From: Candidatus Bruticola sp. | GTDB lineage: Bacteria; Vulcanimicrobiota; Xenobia; Xenobiales; Xenobiaceae | Length of the DNA stretch: 64,000 nucleotides | Direction of reading: 5' to 3' | Assembly: GCA_051874695.1 (NCBI GenBank) | Contig: JBJEGC010000027.1 | Location: forward strand, 18,582-82,581 | Shown here: one piece after another, positions 1 through 64,000 of the stretch | Position numbering within the stretch: position 1 is the first letter of the stretch | Layout of the letters: each line of letters opens with the position of its first letter | The notes under the pieces: generated by a model | The model's input: the letters and a program-made list of their open reading frames with translations, nothing else | Databases searched by the model: none | Told to the model about the DNA's origin: nothing | Translations under genes and position numbers: made by a program

Positions 1-1325
1 TCCAGAACACGATCCGGAGAGAGTGACTGCAGCTGGCTGTGCAGAAAATTTATTCGATTCATCTGATTCTGCAGACAGTTATCCAAACTGCGGTGCAGCC
101 TCTCTTGCAGTAGTTTTAAGGCAGTAGATCTTTGTTGGTGACAACGCAAGCAGGCTGCCTGTAGGCGCAGGAATTTTTCTTTGAGTTCTGCCTTTTTGCG
201 AGGAAGAGCGCGGCTTGGGCTGAGGAGAAGTAGTTTATCTTGCAAGCGCGCCAGAGAATGCAGGCGAAAATTTAGCTGCCCTTGCACTTTGCTCATTGTA
301 TCTTTGCGCAGGCGGCTGAGTAGTTCTTCGCGGTAAGACAGGCTGCGGCTGACTGCTACCATTAGTTTGTCCCGTTGCTCACTCAGTTTTTCCAAATATT
401 CGCGTCGCGTATGGTGGGAAACAATTTCGGCGGCTCTGGTAGGAGTGGAGGCCCGGCAGTCGGCAGCTAAGTCGACTAAGCAGTTGTCACCTTCGTGTCC
501 TACAGCTGAAATAATAGGCTTAGAGTAAGCCGCTACAAAACGAGTGAGTGCTTCGCTATTATAAATTTGCAGATCGCTTTGGGAACCGCCGCCGCGGCCG
601 ACGATAACGCAGTCTATATCGTTTCTTTTCTCTAGTAGGCTGAGAGCCTGCATAACGGAATATTCAGCGCGTTCTCCTTGGCACTGGCAGGGAGCTAAAA
701 CTATTTTTATATGTGGAGCGCGATCTTTCAAAGTGCGCCGTATGTCTTTTATGGCCTGACCGCTGGCTGAAGTGGCCACGCCGACTACTTTAGGGAACGG
801 CGGCAGAGCTTTTTTACGTTCCTGATCGAACAGGCCTTCGTTTCCCAGGCGGCGGCGCAGCTTCTCCAGTTCTTCGAGCAGCCGCCCTTTTCCGTAAGGT
901 ATAATGTTTTCCGTATCAAAATCGAGTTTGCCGTTTCGATTGTAAATGTTGAAACGTCCCTCTGCCACAACGGCTTGCCCGGAAAACAGCTCTTTTACCT
1001 TTAAGCGGCGTTTAAGAATGCGGTGTTCCCACATTTTGCAACTGATGACGCTGCCGTCAGTGATATCTTTTAATTCGAAATACAAGTGACGTCCGTTGTG
1101 GTGATTGATGCTGCCCAGTTCTCCGACAATGCAGAAGCGCATATCAGGACTGTCTTTAAAAAAATCGTTGAGACAGGTAATGACTTGACCTACAGGAACG
1201 GGCCTTTCGCTGGTACCAGTTAGACTTTCGGTGACAGATAATTCGGAATTGTCTGTTGAAGCTGAACTGCATTGCTCTTGAGCATTGCTGCTGCAGTTGC
1301 CGTATGAAGACGAGCGGACTGACAA
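1..1325 (-). CDS. xseA: Exodeoxyribonuclease VII large subunit (3' end runs off the window)
   Basis: Not in the ORF track. Manual minus-strand translation from TTG at 1325 (GAGG upstream) gives GRHLYFELKD, VIVGRGGGSQSDL, IISAVGHEGD and ASTPTRAAE, all XseA motifs. Confidence 0.9.
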   Translation of the reverse strand, partial: MSVRSSSYGNCSSNAQEQCSSASTDNSELSVTESLTGTSERPVPVGQVITCLNDFFKDSPDMRFCIVGELGSINHHNGRHLYFELKDITDGSVISCKMWEHRILKRRLKVKELFSGQAVVAEGRFNIYNRNGKLDFDTENIIPYGKGRLLEELEKLRRRLGNEGLFDQERKKALPPFPKVVGVATSASGQAIKDIRRTLKDRAPHIKIVLAPCQCQGERAEYSVMQALSLLEKRNDIDCVIVGRGGGSQSDLQIYNSEALTRFVAAYSKPIISAVGHEGDNCLVDLAADCRASTPTRAAEIVSHHTRREYLEKLSEQRDKLMVAVSRSLSYREELLSRLRKDTMSKVQGQLNFRLHSLARLQDKLLLLSPSRALPRKKAELKEKFLRLQAACLRCHQQRSTALKLLQERLHRSLDNCLQNQMNRINFLHSQLQSLSPDRVL

Positions 1326-1563
1326 ATTAACAAACCTCTGATTTTTTGCGTCTTGGGAGACGGACATAAACTGAGCCGGAGTAAAATGTACGGGTCGTTT
1401 TTCTGGTATTTTTATTCTAATACCTGCTCTAGGGGGCAATTACAGGCAGGATAAAGAAGAGGAGGAGTGAAGCTGAAGAACCTGGCGGGGACGGGTTCCG
1501 TTTTAGTTTTTGTTTTAATCGGCGCTCGGTCTCTATCGGGAAATGGAAGTTGGCTTTTGCAAT

Positions 1564-2637
1564 ATGCTAAACAAAGATTTTCTTAAACAGCTTACGGCAG
1601 TGCGCGGCGTTTCCGGCCACGAGAGAGAAGTTCAATCGGTATTCTTAGGACATATCCGTCACCATGCCGCCAAGCTGCACGCCGATCTTATGGGGTCTGT
1701 GTGGGGGGTTATTAATCCTGGAGCGCCAAACAGAGTACTTCTGGATTGTCATGCCGACGAGATCGGGTTTTTAATTCGTTTTATTTCTGAAGACGGGCTG
1801 ATTTATCTTCAGCCTGTCGGCAGTCACAGTGTCAAAACTGCCGTCTCCCAGCGCGTAGTTATAAAAAACGAACGCCATTGTGTTTATGGAACCGTCGGTA
1901 CTAAGCCCCATCATATGCAAAGTGCCGCTGAGCGCGGGGCCGTTCCTCCTATAACCGATATTTGGGTCGATATAGGAGCCAGGAACGGAGCCGAGGCCAG
2001 ACAAATGGTTAAACTTGGCGATCCGGTTAGCTATGTGTCTGAATTTACAGAGTTAGGCGGCCGCCGGGTCTCTTCTCCTGCTCTGGATAATCGGGCCGGT
2101 ATGTACGTGGTTGCCGAAGCTTTTGCCCGTCTGAGTTGCGGTTTGGAAAAAGTTGAACTTACGGCTTTGTCTTCTGCGCAGGAAGAAGTAGGCATGCGCG
2201 GAGCTGAAGCCGCTATACACAAAGTTAATCCGCAAGTTGCCATAGTTCTAGATGTCTGCCACACTACAGACACGCCTGGGTTAGATAAACGTTTGCTTGG
2301 AGATGTGTCCCTAGGAGGCGGACCGGTTATTGTGCGTGGGTCCAATACCAGTCCCTATGTCTTCAAAAGACTAGTAGATACTGCTGAGGGATTTGGTATC
2401 AAGTACCAAGTTCAGCCCTCTTCAGTTGTTACTTCTACCGATGCCGGAGTTATTCAAGTGGCTAACGGAGGGGTAGCCGTAGGCATAATTTCTATACCGA
2501 TTCGCTACATGCATACGCCTAACGAAGTAATGGAATGGTCCGATTTGGAGGCTGCTGTCGATCTTGTCGAAGCTTTCGTGCGCAGTTGTTCTTCAGGCAT
2601 AAGTTTGGGCGATTTTTGTGAGCTGTCTGTCAATTAA
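1564..2637 (+). CDS. M42 family metallo-aminopeptidase (TET/glutamyl aminopeptidase-like)
   Basis: VSGHE, LDCHADEIG, ALDNRAG, QEEVGMRGA, LDVCH and IRYMHTPNE motifs. Start is ATG 1564 or 1543. Confidence 0.92.
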   Translation: MLNKDFLKQLTAVRGVSGHEREVQSVFLGHIRHHAAKLHADLMGSVWGVINPGAPNRVLLDCHADEIGFLIRFISEDGLIYLQPVGSHSVKTAVSQRVVIKNERHCVYGTVGTKPHHMQSAAERGAVPPITDIWVDIGARNGAEARQMVKLGDPVSYVSEFTELGGRRVSSPALDNRAGMYVVAEAFARLSCGLEKVELTALSSAQEEVGMRGAEAAIHKVNPQVAIVLDVCHTTDTPGLDKRLLGDVSLGGGPVIVRGSNTSPYVFKRLVDTAEGFGIKYQVQPSSVVTSTDAGVIQVANGGVAVGIISIPIRYMHTPNEVMEWSDLEAAVDLVEAFVRSCSSGISLGDFCELSVN

Positions 2638-2719
2638 AATTGCGGCTGTTCCGCTTTAGGCTGTCGAATTCCTTATGTGTTGAGTTTGTAAAACTTAAGA
2701 ACTGGGAGCTTTAATTTTT

Positions 2720-3391
2720 ATGTTATATTTTATAGGCTTTATTGTTTTTGTTGTGGTTGCCGCCGTAGCGTATGCTACAATCAACACTTACAGCTATATG
2801 GGCGATCTTGAACACAATCTTGGCTTTACCAAGTCCAAAACTTCCTTGGACGGTTTTAGTGTCAAAGTTGTCGGCGTTTACCGCAATATCAATACTAGCG
2901 TACAGGCATTTGTTAACTTTACTCCCTGGAAAGCCAATAACAATCGAATAATTTTTACTTTGAGCCACCGCTCTTCTTTCAACGCTTCTATTACTCCTGG
3001 AGCAGGTTTGGCCGCTAAAGATCTTCAGGAAAAGCAGCGCATAGCTAAAGAAGAATCGGCTAAAAAAGTGTGGAATCCGAAATTAACTCAGGAAGAGCGC
3101 AGCATTATTGAAGAGCGCAGCAAAACCCGCGGCGATGATGAACCCGTTGTGCAGGAAGAGTTAAAGATACTTACCGCTTCTTCTCGTGAAGTCGACCACT
3201 TTTTGTCTTTGGAGGGGCGCAGAGAGGTGTTGGCTAATCTGTTCCGCAATGGCGTTTCTTCTGTTGAAATTTCTCGTTCCGATGTTTCTATGGAAATAAC
3301 TAACGGCACCGTAGAAGATCTGAAGAGCGGTAATATCGACAAGAATCTTAAAGAATTACAAAAATTTATTGTTCAAAAGCTGGAAATTTAG
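2720..3391 (+). CDS. Hypothetical protein with N-terminal membrane anchor
   Basis: 223-aa ORF with GGGAG RBS-like site, hydrophobic N-terminus, and a terminator downstream. Confidence 0.75.
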   Translation: MLYFIGFIVFVVVAAVAYATINTYSYMGDLEHNLGFTKSKTSLDGFSVKVVGVYRNINTSVQAFVNFTPWKANNNRIIFTLSHRSSFNASITPGAGLAAKDLQEKQRIAKEESAKKVWNPKLTQEERSIIEERSKTRGDDEPVVQEELKILTASSREVDHFLSLEGRREVLANLFRNGVSSVEISRSDVSMEITNGTVEDLKSGNIDKNLKELQKFIVQKLEI

Positions 3392-3418
3392 GAAAAAACA
3401 ATAAGCTTTTTGCCCGGC

Positions 3419-3460
3419 AAAAAGCGTTCCAGCCAGCTTTACTGGTTGGGGCGCTTTTTT
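3419..3460 (+). terminator. Rho-independent terminator
   Basis: AAAAAGCGTTCCAGCCAG-loop-CTGGTTGGGGCGC-TTTTTT hairpin with U tract. Confidence 0.75.
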
Positions 3461-3501
3461 GTCAAGAACGGTCATTACACAGGGAGATAAAGTTAGCAGC
3501 G

Positions 3502-4620
3502 GTGAGAAATAGATCGGCAATTTATGTAACGAAGGGATGGTTCAGGAGCTTATTTTTGGCTTTGGTTCTGTTGTGGAGTTTGTCCACTGTTGCCTTGGCT
3601 CAGGAACAGCGGTCACAGCAAAATTTTGCGGAACCTCCTGAAAACTCCGGAAGAGGATCTGACTCTGCAGAGAGTACAATCGATACTTCAGATTTTGCTT
3701 CACAGAATCAGTTTCTTGTGGTTTTGCTGGCTGTAGCCATTTTAGCTCTCTATACGTCTGTACGCTCAACCAAAACGGAACAGCATTTTAAAAATTTAGA
3801 AAAAATGTTTAACAGTACCGAGAATGGGCTGGGCGGAGTCACTTACGAATGTTTACAGTGGAACGATCTGTTTCGCTCTATAGAAGAAGGTTTGCCCGTA
3901 CTACCCGATTTCTGTTTAGATAGGCCGCGCCTGTTAGTTTTGGGATGCCAGGGTAATTCGCTGTTGCCTAAATTAAGTGAACTTTCTCGTAATAGCCGTT
4001 TAAATTTGCTGTTAAATTCTGCCCACGAAATTTTGAGTGAACCGACTCAGAAGCTGATCGTATTTTCCAGCCGTTTGGGAGTGCGTCAAATAGGCTGGGG
4101 ATTGTTGTCTTTGATCGGTCAAACCGACTTTAATAAACTCAGCAATACTGAGAAGGCTGAATTGTTGAGTAAGTTGGATATTGCTGATTGGGAAAAAAGG
4201 CTTTACAATTTCGCCGGCGGCAGCGCCACTATAAACGAACTCTACCGCATTTTGAGTAAATTGGCAGAAGACGGCTCCGACCTTACTCTTATTCTTGACG
4301 GCTGGGATTTTCTTCTTCCTGCTGAAAGCCACACTGCGAAAACTAATGCCGATAAGAAATTGTCTGATTGGCAGCATTTGGGACAAGAATTATCTGTACT
4401 TGCCAGCCGCAACCATTTGGGAGTTATTTTACTTCTTGATACTGCCGATGAAGCTTGGCAACAGCGCCTGTTTTGGGCTGCCGACTGGGCAGAAATAAAT
4501 ATAAGTGACTCGGGAAGCGAATGGAAAGCAGAGGGTCAGCTGACTGACTACGACGGAACTTTGAAACAGATTGAAGCGCACTGGCACTGCAATCCGGAAA
4601 GTGGAGCGTTGAGGCGGTAA
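3502..4620 (+). CDS. Membrane-anchored protein with a degenerate DnaB-like (RecA-fold) C-terminal domain
   Basis: Signal peptide (ALA-Q) and one TM helix, then segments that align by eye with the DnaB C-terminal domain. No intact Walker A. Confidence 0.6.
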   Translation: MRNRSAIYVTKGWFRSLFLALVLLWSLSTVALAQEQRSQQNFAEPPENSGRGSDSAESTIDTSDFASQNQFLVVLLAVAILALYTSVRSTKTEQHFKNLEKMFNSTENGLGGVTYECLQWNDLFRSIEEGLPVLPDFCLDRPRLLVLGCQGNSLLPKLSELSRNSRLNLLLNSAHEILSEPTQKLIVFSSRLGVRQIGWGLLSLIGQTDFNKLSNTEKAELLSKLDIADWEKRLYNFAGGSATINELYRILSKLAEDGSDLTLILDGWDFLLPAESHTAKTNADKKLSDWQHLGQELSVLASRNHLGVILLLDTADEAWQQRLFWAADWAEINISDSGSEWKAEGQLTDYDGTLKQIEAHWHCNPESGALRR

Positions 4621-4626
4621 CGTAGT

Positions 4627-5700
4627 GTGGCTGTAACTTCAGAAAAACACAAGGGGGGGCGCTTTAGCTTTCTTTTTACGGCTTCGTTGGCGGCAGTTCA
4701 AGTTGGCTTGCTTTTTTATGTGCTGCTTTATTTTACAATTTTTGCCGATGAGTCGAAAACTGAATTGGAGTATAGTGCCAATGACCGTTCTGCCAATCTG
4801 TTTTTTTCCGAGAGCGAACTGGCTAATACGGCTTCTGTGCTTACCGGGAATCAGTTTACAGGTCGCTTTGAGTCAAACCCTTTAAGCTTCAATTTAAATA
4901 GTCTCGACGGTAATATGGTTTGGTTCTTGTTCAAGCGCAAACCGCAGGCCGACAGCCCGCTTTCGCGTTGGCCTGCTCAATACATGCATCTGAAGGAAAA
5001 CAACCGTAAACAATTTCGGCAGGCAGTTACCGACGGGATTATCAATTTTCTTTACGATACTGGAACGCCTGCTTCAGTTGGAGAAGCCTGGAGCGGTTTT
5101 GTAGTGGAAACGTTGAACAGCTCTCCCTTTATGCCTTGGCAAAAAAAGCTCGATTTTGTAATAGTTTCCAATGTCGGGCGGCGCGGCGGTTACCGTTTTC
5201 TTAGCGGTCTAAATAAAAATATTATCTATATTTGCGCCGATATCAATATTGAAGAGTTTTGCAAGCATACGTCGCTTGATGTTAAAGATGACCCTCAAAT
5301 TATTACGGTACCTTATGGTATACATCCGCTTTTTGCAGGGGTTTGGGCTGTTGTTGTACCCAATGAAGATAAGCTGTTCGATTTAAATTTGTTGGTGCGA
5401 TGTCAAGATGGCCGCTTAGTGTTTTTTTGCGGATCCGGTAGCAGCAGCTTCCAGGAAAATTTTAGTTTAATTAAAAACGAGCTACATGAGGTTCCGTCTT
5501 TATTGATTGTCACTTTTGACGAAAAAGTTTGGCAGCGTAGGGAACGAGTGGGCGATACCTTGAAGAGGTTTGCTTCTGATTACAAGCATCTCGAGGTAAA
5601 ACTTTGTGGGGGAGTGAGTTTTTCTGAGTATGAAATTCTGCGAGGTGCTTTTGGAAACAGAGTATCCTGCAGCAGATTAGGCGAGAGGATCTCTCTATGA
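4627..5700 (+). CDS. Membrane-anchored protein with a degenerate MBL-fold (COG1237-like) domain
   Basis: N-terminal TM, FLYDTG, LDFVIVSN, and LLVRCQDGRLVFFCGS resemble the COG1237 scaffold. HxHxDH is absent. Confidence 0.5.
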   Translation: MAVTSEKHKGGRFSFLFTASLAAVQVGLLFYVLLYFTIFADESKTELEYSANDRSANLFFSESELANTASVLTGNQFTGRFESNPLSFNLNSLDGNMVWFLFKRKPQADSPLSRWPAQYMHLKENNRKQFRQAVTDGIINFLYDTGTPASVGEAWSGFVVETLNSSPFMPWQKKLDFVIVSNVGRRGGYRFLSGLNKNIIYICADINIEEFCKHTSLDVKDDPQIITVPYGIHPLFAGVWAVVVPNEDKLFDLNLLVRCQDGRLVFFCGSGSSSFQENFSLIKNELHEVPSLLIVTFDEKVWQRRERVGDTLKRFASDYKHLEVKLCGGVSFSEYEILRGAFGNRVSCSRLGERISL

Positions 5701-7715
5701 GCAAAAACGAGAGCAAAATGAAATGGCTGTTCGGTTTTTTTATACTGCTCAGCTTTGCGTCCTTTGTTTTTACAATATTTGGCGGTTTTAATTTTCCTTA
5801 TACTCAAGAGTATGCGGGCTGTCCAGGCAGTGAGTTGGAGGGCTGGATTTGGCGCTACTGGTGGGCTAAAAAAATGGTCTCCACCGCTTTTTATTGTGGA
5901 GCCTCTTTTCAGTATCTGTTTTGGTTGATCTCTGTAGCCGGATCCTATCCGGAGACGGGCAATTTATTCGATCTTTTTGTATTTTCCTGGCCTCTGGAGA
6001 CATTATTCGGAGCTCCTCTATATTTTAACGTTAAAGTTTTTCTGATTTTTCTGCTTAACGGATGTTGCGGTTACTTGCTAGGCTATTCTCTTTTCAAGAA
6101 TAGAGCTGCCGCTTGGCTTAGTGGGGCCGTCTTTATTTTTTCTCCTTATTGTATTATTGAGTTGGAAAGCGGCCGCATACGCCAAACCATAATTTTTCCT
6201 ATGGTTCTTTACTGTCTGTCCTTAATAAATCTGTACCGTCGACCTAGTCTACTGTGGATGGTATCTACCGGATTTTGGGGAGGTTTTTCCACTTTAATTT
6301 ATCTGTTTTACGGCCAGTCACTGTTAATTTTTACCGTTATTTATCTGTTGTGCAATTTAATTAGCGGCAATGAGGGCCAATTTACTAAACGTCGCTTCTA
6401 TTATTTACTGGGAGCCTGCTTGCTGACTATTCTTATCGCTTCTCCCTCCGGCATATCATATGCATCTATACTTTTTAGGGGCAACAGGCTACCCGAGCTT
6501 CTTTTGTTTACTAATTTTCCCACTCTCGATGTACTTATTTCTCCTCAGCCTGAAAGAATTTTGCAGCAGAACGATCCGCTGTTGAATTCTTTCCAGCGCT
6601 TTCGTTTTGATTCTTTGCCGTGGCAATATCCTTTCAGCCCTAGTTTTGCCCGCTGTATGCCTATAATGGTAACTATGCTCAGTTTAATTGCTTGCCCTTT
6701 GCTCTGGGGAGCCGGTTTTCTTTTGAGCCGTCAACAGGAGGATGATACCGAACAGAATACGGCCGCCGAACAGAAGGCCGCCGCCGAACCAAAGCAAATT
6801 TCTGCTGAGGCAGTCACTCAAAATGAGGAAGGGCAGTTCTCTTATATTACTGCCGTGCCTTGGATCATCAGTTTATTGTTGTTTTACTCTTTAACTTTAG
6901 GTCCTTATCTTTTAGATATAAACAGCGGAGATTACGTTAATAAGCTTGGTGGTGGTATCGGCACACCTTACCTCATATTTTTTAAGTATTTGCCCGCTTT
7001 TGCCCGTCTTTTCTCGCCGGTTCGCATGAGCGCTATGTTATTGATCGCTGCGTCAGTACTCTGCGGAGCTTCCGTTTATGCGCTGCACAAAGTTCATCAG
7101 CGGGCGCTGGTCAGTTGGATTTTAGTTTTGGTGGTAGTTGGACTGATTGGTCATGAAACTTTTTATTGTCAGGCCGCGCCGCTGTCCAGTTTTTATATAA
7201 AGCCACCTGCTTGCTACTCCAGATTAGCTAAAGAGCCCGGTCTATTTATTGTGGCCGAGGTGCCTATCCGCACGGGTGATTATCTGCAGTATTACCAGAT
7301 ATTGCATGGTAAGCGTCTCATGTTTGGATGGGCCGACGCAGCTATTCCGCCTAAATATCCTAAATCTGACTTGCAGTTGTTTACCAGAACTATCGATAAA
7401 TTGGAAGAAAACAGTTTCCTTAAGTTCATCGAACAGCTAAATGTCGATCCTAGCTCCGACATAGTATTCGATTATAACGATTATCAGAGTCTGGTTGATG
7501 AAGGTTTGTTGTACATTATTGTTCATGAGCGCAGCTGTTGGCAAATCGATCCCACATACGGCAAGGAGTTTTACGAAAGATACTGCGATACAATGGAAAG
7601 ATTATTCGGTCCTCCTTGCGATCAGGACACGGAAGTGACTATGGAAACGAACAAAATTCAATCGTACGAGTATTCTATTTCTATTTTCAGAATAGATAAG
7701 CTCAATATACCCTAA
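5697..7715 (+). CDS. Polytopic membrane protein, probable GT-C fold glycosyltransferase (YfhO-like)
   Basis: About 11-13 TM segments, AAWLSGAVFIFSPY, FARLFSPVRM and YYQILHGKRL patterns, next to a GT2 gene. Confidence 0.65.
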   Translation: MSKNESKMKWLFGFFILLSFASFVFTIFGGFNFPYTQEYAGCPGSELEGWIWRYWWAKKMVSTAFYCGASFQYLFWLISVAGSYPETGNLFDLFVFSWPLETLFGAPLYFNVKVFLIFLLNGCCGYLLGYSLFKNRAAAWLSGAVFIFSPYCIIELESGRIRQTIIFPMVLYCLSLINLYRRPSLLWMVSTGFWGGFSTLIYLFYGQSLLIFTVIYLLCNLISGNEGQFTKRRFYYLLGACLLTILIASPSGISYASILFRGNRLPELLLFTNFPTLDVLISPQPERILQQNDPLLNSFQRFRFDSLPWQYPFSPSFARCMPIMVTMLSLIACPLLWGAGFLLSRQQEDDTEQNTAAEQKAAAEPKQISAEAVTQNEEGQFSYITAVPWIISLLLFYSLTLGPYLLDINSGDYVNKLGGGIGTPYLIFFKYLPAFARLFSPVRMSAMLLIAASVLCGASVYALHKVHQRALVSWILVLVVVGLIGHETFYCQAAPLSSFYIKPPACYSRLAKEPGLFIVAEVPIRTGDYLQYYQILHGKRLMFGWADAAIPPKYPKSDLQLFTRTIDKLEENSFLKFIEQLNVDPSSDIVFDYNDYQSLVDEGLLYIIVHERSCWQIDPTYGKEFYERYCDTMERLFGPPCDQDTEVTMETNKIQSYEYSISIFRIDKLNIP

Positions 7716-7814
7716 TTTGCAGAACCTGCAGACAGCCTACAAAATTGGGGCAGGGCTCGAAGCAAGTAGCCGCGTAATTGCCTCGCAGTGCATAATAGGA
7801 AGTAGTGTGTCAAT

Positions 7815-8528
7815 ATGAGCAGAGCATTAGTTATTCTGACCTACGATGAAATAGAAGGCTCTAAAGCCCTTTGGGAGCGGTTGCCTCTAAACGATTTCGA
7901 TGAAGTTTTAGTGGTCGACGGCGGATCTTCCGACGGTACGGTAGAATTTTACAAAGATCATAATATTAAGGTCGTTGGTCAAGAAGTACGCGGTCGGGGA
8001 GAAGCTTTCCGTGTAGGTGTTCGCAACACTTCGTCTTCGCTGTTAGTATTTTACTCGCCCGACGGTAACGAAGCTCCTGAAGATATTGTTAAGCTTTGTC
8101 TTTGCATTGAAGGCAAAGAGGCTGATATTGCCATCGCGTCCCGTTTTATGAAAAATAGCCGCAACGAAGAGGATGATCAGTTTTTCCGTTTCCGCGCTTG
8201 GGTTAACAGAGCTTTTACTTTGATTGCTAATCTGCTCTTTAATAAAGGTCCCTACATTACCGACACCATTAACGGATTCCGAGCCGTGCGTCGTTGTGCT
8301 TTTGAAGTGTTGAATTTAGATGAGTGCGGTTTTCCTATTGAGTACCAAATGAGCATTAGGGCTATGAAAAAAGGGTTGCGCATTGTCGAAATTCCTACAG
8401 TAGAAGGCGATCGTCTGGGCGGTGAATCGAAATGTCTCTCTTTCCCTGTAGGTTGGGGGCATGTTAAAGTGTTAGGACGTGAAATTTGGAATAGTATTTG
8501 TGAATATGTTATCAATAATTTTAAGTAG
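7815..8528 (+). CDS. GT2 glycosyltransferase (polyprenol-phosphate glycosyltransferase/DPM1-like)
   Basis: VVDGGSSDGT, GRGEA, SPDGN, ASRF, TDTINGFRA and R.GGESK motifs. Confidence 0.9.
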   Translation: MSRALVILTYDEIEGSKALWERLPLNDFDEVLVVDGGSSDGTVEFYKDHNIKVVGQEVRGRGEAFRVGVRNTSSSLLVFYSPDGNEAPEDIVKLCLCIEGKEADIAIASRFMKNSRNEEDDQFFRFRAWVNRAFTLIANLLFNKGPYITDTINGFRAVRRCAFEVLNLDECGFPIEYQMSIRAMKKGLRIVEIPTVEGDRLGGESKCLSFPVGWGHVKVLGREIWNSICEYVINNFK

Positions 8529-8543
8529 GCTCAGGCAAAAGCA

Positions 8544-9188
8544 ATGATTTCTTTTATTGAGGGATTGTGCGTTTACAGCGGTCAGGGTCGAGTCGTTTTA
8601 GAAGTGGGCGGCATCGGATGTGAAATTTTTGTATCTGAACCTTTGGCTGCCCGATGCGCCATCGATAAGCATTATCGTCTGCAAACTCTGATGGTTGTGC
8701 GCGATAATGAAATTTTTTTGGTAGGTTTCGCTTCGCCTCTGGAGCGTGAATTCTATAAATTGCTTACCTCTATTTCTGGTATTGGTTCAAAGGCTGCCCT
8801 AAAAATTTTAAGTCAGCTTACCCCCCCCGATTTAGCTTCCTGCATTTTGGCCGATGACAGTAAATCATTAGTTAAAGTACCCGGCATTGGCGCTAAAACG
8901 GCTAAGCGCATCGTTCTGGAGCTGAAAGAAAAAATTGAGGATATGGTTAAAAGCGCTGCCTTGATTCTTGATGCCTCGGCTCAGCGAGAGACGGAGCAGG
9001 CAGAAAGTAAGTCAGTTGATAACGTGCTTTCGGGGCCCGCTTTGGAAGCTGTTTCAGTGCTGATGGGATTGGGCTGTTCCAAAGAGGAAGCTGAAAATGC
9101 CGTTCGGGCTGCCCTAAGCAGCGGTGCAGAAGCCGATTCTTCCAGTCTAGTTATGGCTGCAGTAAGTGAGTTGGGAGGCGTACAGTAA
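8544..9188 (+). CDS. ruvA: Holliday junction branch migration protein RuvA
   Basis: MISFIEG start, HhH motifs ISGIGSKAA and VPGIGAKTAKRIVLELK, C-terminal domain III. Confidence 0.96.
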   Translation: MISFIEGLCVYSGQGRVVLEVGGIGCEIFVSEPLAARCAIDKHYRLQTLMVVRDNEIFLVGFASPLEREFYKLLTSISGIGSKAALKILSQLTPPDLASCILADDSKSLVKVPGIGAKTAKRIVLELKEKIEDMVKSAALILDASAQRETEQAESKSVDNVLSGPALEAVSVLMGLGCSKEEAENAVRAALSSGAEADSSSLVMAAVSELGGVQ

Positions 9189-9191
9189 CTT

Positions 9192-10220
9192 ATGTTCGGT
9201 TTGCCACGCCGTCAATTGTCTCCCCGTAAAGCTTCAGCTGAGGAAAGTGAAAACGAAAAGAGTTTGCGCCCCCATAGCATTGCCGAGTATGTGGGCCAAA
9301 CAGATATTGTTGAAAACTTGCGCGTTTTTATTAAGGCGGCCGCGCAGCGGCGCGAGCCTCTCGACCATATTTTGCTGTCAGGGCCGCCTGGATTGGGTAA
9401 GACTACCTTGGCTCAGTTAGTAGCTTCGGAAATGGGAGTGGAAATGCGCACCGCTTCCGGCCCGGCCATTTCACGACCGATCGATCTTCTGGTACTTTTA
9501 CACGGTTTGAAACCGCGTCAAGTGTTGTTCATAGATGAAATTCATCGTTTGTCTCATGTAGTTGAAGAAATTCTCTATCCGGTTATGGAAGATCTGTCTT
9601 TCGATCGGATTATCAGTAAGGGTAACGCTAAAGGGGCCGTTCAGCACCGTGTAGCTCCGTTTACTCTGGTTGGAGCTACTACTAGATCGGGAGCCCTTTC
9701 GTCTCCTTTGCGCTCCCGCTTCGGCATACTTATGCAGCTAAATTTTTATAAGCCTGCCGAGTTGGCTAAAATAGTTCGTCGTTCGGCGTTTTTGCTCAAC
9801 ATAAATATAAATGAAGAGGGGAGTTTGGAAATTGCTCGCCGCTGCCGAGGAACTCCGCGCATTGCTAACAGATTGATAAAGAGAGTTCGTGACTTCGCGC
9901 AAGTTGATGGTGTGGATATTATTACAGCTGAAGTGGCATCCTCAGCTTTAGAGCGCATGTCTATTGATTCGTGTGGACTCGATGCAATCGACAGGCGCAT
10001 TCTGGACATTCTCATTAATACATACAAAGGTCAGCCTGTGGGGTTAGCTACTTTGGCTGCCGCTATAGGCGAAGAACCTGAAAATTTAGAAGATGTCTAC
10101 GAACCGTATTTATTGGCTTCAGGCTTTTTGCTGAAAACTCCACGCGGTCGTGTGGCCGGTCCCAAAGCCTATGAACATTTGGGCTTGGAACCTATACCAT
10201 CGGGCCCGGCAGAAAGCTAA
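9192..10220 (+). CDS. ruvB: Holliday junction DNA helicase RuvB
   Basis: LRP, GPPGLGKTTLA, FIDEIHRL, GATTR, RGTPRIANRL, EPYL and TPRGR motifs. Confidence 0.98.
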   Translation: MFGLPRRQLSPRKASAEESENEKSLRPHSIAEYVGQTDIVENLRVFIKAAAQRREPLDHILLSGPPGLGKTTLAQLVASEMGVEMRTASGPAISRPIDLLVLLHGLKPRQVLFIDEIHRLSHVVEEILYPVMEDLSFDRIISKGNAKGAVQHRVAPFTLVGATTRSGALSSPLRSRFGILMQLNFYKPAELAKIVRRSAFLLNININEEGSLEIARRCRGTPRIANRLIKRVRDFAQVDGVDIITAEVASSALERMSIDSCGLDAIDRRILDILINTYKGQPVGLATLAAAIGEEPENLEDVYEPYLLASGFLLKTPRGRVAGPKAYEHLGLEPIPSGPAES

Positions 10221-10241
10221 CTTTCTTAAATAAAATAATAG

Positions 10242-10298
10242 AAAAAAGCCGCCTCAGAATTATTGATCGGTTAATACCGAAGCTGAGGCGGCTTTTTT
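10242..10298. terminator. Bidirectional terminator between ruvB and the S46 peptidase gene
   Basis: AAAAAAGCCGCCTCAG...CTGAGGCGGCTTTTTT between convergent genes. Confidence 0.8.
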
Positions 10299-10348
10299 AC
10301 TCTTCCAAGGTTGTTTGCCGAACAGAAACGACAGATTGAGAGTTTGTC

Positions 10349-12412
10349 TCATTGAGCGGTAATTTCTTTAAGCAAGTTATCGGCATGGTAAACATGGCGC
10401 AAGGCTTCCAGCAAGGCCGGTGAAGCTACAGAAATATGGCGCGCTTTAACTTCATCGTAAACAAAATTGCGCACCATGCCGAACTGATTGCGGTCAAAAT
10501 TGAGACCTATTAGTTCTCCTGCAGTGTTGAGTACCGGACTGCCTGAGTTGCCCCCTATAGTGTCGGAAGTGGCAGTGAATACCATATGGGTCTGCAAGTT
10601 TAAGTTAGGGCGGCCGTCTAACCAAGATTGGGGTACTTGGAAGGGCGGGGTGTCTTTATTGAGCTTAGCGCGTTCGTACAGGTCGTTTAGGGTTGTACAC
10701 CATTTTATCTCTTGTCCGTTATCCTGATACCCTTTTACCACTCCATAAGAGAGGCGCAGAGTGAAAGTAGCGTCGGGCGGAACGGCGTCTTGTTCAATTT
10801 TAAAGCGCTCAGCAGCTATTTTAGCATAAGCTTTTGTTGAAGGAGCCTTAAAAATAGTTTCGTAAGCGCGCCGAAGCTGACGGGCGTCGTCATCTATGGC
10901 CAGTGCCAGCTGGATCATGGCGTCGTCCGACTTTTGCAGATCTTGCCAACTTAGGCTGGCCAAACGCTGCCTTTCCTGCACATCGAATAGGCGGCAGCCG
11001 TCTACTAGTTCGGCCGCTCTGTCAGCCGGACTTTGTCCCTGTAGAAGAATTTGTATTTGCGGATGATCTACTCCGAGACGTTCCGCCGCAAAGGAGAGGC
11101 TAGCGCTTAAACGGGCCTTTTCTACATCGGCGTAAATAGGCGCTGGTGAAAACAGATTTTGTTTCAGAGAATCAAGTTTAGTAGAATTGTACTCTTGTAG
11201 ATGGAGCTTTGGATTATGTTTCTCTTTAGCTAAGCGTACTAAATGGCGGGCTATTGAGAAGAGCGGACTGGGATACGCTTCTCTTCTTTCTAAAAGATAG
11301 TATGGCTCTTCCAGGCGGCTGACATTTCGGCAAGCGTCTTCTATATCGTTCCAGGGAGTTTGATCGCTCACCAAGCGGCGCACCCGATCTTCCTGAGCTT
11401 TCTTGCGTTCCATAATGGAATTGCGGCATAAACCCTGGTACATGCCGGTGTAAGCTTTGCGAGAGTTGGCTATAGAACGAATATCGTTATTGATACGGCG
11501 GGCATTTTCGGGCGAGCGTTCGGCAAATTGCAGATAGGCTGCCTCCATGGCTCTTACGCGGGCTAAACGGTAAGGAAGGGTTACCGAGCGCGTATGTTCA
11601 GTTTGAGCATAAGTTTCTAAACGGTTGGTAGTGCCCGGATGTCCAACTACAAAGACGAGATCGTTCTCTTTGGGACCTTGAGAATTTATGGTAAAGAAGT
11701 GCTGCGGTTTAACCGGCTGTTCGTTCTCATAGACTCTGAAAATGGCGGCGTCGAGGCAGGTGCGCGGATATTCAAAATTGTCGGCATCTCCGCCAAAAAA
11801 AGCGACGTCTTGTTCTGGCGCCCAAACTAAGCGCACATCGGTATATTTTTTATATATGTATAAGCAGTATTGACCGCCTTGATAAAGAGTAACTACGTCG
11901 CAGCGCATTTTCGTGCGTTCGCCTGCCTCTTTCTCTATAGCGGCTATATTGGCTTTCCTAATGCTGTCCGCTTGGGCTGCGTCGGTTTGAGGAGTTACAG
12001 ATTTGTTGACTTGGTCGGTAACGTCGGTAATCGATTGCAGACAGTTAATTTCCAAATTGGGAGCTTTTAATTCTTCACTTCTGTTTTTGGCTAAAAAGCC
12101 GTTAGCAATTAAATCGTGATCGGGTGTACTTAGTTCAGAAAGAGTCTCATCGGCTATATGGTGGTTAGTAATTACTAAACCGTCCGCAGAAATAAAGCCG
12201 CCCGATCCGCCGTTATTGAAGCGCACTGCAGCGTGCATAGCCTTATCGAGCCACTGTTCACTTAATGTAAAGTTGTATTTTTGGGCCAGTTGTTTTTGGG
12301 GAGGTGTATTGAAGGGGAACATGCCCTCGTCGGCTTGGCACATAGTGGGAAACGCGGCGGCCGCCGCCAAGCCGAGAATTAGAGCGTAAGTGGAAAACTT
12401 TATATTAATCAT
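10349..12412 (-). CDS. S46 family dipeptidyl peptidase (DPP11-like)
   Basis: Signal peptide, DEGMF, ITNHH, FGGDADNFEYPR, DATFTLRLSYG, GGNSGSPV and GLNFDRN motifs. Confidence 0.93.
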   Translation of the reverse strand: MINIKFSTYALILGLAAAAAFPTMCQADEGMFPFNTPPQKQLAQKYNFTLSEQWLDKAMHAAVRFNNGGSGGFISADGLVITNHHIADETLSELSTPDHDLIANGFLAKNRSEELKAPNLEINCLQSITDVTDQVNKSVTPQTDAAQADSIRKANIAAIEKEAGERTKMRCDVVTLYQGGQYCLYIYKKYTDVRLVWAPEQDVAFFGGDADNFEYPRTCLDAAIFRVYENEQPVKPQHFFTINSQGPKENDLVFVVGHPGTTNRLETYAQTEHTRSVTLPYRLARVRAMEAAYLQFAERSPENARRINNDIRSIANSRKAYTGMYQGLCRNSIMERKKAQEDRVRRLVSDQTPWNDIEDACRNVSRLEEPYYLLERREAYPSPLFSIARHLVRLAKEKHNPKLHLQEYNSTKLDSLKQNLFSPAPIYADVEKARLSASLSFAAERLGVDHPQIQILLQGQSPADRAAELVDGCRLFDVQERQRLASLSWQDLQKSDDAMIQLALAIDDDARQLRRAYETIFKAPSTKAYAKIAAERFKIEQDAVPPDATFTLRLSYGVVKGYQDNGQEIKWCTTLNDLYERAKLNKDTPPFQVPQSWLDGRPNLNLQTHMVFTATSDTIGGNSGSPVLNTAGELIGLNFDRNQFGMVRNFVYDEVKARHISVASPALLEALRHVYHADNLLKEITAQ

Positions 12413-12621
12413 AAGTCTATACTTCTTATATAATTTTACCTATTTCCTGCCATGCGTTGCTATTATCGGCTGACCTGCCAGTTTTAGTCAGTCTACTGTG
12501 AATGACGTTTAAATTTACTTCTAGGAATATTTGCTCTAAACTATAAAGAATACAGTCTCAAAGTTAAGATTGGATTATTTCTTTCGCACAAGTGTTTTGC
12601 GTTGGCAAAGGGGCAACTTTT

Positions 12622-13290
12622 ATGGGGCAGCAAATTCTTATTATTGGTCTGGGGCAGTTCGGTATGTCTTTGGCCAGAACACTTTCTGAAAAAGGTGTGG
12701 AGGTTTTGGCCGTAGATCGCGATCTTGCACTGGTAGAGGAAGCCTCACTCTTTGTGGCCGATGCCATGCAGATACGCATTACCGATGAGGCTGATATGGC
12801 CAGGCTCGATCCGGCCAAACGCGATGCCGCCGTGTGCGCTATTGGAGATCAAGCCAAAGAAGATTCTATTATCTGTACAGCTTTACTCAGTCAGTTGGGG
12901 GCTCCGTTTATTGTGGCCCGAGCACGCGATTCTGTACATAAGCGTATTTTGAAAGCCGTAGGAGCCAATTTAATTATTAATCCGGAGCGTGAATTCGGAC
13001 GCCGTTTTGCTACGCGTCTTATAAATCGTCATATGGTGGTAGATACCGATTTGGGCGACGACTGCTTGCTTACGGAAATAAGAGTGCAGCCCGGCATGGT
13101 TGGTAAAAATCTTATTGAGCTTGAGCTGCCCAAACGCTTCGAAGTAATGGTGGCCGGCATACGCTCTTCCGAAGATCCCTCTAAAATTATCCATCCTAAC
13201 CCCAGCCTTCCTTTAAAAGCTAACGACCGACTCATTATTGTATCTAATGAGTTAGCTATTGCCGAACTGCAAAAAACTTTTCGCCGTTAA
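12622..13290 (+). CDS. ktrA: Ktr/Trk potassium uptake RCK subunit
   Basis: IIGLGQFG nucleotide-binding motif, VLAVDRD, IINPERE, C-terminal TrkA-C domain. Confidence 0.9.
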   Translation: MGQQILIIGLGQFGMSLARTLSEKGVEVLAVDRDLALVEEASLFVADAMQIRITDEADMARLDPAKRDAAVCAIGDQAKEDSIICTALLSQLGAPFIVARARDSVHKRILKAVGANLIINPEREFGRRFATRLINRHMVVDTDLGDDCLLTEIRVQPGMVGKNLIELELPKRFEVMVAGIRSSEDPSKIIHPNPSLPLKANDRLIIVSNELAIAELQKTFRR

Positions 13291-13296
13291 AACAGT

Positions 13297-15336
13297 ATGA
13301 TTAAGACATTTGCAGATTTATACGACAGACTCAGGGAAGCTGCTTCAGGCTGGTCAGCTTTCAGTAGCGCTGCTATTGTGCTGTCGCCTTTGGCATTTAT
13401 ATTTTTGGGACTCGATCTTGAGGAAGGTGGAACAATTTCTGCCTTTCGCGGGCTGTGCTCAGGTTTAGCTCTGATTTTTACGGTATCGATTGGTTTATTT
13501 TGGGATAAACACCCGAAATTAGGCAAATTTTTGGCGGTGCTTGACGCCTTGGCCTGCATAGGAGCGGCCGGCAAATATATATTTAGCGATCCCTTCTCGG
13601 CTTTGACTATTTTTGCAGCCGTTTCCGTGCTGATTAATGCTGTTATTCATTACCGCGGTCAGACGGATGAGCCTTTCAAACGACGCCATCATCATATCGA
13701 TTTGGAAGCTGTCAACGGAGCTGCCGGCGGCTTTGCTGTCCTCTTTTTTATCACTTGGTTGCTTTGTGGACTCAACAATCAGCTAGGTTTGTCGCTGTGC
13801 GCTTGCGGTGGCCTTATTTGTCAGCTTATTTTTTACAAATGGTCGCGCCTTACAGCCTCCAGAATTCCGCAGATTGCCGTATTATTCTGCTTTTTCTTAA
13901 TTTGCTTCAGTTTTGCCGTGCCCGGTACCTGGCTGACTATAATTTCCATTTTCTTCTCAATTTTTATTGATATGTTTATTGCCAGCAGCTATGGAGAGCT
14001 AAAGCTGCGGGAAGATTTGGGCATCGATTTCTTTATAAATCGTCCAGCGCGTTTTTTGCTGCTTACTTTTGTGCTGCTTTGCACCGTCGGTTCAATTTTT
14101 CTGTATTTGCCCATATCATCGGGAGGCAATCTCGAATTTATAGATGCAGCTTTTATGGCTGTCAGCGCTTCATGCGTAACCGGGTTAACGTGCATCGATA
14201 TAGGACAATTCACTGTTTACGGCAAAATTTTTCTAGTCATTCTCGTTCAGTTGGGAGGGCTGGGGATGATGGGCACCGCCTCTTTGGCCATGCACGCCAT
14301 GGGACGCCGTTTAAGTTTGCGCCATGAACGTCTGCTGGCGTCTCTGTCAGAATCGGAAAGCGGACCTAATTTAATTCGTTCTCTATACGTAATCGGTATA
14401 TATGTTTTTATTTTGGAGTTATTGGGCGGCATAATTATGACTTGCGCTCTAATAAACCAGGGAACGGATTGGCAGATCGCTGTAGGAAGGGCTTGCTTTA
14501 TGGCTGTGACCTCTTTTTGCAATGCTGGTATGACCCCCGACAGCTCTAATTTGGTAACTTATGCCCAAACTCCGGTTATGCTCTACACTGTGGCTTTTTT
14601 AGTCATTTTGGGCAGTATGTCACCGTTAACTTTTTTAGCTGTGCCTATTTGGTTCAAGCGACGTCATATATCCTTAGCAAATTTTTTAGCTTTAACGGCC
14701 ACCGCTTTGCTTTTATCTTTCGGCACGCTCGCTTACTTACTGCTGGAATGGAACGGGGTTTTTGCTCATCTCAATCCTATCGACAAATGGCACAACGCTT
14801 TTTTTCTTTCAGCGGTAGGTCGGACGGCTGGTTTTAACTCTGTAGATGTGAGCGGTTTCACTCCTTTAAGTGTGATCATCAGCTTAGTGTTTATGCTTAT
14901 AGGCGGCTGTCCGGGTGGTACTGCCGGAGGTATGAAAACTGTTACTGTAGCTATCATGCTATGGGCTTTTTGGACCGATCTTAATCAAGAAAAAGAGGTA
15001 GTCTGCCGTCGGCGTCTCATTCCGCATCAGACGGTAAGGCGCACCATTACTATTTTTGTAGCTTTTATGCTTACCTTAGCCTGCAGCACTATACTGCTGT
15101 TTATGACTCAGAATATTGCTCCTAAATTGCTCATTTTTGAAGCTGTTTCAGCTTTAGGAACGGTGGGCATGAGCTTGGGGGCCACTTCTCATCTTGATGA
15201 AATAGGTAAAAGTATCATTATTTTTACTATGTTCTGCGGACGAATAGGACCTATTTCTATTTTTGCCGTTATGGCCGACGACAAGCCGGTAAAACATGAA
15301 GTCGGCTATCCCCAAGAAAATATTCCTTTAACCTAG
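13297..15336 (+). CDS. ktrB: Ktr/Trk potassium uptake membrane subunit with N-terminal membrane extension
   Basis: Selectivity-filter motifs SASCVTGL, FCNAGM, RTAGFN, GGTAGGMK and SALGTVGMS. Confidence 0.9.
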   Translation: MIKTFADLYDRLREAASGWSAFSSAAIVLSPLAFIFLGLDLEEGGTISAFRGLCSGLALIFTVSIGLFWDKHPKLGKFLAVLDALACIGAAGKYIFSDPFSALTIFAAVSVLINAVIHYRGQTDEPFKRRHHHIDLEAVNGAAGGFAVLFFITWLLCGLNNQLGLSLCACGGLICQLIFYKWSRLTASRIPQIAVLFCFFLICFSFAVPGTWLTIISIFFSIFIDMFIASSYGELKLREDLGIDFFINRPARFLLLTFVLLCTVGSIFLYLPISSGGNLEFIDAAFMAVSASCVTGLTCIDIGQFTVYGKIFLVILVQLGGLGMMGTASLAMHAMGRRLSLRHERLLASLSESESGPNLIRSLYVIGIYVFILELLGGIIMTCALINQGTDWQIAVGRACFMAVTSFCNAGMTPDSSNLVTYAQTPVMLYTVAFLVILGSMSPLTFLAVPIWFKRRHISLANFLALTATALLLSFGTLAYLLLEWNGVFAHLNPIDKWHNAFFLSAVGRTAGFNSVDVSGFTPLSVIISLVFMLIGGCPGGTAGGMKTVTVAIMLWAFWTDLNQEKEVVCRRRLIPHQTVRRTITIFVAFMLTLACSTILLFMTQNIAPKLLIFEAVSALGTVGMSLGATSHLDEIGKSIIIFTMFCGRIGPISIFAVMADDKPVKHEVGYPQENIPLT

Positions 15337-15381
15337 TTTGTTGCAGGCAACGAGAAAAATTCGGCAGAGACGTAAACTAAT

Positions 15382-16038
15382 ATGAAAGTAGCAAAGTCTA
15401 TAAAAATCAGCATTTGGTGCTTCATACTCTTCAATTTGATGGTTGCATACTGCTGTATCTGGATTTTTACGCGCATGCTTCCTTCAATTGAAGCCGTTAT
15501 TCAAGATAATGAAACCTCTATTCATGTTTCTATGGCTATGATGGCGATGCTTACTCAACATCACCACGGCCTTGTATCCCGCTACCAAGCCGTTCCTAAG
15601 TTTGAGCGATATTTAAAAGAGGCGGAGGAGCGCGTCAGTGAAGAAGGGGAAATCGAGTATTTGAAGATTATCAGAACTCATTATCAAAATGCTTTCGACG
15701 GTAAAAAGCTGGAATTCAACGTGGTAACTGACGCTATAGTTAAGTTGGAAAATTTAAACAGGGAAGCCATGCATAATTCTATTGTCAAGGCTCAGCATAT
15801 GGGACGTACTGGAGCTTGGGGCATAGTATTTATGGCCGTTATGAATTTTATCGCCGGTTTAATGTTTATGCATAACTTAAACTTAAAATTCATTGAACCA
15901 ATGGAAGAGATAGAACAGACTATCAGCGATTTTAAAAAAGGCAACAAAATGAGGCGTTGTACGGTATTTAACCGATCGATGGGCATGGAGAAATTTATGC
16001 GCAATCTTAACGACCTTCTAGATTCTTTCGACCGGTAG
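15382..16038 (+). CDS. TM - four-helix-bundle sensor - TM - HAMP-like protein with no output domain
   Basis: Two TM helices flank a helical extracytoplasmic region. The C-terminus (IEPMEEIEQTISDFKKGN...LNDLLD) is HAMP-like. Confidence 0.65.
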   Translation: MKVAKSIKISIWCFILFNLMVAYCCIWIFTRMLPSIEAVIQDNETSIHVSMAMMAMLTQHHHGLVSRYQAVPKFERYLKEAEERVSEEGEIEYLKIIRTHYQNAFDGKKLEFNVVTDAIVKLENLNREAMHNSIVKAQHMGRTGAWGIVFMAVMNFIAGLMFMHNLNLKFIEPMEEIEQTISDFKKGNKMRRCTVFNRSMGMEKFMRNLNDLLDSFDR

Positions 16039-16088
16039 AGACTGCGGTAGCTTAACATTTTTATTTTTTGAAGAGGCAAAAGTAATAC

Positions 16089-17036
16089 ATGAAACTTGAT
16101 CATTATACGGTTGTAGATGTCGAAACGGCTAATGCCGACCGCAGCTCAATATGTCAAATTGCAGTTCAGGAGATACGTGGCCATAAAGTGGTTTTTGAAG
16201 CTTGCAGTTTGATAAATCCTCAGGAGCCTTTCGACGCTCTCAATATATCTATTCACCATATAGAAGAAGACGACGTAAAGAATGCTCCCACCATAGCGCA
16301 GTATTGGCCTCAAATAAAAGATCACTGCTTAAATACAGTTATAGTAGCTCACAATGCTGTTTTTGATCTTTCTGCTTTAAGCGGAGCCTTGCGCAAATAC
16401 GGTGTGCCTTTGCCTCACAGTTTCAGCTATTTATGTAATATGAAGCTGGCTGAACGGATGCTGCCAGGCAGACGTAGGCCTAAACTGCCGGGTTGTGAGG
16501 AAAATGAAAAACCGGGCAGCCGCGGTTATTCTTTGAAGGCTCTGTGTTGCTATTACTCTTTAGATATGATTAAACATCATGATGCTTTTTCTGACACTGA
16601 CGCTTGCCGACGCCTGTTAGAAAGCTTATTGACAGAGGGCGAATTACTGGAAAGTGATATAAGGAGATATATAAATTTTACTCAGGAAGACTCTGCTTTT
16701 ACTGTAGAACCCGCCGCTTGCAGTAATGAAGCCCGACTCCAGGATATGTCTGTAGGTCTGCAAGGTCTGCGCATTTGCCTTACCGGTAAATTTAAATTAG
16801 GTCGGCGTGATAAAATCGAAGGATTACTTACTGCTGCTGGGGCCATAGTACAAAACTCTGTAAGCTTTGATACCGACTATTTAGTGACGGGCGATTTAAA
16901 GAATTTAGGTGCCCAACTTTCAGCTAAAGAAAGAAGAGCTGACGAGATCAGAGCGGCGGGCTATGCTTTAAAAATAATTAACGAAGCCGAACTGCTCAGT
17001 TTACTGAAAAAACTTTCCGACAGTAAGTGTATTTAA
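16089..17036 (+). CDS. DEDDh 3'-5' exonuclease (DnaQ-like) fused to a BRCT domain
   Basis: VVDVETAN, VAHNAVFD and HHDAFSD motifs, then BRCT motifs ICLTGKF and NSVSFDTDYLVTG. Confidence 0.9.
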   Translation: MKLDHYTVVDVETANADRSSICQIAVQEIRGHKVVFEACSLINPQEPFDALNISIHHIEEDDVKNAPTIAQYWPQIKDHCLNTVIVAHNAVFDLSALSGALRKYGVPLPHSFSYLCNMKLAERMLPGRRRPKLPGCEENEKPGSRGYSLKALCCYYSLDMIKHHDAFSDTDACRRLLESLLTEGELLESDIRRYINFTQEDSAFTVEPAACSNEARLQDMSVGLQGLRICLTGKFKLGRRDKIEGLLTAAGAIVQNSVSFDTDYLVTGDLKNLGAQLSAKERRADEIRAAGYALKIINEAELLSLLKKLSDSKCI

Positions 17037-18013
17037 GGTTGCTTGCCGCTCAAAGCGGTAATAGCTTTCTGTAGGCTGGCTGCGGTAGGATCTTCTTCGG
17101 CTGGGCCGTTGGCATAAAGAGGCCGACGGCTAATATGTTTGCTTATATAAACTTTCTGATCTTTGCTTAGCAGTTCATTCAGTTTTTTCAATGTATTTTC
17201 TTCGGCGTATCTATCATTTTCTGCTTCTTCAATTAGTTTTAATACGCATCTGGCTTGAGCGGGAGTTAGGGCCAACGAGCCGCCCTTACCTTCTAAAAAA
17301 ATTATGGCAGCTAAGCAGCGCTCGTAATTGTTGCTAATGCGCTGTTTGTCTTGTCTTTGCAGAGCTTGCATATATTCATCGGAGTAGCCCGGCCTTAGCG
17401 CAGGGCTACTCATGTTGGCGTTGGCTGTTTTTTCTTTATTGCTCTGCAAATGCGCTTGGGCCATCTGCATGCTCAGCTGAGCTTGCTCTTGCGGGCTTTG
17501 CTGATCTGTCTGTTCACTCTGGCCGCTATTGAGTGCCGCATTCAGTTCTATTTGTTTACTGTGTTCACCCTTTATGGCTGCTCCAGGTATATTTTTGTGA
17601 AATATTTGTTTGGGAGCGCCCTGGTGCACAGCGGGCTGGATAGTTTTACCGACAAACATGGAGTCGGAATTTTCCATTTTGGGCATGCCGACTCGCTGGG
17701 GCACGCTGTGAGGAGCATTTTCGCCGAAACCTACCGCCACATTTCCCGTATTTGATACTTTAGCTTCGCTTATGTCCAGTCCCATTTTTGCGGCCGGTTC
17801 TGTTATTTGCGGTTTATCAGTAGAAGCGCTTACCTTGGATAAACGATTGTCTACCTGATCTTTATCAGCATGACCTTGAAAAACTAAAGTTTTGTCTGCC
17901 TTAGATGACGGACCGAGGCTGCTAATTTTTCCTTCAAAAATAAAAACTATTTGGAAAAGGGCCCAGACGGCGAAAAATAGAGCGGTTACTTTGAACAGAT
18001 TTAAGCGGAACAT
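17033..18013 (-). CDS. Hypothetical membrane-anchored protein
   Basis: Long ORF (extends to 18136; probable start ATG 18013), N-terminal TM, low-complexity linker, helical C-terminus (LALTPAQARCVL). Confidence 0.65.
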   Translation of the reverse strand: MFRLNLFKVTALFFAVWALFQIVFIFEGKISSLGPSSKADKTLVFQGHADKDQVDNRLSKVSASTDKPQITEPAAKMGLDISEAKVSNTGNVAVGFGENAPHSVPQRVGMPKMENSDSMFVGKTIQPAVHQGAPKQIFHKNIPGAAIKGEHSKQIELNAALNSGQSEQTDQQSPQEQAQLSMQMAQAHLQSNKEKTANANMSSPALRPGYSDEYMQALQRQDKQRISNNYERCLAAIIFLEGKGGSLALTPAQARCVLKLIEEAENDRYAEENTLKKLNELLSKDQKVYISKHISRRPLYANGPAEEDPTAASLQKAITALSGKQP

Positions 18014-18178
18014 GCTCTGTATTATAAGAATATCCGGAATTTTATGCCAGCTGCTTAAAGTGATCCCGGACTCGGACCTGCTATTTTTTTTCTCCTTCTT
18101 GACAAAGATTGGCGATGTTGTAGACTTTTTGGGCATTTATATCGGCCATATTGCAAAACTCAGGAAAGCGTAATAGTT

Positions 18179-20155
18179 GTGAGCTTTAAAAATTTAGTCA
18201 AGACTTTGGGACGTGTTCTCAAGTATCTGCTGCCTTATTGGAAAATTGTTGTTATAGCACTGTTGTTTAATCTGTTTGCCACCGGAACCCGTCTCTGTCA
18301 GGCTAAATTTGTGGGCTGGATTATGGAGTTAATGTCCAAAGGCAGTCCTGCTATTGCTGAACTTTTGGAAAAAGATGAAAGGGAAGACAGCCTAAAACTG
18401 CGTCAGGCCGGCATTACTCCTTACGGAGAGAAGGCAGCTTCTCAGGCTGCGGTTGCTGGCGGCGGTTCTGCTGTTCTTAGCAATAGAAACGGAGCGGCGG
18501 ACTCTGCTGATAGTGTCTCCCATTCCGGACCGCTGAGCGCTCAGGAAGAAGCTTTCAATAAGTTTTTTAGTTACAACGACGGGCGCAATCCTTTCATGAC
18601 TCTCAACTATGTTTGTTTGCTGTTTTTAATAGTAATGGCTGTTATGGGGGTGTGTACTTATTTTCAAAAGTATCTTACCGATCAGTGCGGTCAATTGGCC
18701 ATACGCGATTTCCGCAGCAACGTTTTTTGCGCTTTGCAGCGTTTGCCAATTAAATTCTTCGATAAAATGCGATCCGGTGAGGTGTTGTCCCGATCTACAA
18801 CAGACGTCATCACCGCTTCCGGTGTTTTTAGTCTGCTTTCCGAATTTACCAAAAATTTTCTGATGGTAGCTGGCTGCTTTATATGGATGTTCTGGCGCGA
18901 TTGGCAGATGACTATAGTTGTATTGGTTATCAGTCCTCTGGTAGCCATCGCTATCAGCAACTTCGGAGCCAAAATAGGTCAAAAAACTAGTCGGCTGCAG
19001 GCCCGTTTGGCTGATTTGTCGGCTCTTCAGTTTGAAAATGTGTCGGCTATAAAAGTTGTAAAAGCCAACAGTCGGGAAAATTACGAATACAAGCGCTTTA
19101 TTGAGCGCAATGAAGATAATTATGCTGCCCAAATGAAAGTTGTTCAAGTGCAGTCCATGCAGTCACCTGTAGTAGAATTTTTGGGCATAATCGGTATCAT
19201 CATTATTGTTTGGTTCGGAGCTACCCGCATTCTTCAAGGTCAAGTCAGTTTTGCGCAAATGACTGAATATTGGGCCTTAATGGCTATGACCAGTCACCCG
19301 CTGTCGGTTCTTTCCACTTTTTACGGCAGCTGTCAAAATTCGGCGGCGGCGGCGGTACGTGCTTTTGAAATTATCGATTCTGTGCCGGAAACTTCCGATG
19401 TTGGGGCCGAAACTCTGCCCGAAATTAAGGGTGAAGTGGAATTTAAAAATGTCTCCTTTGCCTATGAGCAAGATAAACCAGTTTTAGATAAGGTTAATTT
19501 GAAAATAAAAGCCGGTGAATTTGTGGCTATTGTCGGCACTAATGGTTCCGGAAAGTCTACTTTAGTAAATATGTTGGAGCGTTTTTATGCCCCCGATTCC
19601 GGACAAATTACTATTGACGGCCACGATATTTCTAAAGTCACTCTGGAATCTCTGCGTTCTCAGATAGGCATTGTTTTTCAAGAATCCATTCTTTTCCGCG
19701 ATACCATCTATGAAAATGTTCGTTACGGAAATTTGGAGGCTGATGAAGCTGAAATTAAAAAGGCTATTACTATGTCGGGAGCCGATGAGTTTATCGTTAG
19801 GTTCCCCGAAGGCTTAAATACCAATGTGGGCGAGCGCGGATCGGCTCTTTCCGGAGGACAGCGTCAGCGCTTGGCTGTAGCTAGAGCTTTAGTTCATAAT
19901 CCGCGTATTCTCATCCTCGATGAATATACTTCTGGACTGGATGCTAATGCCGAAAGTAGTCTCACCGAAGTTATCGATACTTCTATGAAAGGGCGCACTT
20001 GTTTGGTAATTGCGCATCGTTTGGCCACTATCAGACACGCTGACCGCATTGTAGTTATGGATTCTGGTAGAGTTGCCGAGGAAGGATCGCATAGTGAACT
20101 TATGGCCAAAAACGGATTGTACCGTCGAATTTTTGAAACTCAATCGATAGTGTAA
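18179..20155 (+). CDS. ABC exporter, fused permease/ATPase (MsbA-like)
   Basis: ABC TM domain, GTNGSGKST, LSGGQRQR, ILILDE and IAHRL motifs. Confidence 0.92.
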   Translation: MSFKNLVKTLGRVLKYLLPYWKIVVIALLFNLFATGTRLCQAKFVGWIMELMSKGSPAIAELLEKDEREDSLKLRQAGITPYGEKAASQAAVAGGGSAVLSNRNGAADSADSVSHSGPLSAQEEAFNKFFSYNDGRNPFMTLNYVCLLFLIVMAVMGVCTYFQKYLTDQCGQLAIRDFRSNVFCALQRLPIKFFDKMRSGEVLSRSTTDVITASGVFSLLSEFTKNFLMVAGCFIWMFWRDWQMTIVVLVISPLVAIAISNFGAKIGQKTSRLQARLADLSALQFENVSAIKVVKANSRENYEYKRFIERNEDNYAAQMKVVQVQSMQSPVVEFLGIIGIIIIVWFGATRILQGQVSFAQMTEYWALMAMTSHPLSVLSTFYGSCQNSAAAAVRAFEIIDSVPETSDVGAETLPEIKGEVEFKNVSFAYEQDKPVLDKVNLKIKAGEFVAIVGTNGSGKSTLVNMLERFYAPDSGQITIDGHDISKVTLESLRSQIGIVFQESILFRDTIYENVRYGNLEADEAEIKKAITMSGADEFIVRFPEGLNTNVGERGSALSGGQRQRLAVARALVHNPRILILDEYTSGLDANAESSLTEVIDTSMKGRTCLVIAHRLATIRHADRIVVMDSGRVAEEGSHSELMAKNGLYRRIFETQSIV

Positions 20156-20167
20156 ATTGATAAAAAC

Positions 20168-20246
20168 AAAAAACAGCCGGGTTGGAAAATCTTTTCTGCC
20201 AATTGCACTAATTGGGGAATAAAAATTCGCTAACCCGGCTTTTTTT
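20168..20246. terminator. Bidirectional terminator-like long hairpin
   Basis: AAAAAACAGCCGGGTTGG...CTAACCCGGCTTTTTTT between convergent genes. Confidence 0.65.
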
Positions 20247-20358
20247 ACGGTCTGAAAACTTAACTGCAGAACAGAAAATTAACGTTTTCAGTTTTAGTCC
20301 CGTTCCGATCTTTTTGTAGATGATCCGAAAAAGAACGCTGCGAGAAAGTCAATTTAAG

Positions 20359-21393
20359 TTAGGGACTGCAGTTTTTGCAGGGAGAGTACCCTTGACGGAT
20401 CAGGCTGCTGCGCGATCCAGTGTACTCTTCTCGATTCGAGCGGCTAATTTTTTGGGCATAGCCGCAGGAGGGAAGATGAAATTTTTTGCTGCGGTTATTG
20501 AGAACATAAATATTAATGGCCATATTTTTGGAAGACTGAGCAGATTGCCCTTTCGGCTTGTTGTAGGCAGCCTTAGATGAACTGTGTTGCCCCGAGCTTT
20601 TTTTATTGTAAGCTGTGGCATTGCCGCCGTAAGAACTGGCTCCGGTCTTATAATCGATACTGATCTGGGGCTGTACGTTGTAGCAGAAAATGTTAAAAAG
20701 AATGCCTCGGCCGTTATCTTCAACAGACATGGCTTCCATGAGTACCCCATGAGCCACTAAATTGTTTCCTTTAAATACGGGAGTTACCCGATAAAGTACG
20801 TGATTGCCAGTTTCTTTTATGTAGTCGGCTACCATATTTTCGAAAGGCAACATGCCCTGAACATTGAGGTATCTAGTGCCGGTAATCAGATTGCGTTCAT
20901 TGGCATTTTCGGCTGTTAGCTGATAACCGATTAAGTGGCAGCGGTTGTACAGGTATTTACCCTCTACGCAGTCGTATTTAGCCAGATGCCAGCCGCTGGG
21001 CTTAACTTGTCCTATTTTTCCTCTTTTAGCTGTAGGCATGAGATCGCGTCCTATATTAGCAACAGCTGTGCCGCAGCGTCCCAAACTGTCTAAAGGACTG
21101 TATTTTTCATAAGAGCGGGAAGTGCGGTCGGCTTTGGTAAAATAAGGAACGTTTTTATTGATAACTGCATAGGGAGTGCCCGAGTAGGCGGGCACCTTAT
21201 CAAGAGAGAACCTACCTACGGCAGAGCCGGAAGCTTTTTGTGAGGAAGCAGCTAAAAGCCGCTCTACGGAGTCTACCGCTTCGGCTGGGCCGATGCTTAA
21301 ACTGATAAAGCTGAGAACAGCTATCAATCCTAGCAGCCATAGCCTAATAAGATTGTTTTTGCCCTTTGTAGCAGCAAGTTTGTGTCTGTACAT
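20359..21393 (-). CDS. Secreted DNA/RNA non-specific endonuclease (EndA/streptodornase-like) with C-terminal Ada-type metal-binding domain
   Basis: Signal peptide, LDSLGRC, YNRCHLIG and NLITGTRYLN motifs, C-terminal KKFHLPSC...GYSPCKNC. Probable start ATG 21393. Confidence 0.9.
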   Translation of the reverse strand: MYRHKLAATKGKNNLIRLWLLGLIAVLSFISLSIGPAEAVDSVERLLAASSQKASGSAVGRFSLDKVPAYSGTPYAVINKNVPYFTKADRTSRSYEKYSPLDSLGRCGTAVANIGRDLMPTAKRGKIGQVKPSGWHLAKYDCVEGKYLYNRCHLIGYQLTAENANERNLITGTRYLNVQGMLPFENMVADYIKETGNHVLYRVTPVFKGNNLVAHGVLMEAMSVEDNGRGILFNIFCYNVQPQISIDYKTGASSYGGNATAYNKKSSGQHSSSKAAYNKPKGQSAQSSKNMAINIYVLNNRSKKFHLPSCGYAQKISRSNREEYTGSRSSLIRQGYSPCKNCSP

Positions 21394-21398
21394 ATTGT

Positions 21399-21818
21399 TT
21401 AACCTTTGCGTACAAAAATTTCTTCGGTAATTTTCTCGTGAGAAGAACCTGCAAAGTCGGCAGAGCTTATTTTTTGCCATCCTTGGAGCAGATTTAAGTC
21501 AAAGTAAAAATCGGCAGGATACGTTCTGTTCCATCTGTAGATAATTATCTGTTCTATCTTGTCTTCATAGGCGGCTGCCGAAATATTTTCGATAAAACAG
21601 TAATCTCCGGACGAAGCTTCACACAAAAAATTATCGCTTATAAACAGTTGTTCCGGATTTGCCTGCGAAGCAAATTGCTCCGCTGAATAAGCGTTTAAAA
21701 ACAGCTTTTTTCCGGATAGCTTAGAAATCAGCCGTTCACGCATTAGGCTATCCTGACTTTGACGCCGGTTATTGAACATTAAACCGTTTTGATTATCTAG
21801 GGCGGCGACAATAATCAT
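21399..21818 (-). CDS. Small DHFR-fold-like protein (often mis-annotated as 'ribonuclease Z')
   Basis: MIIVAALDNQNGLMFNNRRQSQD, YRWNRTYPADFYF and FAGSSHEKIT resemble a Firmicutes family. Confidence 0.7.
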   Translation of the reverse strand: MIIVAALDNQNGLMFNNRRQSQDSLMRERLISKLSGKKLFLNAYSAEQFASQANPEQLFISDNFLCEASSGDYCFIENISAAAYEDKIEQIIIYRWNRTYPADFYFDLNLLQGWQKISSADFAGSSHEKITEEIFVRKG

Positions 21819-22110
21819 TGTGTTTGATTGTCCTTTCCTAAAATTAAGCTGACTAAAGGAGTATATTTGCTCTAGCTTGTTGGGCTGCCGGTCAGCTGCG
21901 CAATAATTTTCCCTTTAACTAAGAAATATTGCAAGAGTGAGGGAAAATATTTTGACTCATAGTGATAAAAAAAATTGGTTTGTTCGCTTATTTCGTCAGT
22001 TGTTGCTCTAAAAATACATCTTTACTTTTGCCTCTGTCGTCTTGAAGTAATGTTTACAAGCAGGTTCGGCTGCCTTTTCTGTAGTGCTGCCGTACTGCAG
22101 GGGGGGTACA

Positions 22111-23667
22111 ATGTTTGCCAATATTTTTACAGCCGCTTTAATTGGCGTCAATTCTCATTTAGTTTCTTGTGAAGTCGATATTTCCAGAGGTTTGCCTAGG
22201 TGTATAGTTGTGGGCTTACCCGATGCCTCCGTCAGCGAAGCCAGCGAGCGTATCTGGGCCGCTTTCAGCAATTCAGGTTACGAACCGCCTGCAGGGAGGG
22301 TGCGCATTAACTTAGCTCCGGCAGAGCTGCGCAAAGAAGGGGCGCGCTTCGATTTGTCCATGGCTCTGGCCGTTTTGGCCGCTGACGAAAATTGTTCTGC
22401 CGTCACGCCCGACATGGTGCACCGTTGGCTGGTTCTGGGTGAATTAGCTATGAACGGTCGGGTCCGCGGCGTGCGCGGTGTACTAATGTCCGTTTTAATG
22501 GCCAAACGTTTAGGATTTGTCAACGTTCTAGTTCCTCAGGAAAATTTGACAGAAGCTTCTTTAGTTGAAGGCATAAACTGCCAGGGAGTAATGAGCTTGG
22601 CGCACGCCGCCGCCCTGGTCGGTGGTCAAACTAAAGAAGCCGCCGCTATCAGTCGTAAACTGAAAACAGAATTTTCCCATTCTGTCGGAGGCCCTTCTGA
22701 AGTAAGCAGCGGTTCCATAGAAGAAAACGATCTCCAATATGTTTGTGGCCAAGCAGTGGCTAAACGCGGCCTGGAAATATGTGCCGCCGGAGGACATCAC
22801 ATTCTCATGTTAGGGCCTCCCGGATCGGGTAAAACTATGCTGGCCCGCTGCCTGTCTTCAATTTTGCCTCGCCTCAGTCGGGAAGAGGCCATCGAAGTAG
22901 CAGCTATTCACAGTATTTCTCAGTGTTTTGGCCCTCACATGCTTCAGCAAATTCCCTTTCGCGCTCCTTCATCAAACATTTCTGCTGCCGGTCTGTTAGG
23001 CAGTATTCAGCCCGGAGAGGTAACTTTATCTCACAAAGGCATTCTTTTTATGGATGAATTTACCGAATTTAGACGCGATTGTCTGGAAGCTTTGCGCCGC
23101 CCCCTAGAATCGGGCCGAATTGAGATTGCTCGAGCCAAGGTACATACTCAGTATCCTTGCCGTTTTACTCTGGTGGCGGCTATGAATCCTTGTCCTTGCG
23201 GTTACTGGGGCGATCGCGAAAAGAACTGTGTCTGTCAGCCCTCCAAGCGGTTGCGCTATTTGTCGCGTCTCTCCGGGCCTCTTCTCGATCGCATCGATCT
23301 ACAAATTCAGGTGTCGCGCGCTTCAGCCGATGAACTGCTGGAAACTTCTCTAAGTGAAAACTCAGCTCAGGTGCGAACCAGAATTGAAAGGGCCCTGGAA
23401 GTGCAGCGTCGGCGCGGCTGTCGCAGTGCCTTCATGAACGCTGCCCAAACTCGCCGTTTTTGCCATCTCGACAAAGAAAGCCAAAAATTTTTGGCTGAAG
23501 AAGTAAAAAAGCGCCATCTTTCCGGCAGGGTTAAAGATCGCCTCTGCCGCACTGCCCGAACTATAGCCGATCTGGATGGACGAGATAATATCGTTTTAAG
23601 CGATTTATGTGAGGCTATGGAGTACAGAGCTTTCGATCGCTTCGTGTCGTCTCTAAATCCGGGTTAA
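22111..23667 (+). CDS. comM: YifB/ComM Mg-chelatase-like AAA+ ATPase
   Basis: VGLPD, INLAPAELRKEG, GPPGSGKTMLA, PGEVTLSHKGILFMDE, AMNPCPCG and SGPLLDRID motifs. Confidence 0.93.
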   Translation: MFANIFTAALIGVNSHLVSCEVDISRGLPRCIVVGLPDASVSEASERIWAAFSNSGYEPPAGRVRINLAPAELRKEGARFDLSMALAVLAADENCSAVTPDMVHRWLVLGELAMNGRVRGVRGVLMSVLMAKRLGFVNVLVPQENLTEASLVEGINCQGVMSLAHAAALVGGQTKEAAAISRKLKTEFSHSVGGPSEVSSGSIEENDLQYVCGQAVAKRGLEICAAGGHHILMLGPPGSGKTMLARCLSSILPRLSREEAIEVAAIHSISQCFGPHMLQQIPFRAPSSNISAAGLLGSIQPGEVTLSHKGILFMDEFTEFRRDCLEALRRPLESGRIEIARAKVHTQYPCRFTLVAAMNPCPCGYWGDREKNCVCQPSKRLRYLSRLSGPLLDRIDLQIQVSRASADELLETSLSENSAQVRTRIERALEVQRRRGCRSAFMNAAQTRRFCHLDKESQKFLAEEVKKRHLSGRVKDRLCRTARTIADLDGRDNIVLSDLCEAMEYRAFDRFVSSLNPG

Positions 23668-23732
23668 ATATAAATTTGACAGTGTCCGGCCCTATTTTAG
23701 TAATTAGAAGAAAGTATGAGCTGCTTGCCGAT

Positions 23733-24119
23733 ATGATGAAATTTCTGAACGGTGTGTTGGGTAACGCTTCCGAAGTAAGTGCTGAGGAAATTTTCCGCCA
23801 GTATGCCGAAATTTTTATTCCCGGTGAAACTATCGATCGCGCTTATAAGCAAATCCGCGATCTGATTATTTTTACCAATAAGCGTTTTATTTTTATCAAT
23901 ATTCAAGGGCTATCAGGAAAAAAAGTTTCTTTTTACAGTATTCCTTATAAGAATATCAGTCATTTTTGTACCGAAACTGCCGGTACTATCGACCTCGATT
24001 CAGAATTAAGAATTTGGGTGGTAGGATCGAGCATGCCGGTAGTCGATTTAAAGTTCAGCAAAGATTTGAATATTAACGATATTCAAGTTTTACTGTCTAG
24101 CTACATATTGAAATATTGA
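23733..24119 (+). CDS. Bacterial PH-domain protein (bPH_1/YvbH-like)
   Basis: RDLIIFTNKRFI, QGLSGKK, SIPYK and ETAGTIDLDSEL motifs. Confidence 0.88.
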   Translation: MMKFLNGVLGNASEVSAEEIFRQYAEIFIPGETIDRAYKQIRDLIIFTNKRFIFINIQGLSGKKVSFYSIPYKNISHFCTETAGTIDLDSELRIWVVGSSMPVVDLKFSKDLNINDIQVLLSSYILKY

Positions 24120-24138
24120 TAAAAACAGGCTGATTTAT

Positions 24139-24493
24139 TTTAACCCGCCAGAAGACTCCTTCCTCTTAGGTAGGTGATGAATGGCGGGTAGCCGAGTGGG
24201 CTCGAATCCGGGATAGCCATATACGGGGGCTTTCAGCGGGAAACGTGTCTATCGTGGACTGTACCAGTTTGCTGATGGCAGGATGGCTAACGCTGACGTA
24301 AACGGTGCCGCCAACATACTCAGAAAAAGTAAGCAGAACTTCGATTTCGAGGAACTGTGTAAAGGGCTTTTGGGCAGCCCCTTGAGAATAAGGGTATCCT
24401 GACAGCTGACTCCTTCAGGATATGTTGTCAGGCGTTAGTCCGTGTATCAAACTTCTCAAGAATATCCCGCTTCTGTAAGCGGGAGAGGTTCAA
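24139..24493 (+). mobile_element. Internally deleted, non-autonomous IS200/IS605-family element
   Basis: Preceded by TTTAT. Left-end structure CCCGCCAGAAGACTCCTTCCTCTTAGGTAGGTGATGAATGGCGGG, then a tnpB 3' fragment, then right-end hairpin CCCGCTTCTGTAAGCGGG ending in GGTTCAA. Confidence 0.85.
24217..24402 (+). pseudogene. tnpB: tnpB C-terminal remnant (61 codons, no start codon)
   Basis: Manual translation PYTGAFSGKRVYRGLYQFADGRMANADVNGAANILRKSKQNFDFEELCKGLLGSPLRIRVS* contains the RuvC-III NADVNGAANI motif. Confidence 0.9.
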
Positions 24494-24513
24494 CAACACA
24501 TGGTAACTCAAGC
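24340..24513 (+). ncRNA. Putative TnpB omegaRNA (reRNA) scaffold plus flanking guide
   Basis: Covers the tnpB 3' end to the right end, with hairpins CCTGACAGC...GTTGTCAGG and CCCGCTT/AAGCGGG. The 5' boundary is a guess. The guide would be the flank after TTCAA (CAACACATGGTAACTCAAGC). Confidence 0.5.
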
Positions 24514-24645
24514 TTGCTGGTAGTGTTTTCTTTGGCTTAAGTGCTTAGGTTATACTACCATCAGGCTGTTTGTGCTAAAATGCGGCAAGTTAAAGCGGAA
24601 AAGCCGTTTTTAGTTTCAGCTTTGCAAAAGAAGTGGGTTTTTTTT

Positions 24646-25827
24646 ATGATCTATCTAGATAACGCAGCTACGACTGCGGTATTACCTGAAGTTGTTGAGG
24701 CCATGCTGCCGTTTTTTACTAAGTTTTACGGCAATCCTTCCAATATTTATGGTCTATCCTTGGCTTCACGGCGAGCCCTAGATGCCGCTCGAGCTTCTAT
24801 GGCTAAATCTCTTGGAGCTAAACTTCCTGCAGAAATTTTCTTTACTGGTTGCGGTACCGAGTCAGACAATTTGGCTGTTATCGGTTTAGCCAGAGCCAGA
24901 CGAGAATTAGGAAACCACATTATTACTACCACTGTAGAGCATCATGCCGTACTGCACGCTTGTGAACAATTAAAAAAAGAAGGCTTTGAAATAACTAAAA
25001 TTTCGGTCGATTCTAACGGATTGCTCGATGTCGATAAGGTAGCGGCTGCTTTAACAGATAAAACCATTTTGGTATCGGTAATGATGGCCAATAACGAAGT
25101 CGGCACTATTCAGCCTATAGCTGAGCTAGGTCGTCTTTTAGCTAATCATCAGGCTTATTTGCACACCGATGCCGTACAGGCCGCCGGTTATATTCCTATC
25201 AATGTCGATGAACTGGGAGTCGACGCCCTCAGCGTATCAGCTCATAAATTCCACGGCCCTAAAGGTGTGGGAGCTCTCTACTTGCGCACCGGAGTTAGAC
25301 CTCTGAGCGTAAATTACGGTGGCGGCCAGGAGCGGGGACTACGTTCGGGAACCGAAAATGTTCCGGGTATTATCGGTATGGCCAAAGCCCTAGAAATGGC
25401 CTGTTCCGATCAGGAAAAGCGGGCTGAAAGTTTGCGCGCCAAACGCGATTATTTGATAGAAAAAATTCTCTCTTCCGTGCGCGGGGCCGAATTGACTGGT
25501 CACCCCGCACTGCGTTTACCCGGCAATGCCAGTTTCGTTTTTCCCGGAGTGGAGGGTGAGTCTTTAATTATGCAGCTCGATCGCAAAGGTGTGTGTGCCT
25601 CTTCCGGTTCCGCCTGCGCTTCTTCAGCCTTGGGAATTTCGCACGTTTTGGAAGCTATGGGCTACCACGCTCCTTTGGGCAGGGGCAGTTTGCGTCTGAC
25701 TCTTAACGATGCCATTACCTACGCTGAGCTCGATGAAGCGGCCGATATTATTATTAAAGCTGCTTTGAAACTGCAGGCTATGGCCCCTAAGTCTTGTTTT
25801 ACCAAAACGCATTCCTGTAGCCGTTAG
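24646..25827 (+). CDS. iscS: Cysteine desulfurase (IscS/NifS group I)
   Basis: IYLDNAATT, YGNPS, HTDAVQ, SAHKFHGPKG, RSGTENV and SSGSACAS motifs. Confidence 0.95.
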   Translation: MIYLDNAATTAVLPEVVEAMLPFFTKFYGNPSNIYGLSLASRRALDAARASMAKSLGAKLPAEIFFTGCGTESDNLAVIGLARARRELGNHIITTTVEHHAVLHACEQLKKEGFEITKISVDSNGLLDVDKVAAALTDKTILVSVMMANNEVGTIQPIAELGRLLANHQAYLHTDAVQAAGYIPINVDELGVDALSVSAHKFHGPKGVGALYLRTGVRPLSVNYGGGQERGLRSGTENVPGIIGMAKALEMACSDQEKRAESLRAKRDYLIEKILSSVRGAELTGHPALRLPGNASFVFPGVEGESLIMQLDRKGVCASSGSACASSALGISHVLEAMGYHAPLGRGSLRLTLNDAITYAELDEAADIIIKAALKLQAMAPKSCFTKTHSCSR

Positions 25828-25832
25828 AAAAT

Positions 25833-26213
25833 ATGGAATATTCAGCTAAAACTTTGCAGCACGCCGAGAGACCTGCCCATGTAGGCGAACTGAATGGGGC
25901 TCACGGACATGCGCAGGCGGAAAACCCTGTTTGTGGCGATACTGTGGAATTTTGGATTAATCTCGACGCCGAGAGAAAAATTGTGCAGCGAGCAGTTTTT
26001 AAGTCGTTTGGTTGTTTGGCAGCTACCGCCGCTTCCGATGCTCTGTGTGCTTTGGCTGAAGGGTTGCCCGTATCGGCCGCCGCTACTCTAGAGGAAAAAG
26101 ATATTCTGGAGGTGTTGGACGGTTTGCCTAGAGCGAAACAGCACGGAGCCGCTTTGGCTTGTGAGGCTTTTCAAGAAGCTTTAGCTCAGGCATTGCACGT
26201 TCCGCTTGTCTAG
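25833..26213 (+). CDS. iscU: Fe-S scaffold IscU/NifU-N-like protein (third Cys replaced by Gly)
   Basis: NPVCGD, FKSFGC and LDGLPRAKQHG motifs; 5 nt downstream of iscS. Confidence 0.85.
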   Translation: MEYSAKTLQHAERPAHVGELNGAHGHAQAENPVCGDTVEFWINLDAERKIVQRAVFKSFGCLAATAASDALCALAEGLPVSAAATLEEKDILEVLDGLPRAKQHGAALACEAFQEALAQALHVPLV

Positions 26214-26398
26214 CCGCATTGTCTTTGGCAGGTAGTTCACGGTGTGTCAATTGTACAGAAAGTAAACGGTTGGAACTTTTTGAAGGTGAAATAGAGTCCA
26301 GGATGAACTTGAGACCGATTTTTGCTAACAAAGAGGGTTGAACTCTTTTGCATTATTCTTTTTACAATCGAGAGGGCAGCAACGGTCGCCGAAGAGAG

Positions 26399-26665
26399 AT
26401 GGTTCGTCAGCGGGCCGTGGAGCCTGCCCGCCGTTATTGTTACATAACTGAACGGGAAGTTACTGTTTGCATAGATTACCCTCAATACGTGAGCTTCAGG
26501 TGTAAAGGACCTGAAGGTGAGATCTACTGCGAACATATTGTTGAGTGTTACCGCAAAGGTGTAAAGTGCCGTCACAGTGGTATCTCTCAGCTATATCCCG
26601 ATCCTTTTCTGCCTGAGTCTAGTTCCGGTCGCTCTGAAAAGGAACTGATCTCGGAAACTATATGA
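26399..26665 (+). CDS. Small Cys-rich hypothetical protein
   Basis: ORF with six Cys, purine-rich upstream of ATG 26399, followed by a hairpin. Confidence 0.55.
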   Translation: MVRQRAVEPARRYCYITEREVTVCIDYPQYVSFRCKGPEGEIYCEHIVECYRKGVKCRHSGISQLYPDPFLPESSSGRSEKELISETI

Positions 26666-26687
26666 ACATATAGGCCCAGAACAGACG

Positions 26688-26716
26688 GAGGCCGCTTCTT
26701 CAAAGGAAGCGGCCTC
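26688..26716. terminator. Hairpin between convergent genes
   Basis: GAGGCCGCTTC-TTCAAAG-GAAGCGGCCTC, a perfect 11-bp stem with a weak U tract. Confidence 0.6.
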
Positions 26717-26764
26717 TATAGTTTGTCTATACTGGGGCTGTCATTTCCAAACTAAGATCGTACT

Positions 26765-28222
26765 TTAGAAATGAAGGTTCTTTTCTCGGGAGCAGGTCTC
26801 TTTGGTTCTGGTTACTGATGGAACCGCAGAGTTAGCTGTTTCTTTGTCTTTCTTGGCATAACTGCTGTGCTTAGAAGATCTTTTCCAGTTGCGCCCGTTT
26901 CGGTCGGTTAAGGGAATAACTACTTCTTCAACTACAGAAGCCTTGAAGTCTATGGAGAGCTCTAACAAGCAAGCGTATTGATGGCCGTCAACTCGTTTGG
27001 AAATTTCTACTTGTTGACCTGGTGCCAAAGGATTTATTAGATAATCTTCCACTACTTCCCAGTGGGACCCCCGCTTGCTGCTTTTAACCATAAATTTGAC
27101 CATGAACGGCTTTTGAACGGCCAATTCACCTGTATTGCGGATGACTGCCTTTATTTCGTAAGCAGTGGCAAAGAACGACATTTGGCGCAGAACATCGAAT
27201 TCTACTATTTCCGGGGTGGCCGGCTTGGGCTTTACTTTAGTGCTGTTGGTGGTTGAACGGTTTGAAGTATTCTCAGTTGGTAAGTTGTCTGAGGCAGAAG
27301 GGGCAGCCTGAGAGTAGCTGATAACGGCTGGTTGAGGCTGTTGCTGCAAACCTGGGTTTCCAACACCGGCCGAGGTCGCTCCGTTTACGCCCGAAGCCAT
27401 GCCGTACATCTGACTTAAGCCTGAAGGATAGCGCAGTCCGGTATTACTCTGCATGGCTGACAATTCATCGATGGTGCGTGGCTGTTCGGTAGTAATCTGG
27501 CGCGAACCTACATTAGTTACCGAAACTACCGGACGCTCATAAGGAGAGCTTTTGGCATTTTTACTGCTTAAACCGCCCAAACCGGCTTCGGGAAAAGCTT
27601 TGTTATCCATGGCATCGGGAGCAGATAGCGTGGGAGACGAACTTCCTGTATTAGGTAAAGATTCTAAAGGGGGCATACCGAAAACGTTGCCACCGCTCTG
27701 TATACTACTAAGGTAGGCACTTTTGGCGCTAACTCTGCTGTTTAAGCTGGGCAGAGGAACTGAACTTATAGCGGTAGTGCCGCTGCCGTTTCCGGTGTCG
27801 GTTTTTACTAAAATTTGCTGTCCGCTGTTAGTTGTTTGGGCTTTAATAATAGAGCAAATTTCGTTGAGCTGAACGACCAAGTCGTTTTCGTAAAGTCCTG
27901 AAGGAGACATGGAAATTTGTTGGCCGTTATAAATGCAGTAAGGCTGGCCCACAATAATGGTGAGCATAGAAGCGGACCAGGAAGCTTCTAACTTTTGGCC
28001 GTCAAATTCAACTGAAGCGCCTGTAGCTTTGAGCAAAGGAGAGGCTTTTACGGCTATGTCTTGGCCTGTAGAGCCGATTACGGCTGAGCGCGCCAAAGGA
28101 GTGCCGTTCACCAGCACATCGGGATTGATCTGAGCTTGCTGAGAAAACGCCGTGCTGCTGAGCATAAACAGCAGCACCAAGCAGAGAAGCGGCCAACCTA
28201 GCCGCCGGTAATGATTATGCAT
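26765..28222 (-). CDS. Secreted protein: Cu-amine-oxidase-N-like domain, low-complexity linker, CARDB-like Ig domain
   Basis: Signal peptide, LLKATGASVEFD, Ser/Gln/Pro-rich middle, IKAVIRNTG...FMVKF...PLAPGQ. Confidence 0.65.
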   Translation of the reverse strand: MHNHYRRLGWPLLCLVLLFMLSSTAFSQQAQINPDVLVNGTPLARSAVIGSTGQDIAVKASPLLKATGASVEFDGQKLEASWSASMLTIIVGQPYCIYNGQQISMSPSGLYENDLVVQLNEICSIIKAQTTNSGQQILVKTDTGNGSGTTAISSVPLPSLNSRVSAKSAYLSSIQSGGNVFGMPPLESLPNTGSSSPTLSAPDAMDNKAFPEAGLGGLSSKNAKSSPYERPVVSVTNVGSRQITTEQPRTIDELSAMQSNTGLRYPSGLSQMYGMASGVNGATSAGVGNPGLQQQPQPAVISYSQAAPSASDNLPTENTSNRSTTNSTKVKPKPATPEIVEFDVLRQMSFFATAYEIKAVIRNTGELAVQKPFMVKFMVKSSKRGSHWEVVEDYLINPLAPGQQVEISKRVDGHQYACLLELSIDFKASVVEEVVIPLTDRNGRNWKRSSKHSSYAKKDKETANSAVPSVTRTKETCSREKNLHF

Positions 28223-28335
28223 GATAAATAAACTCCTGAGTAAATTCCGGACTGCTTAGAGGGAGAGGCGTTTCCCTTCTAAAGTTCGTGTGAAATAGCC
28301 GCAGCATAAAAATTTTAGCAGAAAAGGAGCCGTTT

Positions 28336-29472
28336 TTACAGTGTGGCATGGCGGGAAAGGCTACTTAGAGAAGCACTGAGTACCAGATCTGCTAAAGTTA
28401 TGGCCAGCATGGCTTCCACTACAGGCACAGCCCGTATGGCTACACAAGGATCGTGGCGTCCTTTAATGCGTATTTTGCATGGCTGTAAATCGGTGTTTAA
28501 AGTTTCCTGTTCGGCGCCGATGCTGGGAGTAGGTTTGAAGGATACGCGTCCCCAAATGATGCCTCCCGCTGATATTCCTCCCCAAATGCCTCCCTGATTG
28601 TATGTTTTCGGTACAACATGGCCCTGGCGGCAAATAAGCGTGTCGTTGGCTTCGGTACCGCTCATAGAGCTCATTTTGAAACCTTCTCCTATTTCTATCC
28701 CTTTAGCGGCGGGCAATGAAATCAGCGCTGAGGCTAAGCGGGCGTCCAATCTGTCAAATACGGGATCGCCTATTCCGGCCGGCAAACCGCGCACCGCAAA
28801 CACTAGAGAAGCTCCCCAAGAGTTATGCTCTTTTCTAGCTCGGTCTAAAAGGTTCTGCAGCTGTGGTTCGGCTTGTCGATCGGGACAGCGGGCCCAACTT
28901 GAGTATATATCTTGGCGGCTTAAATTGTTTAAATAATCTTCAAATTGCCCGTTCTGATATTGCAGCCTATATGGGCCCAGTTGTTCAAGCCATACAGCAA
29001 TACTAAAAGGAGCTTCTCCTTTGGTGCGGGGGAGCCATTGGCGCAGCATTTGTTCGGCCAGGGCCCCGGCTATGACTCGGCCTATAGTTTCTCGGCCGCT
29101 GGAGCGGCCGCCTCCGCGCCAGTCCCGCCAGCCGTATTTGGCCTGCCAAGTGTAATCTCCGTGGGAAGGTCGGTAAACAGAGGCTAGTTCTGCATAATCT
29201 TGGGAGTGTTGTCCCTGATTGCGCACTATTGCGGCAATAGGAGTACCCAGAGCTCGTCCTTCAAACACGCCGGATAAAATTTCTACGCTGTCTTTTTCCT
29301 GGCGCGTTGTCGTATTTTTTTGGCCGGGACGTCTTCTGTTCAGCCATTGCTGCACTTCTTCTAAATTTATAATAGTTTGAGCCGGCATGCCGTCTACAAC
29401 TACTCCGCAGGCTGGTCCGTGCGATTCCCCAAAAGTGGCAACTTGGAATATTTTTCCCCAAATACTGCCCAT
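28336..29472 (-). CDS. aroC: Chorismate synthase
   Basis: TFGESHG, RRRPG, RPSHGD, GGGRSSGRET, FKPTPSI and GRHDPC motifs. Confidence 0.97.
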   Translation of the reverse strand: MGSIWGKIFQVATFGESHGPACGVVVDGMPAQTIINLEEVQQWLNRRRPGQKNTTTRQEKDSVEILSGVFEGRALGTPIAAIVRNQGQHSQDYAELASVYRPSHGDYTWQAKYGWRDWRGGGRSSGRETIGRVIAGALAEQMLRQWLPRTKGEAPFSIAVWLEQLGPYRLQYQNGQFEDYLNNLSRQDIYSSWARCPDRQAEPQLQNLLDRARKEHNSWGASLVFAVRGLPAGIGDPVFDRLDARLASALISLPAAKGIEIGEGFKMSSMSGTEANDTLICRQGHVVPKTYNQGGIWGGISAGGIIWGRVSFKPTPSIGAEQETLNTDLQPCKIRIKGRHDPCVAIRAVPVVEAMLAITLADLVLSASLSSLSRHATL

Positions 29473-29701
29473 TTTTTCTCCTTTTCCCAATAGGTGCGTT
29501 CCGGTTAAACTTATTTTTCGTTTGTTTGCTGTTAGGGCCTCTTTGCCTTTTCGCTTTAGGACGGGCAGGAAGGCGGGCCTGGAGGAGTGAATATCAGAGG
29601 TCTATGCGAAGGGACGCTTTCTGACTGTTTTTTTGTATATGACGCCTGAAACGACGTCCAACATTTCAGTTTTTATGAGTCCTAAGAGGTTGTAAACGGT
29701 A

Positions 29702-30139
29702 GTGGCTAAACAAAAAGAGAATTTACCTGTAGGTTTTTTGGTTACAGTGCTTAGTAGCGATGAATGCCGCCTATGTGCTTTGGAAGTTCGTTGTGCCAAT
29801 GAAGCTCAAAAAATTGAGGAATTGAGAGAACTGGCTCGTCAGGCTTGCCAAATGGCTCTGACAGATCCTAATATTTTGTACCTCGATCGCAGGCAGATTC
29901 CCTGGGAGGAAATTCGCCGCCGCGAACGCAGCGTCACTTCCAGCGTAGCCAGTGAATGCTCAGACTACTCCAAGATAGAGGAACAAGTGCTTTCCCTTAT
30001 GAGTAAGTGGTACGGGGAGGTTTGTCTTATGGAGCATGAACTTACAGACAAAGCTAACTTTGGTTTGCGTTTGGCCAGGCTAAACAAAGAACATGGTCTG
30101 GAGGCCTCTTTTACCAATCTCGTTATAGTACAGGCTTAA
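29702..30139 (+). CDS. Truncated, divergent elongation factor Ts-like protein
   Basis: LEVRC...LRELARQAC...PNILYLDRRQIPWEEIRRRE...SKIEEQ...KWYGEVCLMEH matches the layout of the short-type EF-Ts core. Confidence 0.6.
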   Translation: MAKQKENLPVGFLVTVLSSDECRLCALEVRCANEAQKIEELRELARQACQMALTDPNILYLDRRQIPWEEIRRRERSVTSSVASECSDYSKIEEQVLSLMSKWYGEVCLMEHELTDKANFGLRLARLNKEHGLEASFTNLVIVQA

Positions 30140-30141
30140 TA

Positions 30142-30163
30142 TTTCGGTCTTATAGGACCGAAA
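30142..30163. terminator. Hairpin immediately after the EF-Ts-like gene
   Basis: TTTCGGTC-TTATAG-GACCGAAA. No U tract on the + strand. Confidence 0.35.
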
Positions 30164-30515
30164 GGTAACACCGCCTGCTTGCTGGCAACCAAAAGAAAAA
30201 GAGAAACTACTTCTGAACAGCGGTCATTTGTTAAAGTTTTGTCTGTTTTTTTTGTTGTCTGTAGGCTGCCCATTTGATAAAATGACTACGATACCGTGCG
30301 GCGTGCGGAGAACTCTGTTGAGTCTATTTGACGAATTAATTCAGCCGTTTTCGGGTTTGTCGTTGGCAAACTCCTTAGTTTTGCCTCTAAATTAGAAGCA
30401 AAGAGTCCGGCAGCGTTATCTTCACAAGTTGACTCCCGTTTTTCGCGGCAGTTCCTGAGGGTCGTGCAGTTTCATTGGCGCGGTGTTCTAATTTTTTTGA
30501 AGGGCGTTTTATATA

Positions 30516-31115
30516 ATGTCTATAAATTCCGTCAACTCTTTTGCTGGTACTTACAGTGCTTCCGCTCCTGTATGTAGCAAGGAGCAGACCAATGGCGAAG
30601 CTGCCGCAATTCAAGCAGAGCCGCAGGAAATGTTCGCTCTAAGTGAAGAGGGCAGCGATCCTATTCCTCAAAAACCCAATTTCGCTACTCGTGCAGTCCG
30701 CAATGTAGCCGGCGTAGTGACCGGTGCTATCGGAGCCGCCGCCGGAGCTACTAAAGGCGGTTTAGTCGGTGCTGCTGAGGGCAAGGTTAGCTTATCTCAC
30801 GATGCCAAAGTTGTTTTGCAGACTATTGGCGCTTCTGCTGGTTTAGTTGCAGGCTTAGCTGTCACTGGCGCAGTGGGTGGCCCGATCGCCCTGGTTGGCG
30901 GTTTGATTGCCGGTCCTTTGGTAGGCTCAATGGCCGGTGGAGTGGTAGGCGGTGCCGTTGAAGGGCTCGGATCTGCCTTGGTAGGTGCTGGTCCTGGTGC
31001 CGTTAGAGGTGCCAAGAAGGGCTTCGATATTGGTCGTACCGTAATTGACAAGATTGTGGCTAAAGATACCCCCGCTCCCCAAGACACCGATCAAACCAAG
31101 TCTGTCAGTAAATAG
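30516..31115 (+). CDS. Glycine-zipper (GxxxG repeat) membrane protein
   Basis: Ser/Asn-rich N-terminus, then about 120 aa of Gly/Ala/Val GxxxG repeats; has its own terminator. Confidence 0.8.
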   Translation: MSINSVNSFAGTYSASAPVCSKEQTNGEAAAIQAEPQEMFALSEEGSDPIPQKPNFATRAVRNVAGVVTGAIGAAAGATKGGLVGAAEGKVSLSHDAKVVLQTIGASAGLVAGLAVTGAVGGPIALVGGLIAGPLVGSMAGGVVGGAVEGLGSALVGAGPGAVRGAKKGFDIGRTVIDKIVAKDTPAPQDTDQTKSVSK

Positions 31116-31152
31116 GGCAGCGCTGTAGAAGTTTTTTTATTTGCAAATTTAT

Positions 31153-31187
31153 AAAGTCCCCCGACCGTTAGGCGAGGGACTTTTTTT
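31153..31187. terminator. Rho-independent terminator
   Basis: AAAGTCCC...GGGACTTTTTTT. Confidence 0.75.
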
Positions 31188-31255
31188 GTCGAAGTTTCGC
31201 TATTTTATTAGCTTATAATGTCGCTGTGTCATATTCTTTGCGACATTTTTAGCCT

Positions 31256-33112
31256 TTAGTTTGGCCCTACTTTATCGGTACCGTTAACAGATTCGGTTTC
31301 ATTAATAGATTCGGTGTTGTTAACAGATTCAAGTTTAGTTTTTAAAGCTTCGATGAACTTCTTTTCCTCGGGTTGCAGTTCCAAGCTATAGGCTTTATTG
31401 AACATAGCCAGGCTCTCTGCAATATGGTTTTTTTCCAGATAAAGTTGGCCCAGCACCAAGTATGGATATCCGTCTTGTGGGGCTTCTGCCGTCAAAGAAT
31501 TTATAGCCTGCTGCAGAGAGTCACTGTGGCTGCACTTGAAGGCACCGCGCATCCATTGAATTTTCAGCAGATAGCTGTCGGGTAGTCGATTGGCCAAAAA
31601 AGCAGCCGTGCTGTCCAGTTCTTCCCAAAGACGTTGATCGCTGCAAAATTGACAAATAGCTTCCGCCATAAAGTTGGGTAGAGGAGAAGACAAACGCTTC
31701 AGCTCTTTAGCGGCTGCAGGGCTTTGCATAGTAAAAATGTTCAAGAAGGCTTTGGCTTTTATAACGGCTTGGTGCTGCTCGGGCAATTGACCGAGCAAAT
31801 AGTCGGCCTCTTGCCAATTGTATTGAAAAATTGCCTGCCACGCCCGCATCATTTGGGCTGCCGGTTCTTTCATTTGGTTTAAATCTTGTATTTCGTTTTC
31901 GGTTAAGCGGTATTGACGAATCCATAACTCAGCTTTGTCGAGATTTTGAGGTTCGGTTTGTATTGACTGTTTGATTGTGGGCCAGTCTTGAACGTTTGAG
32001 AATGATGCTGTCGGTTCGGTTGGAGTTATGTTTTTGAAAGACGAAGCCAAACCGAGGTGGCTTCGCTGTTCGACCAGGTTGCTTTGGTAGTCAAGTATTT
32101 TGTGGCTGGCCTCGGCCTGCAGTGCTTCTGAAGACCACAAAGAGCCGTTAAGTTTGGTCGGAAGCAGAGTGGAGCCATCAGCTAAAGGCTCTTCCGAGGC
32201 TTGAACTCCTTTGCTGTCGTCGCCTATATACCAAACTATCAAGTTAGGATCGGTTTTGGCAAAACAGCTTTGGCGAGTGTAAGAATAGCGTCCCTGAGCC
32301 GGGTCGATGGGAACATATCCTAAGCTAGGACAGAAAACTTCGCACCAGGAGTGGGTCGCTCGTCCTTGAGGTTCGGAGGTACTCAAAAGCAATCCGCCGC
32401 TGATTCTGACTTTGAATCCGTTTAGTTGCAGCAGTTTGGCGGTAAGTAGGGCTGCATCGGCACATTGCAGACGCCGCTCTTTCAGCATGGAAGAGAAAGA
32501 AGTTTTGGCCTTATCCGAACCGTAGCTGAAGCCGGTGCGCATAAAATCGTAAACGGATATCAGCTTATACAGAACTGACTGCTGGCTTCCTATGGCTTTA
32601 GTGGCCAGTTTCTGTAGTTCTTCTTCGGCAGGCGAACTTGCTGCCAAAACTTCTTGCCAATAATCTGTTTTCAAGGGGTGGCATTCTACCGTTTTCTTGG
32701 CTGCTTTGGCCCAGTCTGTACGGCTGAAATTGTAAACTATGGCTTCGTTTTTTAGTATGGCCTGCTGATTAACTGTAAAATTTTCTCCCGGCTGTACTGT
32801 GAGTTTATCGTAGTGGGCGTAAGAGTTGCCAAATTCGTCGCGGCTCTGTCTGTCTGGCTTAGGAGTTAAGCTGAAATCGATAACCTCTTGTCTGGAGGGT
32901 CTGTTTTGCAAAAGGGGAATTTTTAAGGAGGCTCGGCAGGGATAGGTGTGTAAGTTCTTATAGCTTACGGTTAAAGTAATGCTGCGTTTAATACTTTCGC
33001 AATCTTCTATGGCTGGCAGCTGCGGAGTTTCTGACAGGTTATAAGTCATTCGGTAACCTGCCAGGCAGATCAGGGCAATTATAACGAATGTCAAAAACAA
33101 TTTACGAATCAT
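31256..33112 (-). CDS. Membrane-anchored transglutaminase-like protein with C-terminal TPR repeats
   Basis: N-terminal TM, D.FGN, and the catalytic triad motifs QCADAA / HSWCEV / PIDP. TPR-like PYLVLGQLYL...AMFNKAYSL. Probable start ATG 33112. Confidence 0.85.
   Translation of the reverse strand: MIRKLFLTFVIIALICLAGYRMTYNLSETPQLPAIEDCESIKRSITLTVSYKNLHTYPCRASLKIPLLQNRPSRQEVIDFSLTPKPDRQSRDEFGNSYAHYDKLTVQPGENFTVNQQAILKNEAIVYNFSRTDWAKAAKKTVECHPLKTDYWQEVLAASSPAEEELQKLATKAIGSQQSVLYKLISVYDFMRTGFSYGSDKAKTSFSSMLKERRLQCADAALLTAKLLQLNGFKVRISGGLLLSTSEPQGRATHSWCEVFCPSLGYVPIDPAQGRYSYTRQSCFAKTDPNLIVWYIGDDSKGVQASEEPLADGSTLLPTKLNGSLWSSEALQAEASHKILDYQSNLVEQRSHLGLASSFKNITPTEPTASFSNVQDWPTIKQSIQTEPQNLDKAELWIRQYRLTENEIQDLNQMKEPAAQMMRAWQAIFQYNWQEADYLLGQLPEQHQAVIKAKAFLNIFTMQSPAAAKELKRLSSPLPNFMAEAICQFCSDQRLWEELDSTAAFLANRLPDSYLLKIQWMRGAFKCSHSDSLQQAINSLTAEAPQDGYPYLVLGQLYLEKNHIAESLAMFNKAYSLELQPEEKKFIEALKTKLESVNNTESINETESVNGTDKVGPN
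31275..31330. repeat. Imperfect 18-bp tandem repeat (about 3 copies) encoding ESVNNT/ESINET/ESVNGT
   Basis: TTAACAGATTCGGTTTCA / TTAATAGATTCGGTGTTG / TTAACAGATTC. Confidence 0.7.
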
Positions 33113-33237
33113 TGTGTATCTGCTTTTGTGTTTAAGGTTGCCCTTTAGTCTAGCATAAAAAACGGCAAATTTGCCAAAATTAGAGGAAGCAGAGTACTTT
33201 GAGCTGAAGGCTGGGGCTCGTTTCCGGAGGAATAATT

Positions 33238-34119
33238 GTGAAATATTATTACTATTCTGCTGTAATAGCTGCGCTTTGGGCAGTAGCAACTGTTTGTCTT
33301 CCCTCTTTTGCTGCCGATGAAGGTACGGCGGTAAGCCCCACCAGCAAGAGTCATACCGGTGTAGATTCTGTAAGTATTTCCAAAGTTACACCGCGCACTT
33401 CAGCCGATGTGCCGCAGAATTGCCAATTACCTGTAGTTCTTCTGGCCGATTATCAGTTGCAGTCATCAAGCAGCGGTTTAATTAAAACTAGAGCTTTTAT
33501 CTGGTCGCCCAAGGATAAAAGTGGCTCCGGTTATAAAAAAGGACTTCGCCCTATTTCTGCCGTTATGCAGGCAGCAGTTAAAAAGGGCAGCGGAAGCGTA
33601 AAAGTAGCTTTCCCTCCCTTGGCTATGCCCGTTAAAGCCGATCCTCAAACTCAGTTAGTTATTGTATCCAGTTTACAAAATAGTGCTCAGAAAGAAGTGG
33701 CCTGGGGAAGCACTTACAACTTTGTGCGCGGCTCTATGATGTTAGCTAAGACTGCCGATAAAAGTCCGCGTTCAGCTATTACCGTTCTAGATTTCTCTCC
33801 CAAAGTAGGCACCCTTACGGTGGGCAAAACTCAAGAGTTTACCTATAAGTTCCAGTATAGCCTCAAAGATCAAGATTACGGCTTTGTCAACTTTGAATTG
33901 AAGAACGCTATGGATAGCTTTGAAACTAGCCCCTGGTACTGTGCGGCTGTGCCAGTTCCCAAAGGAGCAGGGGTTGTAAAGTATGTGTCCAGTAAATACT
34001 TTTTTCCGTACATGTATAAGTTTTATAAGATGCGTTTAGGCGTTTTATATCGTACCGAACCCTTAGGAGGTACGGTTGACGCCTTGTTTTACGGTGACTG
34101 GCAGCTTGCTTCTAACTAA
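33238..34119 (+). CDS. Secreted hypothetical beta-rich protein
   Basis: GGAGG RBS before GTG, signal peptide (SFA-AD), 293 aa. Confidence 0.8.
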   Translation: MKYYYYSAVIAALWAVATVCLPSFAADEGTAVSPTSKSHTGVDSVSISKVTPRTSADVPQNCQLPVVLLADYQLQSSSSGLIKTRAFIWSPKDKSGSGYKKGLRPISAVMQAAVKKGSGSVKVAFPPLAMPVKADPQTQLVIVSSLQNSAQKEVAWGSTYNFVRGSMMLAKTADKSPRSAITVLDFSPKVGTLTVGKTQEFTYKFQYSLKDQDYGFVNFELKNAMDSFETSPWYCAAVPVPKGAGVVKYVSSKYFFPYMYKFYKMRLGVLYRTEPLGGTVDALFYGDWQLASN

Positions 34120-34196
34120 AATATATTGAAATTTAGCTTCGCTTTTGTTACTATGCAATCAAATATATCTTTCTTTGTATTTTGGGAGGAAAGAGC

Positions 34197-34847
34197 ATGA
34201 ACATAGCCTTCGTTTTAAATTCTGCCGTGCTTTCTGCTGCTTGGCCTTCATTCAGCGATCGTATCGAACGAAAAGGTGAGGGCAGTGCTTGTCAGCTCGA
34301 TGGCGGGATTTTGCTGAATGTCGCCGCTGAAAAAGCTCTTTCTAAAGAAGTTAAGGCTGCCGATCAGTTAAAATATTCCGATTTGGTTCTTCCTGAAACC
34401 AGTTTTCATGTTCAGTCTGTCAGTTTGGTGCCCTCTATGCGTTCCAGAGTGAGTAAGGCTTTGCGCAATTTAGTAGACGGTTTTGAGTTGCCCCTTATGA
34501 GGCGTAGCGCCGTCTGGTCGGGGTGTTTCGCTGTACTGGCTTCCGTAATTCTGAGCGGCAGTCAGCCCGTCAGTGCCGAAACTATTCCCGTGTGTTCCAA
34601 GACCGCTGTTCAGTCTGTCAGTCCTATTCAAGGGCTGTTGGCTGCTACCGAGGTAGACCCTGTCAACCATGCTTTGCGCTTAGGCAGTGCTTGGGGATCC
34701 TATGCCGATGCAGATACCAGCCATACCAATATTCCTGCTCAGCATATCAATTTGCCTAACGGACAGCACAGCAACAGTTCTCACCTTCCGTTAGGAAACA
34801 AAGGACATACTCCTCAGGTTCCTCCGGTTACCGGAGCCGGAGTATAG
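34197..34847 (+). CDS. Putative RiPP precursor 1 (HxN repeats)
   Basis: GGAGG RBS before ATG 34197. Internal hydrophobic segment ending PVSA. C-terminal HTN, HIN and HSN. Confidence 0.6.
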   Translation: MNIAFVLNSAVLSAAWPSFSDRIERKGEGSACQLDGGILLNVAAEKALSKEVKAADQLKYSDLVLPETSFHVQSVSLVPSMRSRVSKALRNLVDGFELPLMRRSAVWSGCFAVLASVILSGSQPVSAETIPVCSKTAVQSVSPIQGLLAATEVDPVNHALRLGSAWGSYADADTSHTNIPAQHINLPNGQHSNSSHLPLGNKGHTPQVPPVTGAGV

Positions 34848-34912
34848 TCAAGCAACTGCTAAAAATAATACCAGGCTAATGCAGCCGCTCCATTTTCAGA
34901 AAGGCTATTTTT

Positions 34913-35470
34913 ATGAGACGATACAGGGTTGCCTTAGAGAAGGGAACTGAACTAAATAAAGAGTCGGAATATCTTCTGGAAAACCGCAATCGAGCTGTTA
35001 AGGTCAATTTGCTTTCCCGCTCTGGCTCCGATGGTCACGGCTTCGAGCTCTCCTTAATTTCTTCCAAGTGTTCTAAGTTGGCTGCTTGTGCTGCGGCGGT
35101 AGGGGCTGTTATTGCCGGTCCCGCTTTGCCAGCTGAGGCCGCTTCCTTTACGGTTTTGCCCGGTGCTCCGGCTCAGGCAGTTTCTTTGCACGAGTGTTTT
35201 GCCTATTCGGCGCTGCGCCCGTCTGGCAAGGAAATTGTTCTCGATAGTGCCGTTAAACTTGAGGCTCCTGTAGGCTTGCAGATTGCCCAGGCCAGTTATC
35301 ACACTAACGGCTCTACCCATGTGAACCAAACTCCTGTTCCGCACACTAATAGCGCCTGGAGCAATCACAGCAACACGGGCGGCCACTCTAATGGTGACTG
35401 GGCCAACCATGGTAATACCGCTTCCGGTACCGGCCATGTAAACTTAGTTCACGGCGATTTCTTATTCTAG
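34913..35470 (+). CDS. Putative RiPP precursor 2 (His/Trp-x-Asn repeats)
   Basis: C-terminal HTN, HVN, HTN, WSN, HSN, HSN, WAN, HGN, HVN, HGD. Shares the GFELxL motif and hydrophobic segment with the upstream gene. Confidence 0.7.
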   Translation: MRRYRVALEKGTELNKESEYLLENRNRAVKVNLLSRSGSDGHGFELSLISSKCSKLAACAAAVGAVIAGPALPAEAASFTVLPGAPAQAVSLHECFAYSALRPSGKEIVLDSAVKLEAPVGLQIAQASYHTNGSTHVNQTPVPHTNSAWSNHSNTGGHSNGDWANHGNTASGTGHVNLVHGDFLF

Positions 35471-35499
35471 GTTGCCGTCCATTTTAACGTAGTTTTTCG

Positions 35500-35532
35500 G
35501 GCTCGGCTCATACGGCTGAGCCGCCTTTTTTT
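35500..35532 (+). terminator. Terminator/stabilising hairpin between the precursor genes and the SPASM gene
   Basis: GGCTCGGC-TCATACG-GCTGAGCC followed by GCC and T7. Confidence 0.65.
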
Positions 35533-35597
35533 ATGCCTCTTCAGTCGGCCTCCCGTACTTTTTTTTCGTCCGATGCAGAGGCCGCGGAGGTTTTTCT

Positions 35598-36803
35598 ATG
35601 CTCAACCTGGTTGCTCCGGTCAGCTGCAATATTATTTTGGCTTCGAAAAGCTGTACGGCTGACGCCATGCTCAGTTCTCAAGAGTGGTCTAATATTTTAG
35701 AAAAGCTTGGAGCGGCCAACGAATTCAGGATTTACGGTTTTGAAAAGTGGTTTTCTCTCAGAAAAGAAGCCGGAGAGAATGCCGACGCTATTTTGGCTTT
35801 CTGGAAACATCTGGATAATTTTAAAAAGTGTTTCCATATTTATCTGGATGCCTCTTTAGCTCCCGAGGACTTCCCCCGTCAGTTGTGGGCTTCGCTTTTA
35901 AATTGTTCCTATTTGGGGAGTGTCGTTTTCTGTTTTTCCGGTCGGCATGCATTGACTGAGGAGCCCGGTTGGCCGCTCATGGAAGAGGCTTCAGCCGCTG
36001 GTTTCGATACTGGGGTATCAGTTTTGCTGACCGATTACAGCGCTTCCTGCATCGAAGAGTTGACCAATGAATCTCTCGATGGAGGAGCCTCGCTAGTTAT
36101 TTTTGAGCGTTTGTCTCCTCAGTTTTCCGAGCAGCTCTCTGCAGACAGTCTGCGCAGCAGTGCGGAACAAATAAAAGAACTGCGCCAGCTCGGTATGGAG
36201 GCCGCCATGAGCGGTTGCTTCCCCAACTGTTTTAGCAAGGGAGACATACCTTCTTGTCTGGCAGGAACGGTGAGCTGTGCCATTACTCCCGACGGCCTGC
36301 TTCGTCCTTGTCGCTATGCCGATAGCGCGGGTTGTTTAAGTCTTTTGCAGAATAGTTTAACTGAAGCCTGGCACAGCGAGGCTTTAACTGGCTGGCGTCA
36401 GATTAGTGCCGGGAGCTGTCAGGGCTGCAACAAATGCAACTTGTGTCCAGGGGGCTGTTTGCTTTATGCTTACTCCAGCAACGGCCAAAAAACTGATCCT
36501 TTAATTTCTGAAACTGAAGCTGAAGAGACTGTTTTGCAGGAAGTTACCTTGGAAGACGAGCTCTGTCCGGTGCCTTGTTACAATATTAGGGCCGAAGAAT
36601 TCGGTTGGCTTCTGATGCGCGGATCGAGAGTTGTTCCTGTCAGTTCTAAAGCGGCTGCAGTTTTGGCCCGTTTTGACGGTAAAACTACTTTAGGACAAAT
36701 AGAAGAAGAATTTGGCTCGGGAGCTTTGTCTTTTATTTACTCTCTGTATGTGCGTGGTTTCGCCGAGTTTAAAGAGAACTTGACGCCGGGCGGGGATAGC
36801 TGA
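35598..36803 (+). CDS. Radical-SAM-like protein lacking CxxxCxxC, with SPASM domain and C-terminal PqqD/RRE-like domain
   Basis: GGAGG RBS. SPASM motifs CLAGTVSCAITPDGLLRPC and CQGCNKCNLCPGGC. C-terminal AAVLARFDGKTTLGQIEEEF...FIYSLYVRGF is PqqD-like. Confidence 0.85.
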   Translation: MLNLVAPVSCNIILASKSCTADAMLSSQEWSNILEKLGAANEFRIYGFEKWFSLRKEAGENADAILAFWKHLDNFKKCFHIYLDASLAPEDFPRQLWASLLNCSYLGSVVFCFSGRHALTEEPGWPLMEEASAAGFDTGVSVLLTDYSASCIEELTNESLDGGASLVIFERLSPQFSEQLSADSLRSSAEQIKELRQLGMEAAMSGCFPNCFSKGDIPSCLAGTVSCAITPDGLLRPCRYADSAGCLSLLQNSLTEAWHSEALTGWRQISAGSCQGCNKCNLCPGGCLLYAYSSNGQKTDPLISETEAEETVLQEVTLEDELCPVPCYNIRAEEFGWLLMRGSRVVPVSSKAAAVLARFDGKTTLGQIEEEFGSGALSFIYSLYVRGFAEFKENLTPGGDS

Positions 36804-36851
36804 CTTTACCCACATTTTATAGTTTTAACCAATCTGAACGGGGAGCTGACA

Positions 36852-37313
36852 ATGAGGCGAACTTTAAGCCGCGATTTTATGGATTTGGTGCGCCATTTTG
36901 CCTATCATGAAAAACAGGTTCATGTTTATGGCGTAAAAGAACCTCTGTACCGCTCAGAAATTCATGTAGTTTGGTTGGTAGGGGCTGAGCCCGGCCTTTA
37001 CGGTCTGAAGCTAGCTAAAAAGATTGGCATTACTAAAAGTGCAGCTTCGCAAATTCTTTCTAAGCTAGAAAAAAGGGGCATGATTTCTAGCCGTGTGGCC
37101 GCTGATAAACTGACCAAACGGGAGTATACCCTAACTGAAGAGGGGTGGAAGGTTTTTGCTTTCCATGAGGAGTTGCATCGCGAATTTGAAAAACGTTTTA
37201 ATGCATTTTTAAGGAGATATACTCCCGAGCAGCGCAAATTTTTAAAAGGCTTTGTGCAAGATCTTAATAACGTGCTGAATCTTTGGTTCACCGACGATCT
37301 ATATATACTGTAG
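36852..37313 (+). CDS. MarR family transcriptional regulator
   Basis: SEIHVV, LAKKIGITKSAASQILSKLEKRGMI and YTLTEEG winged-helix motifs. Confidence 0.9.
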   Translation: MRRTLSRDFMDLVRHFAYHEKQVHVYGVKEPLYRSEIHVVWLVGAEPGLYGLKLAKKIGITKSAASQILSKLEKRGMISSRVAADKLTKREYTLTEEGWKVFAFHEELHREFEKRFNAFLRRYTPEQRKFLKGFVQDLNNVLNLWFTDDLYIL

Positions 37314-37333
37314 TAGTTGCAAAGCATTGACTT

Positions 37334-37383
37334 AAAGCATGACTGTTTATATGGCCACCATTATAACAGCTCATGCTTTTTTT
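37334..37383 (+). terminator. Rho-independent terminator after the MarR gene
   Basis: AAAGCATGACTGTT...AACAGCTCATGC-TTTTTTT. Confidence 0.7.
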
Positions 37384-37409
37384 CTATGTTAGGAAGCTAT
37401 GTTAGGAAG
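37384..37409. repeat. Perfect 13-bp tandem duplication upstream of the pilin operon
   Basis: CTATGTTAGGAAG x2. Confidence 0.85.
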
Positions 37410-37567
37410 CCCGATTTTATAAGTATTTTAAGGTTTTGGGGAGGAAAAACTTGGAAAATATTTAAGGTTTGCGCTATTATTATATAAAGGGTGTGTGAGG
37501 GCTTGGCGGCGCTTTAGAGCTTTTTCTATTCGAGCCATGCAAAAAAAGGAGAGGAAACTATCATAAT

Positions 37568-38143
37568 ATGCGTGTTTTAACCAGGCGTTCTAGGTCTTAT
37601 GCTTTTTCGTTAGCAGAGCTTATGGTAGTTATATCTGTAGCTTCGCTGCTCATTGCCATTGTGGCGCCGGCTTGGAATAGCTACAACACCCGTCTAATGG
37701 TGTTGACCAGTGCCAACGAAGTTGTAACTGAACTGCGCAATGCTCGTGAAAACGCTTTCCGTACTGGTACTTTTACATATTTCAGATATTCGGTTAAGAG
37801 CTCCAAGAAAAAGACGTACTATGCGTATCGTAGGAACACACGTTTGTCTAGCTTGGGTTTAACTAACGGTGTGCTTAATGGTAGTGCTGGCTGGGGTGGT
37901 ACTGAGATGACCGACTCATTGATCTCTAAAGTACGCACGCTGGATCGTAGGTGCGATTTTTATAGCAGTGCCACGGCTACCTCTGCCCTCAGTAGTGCTT
38001 ACCTTGAGTTTGAGAACGATGGTTCGGTGTCTGGTAAGTCTGGTTTTACAAAATCGGGCAACGATTATGTCATCTATGTCGGTTCCGGAGGTTACTGTGT
38101 GCCGATTACAGTTTCTCCTGTTGGGCGTATAACGGTAGGTTAA
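37568..38143 (+). CDS. Type IV minor pilin, FimT/FimU/GspH-like
   Basis: Class III signal RRSRSYA|FSLAELMVV, ELRNARENA, C-terminal ITVSPVGRI. Confidence 0.8.
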   Translation: MRVLTRRSRSYAFSLAELMVVISVASLLIAIVAPAWNSYNTRLMVLTSANEVVTELRNARENAFRTGTFTYFRYSVKSSKKKTYYAYRRNTRLSSLGLTNGVLNGSAGWGGTEMTDSLISKVRTLDRRCDFYSSATATSALSSAYLEFENDGSVSGKSGFTKSGNDYVIYVGSGGYCVPITVSPVGRITVG

Positions 38144-38145
38144 GC

Positions 38146-39021
38146 ATGAACAAGAACGTTAACTTTGCTGCACAGAAGAAAAAACGGGGCGTAGCTCTTA
38201 TCTCGGCCCTCTTTGTTTTAGTTATTATGGCGACTATTTGCGGTGGTTTTGTGTCTATCATGGCCCAGAGCAGTTCTGCTTCGCGCCGGGATGCCGAAGA
38301 GAGCATTCTGCTCTATACGGCTGAAGCTGGTCTAGAGTACGCCAAATGGTGTGTAAAGCACAATTTAACTTATTATCCGGTGCGCGATCTATATACCGCT
38401 TCTTCTTCCACCGTCCCCAGAATAAAGGCGGGTGGTCTTTACAATTTTTGGGGATCGAGTGCCTATTTCGCTTTTCCCGGTGCCGACGTCTCTTCTTCCA
38501 ATGTCGCTTCAATAGATTACCTGACCCGTCGCTACGAATATCTCTACTGGACCGATTTAAGTTACGAAAATCCGAATCAGAGCGGCCACAAAAATGTTTT
38601 TGACATAAACGGAGAAAAACGTTTTTTGACAACTTTCCAAATTTCGGTTGGTGTAGTTTGGGATAACGCTAAAACTAGTTCTACTTATAACAATGCTTCC
38701 ACTGTCAATTATGTAAGGGCTGTTGGCTCCTCCAGTGAGCGCGGCTTCCCTGTAGAATTAGTTTCTACAGCTAGGTTGTGGAGTCTGAAGGACAACGGTC
38801 AGCTCTACAACGCTTTTAATAATCAGAATAGCACCTATCAATTAAATTTGGTAGAAACGTCAAAACTTATTCAAGATTTGGGAGCCGTTCAGGAGGCCGC
38901 TCGTACTTTGCACTGCACCTTTATGCATGCAGTTAATGCCGATCAATATGTAAACAGCTATCCTAAACAAGATTATTACGATGTAAAAATGTTTAAAGAC
39001 TACAGGGATTTTGCGAGATGA
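38146..39021 (+). CDS. Type IV minor pilin, PilX/GspK-like
   Basis: KKKRG|VALISAL (no Glu5) and the PilX motif LYTAEAGLEYA. Confidence 0.85.
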   Translation: MNKNVNFAAQKKKRGVALISALFVLVIMATICGGFVSIMAQSSSASRRDAEESILLYTAEAGLEYAKWCVKHNLTYYPVRDLYTASSSTVPRIKAGGLYNFWGSSAYFAFPGADVSSSNVASIDYLTRRYEYLYWTDLSYENPNQSGHKNVFDINGEKRFLTTFQISVGVVWDNAKTSSTYNNASTVNYVRAVGSSSERGFPVELVSTARLWSLKDNGQLYNAFNNQNSTYQLNLVETSKLIQDLGAVQEAARTLHCTFMHAVNADQYVNSYPKQDYYDVKMFKDYRDFAR

Positions 39022-40460
39022 TTTGGATAAACAGAAACAAGCGTAGGCGCGGCGTCACTCTTATTGAAATCCTGGTAGCCGTAGCTATTTTGGCTATAGG
39101 TTTCGGAACCGTCTTTCAGGTGTTCCCTATGGGGTACGCGGCGGCAGCTAAAGGGAAAAATCTCAATATAGCTTACGAATTGGCGTCGCGTCGTTTGGAG
39201 GAAGCTCGGGGCTATGTGCTCTTTGGTGGTAATCCCACCAACGGTAATGCACTCTCTTCGTTTGCCTATTGGGGCAGCGGGGCGCCGGCTCCCGATGGGA
39301 CCACTTATAAGGCTGTCAGTACTAATGGCAATTTTGTGGCTTTCAGCACCTCCACCGCTCCAGAGAATAAGTACTTCTACAAGATAGACTGTCTGCCGGT
39401 AGTGGACAATCGCCGCCTCTATCTGGAGTTCCCGGCCAGGCGCACCGGCACTAAATCGCCCATCCACTATAACGGCAGTTATGCTGCGGCAACTGAAGTA
39501 GCCGATACGGCCAACGCCGGGTTCGCTTCTATGTTCCGCCTTACTGTAACGGTGCGCGGTCCGCTTCCCAGTGCCGATCTGGCGGCCGATGACGAGTTTG
39601 TCAACTATAGCGAAGGAGCTGTGGAGGCCATACTTTCCACTATGGTTTGCAATGAGAACTTAGGCGATGCTCTGTTAGCTTCCAACATGGTTTTGCGCAA
39701 CGCCAGCTACGGTAGAGTAGGCGATGACGCCACCGGCGGTTTGGCTGGAGTGGCCACCTATGCCGGAACTCCCAGACGCGGTCCGACTGTATCTAATTTG
39801 AACAAAGTTCTCATTAAAGGCTTTACTCAAACTAATCCTCACCCCGAGAATTTTACAGTTCTCAACGTAGCGAACTTAACACCTACCGAATTGGCCGACA
39901 CCGGACCCAGCATATTGGATAGTGCCGGGGCCGCTGCTGTGGGGCGCAGCCGCTTCGCCAACGATGCCTACTACGATCCTAGTTACGGTAAGTACAACCC
40001 TTATTATAAAGATAAAACGGGCAGCCAGTTCTCTGCTCAAGAACTTATTGAAACTAACATTCTCGGTTTAGATAACGTAATGATTTACTCTCCGTCTTTA
40101 GCTGTAGGCGGCTCTACTTACAAGCATAGCGCTTGTTCCTGGACTGGTGGCGGCTGGATTGCCGAGAGCAATAAAATTCATCGTCTGTTGCCGCCTGGAG
40201 CCGGCGGTAACCCCAGCAGCAGTTATTGGTGCCTGGAGTTGGTTAACGATCTTATCGGTCGCGACGGCGATTCTCCCAGCAAGGCGGGAGCTGCTCTTAT
40301 GGATATGAAGTTTGATGGCGACATCTATTTGGGGAGCAGCACCGTTGTTGGCTACACGGCTGGCAGCTGCGATTCCAGCGGTAACGTTTTTGGCACCAGG
40401 GTTCGCACCTTAGTGCGCATTGAGGCCGGTAAGAACTACAACAGCGTTTTGAAGTATTAG
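39018..40460 (+). CDS. Type IV minor pilin, PilV/GspI-like, with a large C-terminal extension
   Basis: RRRG|VTLIEILVAVAIL and AYELASRRLEE; 480 aa. Confidence 0.85.
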   Translation: MIWINRNKRRRGVTLIEILVAVAILAIGFGTVFQVFPMGYAAAAKGKNLNIAYELASRRLEEARGYVLFGGNPTNGNALSSFAYWGSGAPAPDGTTYKAVSTNGNFVAFSTSTAPENKYFYKIDCLPVVDNRRLYLEFPARRTGTKSPIHYNGSYAAATEVADTANAGFASMFRLTVTVRGPLPSADLAADDEFVNYSEGAVEAILSTMVCNENLGDALLASNMVLRNASYGRVGDDATGGLAGVATYAGTPRRGPTVSNLNKVLIKGFTQTNPHPENFTVLNVANLTPTELADTGPSILDSAGAAAVGRSRFANDAYYDPSYGKYNPYYKDKTGSQFSAQELIETNILGLDNVMIYSPSLAVGGSTYKHSACSWTGGGWIAESNKIHRLLPPGAGGNPSSSYWCLELVNDLIGRDGDSPSKAGAALMDMKFDGDIYLGSSTVVGYTAGSCDSSGNVFGTRVRTLVRIEAGKNYNSVLKY

Positions 40461-40489
40461 TTAAGGGCGTAACGGCAGGGAGGCTCACT

Positions 40490-41230
40490 ATGAATATGAG
40501 GTTTAACGGTTTGCGGTCTAACGCATCGAGGCAACGTGGCTTTACTTTGGTGGAGCTGCTTATAGCCATAGCCATGTTTTCGCTCTTTACTTTAACTCTC
40601 ACGCAGCTGCTGATGGGTGGCATCGATGCCTTTAAGCGCGGTCAGGTTATTACAACTTTAAAGAGCGATGTGAAATCCTGTCTGACTCAAATTGAATCCG
40701 ATTTGCGTTTTGCCAACAGTCGGTCTTCTTTTACTGACCCTGTTTATACTTCTGGGAATCAGTCTTTGTCAGCTTCTTTCTACCGTTTTCCTGCCAGAGA
40801 TATTGACTGGACGGTTGACGGATCAACTTCCACTTATAAGGTGGATTATACTATTGATAAAGAGGGCGATACCTATGTGCTGAACTACGCTAAGAAAAGC
40901 GGTACTAAGTACAAGATGATTGATAATGTTATGCTCTCTACGGTGCCGGGCCAAGCTGGTACTTCTGGCAATTACAACAGTTACTTCCAGTGGGGACGCG
41001 TCAGTTATGGAAGCAATATTAATACCGTTCCCGAAGATGTAATGAATGTGCGCTTAACCAGCGGACGCTATTTGGGCAAGGAAATTCTGACCATGACCAT
41101 GTCTAGCGCAGTAGCTGTGCGCACTCCTGTAAGTTGTTCCAACATGAAAGCCAGCGGCGGTATCCGTACTCAGTCTGTTGAGCTTCTGCCTTTCGAAGTG
41201 AACCTGCGGGCCGGTTCTGTGTCGTTTTAA
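40490..41230 (+). CDS. Type IV minor pilin, PilW/GspJ-like
   Basis: RQRG|FTLVELLIA and LTQIESDLRFA. Confidence 0.87.
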   Translation: MNMRFNGLRSNASRQRGFTLVELLIAIAMFSLFTLTLTQLLMGGIDAFKRGQVITTLKSDVKSCLTQIESDLRFANSRSSFTDPVYTSGNQSLSASFYRFPARDIDWTVDGSTSTYKVDYTIDKEGDTYVLNYAKKSGTKYKMIDNVMLSTVPGQAGTSGNYNSYFQWGRVSYGSNINTVPEDVMNVRLTSGRYLGKEILTMTMSSAVAVRTPVSCSNMKASGGIRTQSVELLPFEVNLRAGSVSF

Positions 41231-41328
41231 GAAAAACTGTATGAAAAAGAGCTTGCTGGGGTAGTTCCTGATAGGCAGTATGAGAATATTGCTGGCATAG
41301 GGTAGCTGCCGTACAGGAGTGCGACAAG

Positions 41329-41378
41329 AAAAAAAAGGCGATACCTAGTTTTTATAACCAGGTATCGCCTTTTTTTTT
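41329..41378 (+). terminator. Rho-independent terminator of the pilin operon
   Basis: A8-GGCGATACCT...AGGTATCGCC-T9. Confidence 0.85.
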
Positions 41379-41654
41379 CTTCACAAAATGTTTGAATTTT
41401 ATTGGAAGTACATATGGCCCAGGAGCTTAACTATGTTCGAATAAAATATGGCAATTATATTTTTCTCGATACTATTGAGAAGGTTGAAAAGCGGCTGGTT
41501 ACAACGCAAGCTTTTATGTCTTTTATAAAGACAGCCCAAATAACAAAGTAATACTTAAATTATTTGAAACTATAAAAATATTACAGTTGAACACAGTTAC
41601 TTTGTGGAAGAAAATTTTTACTATGTAGATTTGAAGGAATTGTATTTAAGTTAT

Positions 41655-41688
41655 AAAGAGAGCCTGCCGAACCGGCAGGCTCTCTTTT
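41655..41688 (-). terminator. Terminator of the metal ABC operon
   Basis: AAAGAGAGCCTGCCG-AAC-CGGCAGGCTCTCTTT perfect stem. Confidence 0.8.
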
Positions 41689-41693
41689 GTCTA

Positions 41694-42497
41694 TTAGTTT
41701 GTCTGGCGCAAACGTTTTATTATCAGGGATATGACCAGAAATGAGCAAGTAACGGCTGTTATGGAAGCGCTGGTAGGTAAATCGTAACGGACGGAAAGGG
41801 CTACTCCTGTAAAGACCGAGGCTAAAGCGGAAATTAGGGAAGTAGCACAAACCCACCGCCAGCGGTGACTCAAGCATAAGCCGGTCAGCGGAGGTACAAT
41901 CAACATGGCAAAAACCAGCAGAGCACCGGCACTGTGTATAGCGACAGCTATAGCCAAACCTACTGTAAAGTAAAATAGCCAGTTCCAAAACTTCACATTA
42001 TACCCCAGAGCCTGAGCCATCATAGGATCGAATGAAGTCAGCATAAACTGTTTAAAAAACAGTGCACTTACGATCACAATAAAGGCCAGCGAACCTGTCA
42101 TTAGGTAAATGTCGGTTGAGGTAACGGCCAGCACGTTGCCGAAGAGCAGGCTGAGCATATCACTGTCAGCGTGAGGAGACAGGGCTATAAACAGTACTGC
42201 CGCCGCTCCGGCGGCAACATAAGCGCTGCCTATAAGTCCTTCGGAAGGGAGGCCCTGCCGATGATCTTTGGCAAAAAATGTCACACCTCCCAGCATAAGA
42301 ATAACTGCCCCCAAACTGCAGGGAATGTGGAGCAGACCGCTCATAGCAATACCGGCAGTAGCCAGCTGAGCGAGGGCCACTCCTACAAAGGTTATGCGGC
42401 GCAGTACAGTCAGTACTCCCAAATAGGCAGTCATTAAAGCGGTTAAAGAGGCCGAAAGCAGGGCTAAAGAAGTAAAATCTAAATTATCAATAGACAT
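41694..42497 (-). CDS. znuB: Zn/Mn ABC transporter permease
   Basis: LGVLTVLRR, LLFGNVL, SFDPMMA and GALLVFAMLIVP (ABC-3 family). Confidence 0.9.
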   Translation of the reverse strand: MSIDNLDFTSLALLSASLTALMTAYLGVLTVLRRITFVGVALAQLATAGIAMSGLLHIPCSLGAVILMLGGVTFFAKDHRQGLPSEGLIGSAYVAAGAAAVLFIALSPHADSDMLSLLFGNVLAVTSTDIYLMTGSLAFIVIVSALFFKQFMLTSFDPMMAQALGYNVKFWNWLFYFTVGLAIAVAIHSAGALLVFAMLIVPPLTGLCLSHRWRWVCATSLISALASVFTGVALSVRYDLPTSASITAVTCSFLVISLIIKRLRQTN

Positions 42498-42536
42498 ATT
42501 TTCTCTCAGAAAAAATAAGGCAGGGCCGATTTACGA

Positions 42537-43283
42537 TCATTTATTCCAATGGATGGGGCGTCCGAAAAGTTTGCTCAAATATTGAGAAGTAAATATTTCT
42601 TTAGGTTCGCCCCAACTGACGGTGCGGCGGCCGTTGCTATCGGCGTGAAAAATGCCGACAATTTGTGCATGTTCGGCTACTATCTCCAACATGTGGGTCA
42701 CGATAACTACTGTCATGCCTTGCTGATGCAACCGGGAGACTATTTCTAAAGTATCTTGGCTGGCTCCTAAGTCCATGCCGTTAGTCGGTTCGTCCAGAAG
42801 GAGCACTTGAGGCTTAGAAACTAGGGCCCGGGCCATAAGCACTCGTTGTAACTGGCCGCCGGAAAGGGCGCTGATGTGAGCATCGGAGCGGTCGGCCAAA
42901 TTTACCTGTTCCAAAGCTTCTTTTACGGCTTGGCGGTCTTCTGAGGAAGGGCGGAAGCGATAACCCATTTGGGCGTAACGCCCCATAAGTACAGTATCAA
43001 ATACGGAAAGGGGAAACGAAGTTTCTAAAGTTTGATGCTGGGGCATGTAGCCCAATCCTTCCAAACGACGTTGTTCTTGGCTTGAACGGTCAAAGAATTT
43101 AATTTGGCCGATTACAGGTTTTAGAGCTCCCACCAATCCTTTTAATAAAGTAGATTTGCCGACGCCGTTTGAGCCTACTAAGCCTATATATTTTCCTCTT
43201 TCCAAAGAAAAATTGAGCCCTTCCAATATGGGGCGGCCGCCGTAGCCTAAACTTACTTGGCTAAATTCTGCAAATGTAGCCAT
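42537..43283 (-). CDS. znuC: Zn/Mn ABC transporter ATPase
   Basis: GSNGVGKST, GYMPQ, LSGGQLQR and LLDEPT motifs. Confidence 0.9.
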   Translation of the reverse strand: MATFAEFSQVSLGYGGRPILEGLNFSLERGKYIGLVGSNGVGKSTLLKGLVGALKPVIGQIKFFDRSSQEQRRLEGLGYMPQHQTLETSFPLSVFDTVLMGRYAQMGYRFRPSSEDRQAVKEALEQVNLADRSDAHISALSGGQLQRVLMARALVSKPQVLLLDEPTNGMDLGASQDTLEIVSRLHQQGMTVVIVTHMLEIVAEHAQIVGIFHADSNGRRTVSWGEPKEIFTSQYLSKLFGRPIHWNK

Positions 43284-43284
43284 G

Positions 43285-44217
43285 TTATTTCAAAGCCTTA
43301 GCCAGTTGATTAACGTTATACTCCATCATATCTAAGTAGGTGGAAGTATTGGGCAAGCTTCCAGGCTGAATGGGCAGTTTCAAAGCGGAAGCTCCAGATT
43401 TCTGAGCGACAGAGTTAGGCAGGTTTTCAGGGTACCAAGGCTCAAAAACTATAACTTTAACTTTGGAGCCTTTCATTAGTTCAACCAGTTCATTGAGCTG
43501 GCGGCTGGAAGGAGATACGCCGGGTTTAGGTTCAATGTTGCCGCATACTTTTAAGCCGAAATGAGCGGCAAAGTAGCTCCAAGTGCTGTGGTAAGTAACA
43601 ATATTGCTGCCGGCATAAGGTTTTAATATAGCTTTCCAACGTTTGTCAGCCTGATCTATTTTATGCCAGTAAGCGCTGTAATTTTTATCGTAAATAGCCG
43701 AACCTTCCGGATCGAGACGTTTGAAGAAGGCGGTCATAGTTCTGGCTACATGTTTTACATTGGTGGGGTTGAGAGTGTAGTGAGGATTGCCGTCAGGGTG
43801 AGCGTCGCCGCGGGAGCGATCTACTTTGCCGCTCGGTTTGTCCATAACTTTAATGCCTGCGCTGGCTTCCAAAAAGTTGGGTTGTCCGGGCATAATTTTA
43901 GGATTGCGGGCGCTGCGCAGTAAACTGGGGGCCCAGCCTATTTCCAAAGAGAGACCGGTTTCAATAAAGGCATCGGCTTGCTGTAATGCACGCAGATAGC
44001 TGGGCTTAGTTTCGACAAAATGCGGATCCTGGCCACCTTTAGCTATACAGGTAACTTTCACGCGTGAGCCGCCTATCTGGCGGGCAATGTCGGCCAAATC
44101 GGGAGTAGTTACAGCTACATTTAAAGTTTTGTCGGCTAATACAGGCTGCGAAAACCAGAAAGCCGTGCATAGAGCTATTAAGAGAACGCACCAAACAGAA
44201 GTTTTAGACATAAACAA
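43285..44217 (-). CDS. znuA: Zn/Mn ABC substrate-binding protein (cluster A-I)
   Basis: Metal-ligand motifs QDPHF, HPDGNPHY, TYHSTWSY and EPKPG. Confidence 0.9.
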   Translation of the reverse strand: MFMSKTSVWCVLLIALCTAFWFSQPVLADKTLNVAVTTPDLADIARQIGGSRVKVTCIAKGGQDPHFVETKPSYLRALQQADAFIETGLSLEIGWAPSLLRSARNPKIMPGQPNFLEASAGIKVMDKPSGKVDRSRGDAHPDGNPHYTLNPTNVKHVARTMTAFFKRLDPEGSAIYDKNYSAYWHKIDQADKRWKAILKPYAGSNIVTYHSTWSYFAAHFGLKVCGNIEPKPGVSPSSRQLNELVELMKGSKVKVIVFEPWYPENLPNSVAQKSGASALKLPIQPGSLPNTSTYLDMMEYNVNQLAKALK

Positions 44218-44249
44218 TGCTCCTTTGCTTATTTACTGCCATAATAAAA

Positions 44250-45896
44250 TTAGTACTTGTGAGCGCCATGAGGACCGATAACTACGTTCCACTGCAGCAG
44301 CAATTCATTGTAGCTGGGCTGCCAGCTGGGCGAGGTCCGGTTATACTGCAGTTTTATAGAGTTCCATTCGTTGGCGATATATTCCGCAAAGGTGGAGACG
44401 CGCTTAGTTTTGCCTTCTTCGACTAAAGGCGATTCGGCTTCTTCGTAGCGTGCGCCTAAACGGAAGTTTCTGTTGCAGCGGTAGGCCAAATAAGTGTACC
44501 AGCCGCTTAAATTTTTATCTTTGATCATATGGTTGTGCTCGTGTGCTTCTGCCTCTTCAATATCTTCAGCTAGGTCTTGCTGATAAGACTGATGAACCTG
44601 CATATACTCACTGCGCCAGACAAATTCTCGGTAGGGATCGGAAGAAGGGCTCCATTTGAGAGTGAGGTCAGCTCCGTTAAGAGAAGAAGAGCGCACGTGC
44701 TCACTATCTATAGAAGAACTGGCGTGGGAAAGTCCCAAAGTTAAAGTTGTGTCATCGTTGAGCTCAGCCATATTTTCCCAGCGGGCGCTGAACATAGGGT
44801 TATGCTTTCCTTCATTGGGGAAGAGAGCGAATTCTTCCTCGCCTTCAGCCTCTTCATCGTGGTGAGAGTGGCCTCCGGTACGGCTGGTTACTGAAGCGGA
44901 AACTTTTGAGTACCACGGAGTGGGCAGCAGCCAAGACAGCTCAACCCCTGGAGTAGACAATCCTTCATCGCCCAAAAATTCAGTATAGGGAAGAGGGCGA
45001 TCTATTTGCGGCAAAGCGTGAGTATGTGTGGAATTTAAAGCACCAAATTCAGTGCGCATCTTTCCGGCGCGCAATTGTAGACCGTGGCTCAGCCCCATAT
45101 ATTGTATAAACGCTTCCTCTAATTCTGGGCCTTCATCTTGATGGGCGGCAAAAGTGGCCTCCAAACGGGTGGAAGGATCGACCGGAGCTGAAAGCTGCAG
45201 CTCGGCTTCCTGAATAAAAAAGCTGTTTTTAGTTGAGCTGTCCTCTTGTCCGCCCAATTGGCCTCCTCCCAAGAGAACTAAAGAAATATTGGGGTTCATG
45301 TCGGGCTGCTGTCCGCTGGCTTGGGCGGTGGCTTCTTGGGGAGCTTCGGCTGCTGAAGGAGGTTCAGGCCCTAAATCTTCTGTTTCACCATCGTCAGCTT
45401 CGGCATCGGTGGCCAATTCAACAGGAGTGTCAGAGCCGTTGAGGGCGTTATTTTCAGTTTGTTTTTTCTCAATGGTATTAGCGGCCGTGTCTTGATTAAT
45501 TGAACGGCTTGTTTCAGCAGTATCGGCTACAATTTCAGTTTGGAATTGCTCATCCGCCTGCTTGGCTGTAACTTGACCGCGGCGCATTTCATCAAGTTGA
45601 GAGCGCATTTCATCTATCTGAGCTTGCTGCTTTTCGATTAATTTTGATTGAGCTTCCAGTAAACGCTGCTGTTTTTGAAAAAGTTCCTGCAGCTCGCCTA
45701 ACGATTGAGGAGAAGCTTCGGCGGTGGGAGCAGAGTCATTTGAGTTTTGTGCCTGATCTGTGGCGTTTAGAGAAGCTGTAGGGCGGCCGCCTTCGGCGGA
45801 GTCAGTCGTTCCGGCCTGAGCTGGAAGGGACAAAGGGCCTGTCAGAGCAGCACCGAGCAGACCAATACCCAAAAGGTGCAGGTGTAGTTTATGCAA
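44250..45896 (-). CDS. Putative metal-regulated outer-membrane beta-barrel (porin) with coiled coil and His/acidic loops
   Basis: Signal peptide, coiled coil, MNPNISL, EAELQLSAPVDP, FGALNSTHTHAL, HSHHDEE, HEHNH, C-terminal GPHGAHKY; AGGAGA RBS. Confidence 0.8.
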   Translation of the reverse strand: MHKLHLHLLGIGLLGAALTGPLSLPAQAGTTDSAEGGRPTASLNATDQAQNSNDSAPTAEASPQSLGELQELFQKQQRLLEAQSKLIEKQQAQIDEMRSQLDEMRRGQVTAKQADEQFQTEIVADTAETSRSINQDTAANTIEKKQTENNALNGSDTPVELATDAEADDGETEDLGPEPPSAAEAPQEATAQASGQQPDMNPNISLVLLGGGQLGGQEDSSTKNSFFIQEAELQLSAPVDPSTRLEATFAAHQDEGPELEEAFIQYMGLSHGLQLRAGKMRTEFGALNSTHTHALPQIDRPLPYTEFLGDEGLSTPGVELSWLLPTPWYSKVSASVTSRTGGHSHHDEEAEGEEEFALFPNEGKHNPMFSARWENMAELNDDTTLTLGLSHASSSIDSEHVRSSSLNGADLTLKWSPSSDPYREFVWRSEYMQVHQSYQQDLAEDIEEAEAHEHNHMIKDKNLSGWYTYLAYRCNRNFRLGARYEEAESPLVEEGKTKRVSTFAEYIANEWNSIKLQYNRTSPSWQPSYNELLLQWNVVIGPHGAHKY

Positions 45897-45901
45897 TTCG
45901 A

Positions 45902-45966
45902 TTCTCCTATTTTCGGCTTATAGAAAAAGAGTTGTATATAGTTAAATTGCAGGGCCGAAAGGAGAA
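45902..45966 (-). promoter_or_regulatory. SD-sequestering stem-loop for the porin gene
   Basis: mRNA UUCUCCUUUCGGC (45966-45954) pairs with GCCGAAA-aua-GGAGAA (45917-45902), which contains the SD. Confidence 0.7.
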
Positions 45967-46367
45967 GGGGGAGAGCGTCCTGTTTGTGAGACAGTGCCTA
46001 GACTAAGGTGGAAATAGCTATAATACTCTGCCGGTTCATGCTGCTGAGCGTTGGGGTAAGGAGGCAAAATAAGGCAATCATTTTGACCCAGCTGAGTAAT
46101 AATCTGGCAAGAAGAACAGTCGCCTTCTTGAGCGGCAGAAGCGCTTTCTAAGTGGATGAAACGCTCGGCACAGTGACAGAAAGCGGCCCGATCAAAAAAC
46201 TTAATTCGATAGCAGCGGGCCGCTTCAGAAGAAAAGATATGGCTACCGTGTGGATGCAGCCAGAGCGCCCCTTGAATCGGCACAAAGAAAAAAAGCAGCA
46301 GCAAACAGATAGTTCCCAAAGAACCGAGCTTATTTGCACTGTTATTTTGGTGCCGCGTCTGTAACAT
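45942..46367 (-). CDS. DUF2946-like leader protein (signal/TM, HxH, CxxC, C-terminal RSPP)
   Basis: Hydrophobic N-terminal segment, HPHGSH, CSSC and TGRSPPS near the C-terminus; directly upstream of the metal-uptake operon. Start at 46367 or 46388. Confidence 0.75.
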   Translation of the reverse strand: MLQTRHQNNSANKLGSLGTICLLLLFFFVPIQGALWLHPHGSHIFSSEAARCYRIKFFDRAAFCHCAERFIHLESASAAQEGDCSSCQIITQLGQNDCLILPPYPNAQQHEPAEYYSYFHLSLGTVSQTGRSPPSPFGPAI

Positions 46368-46440
46368 ATAGAATAAGTATCGAAGCAACTACAGGTAATT
46401 CTAGGATTGGCCCATTATAGTTCAGCCTTTTTTGTTCGTC

Positions 46441-46466
46441 AATGATAATGAAAAATCATCAACATT
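46441..46466. promoter_or_regulatory. Possible Fur/Zur-family operator
   Basis: Imperfect palindrome AATGATAATGAAAAATCATCAACATT resembling Fur/Zur boxes, upstream of the metal-uptake operon. Confidence 0.45.
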
Positions 46467-46585
46467 AAGCAAAGAAGTTCTCTGGCAGCTCGATTCAGAT
46501 TTACTACATAGTATATCTAAAATTTTGTGCAAAAAATGGCCTTTTTCTGTAGGGTAAAAGCATTTAAATATTAAATAATAGGCCT

Positions 46586-47836
46586 ATGAAGACTGTAGCA
46601 ATGTTGTTAGCCGGCGGGGAGGGCTCACGACTCACCGTACTCTCTGAAAAGAGGGCTAAGCCCGCTGTTCCTTTTGCCGGGAAGTTTCGTATCATTGATT
46701 TTACCTTGTCGAACTGTGTAAACAGCGGCATCAACACTGTAGGAGTGCTTACTCAATATCGCCCCCACAGCCTTTCCGACCATATCGGTATCGGTAAGCC
46801 TTGGAATCTAGATCGTAACCGGGGCGGAGTGCGCATTCTGCCTCCTTATCAAGAGCGCGGAGGACAGCATTGGTATGCAGGCACAGCCGATGCTATCTAC
46901 CAAAATCTTGGTTTTATTGAGAGCAATAACGCCGATTTGGTGCTTATTCTCTCTGGCGATCATATCTATAAAATGGACTATAACGCCATGATTGCCGCCC
47001 ATGTCGCCAACCACGCCGATCTAACCGTGGCTGTTATGCCTGTGCCTATCGAAGAGACGCACCGTTTCGGCATTATGGTAGTAGATGGCGAGGGGCGCAT
47101 TACTGAATTTTACGAGAAGCCCAAAGAGCGCGATAAAGGTAATTTGGCCTCTATGGGTATTTACATTTTTAATGCCGACGTTTTAGCGGAGCGGCTCAAA
47201 GAAGATCCGGGCGTCAAGGTCGATTTTGGCAAAGATATTATACCTTATATGGTGGAGCGTGGTGATCGCGTATTCAGCTATCGCTTTGAAGGCTACTGGG
47301 TCGACGTCGGTACCATCGATTCTTACTGGAATACTAATTTAGAACTTCTCAAAGATGTTCATGGTCTCGACCTGTACTCTAATAAGTTCCCGATTATGAC
47401 TCTTTCTGAAGAGCGTCCGGCCGTAAAAATTGGTCCGCAGGCTAAAGTAGAAGGCAGTTTGCTATCTAATGGTTGTGTAATTAGGGGTACTGTTATTAAC
47501 AGTGTGCTCTCTCCAGGTGTTTATGTCAGCCCTGGAGCTGTAGTTATGAATTCTGTTTTAATGAACGATACTTGGGTTGGCCCCGGAGCCCGTCTGGATA
47601 AGTTGGTGCTCGACAAGCGAGTCGTTGTGGGAGCCGGAGCACAGGTCGGCGTTGGTGATGAGAGTGTGGCCAATGAAGCTATGCCCGATAAGCTTTTTGC
47701 CGGTATTACTGTGGTAGGCAAAGATTCAATAATCCCCGAGGGAGCTAAAATCGGCCGCAATGTGCTTATAGGCATCAACAAAGACGAACAAGATTATCCC
47801 GAAGACAGAATCGTAGGCGACGGCCAGAGCATTTAG
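46586..47836 (+). CDS. glgC: Glucose-1-phosphate adenylyltransferase
   Basis: [40 protein letters not shown] and YWVDVGT motifs. Confidence 0.95.
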
Positions 47837-47866
47837 CTCGTCTGCGCTCAGACAAAGGAGCAAATT

Positions 47867-49129
47867 ATGTCTAATACATTAGCAATGATTATGGCTGGAG
47901 GGGGCAGTCCCGGCCTAAGCGTGCTTACCGAAGTTCGCGCCGATGCTGCTGTAGAGTTCGCCGGTAAGTTCTGCCTGATCGATTTTCCACTCTCCAACTG
48001 CGTAAACTCCGACATTTACAATGTGGCCGTTCTGACTCAGTACCGCCCGCAAACGCTCAATACTCATATCGGAACTGGTACTCCTTGGGATCTGGACCTA
48101 AATCAGGGTGGCGTGCATTTGCTGCAGCCCTACAAAGGCGGAATCTACGGAGATTGGCAAAAGGGCACAGCCGATGCCGTGCGCCGCAATCTCGATTTTA
48201 TAATGGCGCAAAGTGAAGAGTACGTTTTAATTTTGTCCGGTGATCACATCTACTCGATGGATTACCGTCCCTTAATTAATGCTCACATTGCCAATAATGC
48301 CGATATTACCATTTGTGTGCGCAATGTGAACAGTTTTGACGCTCATCGTTACGGAATGTTGTTAGTCAACAATGATCAGCGAGTATACGGCTACGAAGAA
48401 AAGCCGAAACGCTCTCGCAGTTGTTTGGCCAATATGGGCATTTACGTTTTCCGTAAAGATTTCTTAGTGAAAATTTTAACCGAACATGAAATGAATGACT
48501 TCGGACGCGATCTGCTTCCTTACGTAATCAACAATCATTATCGCGTGTTCAGTTACTATTTCCCCGGTTACTGGGCCGATGTCGGCAATATTCAGTCGTA
48601 TTGGGAAGCCAATATGAGCTTGCTGGCTGAGGAACCTGCTCTCGATCTTTATGATAACGGCTGGGTAATTCATACCCGTTCTATGGATCAGGCTCCTGTG
48701 CGTATTGGCAATCAGGCTAAAGTTGCTGACAATATCCTTTCTAACGGATGTCAGATAGACGGCGAAGTCTGTCGCAGTGTTATCTCTTCGGGGGTCATTA
48801 TCGAAGAGGGAGCAGTAGTAAAAAATAGCATTCTCATGCGCGGCGTCTATGTGAAAAGAGGCTGTGTGATTGACCGCTGTATTATCGATTGTGACTGCGT
48901 AATTGGTGAGAACTGTCAAGTTGGCACCGGTGAAGATATTGTGCCTAATAATGAAATGCCGGGCGTTTTGAATACAGGTCTTACCGTTATAGGACGAGGT
49001 CGCACTTTAGCTCCTGGAACTGTAGTCGGACGCTCAGTAATTATTCACCCTTCTCACGGTGTGCGGCGTGCTCCCGAAATAACCGGTGAAATCGCCAGTG
49101 GAGCCAGCATAGGCGAAGCCGAGCGTTAG
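47867..49129 (+). CDS. glgD: ADP-glucose pyrophosphorylase paralog, probable non-catalytic GlgD-like subunit
   Basis: GlgC-like throughout, but GEGSRL is replaced by GGSPGL and RAKPAV by RADAAV. Confidence 0.75.
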
Positions 49130-49160
49130 CTATTTTACATTGTGCTCTAGGGCTTAAATG

Positions 49161-49201
49161 AAATAGCCGCCTCATCGTTTTAACGATAAGGCGGCTATTT
49201 T
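49161..49201. terminator. Bidirectional terminator
   Basis: AAATAGCCGCCT...AGGCGGCTATTTT between convergent genes. Confidence 0.8.
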
Positions 49202-49222
49202 ATTTGGTATAGGGTGCGAATG

Positions 49223-50638
49223 TTAGTTGCTCAAACGGCCCGGACGGCTCATTAAGCGTCTTAACACCACATAATAGACGGCCCCAGACATAATGAAGGA
49301 AAATACTTCAGCAACCGGCTGGCCGCTGATCACTCCAAACATACCGAAGTAATGATCGAGCAGCAGAGTAATTGCTATATTGAAGAAGCCGAGGCGTACA
49401 GCTGAAAGGATAAAGGAGGCTTTGCCTAAGCTCATGGCCTGCAAACCGTAAGAAATTAAGAAGTTAATAACGGTCAGAGGTACTCCCAAGCTGGCTAGGC
49501 GCAAGAATTTAGCTCCTAATTCTATAGTGGCTTCATGGTCAATAAAGAGGGAGATAATTTCTCGGGAGAAGAGCCAGGAAACGACTACGCAGACGACTGA
49601 GAAAATCAGACTGCAGATCCAGGCAAATTTAGTTATATCCCACATGCGTCGGTAATTTTTGGCTGCGTAATTGTAACCTACCAACGGCATGTAGCCCTGG
49701 CATACGCCCATACTTATGTTGATAGGCAGCATTTCGATTTTTTTGACAATACCGAAAGCAGCTATAGGCACATCGCCGTATTGAGCGGAAAGGCGTACAA
49801 TCATAAAGTTGCCGATTCCGGCTAAAAGTGTATTTATGGCTGAACTTGCTCCAATAGAGACTACTGGCCAAAAACACTGCCAACGATAATAGCGCGGATT
49901 TAGCGACATGCTGATACATTTTTGACGACGTAGGCGGATCATAACAAAAATAAAGTAGGCACATGAAACTAATCCGGAAATTAGAGTTGCCGCCGCTACT
50001 CCGGTAACATCCATCTTGAATATAAATATAAAGATCGGATCTAATAATATGTTGAGAATGCCGCCCAGCATGAGTCCGAAACTAGCTTGTTTGGCGTGGC
50101 CGTCGCTGCGCAGTAAGTTAGCTATCCCTAAATTTATAGTTGTAGGTACTGCGCCTATAACCACTACATAAAACATGTAGCGGCGAGCGTATTCTATAGT
50201 GCCGCTGCCGGCTCCCAGGGTATATAAAATTTGGTCTAAAAATAAGTAGCTGAGCAGCGAATACAGTAAGGCTGAGGCTATAATTGTGTAGAAACTGAAA
50301 GCGCTTACATGCTTAACTTCTGCCTCTTTGCCAGAGCCTAGCAGTCGAGAAATTACGCTGGCTCCTCCTAGACCAAAAAGGTTTCCTATAGCATTTAAGG
50401 AGTAAAATAGGGGAAAAGTCAAAGACAGAGCTGCCACCATATAGTGGTTGTTAAGCTGCCCTATGAAGTAAGTGTCAGCTGCATTGTAGAGAACGGTAAT
50501 CAGCTGGCTGAGAATGGTCGGAATAGATAGAGCCGTTACGGCTCGAGCAGGTGACATCTGCTCAAATAGTTTTTTGTTAGTGGCATTGTTTTCGACTTGA
50601 CTGCCATCGGAATCGTGGTACGGTTGCTGAATAGGCAT
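49223..50638 (-). CDS. MATE family efflux transporter (MepA-like)
   Basis: YNAADTYFIG, LRSDG, NILLDPIFIF, P.VGYNYAA; about 12 TM segments. Confidence 0.93.
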   Translation of the reverse strand: MPIQQPYHDSDGSQVENNATNKKLFEQMSPARAVTALSIPTILSQLITVLYNAADTYFIGQLNNHYMVAALSLTFPLFYSLNAIGNLFGLGGASVISRLLGSGKEAEVKHVSAFSFYTIIASALLYSLLSYLFLDQILYTLGAGSGTIEYARRYMFYVVVIGAVPTTINLGIANLLRSDGHAKQASFGLMLGGILNILLDPIFIFIFKMDVTGVAAATLISGLVSCAYFIFVMIRLRRQKCISMSLNPRYYRWQCFWPVVSIGASSAINTLLAGIGNFMIVRLSAQYGDVPIAAFGIVKKIEMLPINISMGVCQGYMPLVGYNYAAKNYRRMWDITKFAWICSLIFSVVCVVVSWLFSREIISLFIDHEATIELGAKFLRLASLGVPLTVINFLISYGLQAMSLGKASFILSAVRLGFFNIAITLLLDHYFGMFGVISGQPVAEVFSFIMSGAVYYVVLRRLMSRPGRLSN

Positions 50639-50664
50639 AATACAAGGGAACAAAGGGGCGACGG

Positions 50665-51204
50665 TCAGCAGTGTTGAGCTACATATTCTTGAAACTCTTC
50701 AGTTTTTGACCAATATTTTATACCCCAGTTTTCAAAATTCCACTCCTCCATATAATTGTTGCACTCATAATCAATATAAAAAAGTTTGCCGCGGCATACG
50801 ATAAAATTAGTGGGAAAGTAATCAATATTTATGCCTTTAGGATACAGTAGAGCACACATCCCCTTTATTTGGCGCAGATAATCGGCCTTCATTTGATCTT
50901 GGCGCACGCAGTCAAAAATAGTTGGACCGGGGATATACTCTTTAAGAATGCGTTCGTTAACTGTATCTGCATCGATTAGCTTGGGCAAAGGCAGGCCCAA
51001 ATCGGCTAATTTAGCGTAGTCATTCAATTCACTGGCCATTTTATCGCCAAATTGGTAATAAGAGCAGGGTTCGTGATGGATTTGCTTGACTACAAATTGA
51101 CCGCTGCCCTGCTTAGGTGAAGCTAAGTAGGAGTAGCCTCCCTTGCCTTTGCCCAGCAGTTTCTCAATATTAAATTCTTTCCCGTTGACGCTGATTACGT
51201 TCAT
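50665..51204 (-). CDS. Minimal protein-kinase-like (PKL) fold protein
   Basis: Gly loop LGKGKGGYSY, VVKQ, KEYIPG, IDYFPTNF and IDYE. Confidence 0.75.
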   Translation of the reverse strand: MNVISVNGKEFNIEKLLGKGKGGYSYLASPKQGSGQFVVKQIHHEPCSYYQFGDKMASELNDYAKLADLGLPLPKLIDADTVNERILKEYIPGPTIFDCVRQDQMKADYLRQIKGMCALLYPKGINIDYFPTNFIVCRGKLFYIDYECNNYMEEWNFENWGIKYWSKTEEFQEYVAQHC

Positions 51205-51228
51205 ATTTGTATATGCATTATAAAAAAC

Positions 51229-52575
51229 TTAGTGCTTGAGGATTCTTTTTTGATATTGACCGCAGCCGGGGTGTCCCAAGAAGCGCCCATCTTTTATAAG
51301 AATTTGTCCGCGGACAATTACGATCTGAGGAGCAGACGATACCTGACGCCCCTCATAGGGAGACCAATCGGCTTTTTCATGCAGAGTAGAGGCGGAAATA
51401 GTATAGGGCTCACGGCTCCATATAACTATATCGCCATCGAAGCCTACTTGCAGTGCTCCCTTATTGTTTAAACCGACTATGCGAGCCGGGTTGGTACAGC
51501 ACACCTTTACCCAGCGCTGCAGGCTCAGGTTAGGCAGATCTTTGATGAGCATAAAACGTGTTTCTACAGAACTGAGACCGCCCGGAACTTTGTTAAAGCT
51601 TTCGGGACGCATCTTTTCAGCTTTGGTAAAGGGACAGTGGTCGCTGGATACCGAGTCTAGGCTGCCGTTAGCTAAGGCTGCAGCTAAGGGAAGCTGTTGG
51701 CCTTGAGGACGTATAGGAGGAGAGCAGATAGGCAACGGCCCCATAGAGTTAAAGACGGAGCTGTTTAAGCAAGTGTAATGAGGGCAAGTTTCTGCGAATA
51801 CAGTTTGACCGCGCTGCCGCGCTTTAGCTATGGGAGGCAGATCTTCAGCACAGCTCTGATGGAATAAAAATATGTCTGATTGGGTTGCGTAAGCAATATC
51901 TAAGACGCGGCGCACCGCCTCTCCTTCGGCCCAAGCAGGACGGCAGGTCGGATGATTCTCCGGTCCAGTTTGGCCGCTAGCTACAGCGCTTCTGATTAGT
52001 TCTTGAATTAATGGCCAATTTTCTGCATGTACTAGGGGCAATCCGCCTGCTTGGGCGATGCTTTTAAAAGATCGGTAAAGTTGACCGTCATCAAGAGTAA
52101 AGGCATAAGCGGTGTAATGCTTAAAAGTGGGACAGCCGTTTTCTACAATTGAGGCTACTTCTGCTAAATTTTCTATATCGTGGGGCAGAATCGACATGTG
52201 TAGGCTGAAGTCGGTACAGGCCTGTTCCTGAGCTTCTTGACGCCGTTTTTCCAAAGCTTCCTTCATAGTTTGGCCGCTTTTTGTTTCCACAAAATCCATG
52301 GTAGTGGTAGTGCCGCCGAAAAGGGCTGCTTTGGTACCTGAAGCAAAGTTGTCGCTAGTCCAGCAGCCTCCAACAAAGTAGCTCATATGAGCGTGAACAT
52401 CGACGCCTCCGGGAGTAACTAGTCGCTCTGCGGCGTCTATAATTGTTGTATCTTCATTTTTTAGAAAAGTCAGATCTTGGCCTAAAGCGCAAATTTTGCC
52501 ATTTTTAACAGCTATATCGCCTTTAAATATTTGGCTATCAGTTACAATTACACCGTTAGTTATCAATAAATCCAT
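51229..52575 (-). CDS. hydA: Dihydropyrimidinase / D-hydantoinase
   Basis: PGGVDVHAH, GGTTT, VHAEN, ETCPHY, CSPPIR, SSDHCPF and DWSPYEG motifs. Confidence 0.9.
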   Translation of the reverse strand: MDLLITNGVIVTDSQIFKGDIAVKNGKICALGQDLTFLKNEDTTIIDAAERLVTPGGVDVHAHMSYFVGGCWTSDNFASGTKAALFGGTTTTMDFVETKSGQTMKEALEKRRQEAQEQACTDFSLHMSILPHDIENLAEVASIVENGCPTFKHYTAYAFTLDDGQLYRSFKSIAQAGGLPLVHAENWPLIQELIRSAVASGQTGPENHPTCRPAWAEGEAVRRVLDIAYATQSDIFLFHQSCAEDLPPIAKARQRGQTVFAETCPHYTCLNSSVFNSMGPLPICSPPIRPQGQQLPLAAALANGSLDSVSSDHCPFTKAEKMRPESFNKVPGGLSSVETRFMLIKDLPNLSLQRWVKVCCTNPARIVGLNNKGALQVGFDGDIVIWSREPYTISASTLHEKADWSPYEGRQVSSAPQIVIVRGQILIKDGRFLGHPGCGQYQKRILKH

Positions 52576-52638
52576 ATTTTATTCCTCTGTTGCAGCTAAG
52601 TGAGAGAAAACTTATGGGGATCAATTTCTGCTTAAATT

Positions 52639-52679
52639 AAAAGTACCTTCTTGGCAGCGGCCCTCCTGGCTGAAGGTAC
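52639..52679 (-). terminator. Possible terminator after aspS
   Basis: GTACCTTC...GAAGGTAC stem with a U4 tract on the minus strand. Confidence 0.45.
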
Positions 52680-52744
52680 CGGCTAAAAAGGCACTTTGTA
52701 CTTAAAGCTGCCCGATAAGAATACAGCCTACTCAGTCAAAAAAA

Positions 52745-54535
52745 TTACAGATCGTACTTCAAGTGTACGAGCTTCATTTGCTCATCGGTAACTACTACGG
52801 GAGCGCCGGTCATTAAATCGACACCATTGGTATTTTTGGGGAAGGCGATTACCTCGCGAATGGAAGTTTCTCCGGCCAGAAGGGCGGTCAGACGATCGAG
52901 ACCCAAAGCTATACCTGCGTGAGGAGGGGCACCATAGCCGAAGGCGTTGAGCAGGAAACCGAATTTTTCTTCGGCTTCTTCTATGGAGAGGCCGATGCAT
53001 TTTAAAATGCGCTCCTGCATAGTGCGCTGGTGAATACGCACGGAACCGGAGGCCAGCTCACAACCGTTGAGTACTAAGTCGTAAGCGGCAGCGCGCACTT
53101 CTAAAGGCTTGGTTTCTAATTTGTCCATATCGCTAGGCAGAGGACTGGTGAAAGGATGATGTTCTGCTTCCAAACGATTCTCTTCTTCGTTCCAGGAGAA
53201 CATGGGGAAGTCGATAACCCAGAGGAATTTGAACTCTTTGGGATCGAGCAGATTCAAGTGGTTAGCAATATCGAGGCGAACTTTACCCAGAGCCAGACTG
53301 AGTTCCTTGACGGGCCCAGCTGCCAGAACTAACAGGTCGCCAGCTTGGGCGCCGCCGACTTGGCAGATCTGCATAGTTTTTTCTTCGCCTAAGAATTTGA
53401 GCAGACTAGATTTGACACCTTCGTCGGTGCGGCTGACAAAGAAGAGGCCGGGCAGTTTGGCTGCTACAGCAAAACTCTTGAACAGATCTTGCTCTTTGCG
53501 GGTGGCTTTTCCCTGTCCTTTTATGACAAAACCTTTAATGGCTTGGTCGGCCTCAATAGCTTGATCAAAAGCTCCGAAGCCAGTTTTGCCAATTACATCG
53601 GTAAAATTCTGAATGGCCATGTCGACGCGCAGGTCGGGTTTATCAGAACCGTACTTTTCGATAGCTTTGGCGTAAGGCATACGGGGCAGCTGTTCTGGAA
53701 TGGGAATATTGAGAGTTTTGACAAACAAGTGCTGGATCAGTCCTTCAATCATGTTGAGGACGTCGTCGCGTTCTACAAAAGACATCTCCATGTCTATTTG
53801 AGTAAATTCAGGCTGTCTGTCGGCGCGCAGATCTTCATCGCGGAAGCAGCGGGCAATCTGGAAATAACGATCGAGACCGCTGACCATAAGCATTTGTTTG
53901 TAAAGTTGGGGAGACTGAGGTAAGGCATAGAACTTGCCAGGATTGACGCGACTGGGTACCAAATAGTCGCGGGCTCCTTCAGGAGTGGAAGCCATCAGAA
54001 CAGGGGTTTCAATTTCGTAAAAACCGTTGGCATCGAAATAGTCGCGCACTGTTTTGGCTACTCTATGGCGCAAAGCTAAGTTGCGCACCATACGGGGTTT
54101 GCGCAAATCGAGATAACGATACTGCATGCGCAAGCCTTCATCGGGAGCCTGATCATCGGAAATGTGAATAGGCAGAGTTTTGCACGGATTAAGTATGTGT
54201 AGCTCTTCTACATTTACTTCTATATCTTTAGTGGGCAGAGTTTCGTTAGTAGAAGGAACGGCGCGGGGAGCTACAGTGCCTATAGCGGCGATAACAAACT
54301 CATTGCGCAGACTGCCGGCTTTGGCGAAAACTTCCGGAGTAACAGATTGATTGAATACACACTGAGTCATACCGCTGCGATCGCGCAAATCGACAAAGAT
54401 CAAACCGCCTAAATCTCGGCGTCGGTCAACCCAACCCATAAGTACGACTTTTTTACCTGCATCGGCCAGGCGCAGATCACCGCAGTAATGGGTGCGCTTC
54501 AGGCCATTTAAAGGTTCAGGGCTGAACTCTGACAT
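52745..54535 (-). CDS. aspS: Aspartate--tRNA ligase
   Basis: RTHYCG, RYLDLR, PEGARDYLVPSR, FRDEDLRADRQPEFTQ, HHPFT and GAPPHAG motifs. Confidence 0.98.
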   Translation of the reverse strand: MSEFSPEPLNGLKRTHYCGDLRLADAGKKVVLMGWVDRRRDLGGLIFVDLRDRSGMTQCVFNQSVTPEVFAKAGSLRNEFVIAAIGTVAPRAVPSTNETLPTKDIEVNVEELHILNPCKTLPIHISDDQAPDEGLRMQYRYLDLRKPRMVRNLALRHRVAKTVRDYFDANGFYEIETPVLMASTPEGARDYLVPSRVNPGKFYALPQSPQLYKQMLMVSGLDRYFQIARCFRDEDLRADRQPEFTQIDMEMSFVERDDVLNMIEGLIQHLFVKTLNIPIPEQLPRMPYAKAIEKYGSDKPDLRVDMAIQNFTDVIGKTGFGAFDQAIEADQAIKGFVIKGQGKATRKEQDLFKSFAVAAKLPGLFFVSRTDEGVKSSLLKFLGEEKTMQICQVGGAQAGDLLVLAAGPVKELSLALGKVRLDIANHLNLLDPKEFKFLWVIDFPMFSWNEEENRLEAEHHPFTSPLPSDMDKLETKPLEVRAAAYDLVLNGCELASGSVRIHQRTMQERILKCIGLSIEEAEEKFGFLLNAFGYGAPPHAGIALGLDRLTALLAGETSIREVIAFPKNTNGVDLMTGAPVVVTDEQMKLVHLKYDL

Positions 54536-54803
54536 ATGTTACTCTCCTCTAGCTGCCGTTTTTTGCTTCTGATTTTTCTTTTAATAGGCAGCGATAAAAC
54601 TAAAAAAACAAAAATATAAAAAAAGTTTCGGCTGCAGATCGGAATCAAGAACTGGAACTAAAAGTTCGGAGTTGAGATCGCTTGGAGGGACGTCTGCCGC
54701 CTGAAATACAATCACGCCGGAATTTCTAAGCTGAAAGTTCTTCTCCTGCGTTAAGTAGAAAGCCGAGGATTGGCTCGGCACCAAATGTCGTTTGAGTTGC
54801 CAA

Positions 54804-55889
54804 CTAAGGAGTTGGAGGTTCTACCACTTCGGACAGAGCCCAGGCCATACTGTCGGTCATCAGTTCATCGAGAGCACAGAAAATTTTCTCCAATGATTGA
54901 GCCGGATCTTGTTTAATTATGGAACGATGAGCCACCTGCCAAGGAGCCCACTGCTGTGTATTGAGGGCCGCAGTTTGTGGTTCATAAACGGCCACTACCG
55001 GCTTTTGTAAAGCTGCAGCTAAATGAACGGCTCCTGTATCGGGAGTAACTACAAAATCGACGCTATTAAAAAGAACGGCCCAGCGTCGGAAATTGAGACC
55101 GCCGATAAAGCGAACACCTTCGCTGGTCATTTTGGGCTGAGGAGCAAAATCTTTTAGAGCCTCTTTCAGGCCATTAGCCAGTTTTTGCTCGGCCGGTCCG
55201 TAGCAGACTATTAAATCGCCGCCGCGAGAAGTCATAATCAGACCTCCAGCCAGGCGCGCTAAATTATTTACTGTCCAGCCACAGCTCAGCCAATTATTGT
55301 GAAGTTGGAGCAGCACGGCGGGCCGTTTCCAATTTTCGTTCATTTGTTGGGACAGAGATTTTTCATCGGGACTCAACTGCAGGGAGAGCGAGTCGTCTTC
55401 ATAAGCCAATCCCATATTTTTAGCCAGCTCTCCTAGCTGCTGTACTTCGTGAGGAATAGGGTGGGACAAGGCCAACTCTTTATTGAGATTAATACTCATG
55501 CTGTGAGTCAAGTACAGAGCCGTACACATAATGGCCGTAAGAGGGCGGCTAGGGTAAAAATAGCCGACTCTGCAGGGCGCCTTAGTGGCATAAGCAAGCT
55601 TGTAAGCGCAAGTTCTAGGAGCCAAACATACGGTAAGATCAGCTTTTAAAGAACGCAGCTCCTCTTCCAGAGCGCGAGTCGGCTTGCCGTCATAAGAAAT
55701 AATTTTGTCGATAAAATCGACATTTTCCAGTACTGAAGCAGTATAGGCAGGTAAAACTACAATTATTTCCGCTTGGGGGGCGCCAGCTCGCAAAGCTTTC
55801 AAAAAGGGCGTTGAAAGAATAAGATCGCCGATATGATCGGTTCGTATGACTATTATTCTTTTTATTTCTGACCAAGGAATTGGTTTCAT
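54804..55889 (-). CDS. GT9 family (LPS heptosyltransferase-like) glycosyltransferase
   Basis: RTDHIGDLILSTP and TPDTGAVHLAAA motifs. Confidence 0.9.
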   Translation of the reverse strand: MKPIPWSEIKRIIVIRTDHIGDLILSTPFLKALRAGAPQAEIIVVLPAYTASVLENVDFIDKIISYDGKPTRALEEELRSLKADLTVCLAPRTCAYKLAYATKAPCRVGYFYPSRPLTAIMCTALYLTHSMSINLNKELALSHPIPHEVQQLGELAKNMGLAYEDDSLSLQLSPDEKSLSQQMNENWKRPAVLLQLHNNWLSCGWTVNNLARLAGGLIMTSRGGDLIVCYGPAEQKLANGLKEALKDFAPQPKMTSEGVRFIGGLNFRRWAVLFNSVDFVVTPDTGAVHLAAALQKPVVAVYEPQTAALNTQQWAPWQVAHRSIIKQDPAQSLEKIFCALDELMTDSMAWALSEVVEPPTP

Positions 55890-55907
55890 GGCCTGATTCG
55901 CCGCCTC

Positions 55908-56792
55908 CTATTGTCCCATAGCCTCTTTCATGCCGCCCACATAATAATATTGGTAGACTATTTCCCTAGCCAGCTTTACCTGAGGAGCCAGCGACTCTAA
56001 CCAGCTGAGAATGAACTTATAGCGGGTTAGGAAGGAGTGAACCATCATAGAGAGCGGGTTCATACCCATCTGCAAACTTATGCGCAGATCGTGGTATTTG
56101 CGGTAGAAACGCACCGTTGAATGGCCTGCTAAGCGCATTCTGCCCTTTTGCTCCTCGAAACCTACAGGATGCCAGTGATAGTTTATAGCTTGAGGTGCAT
56201 AATAAATTTTGTGTCCGGCTTTGAGCAGACGGTATCCTAACTCAAGATCTTCATGGCCGTAGCCTTGGAAAGCCAGATCGAAGCCGCCTACTTTTACTAA
56301 AATTTCGCGAGGTACGGAGGCATTACCGGTCAAGAAGTAGTGCCAAGGCAGCAGTTGGCGGGAGGCTTTATGGCGGGAATGGGCAGCCGGATTTTGAGAG
56401 AACAACTTGTACTCATTCAGAGTTTTTACCTGAATTTCGTTGCCTACTACAGCCTGACCCGGATGCTGCTCATGATAGCGGGCGTGGACAGCCAACAAGT
56501 TGGGATCGGCGATAATATCGGCGTCGGTAAAGAGCACTATTTCACCTTGAGCGTTATCTATTCCGCGGTTGCGGGCTCCGCTGCGACCTGTATTGGGTCC
56601 GGGGAGAAAACGCAGATTGGGCGCCTTTAAGCTTTGCACATATTCGGCCGTACCGTCGGTACTGCCGGCATCGCAGAGCAGAATTTCGTAATTATCGGGA
56701 TGCATGGTCTGGTTGAGCAAAGAAGGAAGAACTTCTTTCAACTTGTCCGCTCGGTTATAAGTGGGAATTACTACGCTTATTTTTATGGACAT
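55908..56792 (-). CDS. GT2 family glycosyltransferase
   Basis: SVVIPTYNR, DAGSTDGT, ARNRG, FTDAD and GYGHEDLELGYRL motifs. Confidence 0.93.
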   Translation of the reverse strand: MSIKISVVIPTYNRADKLKEVLPSLLNQTMHPDNYEILLCDAGSTDGTAEYVQSLKAPNLRFLPGPNTGRSGARNRGIDNAQGEIVLFTDADIIADPNLLAVHARYHEQHPGQAVVGNEIQVKTLNEYKLFSQNPAAHSRHKASRQLLPWHYFLTGNASVPREILVKVGGFDLAFQGYGHEDLELGYRLLKAGHKIYYAPQAINYHWHPVGFEEQKGRMRLAGHSTVRFYRKYHDLRISLQMGMNPLSMMVHSFLTRYKFILSWLESLAPQVKLAREIVYQYYYVGGMKEAMGQ

Positions 56793-58015
56793 ATCTTTTT
56801 ACAGGCCTCATATAATGTGTTGCTGAATTTTTCATCATCTTGGTTCTTCTCCTGCCTAGCTACCAGCTGACATGAATTGCGCCAAGGTTTCCAGCGAGTC
56901 GTATTGCGTTCGAAGTTTTCCGCAGGGAAGAAGACCACCGAGGGTAGACCGACAGCAGCGGCTGTATGAGCCGAACCTCCGTCGGGTGAAATCATAAAGC
57001 GGCAGTTCTTTAGAAAAGCGGCAAAAAGGCGCAGATCGGCGCAGGAAAAGATTGGTACTTTTATTTGCTGCCGTTCTTGAGCGTATTTGTTTTTTTGGCT
57101 CAGGTAAACGGCCAGATCGGCAGCAAAACGATCTGCCCATAGTCTGTCTCCGGGAGCGCAAGTAATTATTGGTCTAAATTTATCGTCCAGCAGTTTTTCG
57201 TATAGTTTGGCAACTGGTTGGAGTAGCGGCCAATAAGGTGAATAATTGTCTCTGTTTTCGTGTGAAGTTTGACTCACCGGAGGAGCAGAAATTAAATTTT
57301 GCTTGTCGATGATGCCCAGTATATTTGGGTTCCACCGAGGCATGAGCTGAAGAGCGCAGCTTTTTATATCGTTAAGGTTGCAGCTGTCTGGCGCAGTTTG
57401 GTTAAGTTCGAGAGTTTCTATATAGGCCTTGTGCCCCTCTTTTAGCTCCTGCTGAGTGAAGTTGAAAGTTAAGTCCGGATAGTCTGCTTCGGCAGGAACT
57501 TTTACCCCCAGTTTTTCTAGCAGCAAGAAAAAGCGGGCCGTTTGGTGTAGATGGGCGTCTTGGCGCGGATCATTAGAAAAAGGCACGCGGTAATTGATTT
57601 GCCACAATAGAGACAAGCTCTTCAGAGGTTGACTGAGGCCGGGAAAAAATCCGCAGCGCACCGGAGCGCCGCTTCTAAAGACAGAAGAAAGAGCAAAACC
57701 TTTTTCGGTAAAACTTAGAACCGCTTGGAATTTTCCTTGTTTCAGAGTTGAAGTAAGTTTATTTTTAAAACCTATTTCCTTAGGATCAAAAATTGCTACT
57801 TCGGTTATATCTGCAAATACGGGGGCTCCTAGTTTGGAAGCTATGACCGTTATTTTACTTTGCGGGCAAGCTTTTATTAGAAAACGCAGGGCCGGAAGGG
57901 CCAGAATGCTGTCTCCTAGTCCGTCCAGCACCACAACAGCTATATTGTGGGCACCTATTAGAGGAGAATCTGCTTTTAATAGTTCGTTGCAGTTTGAAGG
58001 CATATGAGGCTGCAT
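56783..58015 (-). CDS. GT9 family glycosyltransferase
   Basis: LDGLGDSILALP and SPDGGSAHTAAAVG motifs. Confidence 0.88.
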   Translation of the reverse strand: MQPHMPSNCNELLKADSPLIGAHNIAVVVLDGLGDSILALPALRFLIKACPQSKITVIASKLGAPVFADITEVAIFDPKEIGFKNKLTSTLKQGKFQAVLSFTEKGFALSSVFRSGAPVRCGFFPGLSQPLKSLSLLWQINYRVPFSNDPRQDAHLHQTARFFLLLEKLGVKVPAEADYPDLTFNFTQQELKEGHKAYIETLELNQTAPDSCNLNDIKSCALQLMPRWNPNILGIIDKQNLISAPPVSQTSHENRDNYSPYWPLLQPVAKLYEKLLDDKFRPIITCAPGDRLWADRFAADLAVYLSQKNKYAQERQQIKVPIFSCADLRLFAAFLKNCRFMISPDGGSAHTAAAVGLPSVVFFPAENFERNTTRWKPWRNSCQLVARQEKNQDDEKFSNTLYEACKKICP

Positions 58016-58153
58016 TTTGTAAGAAGTGCTTTTCTCCCTTTTTTCGCTGTGGTGGCAATTTTTATTAAGCAGGGGCCGCAGATTCTGCCTAAAAATAGGC
58101 TCATCTATTTTACTAGCGGTATTTGTATATTTTTGAAGTGAATAAATTTTTCC

Positions 58154-59977
58154 ATGAATGCTGAAAAAATAAATGTTGCCGAAATAATTGGATTAGCCGC
58201 CGTGCTCTTAGCTGGACTGGCTTTTGCTTACCTAGGAATGGGACCCTGTGATCGCCATCAGTTCGCCTCCATGAGTTTTGCCGGTTTAAGCTTACAGGCT
58301 TATTTCGGACAATTTGAAGGTGAGGCTAACGGCTTTTTTTATTATTTAATGCTGGGATTGTTTAATGATTTGTTCGGCTGGAGCAAAAATACGGCAGCCC
58401 TTTTTTCCGCTTTGAGTTTGAGCGGCAGCGCTCTGCTTATTTATTTGGCGGTGAGGCGTTGGCACGGCGGCAGGGCAGCGCTCTACAGTGCCATGTTTTT
58501 GGTTTCTTTCAACAGTTCTATTTACTTCAGTTCGTATATACGTTTTTACGCTTTCGGCATGCTGATGTGCGCTCTAGTTGCTTTTTTGAGTGTACTCTGG
58601 ATAGAACAGCTTGATCAAGATAAAAGGCCCGGCGTATGCCAGGATGGGGCGGGGGACGCCTCGTTGAGGGCAAGATTAGCTAAGCTAATTTGTAAATATC
58701 GTTTTCCGCTTTTAGGGGCCGCTTTGATTGTAGCTTTGTTGGGCGTTTTATCGGCCATGATTATCAGTTCAATCATATGGGTAGCGGTTAGTGCAGCGAT
58801 TTTGACTCATAACTGGAAAAGCGTTAAAAGTTGGTACTGTTGCGGCTTCTCCGCTCTGTTGTTGGCGGCTGCTTTAACTTGGTCTGTGCTTTTTAATCCG
58901 TGGGCTTACGCTCTGCAGGGCAAGAATATGGAACCCAGTTGGAATTTGCTGCTTGGTATTTATGCCAAATATTTAGGGCTGGAAATGCTGCCCGGACGTC
59001 TGCCTTTAAGCTTGGCTTGGTGGGAGACGTCTTTGGAATTGTGGATAATTCCCGCTGCTTTAAGTTTGCTTTTTCTGGTTAGCGGAGTAGCCGCATGTTT
59101 GCGGCAGAAGCGTCTGCTTTTTCCAGTATGGTCGCTGCTGCCGTTGCTTCTTTTTGCTTATTCTTTTGTTTTTAAGCCGATACTTTCTGTATGGAACCTG
59201 AGTTTTGTTATTCCGGCTTTAGCTGCGCTAATGGGAATCGGTTTAGCTTATTGGCGCAAGGCGAATCAGTATGTCGCCTTGGCTTTATGGTCCTGCGTAG
59301 CTCAGGCGGCCCTAATTAATTACAGCTGGCCTGCCGATACCGAATATTATGAAGCTTGGCGCATTCGCTCTCAGTACGCTTCCGCTCCGCTGTTGCTGGC
59401 CGATTTTCAGGTTTTGGAAAGGGCCGAAAGCAGCTTGGAACCTTATTTTTCTCTGCCTTGTTTAGCCCTAGACAATTCGCGCAGTGTAATTATTCCTGTT
59501 AAGCAGTACAGTAGAGAAGCCGATTTTTGGTCCGACAAGCACCGCTTCAATGCGCTTTATGGCCGACCCGTACATGACGGCACCGAACTTTCTAATATTC
59601 CTTGGCGTCTGCTTTTGGGAGTAAACTACAACAGTTGGCAGCAATTTCCTTACAAAGGGCAAGGTGCAGAACTGCGTACTGTTTTAGCTGAGCAGCCGCC
59701 GCACGATTTTCGGCGTTTGGCTACTAACCTATCGCCGCAAGCCCATCCGTATTTGTTAGATAAAAATTTAGATAAGAGCATCTTGATCTCTGCTGGTCGG
59801 CAGTTGGGCCGGTCGGAAGCCCCGCGAGCCTTGTGGTGTCTGTATACTTCACCTTGGTGCAGTTCGGAAGTAGAGCCTTTTAACTTAGACAAATTGGTTG
59901 CTGCTTTGCCCGCTTGCAGGCGTATTTTGGTGTGGGATTGTGGCGGGGTGCAGCTCTGCTTGATTATTTTTCGTTAG
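58154..59977 (+). CDS. Polytopic membrane protein, GT-C/ArnT-PMT-like
   Basis: Many TM helices, with the YYLML...FG and IYFSSYIRFYA patterns typical of GT39/GT83-like proteins. Confidence 0.6.
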   Translation: MNAEKINVAEIIGLAAVLLAGLAFAYLGMGPCDRHQFASMSFAGLSLQAYFGQFEGEANGFFYYLMLGLFNDLFGWSKNTAALFSALSLSGSALLIYLAVRRWHGGRAALYSAMFLVSFNSSIYFSSYIRFYAFGMLMCALVAFLSVLWIEQLDQDKRPGVCQDGAGDASLRARLAKLICKYRFPLLGAALIVALLGVLSAMIISSIIWVAVSAAILTHNWKSVKSWYCCGFSALLLAAALTWSVLFNPWAYALQGKNMEPSWNLLLGIYAKYLGLEMLPGRLPLSLAWWETSLELWIIPAALSLLFLVSGVAACLRQKRLLFPVWSLLPLLLFAYSFVFKPILSVWNLSFVIPALAALMGIGLAYWRKANQYVALALWSCVAQAALINYSWPADTEYYEAWRIRSQYASAPLLLADFQVLERAESSLEPYFSLPCLALDNSRSVIIPVKQYSREADFWSDKHRFNALYGRPVHDGTELSNIPWRLLLGVNYNSWQQFPYKGQGAELRTVLAEQPPHDFRRLATNLSPQAHPYLLDKNLDKSILISAGRQLGRSEAPRALWCLYTSPWCSSEVEPFNLDKLVAALPACRRILVWDCGGVQLCLIIFR

Positions 59978-60072
59978 AACATTTTGGCAGGTTTTGCCTG
60001 CTTAAGTGTGAAACTGCAGCCCCCCGCGGCAGGCAGCCGTTATTTGCAGCACTTTAGGAGTGATTTTATAAA

Positions 60073-62466
60073 TTGAGTTCACGCAGCAGTCAGGAAACAT
60101 TCTCTTTAGGCAGAGTTATTGAAGCGCCTTTGCACGATTTAGTGCGCTCTCGCTTTTTAAATTATGCTTTGTCTGTTATTACCGATCGCGCTTTGCCTGA
60201 TGTTCGCGATGGTCTCAAACCGGTGCAACGGCGCATTCTTTACGCCATGCATCACGATCTTCACCTCAGCCCGGACAAGAGTACTTTGAAATGCGCCAAG
60301 GTAGTTGGCCAGGTTTTAGGCAGTTACCATCCGCACGGTGATTCGGCTGTCTATGAGGCCATGGCTCGCATGGCCCAACCCTGGACTTTGCGTTATCCTC
60401 TGGTATTCGGTCAGGGCAATTTTGGCTCCATCGATGGCGATGGCCCGGCTGCTTACCGATATACGGAAGCTCGTCTCAGTCCTATCGCTATGGAGTTTGT
60501 GGAAGAACTCGGCCAAAATACGGTAGATTTTGTGCCTAATTTTGATGAGAGCACGCCCGAACCCAAAGTTTTGCCTGCTAAAGTGCCCCAAATGCTGATT
60601 AATGGCTGCATGGGTATTGCTGTTGGTGTTGCTACTAATATTCCACCGCACAATTTGGGAGAAGTATTGCAGGCCTGCTGCGCTCTTATTGATAACCGCC
60701 AGCTCGGCATAGCCCAGCTTTTAACTTATATTGAAGGGCCAGATTTTCCCACCGGAGGTGAATTGCTCAACAGTTGTCAGAGTTTAGAGCAAATTTACGG
60801 CTCAGGTCAGGGAGCTTTAAAAATACGCGGTACCTACAAGATAGAAGAAAAAAATAAGCGCTTATTCAACATAATTATCGATTCTATACCTTATATGGTT
60901 AATAAATCGGAGTTGGTGGAAGAAATAGGTAGTATTATCATAGCAGGCAAAATTCCTCATTTGCAGGATGTACGCGACGAATCGGCTGCCGATATACGCA
61001 TTGTTTTGGAATGTCGCCGAGAAGCCGATCCTACGTCCGTTATGGCTTATCTTTTCAAAAATACTAAGTTACAGAATCAGTTTAATGTCAATATGACTTG
61101 TCTGACTTCGCGGGGGCCGGAACGAGTCAATTTGCGCACAGCTTTACTCGATTTTATCGATTTCCGTTTTGAAGTAACGGTGCGCCGTCTCAACTATGAG
61201 GTGCGCCTCTTGAATGAGCGCATCCATATTTTAGAAGGTTTTGTCAAAGTTTTCGATGCCATAGAGGAAGCGATAGCTATTATTCGTGCCTCTTCAGGAC
61301 GCGCTCAGGCCAATCAGGCTTTGTGCGAGCGTTTTTTAGTTGATGAGGTGCAGGCGGACGCCGTATTAGATTTGCGCCTTTACCGCTTGAGCCAAGACGA
61401 TGTTCTGCTTATTCGAGACGAGCTGGCCGATAAACAGGCTAAACGCGATCATCTGGAAGCGCTTTTGGAAGATATGCCGGCTCTTTGGTCGTTGGTAAAG
61501 GATGAATTTGTCTTATTGCGCCAACGCTTAGCCGATAGCAGACGCACTCAGGTTCTGCGTGAAGGAGCAGAAGAGTTAGTTTACAATGCCGACGATTTCA
61601 TTTTAGAAGAAAAATCGGAAGTGGTTATTACCCGCGATGGTTGGTTACGTCGCGTTCCGATTGGTACCGATGTGAGCAAGCTTCGTCTGCGTATGGAAGA
61701 TTCTGTTTGGCAAATTTTGGACGGTTCGTCTTTGAATTCGTTAGTGCTCTTCACGAATTTCGGAACCGCTTATACTATGGCTGTGCATGAACTCCCCGGC
61801 GGCGCTCGCGGTTTTGGCGAACCGGTGCAAAAGTTTTTTAACTTTAGCGATGGAGAGAAGATTATTGCCGCTTTCCTTTTTGACAGCCGCAGCAGCGAAG
61901 TTTGGTCGGCTCAAGAGGATCATGAACTACCAAGTATGCACGCTTTAGCTTTGAGTAGTGACGGTAAAGGAGTGCGTTTTTCTTTTGCTCCTTTTGTGGA
62001 GAGTTCCAAAAAGAGCGGTCGCCGTTATATGCGCTTAGGCGATGGAGTTCAAGCTCTGATGGTAGAGGCCGTGCGCGGAACGGAACATTTAATTGTACTT
62101 ACAGAGCAAAACAGAGCCCTGATCTGTCCTATAGGAGAGATCGGTTTTATGTCGGGGTGTGCTCGCGGTGTTCAAGTAATTAAGCTGGAAAACGAAGATA
62201 AACTTTGGGAAAGTATGACCGTCAGCAGTTCGGATCAGGGTATAATGCTCAGCCGCAGCGGTTCGGGAACTCCGGTGGAAGTTTCTATGCGTAAACAAAA
62301 AGTTTGTGCTAGAGGCGGTAAAGGTACTCTTTTAATTAAGCGCGGTAAACTGCAAATGCAGCAAAAATTTTACAGCGCTGCAGCCGTAAAAACTGACTTA
62401 TCAGAAGCTGAGACCGCACCTACAGAAGGTTCCGAGAGCAAATTAAGTTTAGGTTCCGAAGCGTAA
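60073..62466 (+). CDS. parC: Type IIA topoisomerase subunit A, probably topoisomerase IV ParC
   Basis: [22 protein letters not shown], catalytic [16 protein letters not shown]. No GyrA-box at the start of the CTD. Confidence 0.8.
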
Positions 62467-62569
62467 AATGTCAGTTAATGTTATTGATGATATGTATCTG
62501 AGCTGTCCGCATCGCTTGGTGCGTCAGTTTTGTGTTTGAGTTTGTTGTTAAATTTTAAGCGAGGCGGAA

Positions 62570-64000
62570 ATGGAATCTTATACTGCGCAAGATATTCAGG
62601 TTTTAACCGGTTTGGAGCCGGTTCGCAAGAGGCCCGGGCTTTACATAGGCAGTGTGGGCAGTGTCGGTCTTCATCACTTAATTTGGGAAATTTTAGATAA
62701 CTCCATCGATGAAGTTATGAACGGTTACGCCACGTGGGTGGAGTTGGAGCTGGACCGCGACGGGCGGTCTGTAAGAGTTACTGACAATGGGCGCGGCATT
62801 CCCGTAGATATACATCAGGAGTACGGTAAATCGGCTCTTGAGCTTATTATGACTACCCTTCATGCTGGAGGAAAGTTTGCTCATGCTAATTACACTTATT
62901 CCGGTGGACTGCACGGTGTGGGCGCTTCGGTTGTTAATGCTCTTTCCGAACGTTTGGAAGTAACGGTAAAGCGCGATGGTGGTGAGTGGTTTCAGTCTTA
63001 TGTTTTAGGTGCGCCCACGGCTCCAGTTATGCAAGTGGGGGAGAATGTGCGCGGCAGCGGCACTTCAATTTGGTTCAGGCCGGATGAAGATATTTTTGAA
63101 GAGACTATTTTTGATCCGAAAATTATTTTAGAAACTTTAGAGGCCAGAGCTTGGCTGCATAAAGTAAAAATTATTTTTAAAGATCGAGTTAACGGTCTTA
63201 CTCACAAATTAGATCATAGCGATAGTGGGTTAGACGGTTATTTAAAACAGTTAGTAGGAGAAGAACCTCGAGCCTCAGCTTGGGAAGATTACATATTTTC
63301 TTATAAGCGGGAAGAAAATATCCGCATGGAAGCGGCGGTGCTGTGGAGTCAAAATGGTGGCGAGCAGGTGCGCAGTTTTGTTAACGGTATCAACACGCCG
63401 CAGGGAGGCACCCATGAACTGGGGTTAAAAGCTGGCTTAGTTAAAGCTGTGCGCAACTATATGGAGATCCACAATCTGCAGCCCAAAGGCGTGAAGTTAA
63501 GTGCTGATGATATCCGCTGTGGGTTGAGAGCTATTGTGGCTGTGTATATAGCCGATCCGCAATTTAAAGGGCAGACGAAAGAGCGCCTTAACAACACCGA
63601 GGTAAACGCTCAGGTGGCCGCAGCGGTAGCTCCGGCTTTTGAGCGCTGTCTGAACGAAAATCCTTCTGTAGCTTCCGGGCTAGTGGAGCGCATAGTTTTG
63701 AGCGCCAAGGAAAGGGCGGCGGCCGCTCAGGCTTCGGAAGCTGCCGTTCGTAAGTCGGTGACGCGCAAATTGAATCTGCCTGGTAAATTGGCTGATTGTT
63801 CTTCCGGACGCACTGAAGAGTGCGAACTTTTTATTGTAGAGGGCGATTCTGCTGGAGGTTCTGCTAAGCAGGGACGCGATCGTCGTTTTCAGGCTATTTT
63901 GCCTCTGCGGGGTAAAATTCTGAATATTGAGCATGCCGGCGCCGATAAAATTGGTCAAAATAAAGAAATAGCTAATTTAATTAGTGCTATTGGCTGTGGA
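62570..64000 (+). CDS. parE: Type IIA topoisomerase subunit B, probably ParE (runs off the window)
   Basis: Not in the ORF track. Manual translation: MESYTAQDIQVLTGLEPVRKRPGLYIG, EILDNSIDE, DNGRGIP, LHAGGKF, GGLHGVG, TPQGGTHE, EGDSAGG, PLRGKILN. Confidence 0.85.
   Translation, partial: MESYTAQDIQVLTGLEPVRKRPGLYIGSVGSVGLHHLIWEILDNSIDEVMNGYATWVELELDRDGRSVRVTDNGRGIPVDIHQEYGKSALELIMTTLHAGGKFAHANYTYSGGLHGVGASVVNALSERLEVTVKRDGGEWFQSYVLGAPTAPVMQVGENVRGSGTSIWFRPDEDIFEETIFDPKIILETLEARAWLHKVKIIFKDRVNGLTHKLDHSDSGLDGYLKQLVGEEPRASAWEDYIFSYKREENIRMEAAVLWSQNGGEQVRSFVNGINTPQGGTHELGLKAGLVKAVRNYMEIHNLQPKGVKLSADDIRCGLRAIVAVYIADPQFKGQTKERLNNTEVNAQVAAAVAPAFERCLNENPSVASGLVERIVLSAKERAAAAQASEAAVRKSVTRKLNLPGKLADCSSGRTEECELFIVEGDSAGGSAKQGRDRRFQAILPLRGKILNIEHAGADKIGQNKEIANLISAIGCG

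What the first reader, a model, noticed from the sequence alone, without database searches (positions are those of the whole stretch)
34197..36803. Candidate undescribed RiPP system: paired His/Trp-x-Asn repeat precursors plus a SPASM/RRE protein
Seen: two tandem ORFs end in polar, Gly/Asn/His-rich tails. Tail 1 (from 34722) has HTN, HIN, HSN. Tail 2 (from 35300) has nine H/W-x-N triplets (HTN, HVN, HTN, WSN, HSN, HSN, WAN, HGN, HVN) plus HGD. A hairpin follows, then a SPASM + PqqD-like protein. Established: rSAM/SPASM three-residue cyclophane (triceptide) maturases crosslink aromatic-X-X motifs, and the His-Xaa-Ser repeat systems pair repeat proteins with rSAM enzymes. Inference: a poly-crosslinked HxN/WxN product, or a metal-binding His-rich product, made from unusually long (185-216 aa) precursors.
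Basis: partly seen in the sequence, partly recalled or inferred. Interest (0 to 1): 0.9.

Follow-up and report, generated by a model that had tools for sequence, protein, structure and literature searches.

The report
HxN-repeat exported proteins with dead maturase
Two exported proteins with strictly conserved His/Trp-x-Asn tails sit beside a descendant of a radical SAM peptide-modifying enzyme that has lost its catalytic iron-sulfur site, so this is an undescribed protein family that probably does not make the cross-linked peptide first proposed, at least not in this genome.

Summary
ORF2 (34913-35470) carries nine H/W-x-N triads plus HGD in 60 residues. The next best of 5674 open frames in this genome has four. 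The H and N positions are the most conserved columns across 16 diverse homologues.

The 401-aa neighbour (35598-36803) keeps a radical SAM-like barrel, all SPASM cysteines and a PqqD-like C-terminal domain. It lacks the CxxxCxxC triad and the GGE motif, so it cannot itself do radical SAM chemistry.

Basal relatives keep an intact triad and are also preceded by paired HxN proteins. The module therefore descends from a real radical SAM maturation system.

Both HxN proteins have a conserved N-terminal extension, an internal signal-peptide-like segment and a disordered tail. The ORF2 tail is under extreme purifying selection (dN/dS about 0.01).

The trio lies in a 10.65-kb accessory block with a four-gene pilin-like cassette, a secreted protein and a transglutaminase-like protein. 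This block is missing from two close relatives.

The closest known system is the HXS antiphage system, but membership was not met. I read it as a new variant of a known kind, and tail function is unresolved.

The parts
31085..41736 (.). Accessory block of about 10.65 kb holding the whole module. It is absent from congener G007. Congener G005 keeps only the MarR gene inside it.
   Evidence: blastn synteny. In G007, window 30445-31084 is followed directly by 41737-45386. In G005, only 36842-37312 remains between the two flanks.
31256..33289 (-). 677-aa transglutaminase-like protein with a TPR region and an N-terminal hydrophobic anchor, divergent from protein X.
   Evidence: PF01841 E 1.2e-9. 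A homologue lies beside X in the distant locus L018. Not found in G005, G006 or G007.
33238..34119 (+). Protein X, 293 aa, with an N-terminal signal-peptide-like segment (residues 8-26) and no known family.
   Evidence: No Pfam family at E <= 0.1; one far sub-threshold NCBIfam row that looks like chance. Homologues lie near the enzyme in L046, L021, L032, L018 and L041. Not found in 5 module-negative genomes.
34197..34847 (+). HxN-1 (ORF1), 216 aa. N-terminal extension, FELPL motif (nt 34482-34496), hydrophobic segment (nt 34506-34562), then a tail with HTN, HIN and HSN (from nt 34722).
   Evidence: dN/dS is 0.24 for the N region, 0.05 for the middle and 0.07 for the tail. The ORF2 profile detects it at E 1.3e-6.
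34913..35470 (+). HxN-2 (ORF2), 185 aa. Leader residues 1-52 with VKVNL and FELSL (nt 35042-35056), hydrophobic segment (nt 35078-35134) ending AEA, a linker, then a tail (nt 35279-35467) with nine H/W-x-N triads, HGD and the C-terminal GDFLF.
   Evidence: AlphaFold2 predicts disorder, mean pLDDT 42.5.
35500..35531 (+). Intrinsic-terminator-like hairpin with a T run, between HxN-2 and the enzyme gene.
   Evidence: 9 pairs, 6 G-C, T7 tail. One search gives the centroid hairpin, with an energy that is not unusual against shuffles.
35598..36212 (+). Enzyme residues 1-205: radical SAM-like partial barrel without the CxxxCxxC triad or the GGE motif.
   Evidence: Alignments. AF2 block-mean pLDDT is mostly 83-96 over residues 11-170 and lower beyond. 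Foldseek top hits are PqqE, SuiB, SkfB and anSME. dN/dS about 0.11.
36213..36497 (+). Enzyme residues 206-300: SPASM domain with the full cysteine set.
   Evidence: PF13186 and TIGR04085 score above their cut-offs. C207, C211, C220, C238, C274, C277, C283, C287 and C323 are present in 26-27 of 27 distinct family members.
36498..36803 (+). Enzyme residues 301-401: PqqD/RRE-like C-terminal domain, the most conserved part of the protein.
   Evidence: 59-71% identity to homologues that are 32-46% identical overall to the alignment's first sequence. AF2 gives four short strands, three helices and a final strand. PqqD is the top PDB hit but weak, E 0.16. The Pfam PqqD model does not match.
36852..37313 (+). 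MarR-family regulator. It is probably not part of the module and is native to the neighbouring ZnuABC locus.
   Evidence: PF01047 E 1e-7. Retained in G005 where both flanking blocks are missing. Absent between the enzyme and the pilins in L046 and L041.
37568..41230 (+). Four pilin-like genes with prepilin-type N-terminal motifs: 37568-38143, 38146-39021, 39018-40460 and 40490-41230.
   Evidence: N_methyl, GspH/GspK/PilV-like and Verru_Chthon cassette D-like matches. Linked to the HxN/enzyme genes in L018, L021, L022-24, L034, L035, L037, L041 and L046. The 480-aa member was found in 4 of 5 module-positive and 0 of 5 module-negative genomes tested.

Best explanation
The locus is a conserved three-gene core inside a larger envelope module. 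The core is two paralogous HxN-tail proteins plus a maturase-like protein.

Origin (shown by comparison). The maturase-like protein descends from a true radical SAM/SPASM peptide or protein maturase with a fused C-terminal PqqD-like recognition domain. Basal relatives keep the CxxxCxxC triad and also sit downstream of paired HxN proteins.

State in this genome. In the window's lineage the triad and the GGE SAM-binding motif are gone, so the protein cannot make a 5'-deoxyadenosyl radical (inferred from established radical SAM enzymology). It is still under purifying selection, keeps every SPASM cysteine, and has its best-conserved part in the recognition domain.

Proposed role of the enzyme relic (inferred). 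It now acts as a cytoplasmic, Fe-S-containing binder or escort for the conserved N-terminal extensions of the two HxN proteins (VxVxL ... [F/W/Y]-E-L-x-L).

Proposed fate of the HxN proteins (inferred). They are exported through the internal signal-peptide-like segment and cut after the A-x-A site, which removes leader and signal together. No dedicated protease or transporter is encoded.

Proposed role of the tails (inferred). The released, intrinsically disordered His/Trp/Asn tails act in the envelope through their invariant H-x-N triads. Metal or ligand binding is the most likely activity. They work together with the co-inherited four-gene pilin-like cassette, secreted protein X and the transglutaminase-like protein.

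My sub-odds:
- The module descends from an rSAM maturation system: 0.85.
- The window's enzyme is inactive as an rSAM: 0.85.
- The HxN proteins are exported: 0.7.
- The tails are unmodified here and bind metal or another ligand: 0.4.
For: Loss of the catalytic motif.
- All 10 Xenobia-family homologues lack the triad.
- Alignment with P0019 and P0020 shows a gap of about 15 residues exactly at CNSRCPGC, and GFE in place of GGE.
- Of 27 distinct family enzymes, 4 are intact, 3 have Cx4CxxC, 4 have no Cys but keep GGE, and 16 have the deletion.
- With an outgroup, the intact forms branch first and the degenerate forms are nested.

Retained function.
- SPASM cysteines are present in 26-27 of 27 members.
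- dN/dS is about 0.11 for the N-domain, 0.12 for SPASM and 0.07 for the recognition domain.
- AF2 gives a confident barrel. The top Foldseek hits are PqqE (6c8v, E 6.6e-11), SuiB and SkfB.

Linkage. 13 genomes have both genes, 0 have HxN only and 26 have neither, of 41.

HxN protein architecture.
- M1, L33, E45 (the Glu of FEL), the H/N triads and D182 are invariant across 16 sequences, and A76 of the A-x-A site is nearly invariant.
- The hydrophobic segments score Kyte-Doolittle (hydropathy, 19-residue window) 1.56 and 1.85, and basic residues precede them.
- ORF2 is predicted disordered.
- Tail dN/dS is about 0.008, against 0.21 for leader and linker.

Leader binding. The predicted complex of the enzyme with ORF2 residues 1-56 scored 0.53, against 0.06 for the best of 3 controls: weak support. 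The mark was reached by 58 of 80 solved complexes and 2 of 110 mismatched pairs. At 0.60 or under, it was reached by only 7 of those 80 and by both mismatches that passed. The runs agree in at least 37% of contacts, and the partner's pLDDT is at least 36.

Larger module.
- Synteny break at 31085-41736.
- Pilin cassette and X are linked in three enzyme clades, in two gene orders.
- Pilin-480 and X were not found in the 5 module-negative genomes tested. Pilin-480 was found in 4 of 5 module-positive ones.

No other rSAM gene lies within the flanks of 13 degenerate-clade loci or on this contig.
Against: - No experiment or expression data exist. No sequencing run was listed.
- The recognition-domain assignment rests on sub-threshold sequence matches (E 0.083 and 0.16) and on predicted topology. 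The Pfam PqqD model matched 0 of 11 members.
- The complex prediction is only weak support, and no interface was given.
- I had no signal-peptide predictor. Export is inferred from hydropathy, charge and the A-x-A site. The segment could be a membrane anchor, or not a membrane segment at all.
- Tail conservation is just as strong in lineages with intact enzymes. The tails may therefore be conserved as a substrate, and a modification could still be installed here by one of the 33 PF04055 matches elsewhere in the genome.
- Asn is not a usual metal ligand. Nothing here tests metal binding.
- dS values are near saturation, so the dN/dS figures are rough.
- Related genomes are not independent, so the co-occurrence counts overstate the evidence.
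Confidence: 0.55

Rival explanations
1. This locus is an active RiPP system in which the 401-aa SPASM/RRE protein itself cross-links the H/W-x-N triads (triceptide-like three-residue cyclophanes) of two long precursors.
For: - The omega-X-X triads are of the kind used by triceptide synthases. HTK, HAA and HNR histidine cyclophanes are known (PMC11499958, part 1 of the text read).
- The triads are invariant and linked to the enzyme gene.
- Basal homologues are intact rSAM/SPASM enzymes.
- A terminator-like hairpin lies between the precursor and enzyme genes.
Against: - The window's enzyme lacks CxxxCxxC and GGE.
- No PF04055 match lies on the contig.
- All 16 distinct sequences of the deletion type share the loss.
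- The only NCBIfam match to a triceptide maturase (YhhB, NF041707) is E 0.038 over 35 residues of the SPASM part.
- The precursors are 185-216 aa with signal-like segments, unlike the short precursors of the triceptides I read about.
Confidence: 0.07
2. The tails are still modified in this organism, but by a radical SAM enzyme encoded elsewhere. The pseudo-enzyme serves as the leader-binding adaptor, as PqqD does for PqqE.
For: - The recognition domain is the most conserved part of the protein.
- Tail dN/dS is about 0.008, which fits a substrate that must still be recognised.
- The genome holds 33 PF04055 matches and 4 other SPASM proteins on contigs C17, C20 and C22.
- Locus L021 carries a separate 340-aa rSAM gene inside the module, with a 44% identical homologue at G000 C22:54567-55511.
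Against: - No second rSAM gene lies in the flanks of 13 degenerate-clade loci. The only rows returned were four open frames on the opposite strand with a chance-looking CxxxCxxC, which I took to be spurious.
- The L021 rSAM has no counterpart in any other fetched locus, only weak hits to the family enzyme itself.
- I did not test co-occurrence of any candidate partner.
Confidence: 0.13
3. The module is an envelope-located antiphage barrier analogous to HXS. In that system a repeat-bearing effector is matured in the cytoplasm and exported to act on incoming phage DNA.
For: - HXS uses a 214-aa effector with a signal peptide and five HxS repeats. It is matured by rSAM/SPASM enzymes and exported to the periplasm (PMC13128918, abstract and sections 8-9 read).
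- The present module is patchy within one genus: 6 of 10 genomes counting G000 have it. It is lost as a block, as accessory defence genes often are.
Against: - No PADLOC match at E <= 0.1 for ORF1, ORF2, the enzyme or X.
- No HxsA-D NCBIfam match for the window's proteins.
- Intact homologues match HxsC at 52-70 bits against a cut-off of 267.9.
- The ORF2 tail has no Lys or Arg, unlike the basic HxS repeats said to bind DNA.
- The rSAM activity required in HXS is missing here.
Confidence: 0.1
4. The tails are low-complexity filler of no specific function, and the adjacency to the SPASM gene is inherited synteny only.
For: ORF2 is predicted disordered. No family, ESM Atlas or structure match was found.
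Against: - H and N positions are invariant over 23-85% identity to ORF2.
- Tail dN/dS is about 0.008, against 0.21 for the rest of ORF2.
- Co-occurrence is 13 both against 0 HxN only.
- Linkage persists through gene-order changes.
Confidence: 0.02

Closest known systems
HXS antiphage system (HxsA effector with HxS repeats; rSAM/SPASM HxsB and HxsC; HxsD). PMC13128918: abstract and sections 8-9 read.
   Same: A protein-sized (about 200 aa) 'precursor' with His-x-X repeats and an export signal, encoded beside rSAM/SPASM-type maturase genes. Maturation happens in the cytoplasm and action in the envelope.
   Different: - The repeats are H/W-x-N, not HxS, and the tail is not basic.
- There are two paralogous repeat proteins, each with the signal-like segment after a 50-100 aa extension. 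HxsA has it at residues 1-22.
- No peptidoglycan-binding domain was detected.
- There is one enzyme with a fused C-terminal recognition domain, instead of two rSAMs plus HxsD.
- The enzyme here lacks the rSAM triad.
- No HxsA-D model matches.
Triceptides / three-residue cyclophane-forming rSAM enzymes (HtkB, HaaB, YhhB). PMC11499958: part 1 of 3 read.
   Same: Aromatic-X-X triads, including His-containing ones, repeated in a core region next to an rSAM/SPASM-type gene.
   Different: - The precursors are long, exported and paired.
- The recognition domain is C-terminal.
- The window's enzyme has no rSAM triad.
- No curated triceptide model matches beyond E 0.038 on the SPASM part.
- The H-x-N motif was not found together with 'radical SAM' in the held library. 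Supplementary precursor lists could not be seen.
PqqE/PqqD and mycofactocin MftC/MftB type rSAM/SPASM maturases with a PqqD-like peptide chaperone
   Same: - They are the best fold matches (PqqE 6c8v).
- They are among the best NCBIfam matches of the intact homologues: PqqE, MftC and heme b synthase AhbD score closely, 82-101 bits for PqqE and MftC.
- A PqqD-like domain is present.
- HxN-2 ends in an invariant aromatic residue. As I recall it (not read here), MftA is modified at its C-terminal Val-Tyr.
   Different: - Scores are far below the equivalog cut-offs (265-381).
- The PqqD-like part is fused at the C-terminus.
- The substrate proteins are unrelated to PqqA or MftA.
- The window's copy is catalytically degenerate.
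Curated 'pseudo-SAM/SPASM' proteins (NCBIfam TIGR04347). The SPASM partner of the grasp-with-spasm system is a further example, recalled from memory and not seen in a call.
   Same: An rSAM-like N-terminal region without the Cys triad, followed by an intact SPASM domain, in a peptide-maturation-like context.
   Different: Not the same family. TIGR04347 appears only for the intact homologue from L016, at 35 bits against a cut-off of 525. It does not appear for the window's protein. Here the intact ancestors and the decay series can be seen in one tree.

Membership tests
Radical SAM superfamily (PF04055) | CxxxCxxC triad that binds the SAM-cleaving [4Fe-4S] cluster | tested here: not met
   The triad is absent from the window's protein and from all 16 distinct deletion-type sequences. 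It is present in 4 of 27 family members, and 3 more have Cx4CxxC. No PF04055 match lies on contig C27.
Radical SAM superfamily (PF04055) | GGE SAM-binding motif | tested here: not met
   The window reads YGFEKW where intact relatives read TGGEPT.
Radical SAM superfamily (PF04055) | Partial TIM-barrel core fold | tested here: met
   AF2 shows beta/alpha repeats with block-mean pLDDT mostly 83-96 over residues 11-170. Foldseek top hits are PqqE, SuiB, SkfB, BlsE and anSME, with E from 6.6e-11 to 4.7e-6.
SPASM domain (PF13186 / TIGR04085) | Score above the curated cut-off, and the 7-Cys motif CX9-15GX4C ... CX2CX5CX3C ... C | tested here: met
   Scores are 25.2 against 21.5 and 31.2 against 27 bits. 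The motif strings were found at C220-C238 and C274-C287. These cysteines, with C207, C211 and C323, are present in 26-27 of 27 members.
RiPP recognition element / PqqD (PF05402, TIGR03859) | Sequence match to PqqD models | tested here: inconclusive
   TIGR03859 gives E 0.083. PqqD 3g2b is the top PDB profile hit, but at E 0.16. The Pfam PqqD model matched 0 of 11 members.
RiPP recognition element / PqqD (PF05402, TIGR03859) | Three-stranded sheet plus three helices that bind a leader peptide | tested here: inconclusive
   AF2 gives strands at 322-348 and helices at 350-385, with moderate pLDDT. The complex with ORF2 1-56 scored 0.53 against a best control of 0.06: weak support, no interface given.
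Triceptide (3-CyFE) RiPP systems | Aromatic-X-X motifs in the precursor core | tested here: met
   ORF2 has nine H/W-x-N triads plus HGD, and ORF1 has three.
Triceptide (3-CyFE) RiPP systems | An active rSAM/SPASM maturase encoded with the precursor | tested here: not met
   See the radical SAM rows. This is met only in basal relatives: L014, L015, L016, L019, P0019 and P0020.
Triceptide (3-CyFE) RiPP systems | Aromatic-to-C-beta cross-link (-2 Da per motif) | not testable with these tools
   This needs mass spectrometry or NMR.
HXS system (HxsA-D; TIGR03976-03979) | [quoted passage not shown] | tested here: not met
   None is listed for the window's proteins at E <= 0.1. Intact homologues hit HxsC at 52-70 bits against a cut-off of 267.9. 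There is only one enzyme gene. PADLOC gave nothing, but PADLOC 2.0.0 dates from 2023, before the HXS paper.
PqqE / MftC equivalogs | Score above the equivalog cut-off | tested here: not met
   The window's protein scores 17.6 and 28 bits. Intact homologues score 82-101 bits against cut-offs of 381 and 265.

The most novel reading that the evidence does not exclude
A previously undescribed class of exported His/Trp-x-Asn repeat proteins. Their dedicated radical SAM maturase has repeatedly turned into a SAM-independent, SPASM-only Fe-S protein that still recognises the leaders. In its derived form this class has been recruited to a minor-pilin cassette, where it builds or decorates an envelope or pilus-tip structure that binds a metal or another ligand. 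If so, this would be a natural series showing a RiPP-type maturase becoming a pseudoenzyme chaperone while its former substrate stays under extreme constraint.
Probability: 0.2. Interest if true: 0.85.

Novelty: new variant of a known kind. Interest (0 to 1): 0.62.

Why it matters
- New family. The locus defines a small, uncurated protein family: 69 cluster representatives among 1.84 billion. It joins the recently recognised theme of protein-sized, exported His-x-X repeat substrates of rSAM/SPASM enzymes, of which HXS is the known case.
- Material for working out the chemistry. Intact-enzyme relatives (the P0020, L015, L016 and L019 types) are ready test material for learning what chemistry acts on H-x-N triads or on the conserved aromatic C-terminus.
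- A pseudoenzyme series. One tree shows intact, Cx4CxxC, Cys-less and deleted forms, while the SPASM cysteines, the recognition domain and the tails stay conserved. That is an unusually clean case for asking what a SPASM/RRE protein does without radical SAM chemistry.
- A possible cell-surface role. The link to a pilin-like cassette in a barely studied, gut-associated lineage (Candidatus Bruticola, Vulcanimicrobiota) points to a function at the cell surface.
- A practical warning.

Tried and rejected
Searches that gave nothing.
- ESM Atlas gave no usable hit for ORF2 or for enzyme residues 305-401.
- The look-up of sequencing runs listed no run, so no RNA holder was listed and read laying was not used.
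- PADLOC gave no match for ORF1, ORF2, the enzyme or X.
- Pfam gave no match for ORF1, ORF2 or X at E <= 0.1. NCBIfam gave none for ORF1; ORF2 and X each had one far sub-threshold row (ribosomal protein S10, 17.6 bits against 85; a MarC transporter, 15.6 against 162) that I take to be chance.
- Pfam at E <= 10 on 11 C-terminal domains gave no PqqD match.
- A literature search for 'HxN' with 'radical SAM' (whole word) found 0 papers.
- 'pseudo-SAM' with 'SPASM' found only one unrelated paper.
- The search (SPASM, lacks, radical SAM, RRE, C-terminal) listed nothing on this family. From that listing I noted only the title of PMC13692751, on protein thioether cross-links made by a SPASM rSAM enzyme. 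I did not read it.

Ideas I considered and dropped.
- A frameshifted or truncated enzyme gene. The open frame extends only 26 codons upstream, and the same N-terminus (ML.L..P) is conserved in all homologues.
- The hydrophobic segment as a prepilin-type signal. The Glu sits at +2 of FEL, and in several homologues 5-20 residues separate the motif from the hydrophobic stretch.
- N-glycosylation sequons at the triads. N-x-S/T follows only some triads (read directly from the sequence).
- A zinc link through the neighbouring MarR and ZnuABC genes. MarR stays in G005 without the module, and both are absent from the module in other genera. I kept this only as something noticed in passing.
- The labels 'Burkholderiales', 'Riflebacteria' and 'Bacillota' on some MAG records. 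I took them as probable binning or labelling noise, because their enzymes nest within the Xenobia-type clades. I did not test this further.

Limits on the numbers and sources.
- The state labels printed on the outgroup rows are meaningless, because the motif test looked only at the first 80 residues.
- The hairpin's folding energy is not significant against shuffles.
- Supplementary files of papers were closed. The triceptide precursor lists that could mention H-x-N motifs were not seen.

Full report
**What is there.** The window comes from a 2.49-Mb, 96.6%-complete genome. Its closest named relatives are Candidatus Bruticola (Vulcanimicrobiota, class Xenobia).
- Three co-directional genes lie at 34197-36803, each with a Shine-Dalgarno-like sequence ahead of its ATG.
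- ORF1 is 216 aa, ORF2 is 185 aa, and a 401-aa SPASM-domain protein follows.
- A terminator-like hairpin with a T7 tail separates ORF2 from the enzyme gene. Its folding energy is not unusual against shuffles.
- ORF2's triad density is a genome-wide outlier. It has 9 H/W-x-N in 60 residues. The next best of 5674 open frames has 4.

**The tails are conserved, position by position.**
- Six close homologues (63-100% identity) keep every H, W and N of the tail, while the rest of the protein varies.
- I aligned 16 sequences from several genera and from metagenomes, 23-85% identical to ORF2. The invariant columns are M1, L33, E45, H144/N146, H166/N168, H175/N177 and D182. H136, N138, H158, G181 and A76 are nearly invariant.
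- Within the genus, the ORF2 tail has dN/dS of about 0.008, against about 0.21 for its leader and linker. dS is near saturation, so these figures are rough.
- In other genera the repeat number expands to as many as 31 triads in one open frame (L035, same protein as in L010).
- A profile search of 1.84 billion cluster representatives found only 69 relatives, 47 of them at E <= 1e-10. Of the 68 I examined, 63 have at least five H/W-x-N triads and 37 end in [G/A]-D-x-x-[F/Y/W].
- No Pfam family matches ORF1 or ORF2 at E <= 0.1. NCBIfam gives nothing for ORF1 and one far sub-threshold, chance-looking row for ORF2.

**Architecture of the HxN proteins.** ORF1, ORF2 and their homologues share the following plan.
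- A conserved start, in ORF2-type proteins M-[R/K]-x-[Y/F]-[R/K]-V-x-L.
- A V-x-V-x-L strand-like motif.
- A [F/W/Y]-E-[L/I]-x-[L/F] motif.
- A hydrophobic stretch of about 20 residues, preceded by basic residues and followed by A-x-A.
- A variable linker, then the tail.

AlphaFold2 with the 16-row alignment predicts ORF2 as disordered apart from a helix over the hydrophobic stretch (mean pLDDT 42.5). I read this plan as a long cytoplasmic extension followed by a Sec-type signal or anchor. The tail would then be extracytoplasmic. This is inference, because no signal-peptide predictor was available. The ORF2 profile detects ORF1-type proteins at about 1e-6, so the two are paralogues.

**The enzyme is a decayed radical SAM maturase.**
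- The 401-aa protein passes the SPASM thresholds.
- It folds as an rSAM-like barrel plus a SPASM region (AF2 mean pLDDT 73.5). The best structural matches are PqqE, SuiB, SkfB and anSME.
- It has no CxxxCxxC motif.
- Two metagenome homologues, P0019 and P0020, are 34% identical over 92-98% of the query. They carry C-N-S-R-C-P-G-C and T-G-G-E-P. Against them the window's protein has a gap of about 15 residues and reads G-F-E.
- Scans of public genomes and metagenomes gave 35 further loci. The 27 distinct full-length enzymes divide as follows: 4 intact, 3 with Cx4CxxC, 4 without the cysteines but with GGE, and 16 with the deletion.
- I rooted a maximum-likelihood tree with other rSAM/SPASM proteins of this genome. 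The intact forms branch first. The Cys-less and deleted clades are sisters (support 84/85). L038 is a second, separate loss inside the Cx4CxxC clade.
- The gene is not decaying as a whole. The SPASM cysteines are present in 26-27 of 27 members. dN/dS is about 0.11, 0.12 and 0.07 for the three domains.
- The C-terminal domain is the best conserved part, at 59-71% identity where overall identity to the alignment's first sequence is 32-46%.
- That domain resembles PqqD only weakly by sequence. TIGR03859 gives E 0.083, PqqD 3g2b is the top PDB profile hit at E 0.16, and Pfam gives none. Its predicted topology is short strands followed by three helices.
- A complex prediction of the enzyme with ORF2 residues 1-56 gave weak support: 0.53 against 0.06 for the best of 3 controls. 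The mark was reached by 58 of 80 solved complexes and 2 of 110 mismatched pairs. At 0.60 or under, it was reached by only 7 of those 80 and by both mismatches that passed. The runs agree in at least 37% of contacts, and the partner's pLDDT is at least 36.

**Linkage of tails and enzyme.**
- An HxN-tail ORF lies directly upstream of the enzyme gene in 22 of 25 distinct loci with at least 400 nt of upstream sequence. The exceptions are L032, L033 and L038, all in the Cx4CxxC clade.
- I left out L017 and L026, which have under 150 nt upstream, and nine loci where the enzyme match starts at a contig end. L042, L043, L044 and L048 duplicate L005, L006, L003 and L004.
- All four intact-enzyme loci have HxN proteins upstream. 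The association therefore predates the decay.
- Across the same 41 related genomes, 13 have both genes. Two (G011, G012) have the enzyme only, in each case cut by a contig end. None has HxN only, and 26 have neither.
- In a 301-genome sample of the phylum, the C-terminal domain profile matched 25 genomes in 16 of 100 genera. It matched none of 207 genomes in the largest family sampled.

**A larger module.**
- Congeners G005 and G007 are 95-96% identical to the window in a flanking nucleotidyltransferase.
- In G007 the whole stretch 31085-41736 is missing.
- In G005 both halves are missing but the MarR gene between them (36842-37312) remains.
- The missing stretch holds a transglutaminase-like/TPR protein, the secreted protein X, ORF1, ORF2, the enzyme and four pilin-like genes.
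- Homologues of X and of three or four pilin-like genes lie beside the HxN and enzyme genes in loci from three enzyme clades. There are two gene orders. The pilins are downstream in the window, L041 and L046. They are upstream in L018, L021, L022-24, L034, L035 and L037.
- They are not within about 8 kb upstream and 1-8 kb downstream in the three intact-enzyme loci with long flanks: L015, L016 and L019.
- The 480-aa pilin-like protein was found in 4 of 5 module-positive genomes and in 0 of 5 module-negative genomes tested. X was found in 0 of the same 5 negatives.
- Two separate deletions around a retained MarR gene suggest that the two halves are kept or lost together.
- Related genomes are not independent, so these counts are descriptive only.

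**How it most likely works.**
- Shown: the module descends from an rSAM/SPASM maturase with its paired HxN proteins.
- Shown: the window's enzyme lacks the residues that every radical SAM enzyme needs to bind its SAM-cleaving cluster.
- Shown: the enzyme and the tails are both under purifying selection.
- Inferred: the enzyme relic binds the N-terminal extensions through its PqqD-like domain and acts as an escort or holdase.
- Inferred: the proteins are exported and cut after the A-x-A site, which would explain why no protease or transporter gene is needed.
- Inferred: the tails then act unmodified in the envelope, together with the pilin-like proteins.
- Open: what the tails bind. Ten His, two Trp and ten Asn in 60 residues suggest metal or glycan binding. 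There is no Lys or Arg, which argues against HXS-like electrostatic DNA binding.

**Comparison with what is known.**
- The nearest described system is HXS, an antiphage system. A 214-aa effector with a signal peptide and five HxS repeats is matured by two rSAM/SPASM enzymes plus HxsD and is exported to the periplasm (PMC13128918).
- Triceptide synthases cross-link aromatic-X-X triads, including the His-containing HTK, HAA and HNR (PMC11499958).
- By curated models, neither the window's enzyme nor its intact relatives belong to the Hxs, triceptide, PqqE or MftC families. All scores are far below the cut-offs.
- 'Pseudo-SAM/SPASM' proteins exist as a curated concept (TIGR04347, seen), but this is not that family.
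- I found no paper in the held library that pairs 'HxN' with 'radical SAM'.

**Verdict.** This is an uncharacterised family and a new variant of rSAM/SPASM-associated His-x-X repeat protein systems. In this genome the maturase has become a pseudoenzyme, and the module is tied to a pilin-like cassette. Interest 0.62.

Noticed in passing
window 41694-44217 (- strand) and 36852-37313: A ZnuABC-type metal uptake operon (ABC-3 permease, ABC ATPase, ZnuA-like binding protein) lies just beyond the pilin genes. The MarR-family gene next to the enzyme has a weak AdcR-like (zinc-dependent MarR) match at 30.5 bits, far below the cut-off. MarR remains beside the Znu genes in G005, where the module is absent, so it probably regulates Znu rather than the module.
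   Followed up: partly
L035 6645-7883 (same protein as L010 145-1383), L022, L023: In a high-GC genus the HxN proteins are greatly expanded, with up to 31 H/W-x-N triads. The units look regular, roughly 15 residues long, of the form PHTNTFTPHSN..GT. The ORF1-type partner carries up to 25 'AHxNT' units.
   Followed up: no
L015 7053-7949 and L016 7036-7917: Two intact-enzyme loci carry an extra gene of about 295 aa between HxN-2 and the enzyme. It has a weak DUF483 match (E 6.6e-6). It is absent from the window's module.
   Followed up: no
G000 contig C17 (about 8993-17860) and C12 (about 47995-52866): Two other clusters of radical SAM genes lie in the same genome. C17 has three rSAM genes, two of them with SPASM domains. 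C12 has four. They may be separate peptide-maturation loci.
   Followed up: no
L021 1337-2359 (- strand); G000 C22:54567-55511: A separate 340-aa radical SAM gene sits inside the module of one distant locus. It has a 44% identical homologue elsewhere in the window's genome. It is not seen in any other fetched locus.
   Followed up: partly
window 33238-34119; L046 184-1149: Secreted protein X ends in ...FYGDWQL / ...FYGDWNL. This recalls the GD-aromatic C-terminus of HxN-2 (GDFLF). It may be chance.
   Followed up: no
L036, L040, L047, L032 (record titles): Some MAG records that carry the module are labelled Burkholderiales, Riflebacteria or Bacillota. Their enzymes nest among the Xenobia-type sequences, so the labels may reflect binning or naming errors.
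   Followed up: no
L016 6187-6290: An open frame upstream of the HxN-2 start in L016 reads through a run of His codons (HHHHRHHH). The ORF1-type protein there ends in a run of eight Pro.
   Followed up: no

Follow-up and report, generated by a model that had tools for sequence, protein, structure and literature searches.

The HXS antiphage system is composed of the effector HxsA, which carries His-x-Ser repeats, the radical-SAM (rSAM) enzymes HxsB and HxsC, and HxsD; cytoplasmic maturation of the secreted repeat effector takes two rSAM/SPASM enzymes and an accessory protein, and this machinery is also needed for its N-terminal processing and its export (PMC13128918). The formation of His-containing Omega1-X2-X3 cyclophane motifs by rSAM/SPASM enzymes is established as well: the triceptide synthases HaaB, YhhB and HtkB act on HAA, HNR and HTK motifs, respectively (PMC11499958). 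Pseudo-enzymes derived from rSAM maturases have been catalogued, though our literature search found no experimental study of any of them. TIGR04150 and GwsS (TIGR04193) are also pseudo-rSAM/SPASM families. In lasso-peptide systems the RRE (B1) and a transglutaminase-fold leader protease (B2, PF13471) are split between two proteins.

Here we consider a window (the whole of a stretch of 64,000 nucleotides) from ‘Candidatus Bruticola’, a member of an uncultured gut and rumen lineage (Vulcanimicrobiota/Xenobia). What was found suggests that secreted repeat proteins of a new kind, matured by rSAM enzymes, occur in this lineage. The features discussed below are as follows.

31256..33289, minus strand: transglutaminase-core protein, membrane-anchored, with a helical-repeat tail (PF01841, E 1.2e-9); divergent
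33238..34119, plus strand: conserved secreted protein ‘fam4’ (293 aa), with a signal peptide placed at its N-terminus by hydropathy; opens the plus-strand operon; 6 loci
34182..34847, plus strand: repeat protein B, 221 aa as called; family ‘fam6’, 5 loci
34913..35470, plus strand: repeat protein A, 185 aa; leader, signal-like segment, linker and nine [HW]-x-N units
35500..35522, plus strand: terminator-like hairpin by match to the consensus (9-bp stem, 6 GC pairs, T7 run after it), separating repeat gene A from the gene of the pseudo-enzyme
35586..35590, plus strand: Shine-Dalgarno GGAGG, 7 nt 5′ of the ATG at 35598, read directly from the sequence
35598..36803, plus strand: SPASM/RRE pseudo-enzyme gene, 401 aa; the open reading frame has exactly these coordinates
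35598-36197, plus strand: residues 1-200, degenerate radical-SAM barrel without CxxxCxxC or GGEP
36198-36512, plus strand: residues 201-305, SPASM region with C207, C211, C220, C238, C274, C277, C283 and C287
36552-36776, plus strand: residues 319-393, RRE-like domain
36852..37313, plus strand: MarR-family regulator, found at this position only in the window's genus
37568-38143, 38146-39021, 39018-40460 and 40490-41230, plus strand: four type IV pilin-like (minor pseudopilin) genes

The island and its repeat proteins

The repeat genes, the pseudo-enzyme gene, the transglutaminase-like gene and the four pseudopilin genes make up an island of ∼10 kb whose genes are gained and lost together. The pseudopilins are syntenic with the module in four loci and nearby in three more, and they are missing along with it in genomes G003, G030, G042 and G054. 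The transglutaminase gene, which G030 and G042 lack along with the island, is present in 13 of 14 module-bearing genomes of the family rank versus none of the five module-less ones. In G042 the MarR gene is the sole gene left of the island.

In the transglutaminase-core protein, which probably faces outward, the Cys/His/Asp triad is visible in the translation. Three of the four pseudopilin genes carry PF07963 (N_methyl) and the last two carry TIGR02532; ORF 38146-39021 had no match in Pfam or NCBIfam, and matches of the pseudopilin genes to PilV, GspJ and Verru_Chthon cassette D were sub-threshold. For ‘fam4’ there was no match in Pfam, NCBIfam or PADLOC, and an atlas search returned unnamed clusters only. 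A search of the operon with PADLOC 2.0 (2023), a library older than the HXS paper, gave no defence family except the generic wHTH for the MarR gene.

The leader of repeat protein A (residues 1-50) has the conserved pattern M-R-R-Y-R-V-x-L ... F-E-L-x-L; it is followed, as judged by hydropathy, by an Ala-rich signal-like hydrophobic segment (residues 56-74) and A-x-A. The protein has the highest density of [HW]xN in the whole genome, nine units in 56 aa compared with a background of 0.0013 per residue. Each unit varies at its middle residue but not at His and Asn; the invariant columns are H130/N132, H144/N146, H152/N154, H175/N177, G181, D182 and F185, the last three lying in a conserved C-terminal G-D-F-L-F. 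The AF2 model of this protein (pLDDT 33.5) had no readable fold. Repeat protein B has a similar layout: an N-terminal segment with E-L-P-L and a C-terminal H-x-N array with three [HW]xN units. Its conserved start is probably the Met at 34197, and in the 216-aa form that begins there hydropathy places the hydrophobic segment at about residues 104-122. Both are thus adjacent candidate precursors with repeated Omega1-X2-X3 motifs. Repeat proteins of this kind span 185-411 aa and carry a signal-like segment, that is, they are proteins and not classical RiPP peptides. Their arrays have 7-31 units in lineages whose SPASM protein has no Cys triad versus 4-5 beside triad-bearing orthologues. Our literature search on His-Xaa-Asn or HxN repeats found nothing relevant.

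All 17 genomes with repeat protein A also have an orthologue of the SPASM protein; within the genus both were present in six genomes, neither in four, and one alone in none. Among orthologous intergenic regions of more than 20 nt, 6 of 10 have a strong hairpin at the same spot as the one at 35500..35522. This hairpin is possibly an attenuator setting the ratio of substrate to enzyme.

An intact protein without the radical-SAM motifs

The earlier note, made from this DNA alone, had described the 401-aa protein as an rSAM pseudo-enzyme with an uninterrupted frame, and we saw that the frame is indeed intact. The N-terminus and the cysteine patterns (CFPNC; C-x6-C-x10-C; CxxCxxCxxCxGGC) were found as quoted there. 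Both CxxxCxxC and GGEP are absent, as had been claimed: at the position of the former one reads C-N-I-I-L-A-S-K-S-C, and the GGEP region is remodelled by an insertion. The Shine-Dalgarno GGAGG, found in the same context in orthologous intergenic regions, fixes the start codon, so that there is no missed N-terminal exon with the Cys triad. The only Pfam match was SPASM PF13186 (residues 220-280, E 2e-5, 25.2 bits at a cut-off of 21.5), with no match to radical SAM PF04055 at E<=0.01; SPASM TIGR04085 of NCBIfam scored 31.2 bits, above the cut-off of 27. With respect to the radical SAM superfamily, the protein lacks the Cys triad, GGEP and PF04055 and keeps a partial TIM-barrel fold. The Cys-rich SPASM motif is present (C274-x2-C277-x5-C283-x3-C287 together with C207, C211, C220 and C238), and the domain probably still holds two auxiliary clusters.

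Motif loss recurs in orthologues, which the earlier note had proposed to check by alignment: the Cys triad and GGEP are both missing in 12 of 14 database homologues, down to 37% identity. Orthologues carrying CxxxCxxC, which if close would have pointed to recent decay or an assembly error, are all distant (<=34% identity). Among 20 full-length genomic orthologues, 11 have neither motif, five are canonical, two have Cx4Cx2C, and two are without the Cys triad but with GGEP. One apparent Cx4Cx2C form, P0007, proved to be a regular-expression artefact caused by an unrelated Cys pattern and was recoded ahead of the second tree. Across the wider family, the triad changed state no fewer than 4-5 times. 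The same gene context is shared by orthologues that are live, half-decayed or dead; as triad-bearing orthologues persist in this synteny, the decay can be traced step by step. The search for related loci gave matches from the same MAG lineage and none outside the phylum. That the protein would not cleave SAM by the canonical route, as had been suggested, is in keeping with the lack of the Cys triad and GGEP throughout the family.

The eight SPASM cysteines are each kept in 31-34 of 35 triad-less rows and in 58-63 of 63 triad-bearing rows of the alignment. Purifying selection, for which a check had also been proposed, was seen in all three domains (dN/dS about 0.03-0.13). In four close pairs dN/dS was 0.09-0.13 for the barrel, 0.08-0.12 for the SPASM region and 0.03-0.06 for the C-terminal domain, which has many invariant columns in the family.

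The AF2 model of the pseudo-enzyme (pLDDT 87.5, pTM 0.88) gave, in VIA-align, its best structural matches to PqqE (Z 21.2, rmsd 3.5 Å, 269 residues), SuiB (Z 20.6) and SkfB (Z 19.6), with further matches to ChlB (Z 16.8), viperin (Z 16.6) and MoaA (Z 14.8); the Foldseek match to SuiB had E 7e-12, and the family profile matched PqqE at E 1.4e-17. The C-terminal domain, which the earlier note had called an intact PqqD-like domain, could be recognised by structure but not by sequence. With strands 322-349 and helices 350-385 it has the winged-helix fold of an RRE (a three-stranded sheet and three helices), and residues 319-393 of the model superpose on the RRE of PbtF (8t19_A; Z 8.7, rmsd 2.2 Å, 74 of 86 residues aligned). 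On the other hand, none of 19 family C-terminal domains matched PF05402 at E<=1, PqqD TIGR03859 scored 12.8 bits on the pseudo-enzyme (cut-off 46, E 0.083), and a profile of the domain against PDB sequences gave nothing significant (best E 0.52); structure is therefore needed to recognise this RRE.

Modelling a complex with a precursor leader, another suggestion of the earlier note, predicted binding of the repeat protein A leader to the RRE-like domain, with a score of 0.64 versus 0.01 for the best of three controls. The mark that this score passes is reached by 58 of 80 solved complexes and by 2 of 110 mismatched pairs. The runs share at least 42% of contacts, and the pLDDT of the partner is at least 40 (41-46). 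Leader residues 42-50 are placed on strand 345-349 and helix 374-385, with F44-E45-L46 touching both elements. The model supports binding of the leader by the RRE-like domain; the pass could mirror a likeness to solved RRE-leader complexes, and the fold of the partner is uncertain.

Candidate live partner enzymes and rival explanations

A close active paralogue, for which the earlier note had proposed a search, was not found in the genome: the next-best match to the pseudo-enzyme had an E value of 0.095 only. A tandem pair of rSAM/SPASM genes is located on another contig of the same assembly (genome G000, C17:15191-18244). In two proteins, P0148 and P0149, a triad-less member of the family is fused to a Radical_SAM domain that Pfam recognises and that carries both CxxxCxxC and GGEP, and this fused live domain is 38-39% identical to the product of C17:15191-16702 over ∼500 aa (E about 1e-113). 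A search of 401 genomes found both the SPASM family and the C17-type pair in 23, the family only in two, the C17 type only in two (in one of them in two pieces) and neither in 374; that is, they co-occur in 23 of 27 genomes holding either, a count made over related, non-independent genomes with E cut-offs (1e-46 and 1e-40) set after the score gaps had been seen. At the family rank the pair is present in 14 of 14 module-bearing versus one of five module-less genomes.

The idea that the pseudo-enzyme presents substrate to an rSAM enzyme encoded elsewhere, one of the alternatives offered in the earlier note, thus gains comparative support from the leader model, the fusions and the co-occurrence. 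Against it, a C17-type pair stood beside the module in none of 10 loci inspected, being on another contig or, in G005, 66 kb off. The co-occurrence also extends to triad-bearing orthologues and so does not demonstrate that the C17 pair took over catalysis. C17-type enzymes have an N-terminal extension of their own (∼115-125 aa), which might itself be a recognition domain. The missing sequence match of the RRE-like domain and the size of the repeat proteins, larger than classical RiPP peptides, count against the idea as well. In its favour, a further [HW]xN protein, with nine units, adjoins a C17-type enzyme in G035. With moderate confidence, we read the pseudo-enzyme as a SAM-inactive substrate-recognition subunit, retained by selection, of an undescribed multi-protein maturation system that is similar to HXS and has its live partners elsewhere.

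The same leader model would also suit a stand-alone escort or export chaperone, which would bind the leader and either keep the repeat proteins export-competent or gate their N-terminal processing, with no rSAM modification in the lineage and with H-x-N arrays working unmodified, for example in metal or nucleic-acid binding. The larger arrays of triad-less lineages and the ZnuABC transporter that adjoins the island in this genus are in line with such a role, and the HXS authors propose Hxs proteins as chaperones or accessory translocators of the repeat effector (PMC13128918). However, the 23 of 27 co-occurrence with a live tandem pair, the fusion proteins and the retention of all eight auxiliary-cluster cysteines would be left unexplained, and we regard such a chaperone as unlikely. 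In another reading the protein is still an enzyme itself and would act on the repeat proteins by redox chemistry of a non-radical or non-canonical type, at its auxiliary clusters or at a new site made of Cys10, Cys78 and Cys103. The intact SPASM cysteines and the purifying selection on the barrel speak for it. So does the conservation of Cys10 and Cys78 in all nine of the closest cluster representatives, seven of which also have Cys103. In the rest of the triad-less clade, though, these positions are occupied by V/A/I, F/Y/P and L/Q/M, so the three cysteines do not explain retention of the family; the SAM-binding GGEP is absent too, and we found no precedent in the literature. We consider catalysis by the protein itself more doubtful still.

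One could also ask whether another enzyme of the genome, an anSME/DynA-like rSAM-SPASM protein encoded on contig C20, is the live enzyme modifying [HW]xN units. Its best NCBIfam scores, neither of which reaches the cut-off, are 244 bits to the anaerobic sulfatase maturase and 218 bits to DynA, the dynobactin maturase; the genome (96.6% completeness) has no PF00884 sulfatase, hence no sulfatase substrate, and the enzyme is found in most module-bearing genomes of the class. Yet its distribution is lineage-confounded: it is also present in all four same-genus and in four of five g6 genomes without the module. It has a conserved neighbour of its own, a lipoprotein of ∼450 aa, in four of five loci inspected, and is 29% identical to the fused live domain, compared with 38-39% for the C17 enzyme. 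We rejected it as the dedicated partner and keep it as a minor, very improbable rival. Finally, a functionless decaying gene or an assembly artefact would account for the missing motifs and for nothing else; the same state recurs in independent assemblies of at least 11 genomes, the frame is unbroken, dN/dS stays at or below about 0.1 and many C-terminal columns are invariant. We treat this last explanation as refuted and give it practically no weight.

Proposed role and comparison with known systems

Returning to the recognition subunit, we infer the following about which enzyme modifies what, about the chemistry, about export and about the cellular role of the system. The 401-aa protein would descend from a rSAM/SPASM peptide maturase of PqqE/SuiB type and would no longer bind the SAM-cleaving [4Fe-4S] cluster. 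Its RRE-like domain would bind the cytoplasmic leaders of both upstream [HW]-x-N proteins through their M-R-R-Y-R-V and F-E-L motifs, while the barrel and the SPASM domain may hold or present the repeat array. The C17 tandem enzymes would then act on the array, modifying His/Trp-x-Asn by analogy with triceptide, dynobactin and HXS chemistry. Subsequently, the internal signal-like segment would carry the repeat domain across the membrane, where it may be handled by the transglutaminase-like and ‘fam4’ proteins together with the four pseudopilins.

One could go further and speculate, tentatively and at a rather low probability, that the island is an undescribed envelope system, ‘HXN’, parallel to HXS and its barrier to phage entry. 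An rSAM/SPASM machine of three members would cross-link the His/Trp-x-Asn arrays while these are still cytoplasmic, and after export the transglutaminase-like enzyme and minor pseudopilins would handle them outside the membrane; the RRE-bearing member would have turned from an enzyme into a pure adaptor at least 4-5 times. If this were true, the indispensable task of the RRE-bearing subunit would be substrate escort and not catalysis, and the family would provide a natural series for testing the chaperone role proposed for Hxs proteins. The case is unusually tractable, with graded orthologues, candidate substrates, a named partner pair and an island present in some and absent from other species of one gut genus; therefore the role of a dead rSAM/SPASM protein, be it adaptor, chaperone or redox partner, is directly testable.

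As in HXS, the locus encodes a predicted secreted protein with an array of His-x-(small polar) units, for which two rSAM/SPASM enzymes and an accessory protein would likewise serve as the maturation machinery. The differences are several: no component reaches an Hxs equivalog cut-off (HxsA-D; TIGR03976-03979); the repeat unit is H/W-x-N instead of H-x-S; the repeat proteins are two in number, and in both a leader of ∼50-100 aa precedes an internal signal-like segment; a peptidoglycan-binding domain was not found here; and in place of HxsD the accessory protein is a dead rSAM/SPASM of full length that bears an RRE. The island also adds a transglutaminase-like gene and four pseudopilins. To be specific, C17-type enzymes score 121-132 bits to HxsB (cut-off 370); neither HxsB nor HxsC was among the NCBIfam matches of the pseudo-enzyme at E<=1, and triad-bearing orthologues reach 43-65 bits to HxsC (cut-off 268).

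With triceptide synthases, with the maturases that NCBIfam names as cross-linking enzymes of DynA/DarE type, and with their substrates the locus shares the rSAM/SPASM scaffold and repeated aromatic-x-X3 units with conserved positions 1 and 3; the structural match to ChlB belongs here as well. It differs in that the SAM cluster is missing from the pseudo-enzyme, whose score to YhhB NF041707 is 12.9 bits (cut-off 445), and in that the candidate substrates are signal-bearing proteins of 185-411 aa; XyeB (TIGR04496) and GrrM/OscB (TIGR04261) were not among its NCBIfam matches at E<=1. PqqE, SuiB and SkfB, the best structural matches, differ from it by their Cys triad and GGEP (the PqqE equivalog scores 17.6, cut-off 381), and in comparison with these enzymes and the PqqD-type RRE, the RRE is C-terminal here instead of being N-terminal or a separate protein.

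The lasso B1/B2 pair is similar by analogy only, in that an RRE-bearing protein and a transglutaminase-core protein are encoded together with a candidate substrate; the transglutaminase-core protein is, however, membrane-anchored here and probably turned outward. Similar in kind are the pseudo-SAM/SPASM family TIGR04347 and the GeoRSP SPASM protein TIGR04304, in which CxxxCxxC is also missing as a family trait and for which a live rSAM enzyme is the presumed partner. The pseudo-enzyme itself matched none of the catalogued pseudo-rSAM models in NCBIfam at E<=1; triad-bearing orthologues reach 42-58 bits to TIGR04347 (cut-off 525), and the score of orthologues to TIGR04304 is 37 bits (cut-off 300). 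In contrast to these catalogued pseudo-rSAM proteins, for which the live enzyme is encoded next door, the candidate live partner of the protein described here is unlinked.

Motif loss in the pseudo-enzyme and its relatives

The reading frame of the pseudo-enzyme (35598-36803, plus strand; 401 aa) is intact, in agreement with the earlier note, which had seen no frameshift; GGAGG is located 7 nt 5′ of the ATG. At the position of CxxxCxxC the protein reads C-N-I-I-L-A-S-K-S-C, and GGEP was not found in its sequence; its sole Pfam match was SPASM (PF13186, E 2e-5), with no match to Radical_SAM. The translation and the Pfam result thus bear out the claimed absence of both motifs, and every one of the claimed SPASM cysteine patterns was found. 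Among NCBIfam models the SPASM domain scored above cut-off; MftC, ScmE, NirJ2 and PqqE gave partial and weak matches.

The AlphaFold2 model, computed from a 27-sequence alignment, was confident (pLDDT 87.5, pTM 0.88). Foldseek ranked SuiB at the top (E 7e-12), followed by PqqE, SkfB, CteB, anSME, TigE and the triceptide synthase ChlB; VIA-align gave Z 21.2 for PqqE (rmsd 3.5 Å, 269 residues), 20.6 for SuiB and 19.6 for SkfB. The C-terminal domain, described earlier as PqqD-like, has an RRE fold by structure: residues 319-393 alone matched the RRE domain of PbtF (8t19_A) with Z 8.7 and rmsd 2.2 Å over 74 of 86 residues. By sequence, however, it is not PqqD: TIGR03859 (PqqD) matched the pseudo-enzyme at E 0.083, none of the C-terminal domains of 19 family members matched PF05402 at E<=1, and the best E in a PDB sequence search with this domain was only 0.52. 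Motif absence and model matches together show the scaffold of an rSAM/SPASM maturase that has lost its SAM-cluster site and bears an RRE-like domain at the C-terminus.

Both motifs are absent from 12 of 14 database homologues. A test set beforehand, in which close orthologues with CxxxCxxC would have spoken against the note, did not refute it: the closest CxxxCxxC-bearing homologues, two proteins that also have GGEP, were found at 34% identity to the pseudo-enzyme, those at 79% down to 37% being without the motifs. Our sample of 401 genomes was drawn from the phylum Vulcanimicrobiota (closest named relative 'Candidatus Bruticola', class Xenobia); 25 of them had an orthologue at E<=1e-46, a cut-off set after the gap to the next match (5.5e-21) was known. 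Five of these loci were partial; the 20 full-length orthologues (5 canonical, 2 with Cx4Cx2C and GGEP, 2 with GGEP and no triad, 11 with neither) form a series from canonical to motif-less. The orthologue alignment thus agrees with family-wide loss. Low dN/dS values (Nei-Gojobori, four close pairs) speak for purifying selection on the barrel (0.09-0.13), the SPASM region (0.08-0.12) and the C-terminal domain (0.03-0.06), the values being approximate because dS in these pairs, 0.9-2.3, is nearly saturated.

A family profile run against 1.84 billion cluster representatives retrieved 145 proteins at E<=1e-30. The 159 family proteins collected were divided into those with triad and GGEP (85), neither (31), GGEP alone (7), triad alone (3), Cx4Cx2C matches (2) and N-terminally truncated sequences (31). 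Retention of the eight SPASM cysteines was high in both groups: for each of them, 31-34 of the 35 triad-less and 58-63 of the 63 triad-bearing rows. Rows longer than 520 aa or missing either end were excluded from both trees. With 98 rows, the triad state required six changes on the FastTree tree (all columns) and five on the IQ-TREE quick tree, with four of the latter forced by well-supported branches; for the IQ-TREE run the first 74 profile positions, which bear the motifs, were removed, and P0007, whose Cx4Cx2C form was a pattern-match artefact, was recoded. Judged from these alignments, loss of triad and GGEP is a family trait under selection. One family member, P0099 (881 aa), has intact rSAM and SPASM domains and an N-terminal STAND/AAA_16 NTPase fusion, an architecture typical of defence or signalling proteins.

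The island and its repeat proteins

The pseudo-enzyme and the repeat genes (together, the module) belong to an island whose features are as follows.

31256-33289, divergently transcribed: transglutaminase-core gene, membrane-anchored product, counted in the island
First in the gene order: fam4, secreted
34182-34847, plus strand: repeat protein B
34913-35470, plus strand: repeat protein A
35500-35522: terminator-like hairpin between repeat gene A and the pseudo-enzyme gene
Last in the gene order: four pilin-like genes, N-terminal methylation motif in three of four, sub-threshold similarity to PilV, GspJ and Verru_Chthon cassette D

The order fam4, B, A, pseudo-enzyme, MarR and four pilin-like genes is common to the window and to three further loci, with MarR in this position in the window's genus only. 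Of 10 orthologous intergenic regions, six have a strong hairpin at the equivalent place. The transglutaminase-core gene is present in 13/14 module-bearing versus 0/5 module-less genomes of the family; in genus g4 it is on the same contig as the module, about 9-10 kb off. Genome G030 lacks the whole ~10 kb block (31256-41230), with 123 nt between the genes that flank it; in G042 MarR alone remains between the flanks (L086:1683-2141, 78% identical), which suggests either two deletions around the gene or a MarR older than the island. The window also has heptosyltransferase genes, which point to an outer membrane with LPS and hence to a periplasm.

Directly downstream (41697-46388, minus strand) we saw a ZnuABC-type operon (ZnuA, ATPase, ABC-3 permease) with two unknown genes; this adjacency, confined to the window's genus, could be relevant if the His arrays bind metal. 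IscS-like cysteine desulfurase and NifU-like scaffold genes ~10 kb upstream (24541-26210) probably serve housekeeping Fe-S assembly. In G005 the orthologue bears the triad; around it and its pseudopilin genes lie four paralogous genes of ~440-470 aa starting with M-K-V-x-L-I-S-P-R-G (L040:5236-7873, 12394-13728, 14117-15538).

Repeat protein A, immediately upstream of the pseudo-enzyme, has the highest [HW]-x-N density in the genome (nine units per 56 residues versus 0.0013 per residue genome-wide); B, the next ORF upstream, has three units. In both, the N-terminal segment is conserved (M-R-R-Y-R-V-x-L ... F-E-L-x-L in A). Next come a hydrophobic, Ala-rich stretch and A-x-A, together resembling an internal signal; a linker then leads to the repeat array, which in A closes with G-D-[FY]-[ILV]-F. 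When 15 sequences of A were aligned, the only invariant columns of the array were H130/N132, H144/N146, H152/N154, H175/N177, G181, D182 and F185; the residue between His and Asn was variable. Such a pattern is the signature of Omega1-X2-X3 cyclophane substrates; rSAM/SPASM enzymes make the His-containing cyclophanes HAA, HNR and HTK (PMC11499958). An A orthologue in G076 (L011:151-1386) has 31 H-x-N units with a regular ~14-residue period (P-H-T-N-T-F-T-P-H-S-N-T-A-G). AF2 gave no usable fold for A (pLDDT 33.5).

The A/B gene pair also lies ahead of orthologues from several genera, two of which (L021, L024) still bear the triad. All 17 of the 401 genomes with A have a SPASM orthologue; within the window's genus the two are present together in six genomes and absent together from four, with no genome holding just one of them. 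A and B are likely the substrates of the system. Second in the genome for [HW]xN is a 1736-aa ORF (C14:29748-34958) with tandem Cys-rich repeats, C-H-A-N-G-K-G-C-C-A-G-C-P-G-C.

Complex prediction for the pseudo-enzyme with residues 1-52 of A scored 0.64, versus 0.01 for the best of three controls, passing a mark reached by 58/80 solved complexes and 2/110 mismatched pairs; runs had at least 42% of contacts in common and partner pLDDT of at least 40. The closest predicted contacts were those of leader residues F44-E45-L46 with strand 345-349 and helix 374-385, a binding mode that is usual for RREs. The model supports binding of the A leader to the RRE-like domain, and the pass may reflect likeness to RRE-leader complexes, because such complexes are already solved.

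Candidate live partner enzymes encoded elsewhere

An active close paralogue was not found in a whole-genome search (next-best match E 0.095). The window's genome has 33 PF04055 matches and, besides the pseudo-enzyme, three PF13186-positive rSAM proteins. An anSME- and DynA-like rSAM-SPASM enzyme (C20:57330-58436, L062:1498-2604) was rejected as dedicated partner: it also occurs in module-less genomes and is accompanied by a conserved lipoprotein gene of its own. With no PF00884 match in this genome (96.6% complete) it is left without a sulfatase substrate. Its gene is always convergent with that of the ~450-aa lipoprotein, which may be the true substrate.

Two long family members, P0148 and P0149, gave the decisive clue: each joins a triad-less copy to a C-terminal Radical_SAM domain with CxxxCxxC and GGEP. 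Over about 500 aa this live domain shares 38-39% identity (E about 1e-113) with C17:15191-16702, on contig C17 of the window's genome, whose tandem paralogue is C17:16721-18244; both C17 proteins are ~500 aa and rSAM/SPASM maturase-like, with best NCBIfam matches (DynA, PapB, HxsB, CbpB, QhpD) all sub-threshold. The pair was found in 14/14 module-bearing genomes of the window's taxonomic family and in 1/5 module-less ones, there as a match split in two at a contig edge. Of the 401 genomes, 23 had both the C17 type and the SPASM family, 2 the SPASM family only, 2 the C17 type only and 374 neither, counts whose statistical weight is overstated because related genomes are not independent. The two types occur together in 14 genera, and the two SPASM-only genomes hold the two most divergent SPASM orthologues. 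Among the 374 is G232, flagged as unpublished, which enters no other result. Evidence of an independent kind comes from the fusions and from the polymorphism within the genus.

C17-type genes were tandem in all 10 loci inspected; in three (L101:4136-5530, L102:5584-7074, L103:3478-4848, from G007, G014 and G020) one member has itself lost CxxxCxxC, so that pseudo-enzyme formation is seen again, in another component of the system. On G035 contig C59, in a cluster with three C17-type enzymes and a B12-rSAM, the gene directly adjoining a C17-type rSAM gene (L098:6756-7580) encodes 274 aa with Gly/Ala-rich hydrophobic segments and nine [HW]xN units (WSN x4, WKN, HSN x3, HDN). The C17 pair (C17:15191-18244, equal to L088:9192-12245, minus strand) is preceded by a J-domain (DnaJ-like) gene (L088:12393-13106); a B12-binding rSAM (HpnJ/ApyD-like) lies ~5 kb away, with relatives near the pair in 3/10 loci.

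Interpretation and comparison with known systems

The finding is real, and the leading interpretation of the earlier note, a substrate-presenting partner of an active rSAM encoded elsewhere, is supported by the fusions, the C17 co-occurrence and the modelled leader binding. We lean to the view that the pseudo-enzyme is a SAM-inactive, RRE-bearing Fe-S subunit, which would recognise the two [HW]-x-N repeat proteins and work with the unlinked live rSAM/SPASM pair; what the chemistry is, how export proceeds and what the island does for the cell are inferred. A chaperone or translocator role was suggested for the maturation proteins of the HXS system by its authors (PMC13128918); for the pseudo-enzyme, with relatives fused to a live domain, a pure export chaperone, one of two main rival readings, seems rather unlikely. 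The other, residual non-canonical catalysis by the pseudo-enzyme itself, which keeps the scaffold and SPASM cysteines and lacks triad and GGEP, seems less likely still.

No NCBIfam equivalog claims the pseudo-enzyme or its triad-bearing orthologues (best scores 28-87 bits versus cut-offs of 265-525), and the pseudo-enzyme falls outside TIGR04347 and TIGR04304, the catalogued families of pseudo-rSAM proteins in the library; a literature search returned no publication on an H-x-N repeat system and none studying a SPASM pseudo-enzyme. The closest system in print is HXS (PMC13128918). Its effector carries a signal and five His-x-Ser repeats; two rSAM enzymes and HxsD mature it, all three being required for its cleavage and export. 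Compared with HXS, the present system is alike in logic but unlike in every component.

What the first reader, a model, noticed from the sequence alone, without database searches (positions are those of the whole stretch)
45897..46388. RSPP ribosome-arrest leader with anti-SD hairpin controlling a Zn/Mn porin-ABC operon
Seen: the leader ORF has an export-signal-like segment, HPHGSH, CHC, CSSC and C-terminal GRSPP (RSPP codons 45977-45966). The 13 nt beginning at the last Pro codon (UUCUCCUUUCGGC) are complementary, with a 3-nt bulge, to GCCGAAA-aua-GGAGAA, which covers the porin SD 45 nt past the leader stop. Established: DUF2946 proteins CutF (Rhodobacter) and CruR (Bordetella) use CxxC plus RAPP-type stalling to control downstream copper genes. 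Inference: a ribosome stalled at RSPP would cover the 5' arm and free the SD, giving metal-responsive translation of porin-znuA-znuC-znuB. This would extend the mechanism to a Zn/Mn ABC importer.
Basis: partly seen in the sequence, partly recalled or inferred. Interest (0 to 1): 0.82.

Follow-up and report, generated by a model that had tools for sequence, protein, structure and literature searches.

The report
Ribosome-arrest leader gating a metal importer
A small exported Cys/His-rich protein ending in a known ribosome-stalling motif sits in front of a porin and zinc-type ABC importer operon, placed so that a stalled ribosome would uncover the porin's ribosome-binding site; this extends a copper-sensing leader mechanism to a metal importer in an uncultured gut bacterium.

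Summary
The leader (best start ATG 46367; 141 aa, minus strand) has a hydrophobic N-terminus, HPH, CSSC and C-terminal GRSPP. The 13 nt after the arrest site pair with the porin Shine-Dalgarno region.

In this window alone the stem is only modestly unusual (z about -2; about 2-4% of geometry-matched genomic windows pair as well). The comparative evidence is strong:
- Leader-like ORFs precede the porin in 15 of 17 related genomes that hold the porin.
- All 19 family sequences keep CxxC and R[AS]PP 2-7 residues before the stop.
- The spacer between the two motifs is 43 residues in 18 of 19, although its sequence is poorly conserved.
- In 15 of 15 loci the minimum-energy fold pairs the codons at or after the arrest site with the porin SD, using different, covarying sequences.
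- RAPP-like motifs are otherwise absent from this genome's long ORFs (0 observed, about 32 expected).

It resembles DUF2946/CruR/CutF leaders, but no member reaches the Pfam cut-off. The metal (probably zinc) and the polarity (probably metal relieves arrest) are inferred. I rate it a new member of a known kind, of moderate interest.

The parts
46443..46461 (-). Fur-family-box-like palindrome (TGATGAT-N5-ATTATCA) next to the -35 hexamer; candidate metalloregulator operator
   Evidence: Conserved block in the upstream alignment of 10 loci. No other genome site within 3 mismatches. One Fur-family gene in the genome. The likeness to Fur/Zur boxes is recalled, not tested.
46414..46442 (-). Sigma-70-type promoter TTGACG-17-TATAAT (11 of 12 matches)
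   Evidence: The -35/-10 block is conserved in relatives. A consensus match only; the transcription start was not mapped.
45942..46367 (-). Leader ORF, 141 aa plus stop (the alternative TTG at 46388 gives 148 aa)
   Evidence: The ATG start aligns with the starts of 9 homologues. Identical to P0001.
46257..46337 (-). Residues 11-37: hydrophobic N-terminal helix (export signal or membrane anchor)
   Evidence: AlphaFold2 helix 11-37, the only confident part of the model. Hydrophobic in all homologues. No signal-peptide predictor was run.
46248..46256 (-). H38-P39-H40 (H-x-H), invariant His pair
   Evidence: H38 and H40 are invariant columns in the 19-sequence alignment. H-x-H is found by regex in 18 of 19.
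46107..46118 (-). C84-S-S-C87 (CxxC) candidate metal-binding motif
   Evidence: Invariant C84 and C87 in 19 of 19.
45966..45977 (-). R131-S-P-P134 arrest motif. [quoted passage not shown]
   Evidence: R, P and P invariant in 19 of 19. P/A-site assignment is by analogy with ApdA/ApdP structures and the CruR toeprint.
45954..45966 (-). 5' arm (anti-SD) UUCUCCUUUCGGC, inside the leader's last codons, +5 to +17 from the first P-site base
45902..45917 (-). 3' arm GCCGAAA-AUA-GGAGAA, including the porin SD GGAG (45907..45904)
   Evidence: 4 of 4 SD bases paired.
44250..45896 (-). Porin-like outer-membrane protein, 548 aa, TTG start, signal-peptide-like N-terminus, coiled-coil-like Q-rich stretch, His-rich loops
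   Evidence: Weak Porin_O_P match (E 0.0019, below cut-off) and BBP2 match. 111 homologues at E<=1e-5, mostly unnamed, a few carrying Porin_O_P or BBP2.
43285..44217 (-). Cluster A-I metal-binding protein (ZnuA family)
   Evidence: Pfam ZnuA 2.5e-58. The closest solved chain is the Synechocystis zinc-binding ZnuA 1pq4, with the DPH, NPH and YH motifs aligned. NCBIfam AztC and MntC match below cut-off.
42537..43283 (-). ABC ATPase (ZnuC/AztA-like)
   Evidence: Pfam ABC_tran 2.5e-31. NCBIfam AztA 1.1e-55, below cut-off.
41694..42497 (-). ABC-3 permease (ZnuB/AztB-like)
   Evidence: Pfam ABC-3 1.1e-42. NCBIfam AztB matches below cut-off.
41655..41687 (.). 15-bp GC-rich hairpin just after the permease stop; terminator-like, likely operon end
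   Evidence: The scan listed it on the + strand; its symmetry suggests it could act in both directions (inference).

Best explanation
The 141-aa ORF is a regulatory leader of the RAPP-type arrest-peptide class. It is a divergent relative, or at least a close analogue, of the DUF2946/CruR/CutF metal-sensing leaders.

Proposed sequence of events:
1. Its N-terminal hydrophobic segment targets the nascent chain for export.
2. A Cys/His-rich part (H-x-H, H-x-E, CxxC) lies a fixed 43 residues before R-S-P-P.
3. When the ribosome reaches RSP (P site) and Pro (A site), peptide-bond formation stalls.
4. The stalled ribosome sits on the next 13 nt. These would otherwise pair with the Shine-Dalgarno region of the porin gene 45 nt downstream.
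5. While the stall lasts, the SD is free, and the porin can be translated. Through coupling, polarity or mRNA stability, the ZnuABC-type importer behind it would follow.
6. When the leader is finished and the ribosome leaves, the hairpin re-forms and initiation is blocked.

I infer that the stall duration is set by metal binding to the nascent Cys/His part. Because the cargo is an importer behind a Fur-box-like promoter, the likelier polarity is that of CruR: the metal (most likely Zn) relieves the arrest and shuts the operon down.

Shown here: the anatomy, its conservation, the covariation, and the avoidance of the motif elsewhere in the genome.

Inferred: the stalling itself, the metal response, the identity of the metal, and the polarity.
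For: **Distribution**
- The single protein finds homologues in 10 of 61 related genomes. The profile finds 12 of 401 genomes of the phylum; one of these (G272) is spurious.
- A regex scan of the frames upstream of the porin found four more leaders that the profile missed: G011, G016, G017 and G018.
- Of the 17 of 19 family genomes that hold the porin, 15 have the leader. One is cut by a contig end (G003) and one lacks the leader (G010).

**Protein features**
- In 19 sequences C84, C87, R131, P133, P134, H38 and H40 are invariant columns.
- R[AS]PP lies 2-7 residues before the stop in 19 of 19.
- The CxxC-to-R spacer is 43 residues in 18 of 19 and 45 in one, although its sequence is poorly conserved.

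**The motif is a plausible arrest site**
- RSPP is a partially permissive variant, was found in arrest sequences from random screens, and is under-represented in proteomes.
- In this genome RAPP, RSPP, RGPP, RAGP and RDPP occur 0 times in 1,845 ORFs of 150 aa or more. Expected counts are 6.8, 5.9, 5.2, 10.8 and 3.8.
- The leader is the only ORF over 61 aa (searched range 50-220 aa) with R[AGS]PP in its last 15 residues.

**RNA structure**
- The MFE pairs the codons at or after the arrest site with the porin SD region in 10 of 10, 1 of 1 and 4 of 4 loci. This holds with spacers of 39 to 170 nt.
- Cognate duplexes are -15.8 to -19.3 kcal/mol in 11 of 11 loci. The 5' arm lies at -3 to +23 from the first P-site base, and 2-4 of the 4 SD bases are paired. 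The four GC-rich loci give -15.1 to -19.7.
- At least five unrelated arm sequences are used. Examples are UUCUCCUUUCGGC, CCUGUUUGCUU, UUCCGAUAUUUCA, CUCCCUUCC and GACCUCCUGA.
- Cognate pairs average -17.0 kcal/mol, against -10.8 (sd 4.1) for pairs from different groups.
- In six close relatives an 11-bp core has no broken pair. Two pairs show compensatory changes and two show G-U changes. One compensatory change alters the peptide (Ala to Thr).
- With the peptide kept and synonymous codons redrawn, only 0.8-5.8% of variants pair as well in 11 loci, and 4.3-15.1% in the four GC-rich loci.

**Context**
- The order leader, porin, ZnuA, ABC ATPase, permease is complete in the window and in 7 of 7 loci examined. 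A ZnuA-like frame follows the porin in 4 of 4 further loci.

**Mechanistic precedent**
- CruR arrest at RAPP keeps an importer operon on, and copper relieves it.
Against: - No experiment or expression data bear on stalling or metal response.
- The stem in this window alone is weak evidence: z -2.0, and 2-4% of random windows do as well.
- Whole-region fold z-scores are unremarkable in three loci: L002 -0.59, L005 -0.97 and L010 -0.58.
- In L056 the helix has an internal mismatch, and 15% of synonymous variants pair as well.
- Pro-Pro codons are partly anti-SD by nature, which inflates the baseline.
- No member reaches the Pfam DUF2946 cut-off. The window protein gives no hit at E<=10. Sub-threshold hits occur in 6 of 19, the best 18.6 bits against a cut-off of 23.7.
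- AlphaFold2 gives no confident fold beyond the N-terminal helix; mean pLDDT is 55.9. A metal site is therefore not modelled.
- One relative (G010) runs the porin from a similar promoter without any leader, so the module is dispensable.
- Only the porin SD is sequestered; control of ZnuABC itself is inferred.
- Ala-to-Ser in RAPP weakens arrest in ApdA and ApdP.
Confidence: 0.7

Rival explanations
1. Plain translational coupling. Any ribosome translating the last leader codons opens the hairpin, so porin translation simply follows leader translation. R[AS]PP only slows the ribosome a little, and no metal is sensed by the nascent chain. Metal control is purely transcriptional, through the Fur-like box.
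For: - The 5' arm lies in the coding sequence, and in six relatives it includes the stop codon. Any translating or terminating ribosome would therefore melt it.
- A conserved Fur-box-like operator overlaps the promoter.
- G010 regulates the porin without a leader.
- CutF's Pro-rich tail alone was not a strong arrest sequence.
Against: - It does not explain the invariance of R-x-P-P, of CxxC and of H-x-H, nor the 43-residue spacer kept through near-complete sequence turnover.
- It does not explain why a motif otherwise purged from the genome is kept here.
- A 141-aa exported Cys/His-rich protein is more than coupling needs.
Confidence: 0.12
2. CruR-type output. The stalled ribosome mainly blocks Rho (or an intrinsic attenuator) between the leader and the porin. 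Control is by transcription termination, and the SD hairpin is secondary.
For: - This is the published mechanism for the RAPP/CXXC protein CruR upstream of an importer.
- In five loci the spacer is 115-170 nt and strongly structured.
- In L009 a GC-rich hairpin is followed by a U-rich run.
Against: - In the window and in 9 other loci the spacer is only 39-58 nt, and no intrinsic terminator was found there.
- What is conserved and covaries across all spacer lengths is the pairing with the SD.
- The two outputs are not exclusive, because an untranslated porin mRNA would invite Rho.
Confidence: 0.08
3. The ORF encodes a stable exported or membrane-anchored metal-binding protein, such as a chaperone for the importer. 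The C-terminal motif and the hairpin have no regulatory role.
For: - The Cys/His motifs are conserved.
- The size of 119-156 aa is that of a small protein.
- The position is first in a metal-uptake operon.
Against: - No confident fold was predicted.
- The C-terminal 43 residues are conserved in length but not in sequence.
- The arrest motif sits 2-7 residues from the stop in 19 of 19.
- Codon choice after the motif is tuned to pair with the SD, even at the cost of an amino-acid change.
- Secreted CutF is rapidly degraded.
Confidence: 0.06
4. Chance complementarity next to a proline-rich tail, with no function.
For: The single-locus statistics are weak. Pro-Pro codons resemble an anti-SD.
Against: The pairing recurs in 15 of 15 loci with unrelated arm sequences, compensatory changes and biased synonymous codons.
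Confidence: 0.02

Closest known systems
CruR (Bp2923) of Bordetella pertussis, DUF2946 family (PMC9426467; abstract, section 10 and passages read)
   Same: [quoted passage not shown]
- About 45 residues between the two motifs, conserved in length.
- First gene of an operon for an outer-membrane metal importer.
- Arrest keeps the operon on, and the metal is proposed to relieve it.
   Different: - CruR acts through Rho-dependent termination in a long intergenic region, not through a hairpin over the SD.
- Its cargo is a TonB-dependent copper transporter, not a porin plus ZnuABC-type importer.
- The window protein has RSPP, extra invariant H-x-H and H-x-E motifs, and does not reach the Pfam DUF2946 cut-off.
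CutF of Rhodobacter capsulatus (PMC9973294: abstract, sections 10-12 and passages read; bioRxiv 10.1101/2025.02.05.636593: abstract read)
   Same: - An exported nascent sensor peptide.
- A C-terminal Pro-containing stall site.
- A stem-loop that shields the SD of the next gene and is opened during the stall.
[quoted passage not shown] The fourth, an N-terminal signal peptide, is only suggested, because no predictor was run.
   Different: - CutF has CxxxC and a proline-rich tail; RAPP is not named in the paper.
- Copper prolongs the stall and turns ON a detoxifying oxidase.
- Its stem-loop is described as lying in the intergenic region. Here the anti-SD arm is made of the codons directly after the arrest site, and the cargo is an importer.
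SecM-secA and the RAPP arrest peptides ApdA/ApdP (PMC10951233 and PMC12992588, passages read)
   Same: - An R-A/S-P-P core near the C-terminus of a small exported protein.
[quoted passage not shown]
- The stalled ribosome exposes the downstream gene's initiation region.
- RAPP-like motifs are purged from the rest of the proteome, as seen here.
   Different: Those peptides monitor Sec/YidC activity, and arrest is released by translocation force. Here the conserved Cys/His motifs and the metal-uptake cargo point to a metal as the signal.
CC2720, a DUF2946 gene heading the Zur-activated czrCBA-zntA operon of Caulobacter (PMC4176598, passages read)
   Same: A DUF2946-type first gene in an operon tied to zinc homeostasis.
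   Different: That operon is for efflux, and no leader function was assigned in the paper. Here the operon is an importer.

Membership tests
Pfam DUF2946 (PF11162; CruR family) | Match to the family HMM above the curated cut-off (23.7 bits) | tested here: not met
   The window protein gives no hit at E<=1 or E<=10, and the own genome gives none at E<=10. Of 19 family sequences scanned, 6 give sub-threshold DUF2946 hits: 2 of 10 (best E 0.061), P0007 (18.6 bits, E 0.0032, HMM positions 39-117 of 117), and 3 of 4 GC-rich members (E 0.054-0.71, HMM 8/9-117). DUF2946 is the only family that recurs. As a lead only, 8 of 30 language-model neighbours are clusters in which 12% of members carry PF11162. 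No profile-profile test was possible, because no bona fide DUF2946 sequences could be fetched.
Pfam DUF2946 (PF11162; CruR family) | Conserved CXXC motif | tested here: met
   19 of 19.
Pfam DUF2946 (PF11162; CruR family) | C-terminal RAPP motif a few residues before the stop | tested here: met
   R[AS]PP in 19 of 19, 2-7 residues before the stop: RAPP in 8 and RSPP in 11, including the window. Ser at position 2 is a partially permissive variant.
Pfam DUF2946 (PF11162; CruR family) | Fixed spacing of about 45 residues (within one or two) between CXXC and RAPP | tested here: met
   43 residues in 18 of 19 and 45 in 1.
Pfam DUF2946 (PF11162; CruR family) | N-terminal export signal or N-in/C-out anchor | tested here: inconclusive
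   A hydrophobic helix at residues 11-37 is modelled with high confidence, and hydrophobic cores are present in all homologues. No signal-peptide or topology predictor was available.
Pfam DUF2946 (PF11162; CruR family) | First gene of an operon for metal homeostasis | tested here: met
   The promoter lies directly upstream. Porin and ZnuABC-type genes follow.
RAPP-type ribosome arrest peptides | [quoted passage not shown] | not testable with these tools
   Needs in vitro translation and toeprinting. Indirect support: the motif is invariant here and absent from the rest of the genome's long ORFs, 0 observed against about 32 expected over five RAPP-like words.
CutF/SecM-type SD unmasking | An RNA helix sequesters the downstream SD, and its 5' arm lies within reach of the stalled ribosome | tested here: met
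   Seen in 15 of 15 loci. The arm lies at -3 to +23 from the first P-site base. Covariation is shown, and codon bias.
ZnuABC / cluster A-I metal ABC importers | ZnuA-family binding protein, ABC ATPase and ABC-3 permease in one operon | tested here: met
   Pfam ZnuA 2.5e-58, ABC_tran 2.5e-31 and ABC-3 1.1e-42.
ZnuABC / cluster A-I metal ABC importers | Zinc-type site (His at the third ligand position rather than Glu) | tested here: inconclusive
   The DPH, NPH and YH motifs align with those of the Synechocystis zinc-binding protein 1pq4 and of AdcA. That these are the ligands, and that Glu marks the Mn/Fe types, is recalled. The NCBIfam zinc (AztC, 129.8 bits) and manganese (MntC, 124 bits) models score alike, and both are below cut-off.

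The most novel reading that the evidence does not exclude
The leader is a zinc-sensing nascent chain. Its invariant His pair and Cys pair would form a Cys2His2-type site as the chain emerges, and zinc binding would pull the RSPP arrest open. That would close the SD hairpin and shut off a porin plus ZnuABC importer within one round of translation. If so, this would be the first arrest peptide shown to sense zinc and the first to gate an ABC importer. It would also combine CruR's polarity with SecM/CutF's RNA switch, in a lineage the Pfam model does not see.
Probability: 0.3. Interest if true: 0.7.

Novelty: new member of a known kind. Interest (0 to 1): 0.58.

Why it matters
Metal-sensing arrest leaders (CruR, CutF) are a recent discovery, and so far they are tied experimentally to copper. 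This locus would extend the principle in three ways:
- to a porin plus ZnuABC-type importer, probably for zinc;
- to a sequence branch the Pfam model does not reach;
- to an uncultured gut lineage, whose nearest named relative is Candidatus Bruticola (Vulcanimicrobiota).

The locus is also unusually readable. The anti-SD arm is made of the codons directly behind the arrest site, and 15 natural variants with different arm sequences act as a ready-made compensatory-mutation series. The fixed 43-residue spacer gives a measurable constraint on where the sensing motif sits when the ribosome stalls.

RAPP arrests work in E. coli cell-free systems, so the model can be tested without culturing the organism.

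The claim is tempered by earlier work. CutF-like and RAPP-containing leaders were already reported upstream of varied metal genes. A DUF2946 gene already heads a zinc efflux operon in Caulobacter.

Tried and rejected
- **Pfam and NCBIfam on the leader:** no family at the thresholds used.
- **Word-indexed protein search:** found only the window's own protein. The same search with P0007 found only itself.
- **Profile search of 1.84 billion representatives:** only 8 clusters at E<=0.001. The family is small, and the genomic contexts of P0005-P0008 could not be fetched.
- **Genome- and metagenome-contig scans:** 7 and 5 loci, all copies or near-copies of loci already held.
- **PF11162 in 301 genomes of the phylum:** none above the cut-off. 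Together, this left no true DUF2946 sequences for a profile-profile comparison.
- **G272 hit:** rejected as spurious. It is a 78-aa frame that shares only an 'HPH' stretch.
- **AlphaFold2 with 14 sequences:** low confidence outside the N-terminal helix. No fold search was made.
- **Rfam at E<=1 over 41000-47000:** nothing in the leader or spacer. The only matches were sub-threshold, at the terminator hairpins.
- **RNA sequencing runs:** no RNA holder was listed, so no reads were laid.
- **First IUPAC pattern for the operator:** missed the site because of a one-base length error. A script search replaced it.
- **One nucleotide alignment across all classes for pair counting:** abandoned. The helices are not in register between classes. 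Cognate versus non-cognate duplexes and RNAalifold on one class were used instead.
- **Intrinsic terminator between leader and porin in the window:** none found.

They may already list ZnuA-type or porin neighbours.
Full report
**1. What is in the sequence**

On the minus strand a near-consensus promoter, TTGACG-17-TATAAT (46442..46414), precedes an ORF that is open from TTG 46388. Its conserved start is ATG 46367, giving 141 aa.

The protein has these features:
- a basic N-terminus and a hydrophobic stretch, which is the only part AlphaFold2 models with confidence (helix 11-37);
- W-L-H-P-H-G-S-H;
- F-C-H-C;
- H-L-E;
- D-C-S-S-C (codons 46118..46107);
- the ending G-R-S-P-P-S-P-F-G-P-A-I, with RSPP at 45977..45966.

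The stop is at 45944..45942. Forty-five nt later a TTG (45896) opens a 548-aa porin-like protein. It matches Porin_O_P and BBP2 only weakly, below their cut-offs, and has 111 mostly unnamed homologues.

Three more genes follow:

| Gene | Coordinates | Pfam match |
|---|---|---|
| ZnuA-family binding protein | 44217..43285 | ZnuA, 2.5e-58 |
| ABC ATPase | 43283..42537 | ABC_tran, 2.5e-31 |
| ABC-3 permease | 42497..41694 | ABC-3, 1.1e-42 |

A strong hairpin lies at 41655..41687.

The 13 nt at 45966..45954 are complementary to 45917..45911 plus 45907..45902, with a 3-nt bulge. That stem is the MFE of the region.

**2. Is the stem more than chance?**

Taken alone, only modestly.
- The fold has z = -2.0, and 6 of 200 shuffles fold as well.
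- A duplex as good as -18.6 kcal/mol turns up in 2.0% of 20,000 geometry-matched windows of the same genome. Among windows whose 3' part contains GGAG the figure is 4.2%.
- Pro-Pro codons are partly anti-SD by nature.

The case has to rest on relatives.

**3. Relatives**

How the family was found:
- The single protein finds homologues in 10 of 61 related genomes, all in one family-level group.
- A profile finds 12 of 401 genomes of the phylum. One of these (G272) is spurious, and one (G006) is a new, very divergent member.
- The porin is present in 17 of 19 genomes of the family.
- Scanning the frames upstream of the porin turned up four further leader ORFs, in GC-rich genomes, that the profile had missed.

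Of the 17 genomes with the porin, 15 have the leader. One locus is cut by a contig end (G003). One (G010) has a similar promoter and a 5' leader region without any such ORF.

A profile search of 1.84 billion representative proteins gives only 8 clusters. Four of them are new, and all end in R[AS]PP.

Across 19 sequences:
- The invariant columns are the initiator Met, H38, H40, C84, C87, R131, P133 and P134. H72 and E74 are nearly invariant.
- R[AS]PP lies 2-7 residues before the stop in 19 of 19: RAPP in 8 and RSPP in 11.
- The stretch between CxxC and R is 43 residues in 18 of 19 and 45 in one. Its sequence is barely alignable.

A linker conserved in length but not in sequence, ending in an arrest motif, is what one expects of a nascent chain that must span the exit tunnel at the moment of arrest.

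**4. The motif in this genome**

In 1,845 ORFs of 150 aa or more (748,423 residues), RAPP, RSPP, RGPP, RAGP and RDPP each occur 0 times. Expected counts are 6.8, 5.9, 5.2, 10.8 and 3.8. Control words such as KAPP (6 observed, 6.8 expected) and AAPP (24 observed, 11.3 expected) are not depleted.

Among ORFs of 50-220 aa, the leader is the only one over 61 aa with R[AGS]PP in its last 15 residues.

This matches the published finding that RAPP-like words are purged from proteomes and retained near the C-termini of small exported regulatory proteins (PMC12992588, passages).

**5. The RNA switch in relatives**

- In 15 of 15 loci the MFE pairs the codons at or just after R[AS]PP with the SD region of the porin gene. 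This holds whether the spacer is 39-58 nt (10 loci) or 115-170 nt (5 loci). In the long-spacer loci the pairing closes a multi-branched structure.
- The best cognate duplex is -15.8 to -19.3 kcal/mol in 11 of 11 loci. The 5' arm lies between -3 and +23 of the first P-site base, and 2-4 of the 4 SD bases are paired. The four GC-rich loci give -15.1 to -19.7.
- The arm sequences differ completely between lineages. Examples are UUCUCCUUUCGGC, CCUGUUUGCUU, UUCCGAUAUUUCA, CUCCCUUCC and GACCUCCUGA. Each matches its own SD flank.
- Cognate duplexes average -17.0 kcal/mol. Pairings between different groups average -10.8 (sd 4.1).
- Within six close relatives an 11-bp core has no broken pair. Two pairs show compensatory double changes and two show G-U changes. 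One compensatory change converts the last residue from Ala to Thr, so the RNA pairing is conserved at the expense of the peptide.
- When the tail peptide is kept and synonymous codons are redrawn from the organism's usage, only 0.8-5.8% of variants pair as well in 11 loci. In the four GC-rich loci the figure is 4.3-15.1%.

Weak points:
- The whole-region z-scores of L002, L005 and L010 are unremarkable.
- L056 has an internal mismatch.
- The loci are related, so they amount to perhaps five to seven independent sequence classes rather than 15.

**6. Mechanism**

[quoted passage not shown] A toeprint places CruR the same way (PMC12992588).

A ribosome arrested here would have its P site on 45971..45969. 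From general knowledge of ribosome footprints, it would cover roughly the next 15 nt, which is nearly the whole 5' arm (45966..45954). The SD would then be free.

This is the logic of SecM-secA and of CutF-cutO. In the latter, a stem-loop shields the cutO SD and mutating its anti-SD makes CutF dispensable (PMC9973294).

I infer that the invariant His pair, the CxxC and the H-x-E form the sensor. Three observations argue that the metal relieves the arrest and turns the operon off, as proposed for CruR:
- The cargo is an importer.
- The promoter is overlapped by a conserved Fur-box-like palindrome (46461..46443).
- The genome has one Fur-family gene.

The opposite polarity is CutF's, where copper prolongs the stall. 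I put about two to one on the CruR-like polarity.

The metal is most likely zinc:
- The binding protein's closest solved relative is the Synechocystis zinc protein 1pq4.
- The three His-containing motifs align with it. That these are the ligands is recalled, not tested.

However, NCBIfam zinc and manganese models score alike and below cut-off, and the operator looks more like a generic Fur box. Mn or Fe is therefore not excluded.

**7. Comparison with known families**

By architecture this is a CruR/DUF2946-like leader. It has CXXC, a RAPP-like motif, a fixed spacer of about 45 residues, a likely export signal, and first position in a metal operon. Its output resembles that of CutF and SecM.

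By sequence it is not a Pfam DUF2946 member.
- No sequence reaches 23.7 bits.
- The window protein gives no hit at all.
- DUF2946 is nevertheless the only family that recurs. Six of 19 sequences give sub-threshold hits, several spanning nearly the whole model.
- Language-model neighbours include DUF2946-bearing clusters (a lead only).

I read it as a divergent branch of the same superfamily, or less likely a convergent analogue.

**8. Novelty**

The principle is known. The CutF paper lists 5,334 CutF-like proteins next to varied metal genes and says that not all are copper-specific. The EMBO J paper reports RAPP/RGPP proteins upstream of metal-homeostasis genes. A DUF2946 gene heads the Zur-activated zinc efflux operon of Caulobacter.

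What I did not find in print:
- The words zinc, ZnuA and porin, and 'ABC' or 'ABC transporter', occur 0 times in the main texts of the CutF, CruR and EMBO J papers.
- None of the 12 listed papers joins ZnuA with arrest-peptide terms.
- Of the 16 papers that hold 'DUF2946' (13 listed), only the Caulobacter paper concerns zinc by its title.

The organism is an uncultured gut bacterium. Relatives' records carry conflicting labels:
- Candidatus Riflebacteria and UBP9;
- Candidatus Bruticola, which NCBI taxonomy places in Vulcanimicrobiota, class Xenobia.

**9. Verdict**

This is a new member of a known kind, in a new cargo context. It is unusually clean material for testing how RAPP-type metal sensors couple to an RNA switch. 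I score its interest as moderate (0.58).

Noticed in passing
window 46443-46461 (-), and the equivalent blocks in L002-L009 and L035: An AT-rich palindrome, TGATGAT-N5-ATTATCA, abuts the -35 hexamer and is conserved across relatives. It is unique in the genome at up to 3 mismatches, and the genome has one Fur-family gene (G000:C20:181435-181764). It is probably the operator of a Zur/Fur/Mur-type repressor. The likeness to Fur boxes is recalled, not tested.
   Followed up: partly
L058 (G010:C124), upstream of the porin: One relative has the porin behind a TTGACA-17-TATAAT promoter, preceded by GATAATGATAATGATAAGC-like repeats, with a leader region of about 270 nt and no leader ORF. It is a natural leaderless variant. 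I did not check whether its SD is sequestered.
   Followed up: partly
L009 / L017 spacer between leader and porin (152 nt): The long spacer holds a GC-rich stem (CGCCGCCG...CGGCGGCG) followed by a U-rich run. This is a possible intrinsic attenuator nested inside the long-range anti-SD helix.
   Followed up: no
whole genome G000: RAPP, RSPP, RGPP, RAGP and RDPP are all absent from 1,845 ORFs of 150 aa or more, against about 32 expected in total. No other candidate RAPP-type leader (for example upstream of sec or yidC genes) was seen among ORFs of 50-220 aa.
   Followed up: yes
window about 46500-46545, between the leader promoter and the divergent gene at 46586 (+): A block (CCTACAGAAAAAGGC.CTTTTTTGCACAAAATTTT on the minus strand) is highly conserved across the genus in the upstream alignment. 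It may belong to the divergent gene's promoter or 5' UTR. Function unknown.
   Followed up: no
window 46586-47836 (+) and 47867-49129 (+): Two tandem paralogous ORFs of 416 and 420 aa look to me like glucose-1-phosphate adenylyltransferase (GlgC-type) pairs. I ran no family search on them.
   Followed up: no
window 44250-45896 (-), porin: The porin carries a Q-rich coiled-coil-like N-terminal region and His-rich loops (GGHSHHDEE, EAHEHNH), and ends in the conserved GPHGAHKY. The His-rich loops may bind metal at the outer membrane.
   Followed up: no
record titles of L013 and L014; name of P0010: Close relatives are labelled Candidatus Riflebacteria, UBP9 and Candidatus Bruticola (Vulcanimicrobiota) in different records. 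The public labels for this lineage disagree.
   Followed up: partly
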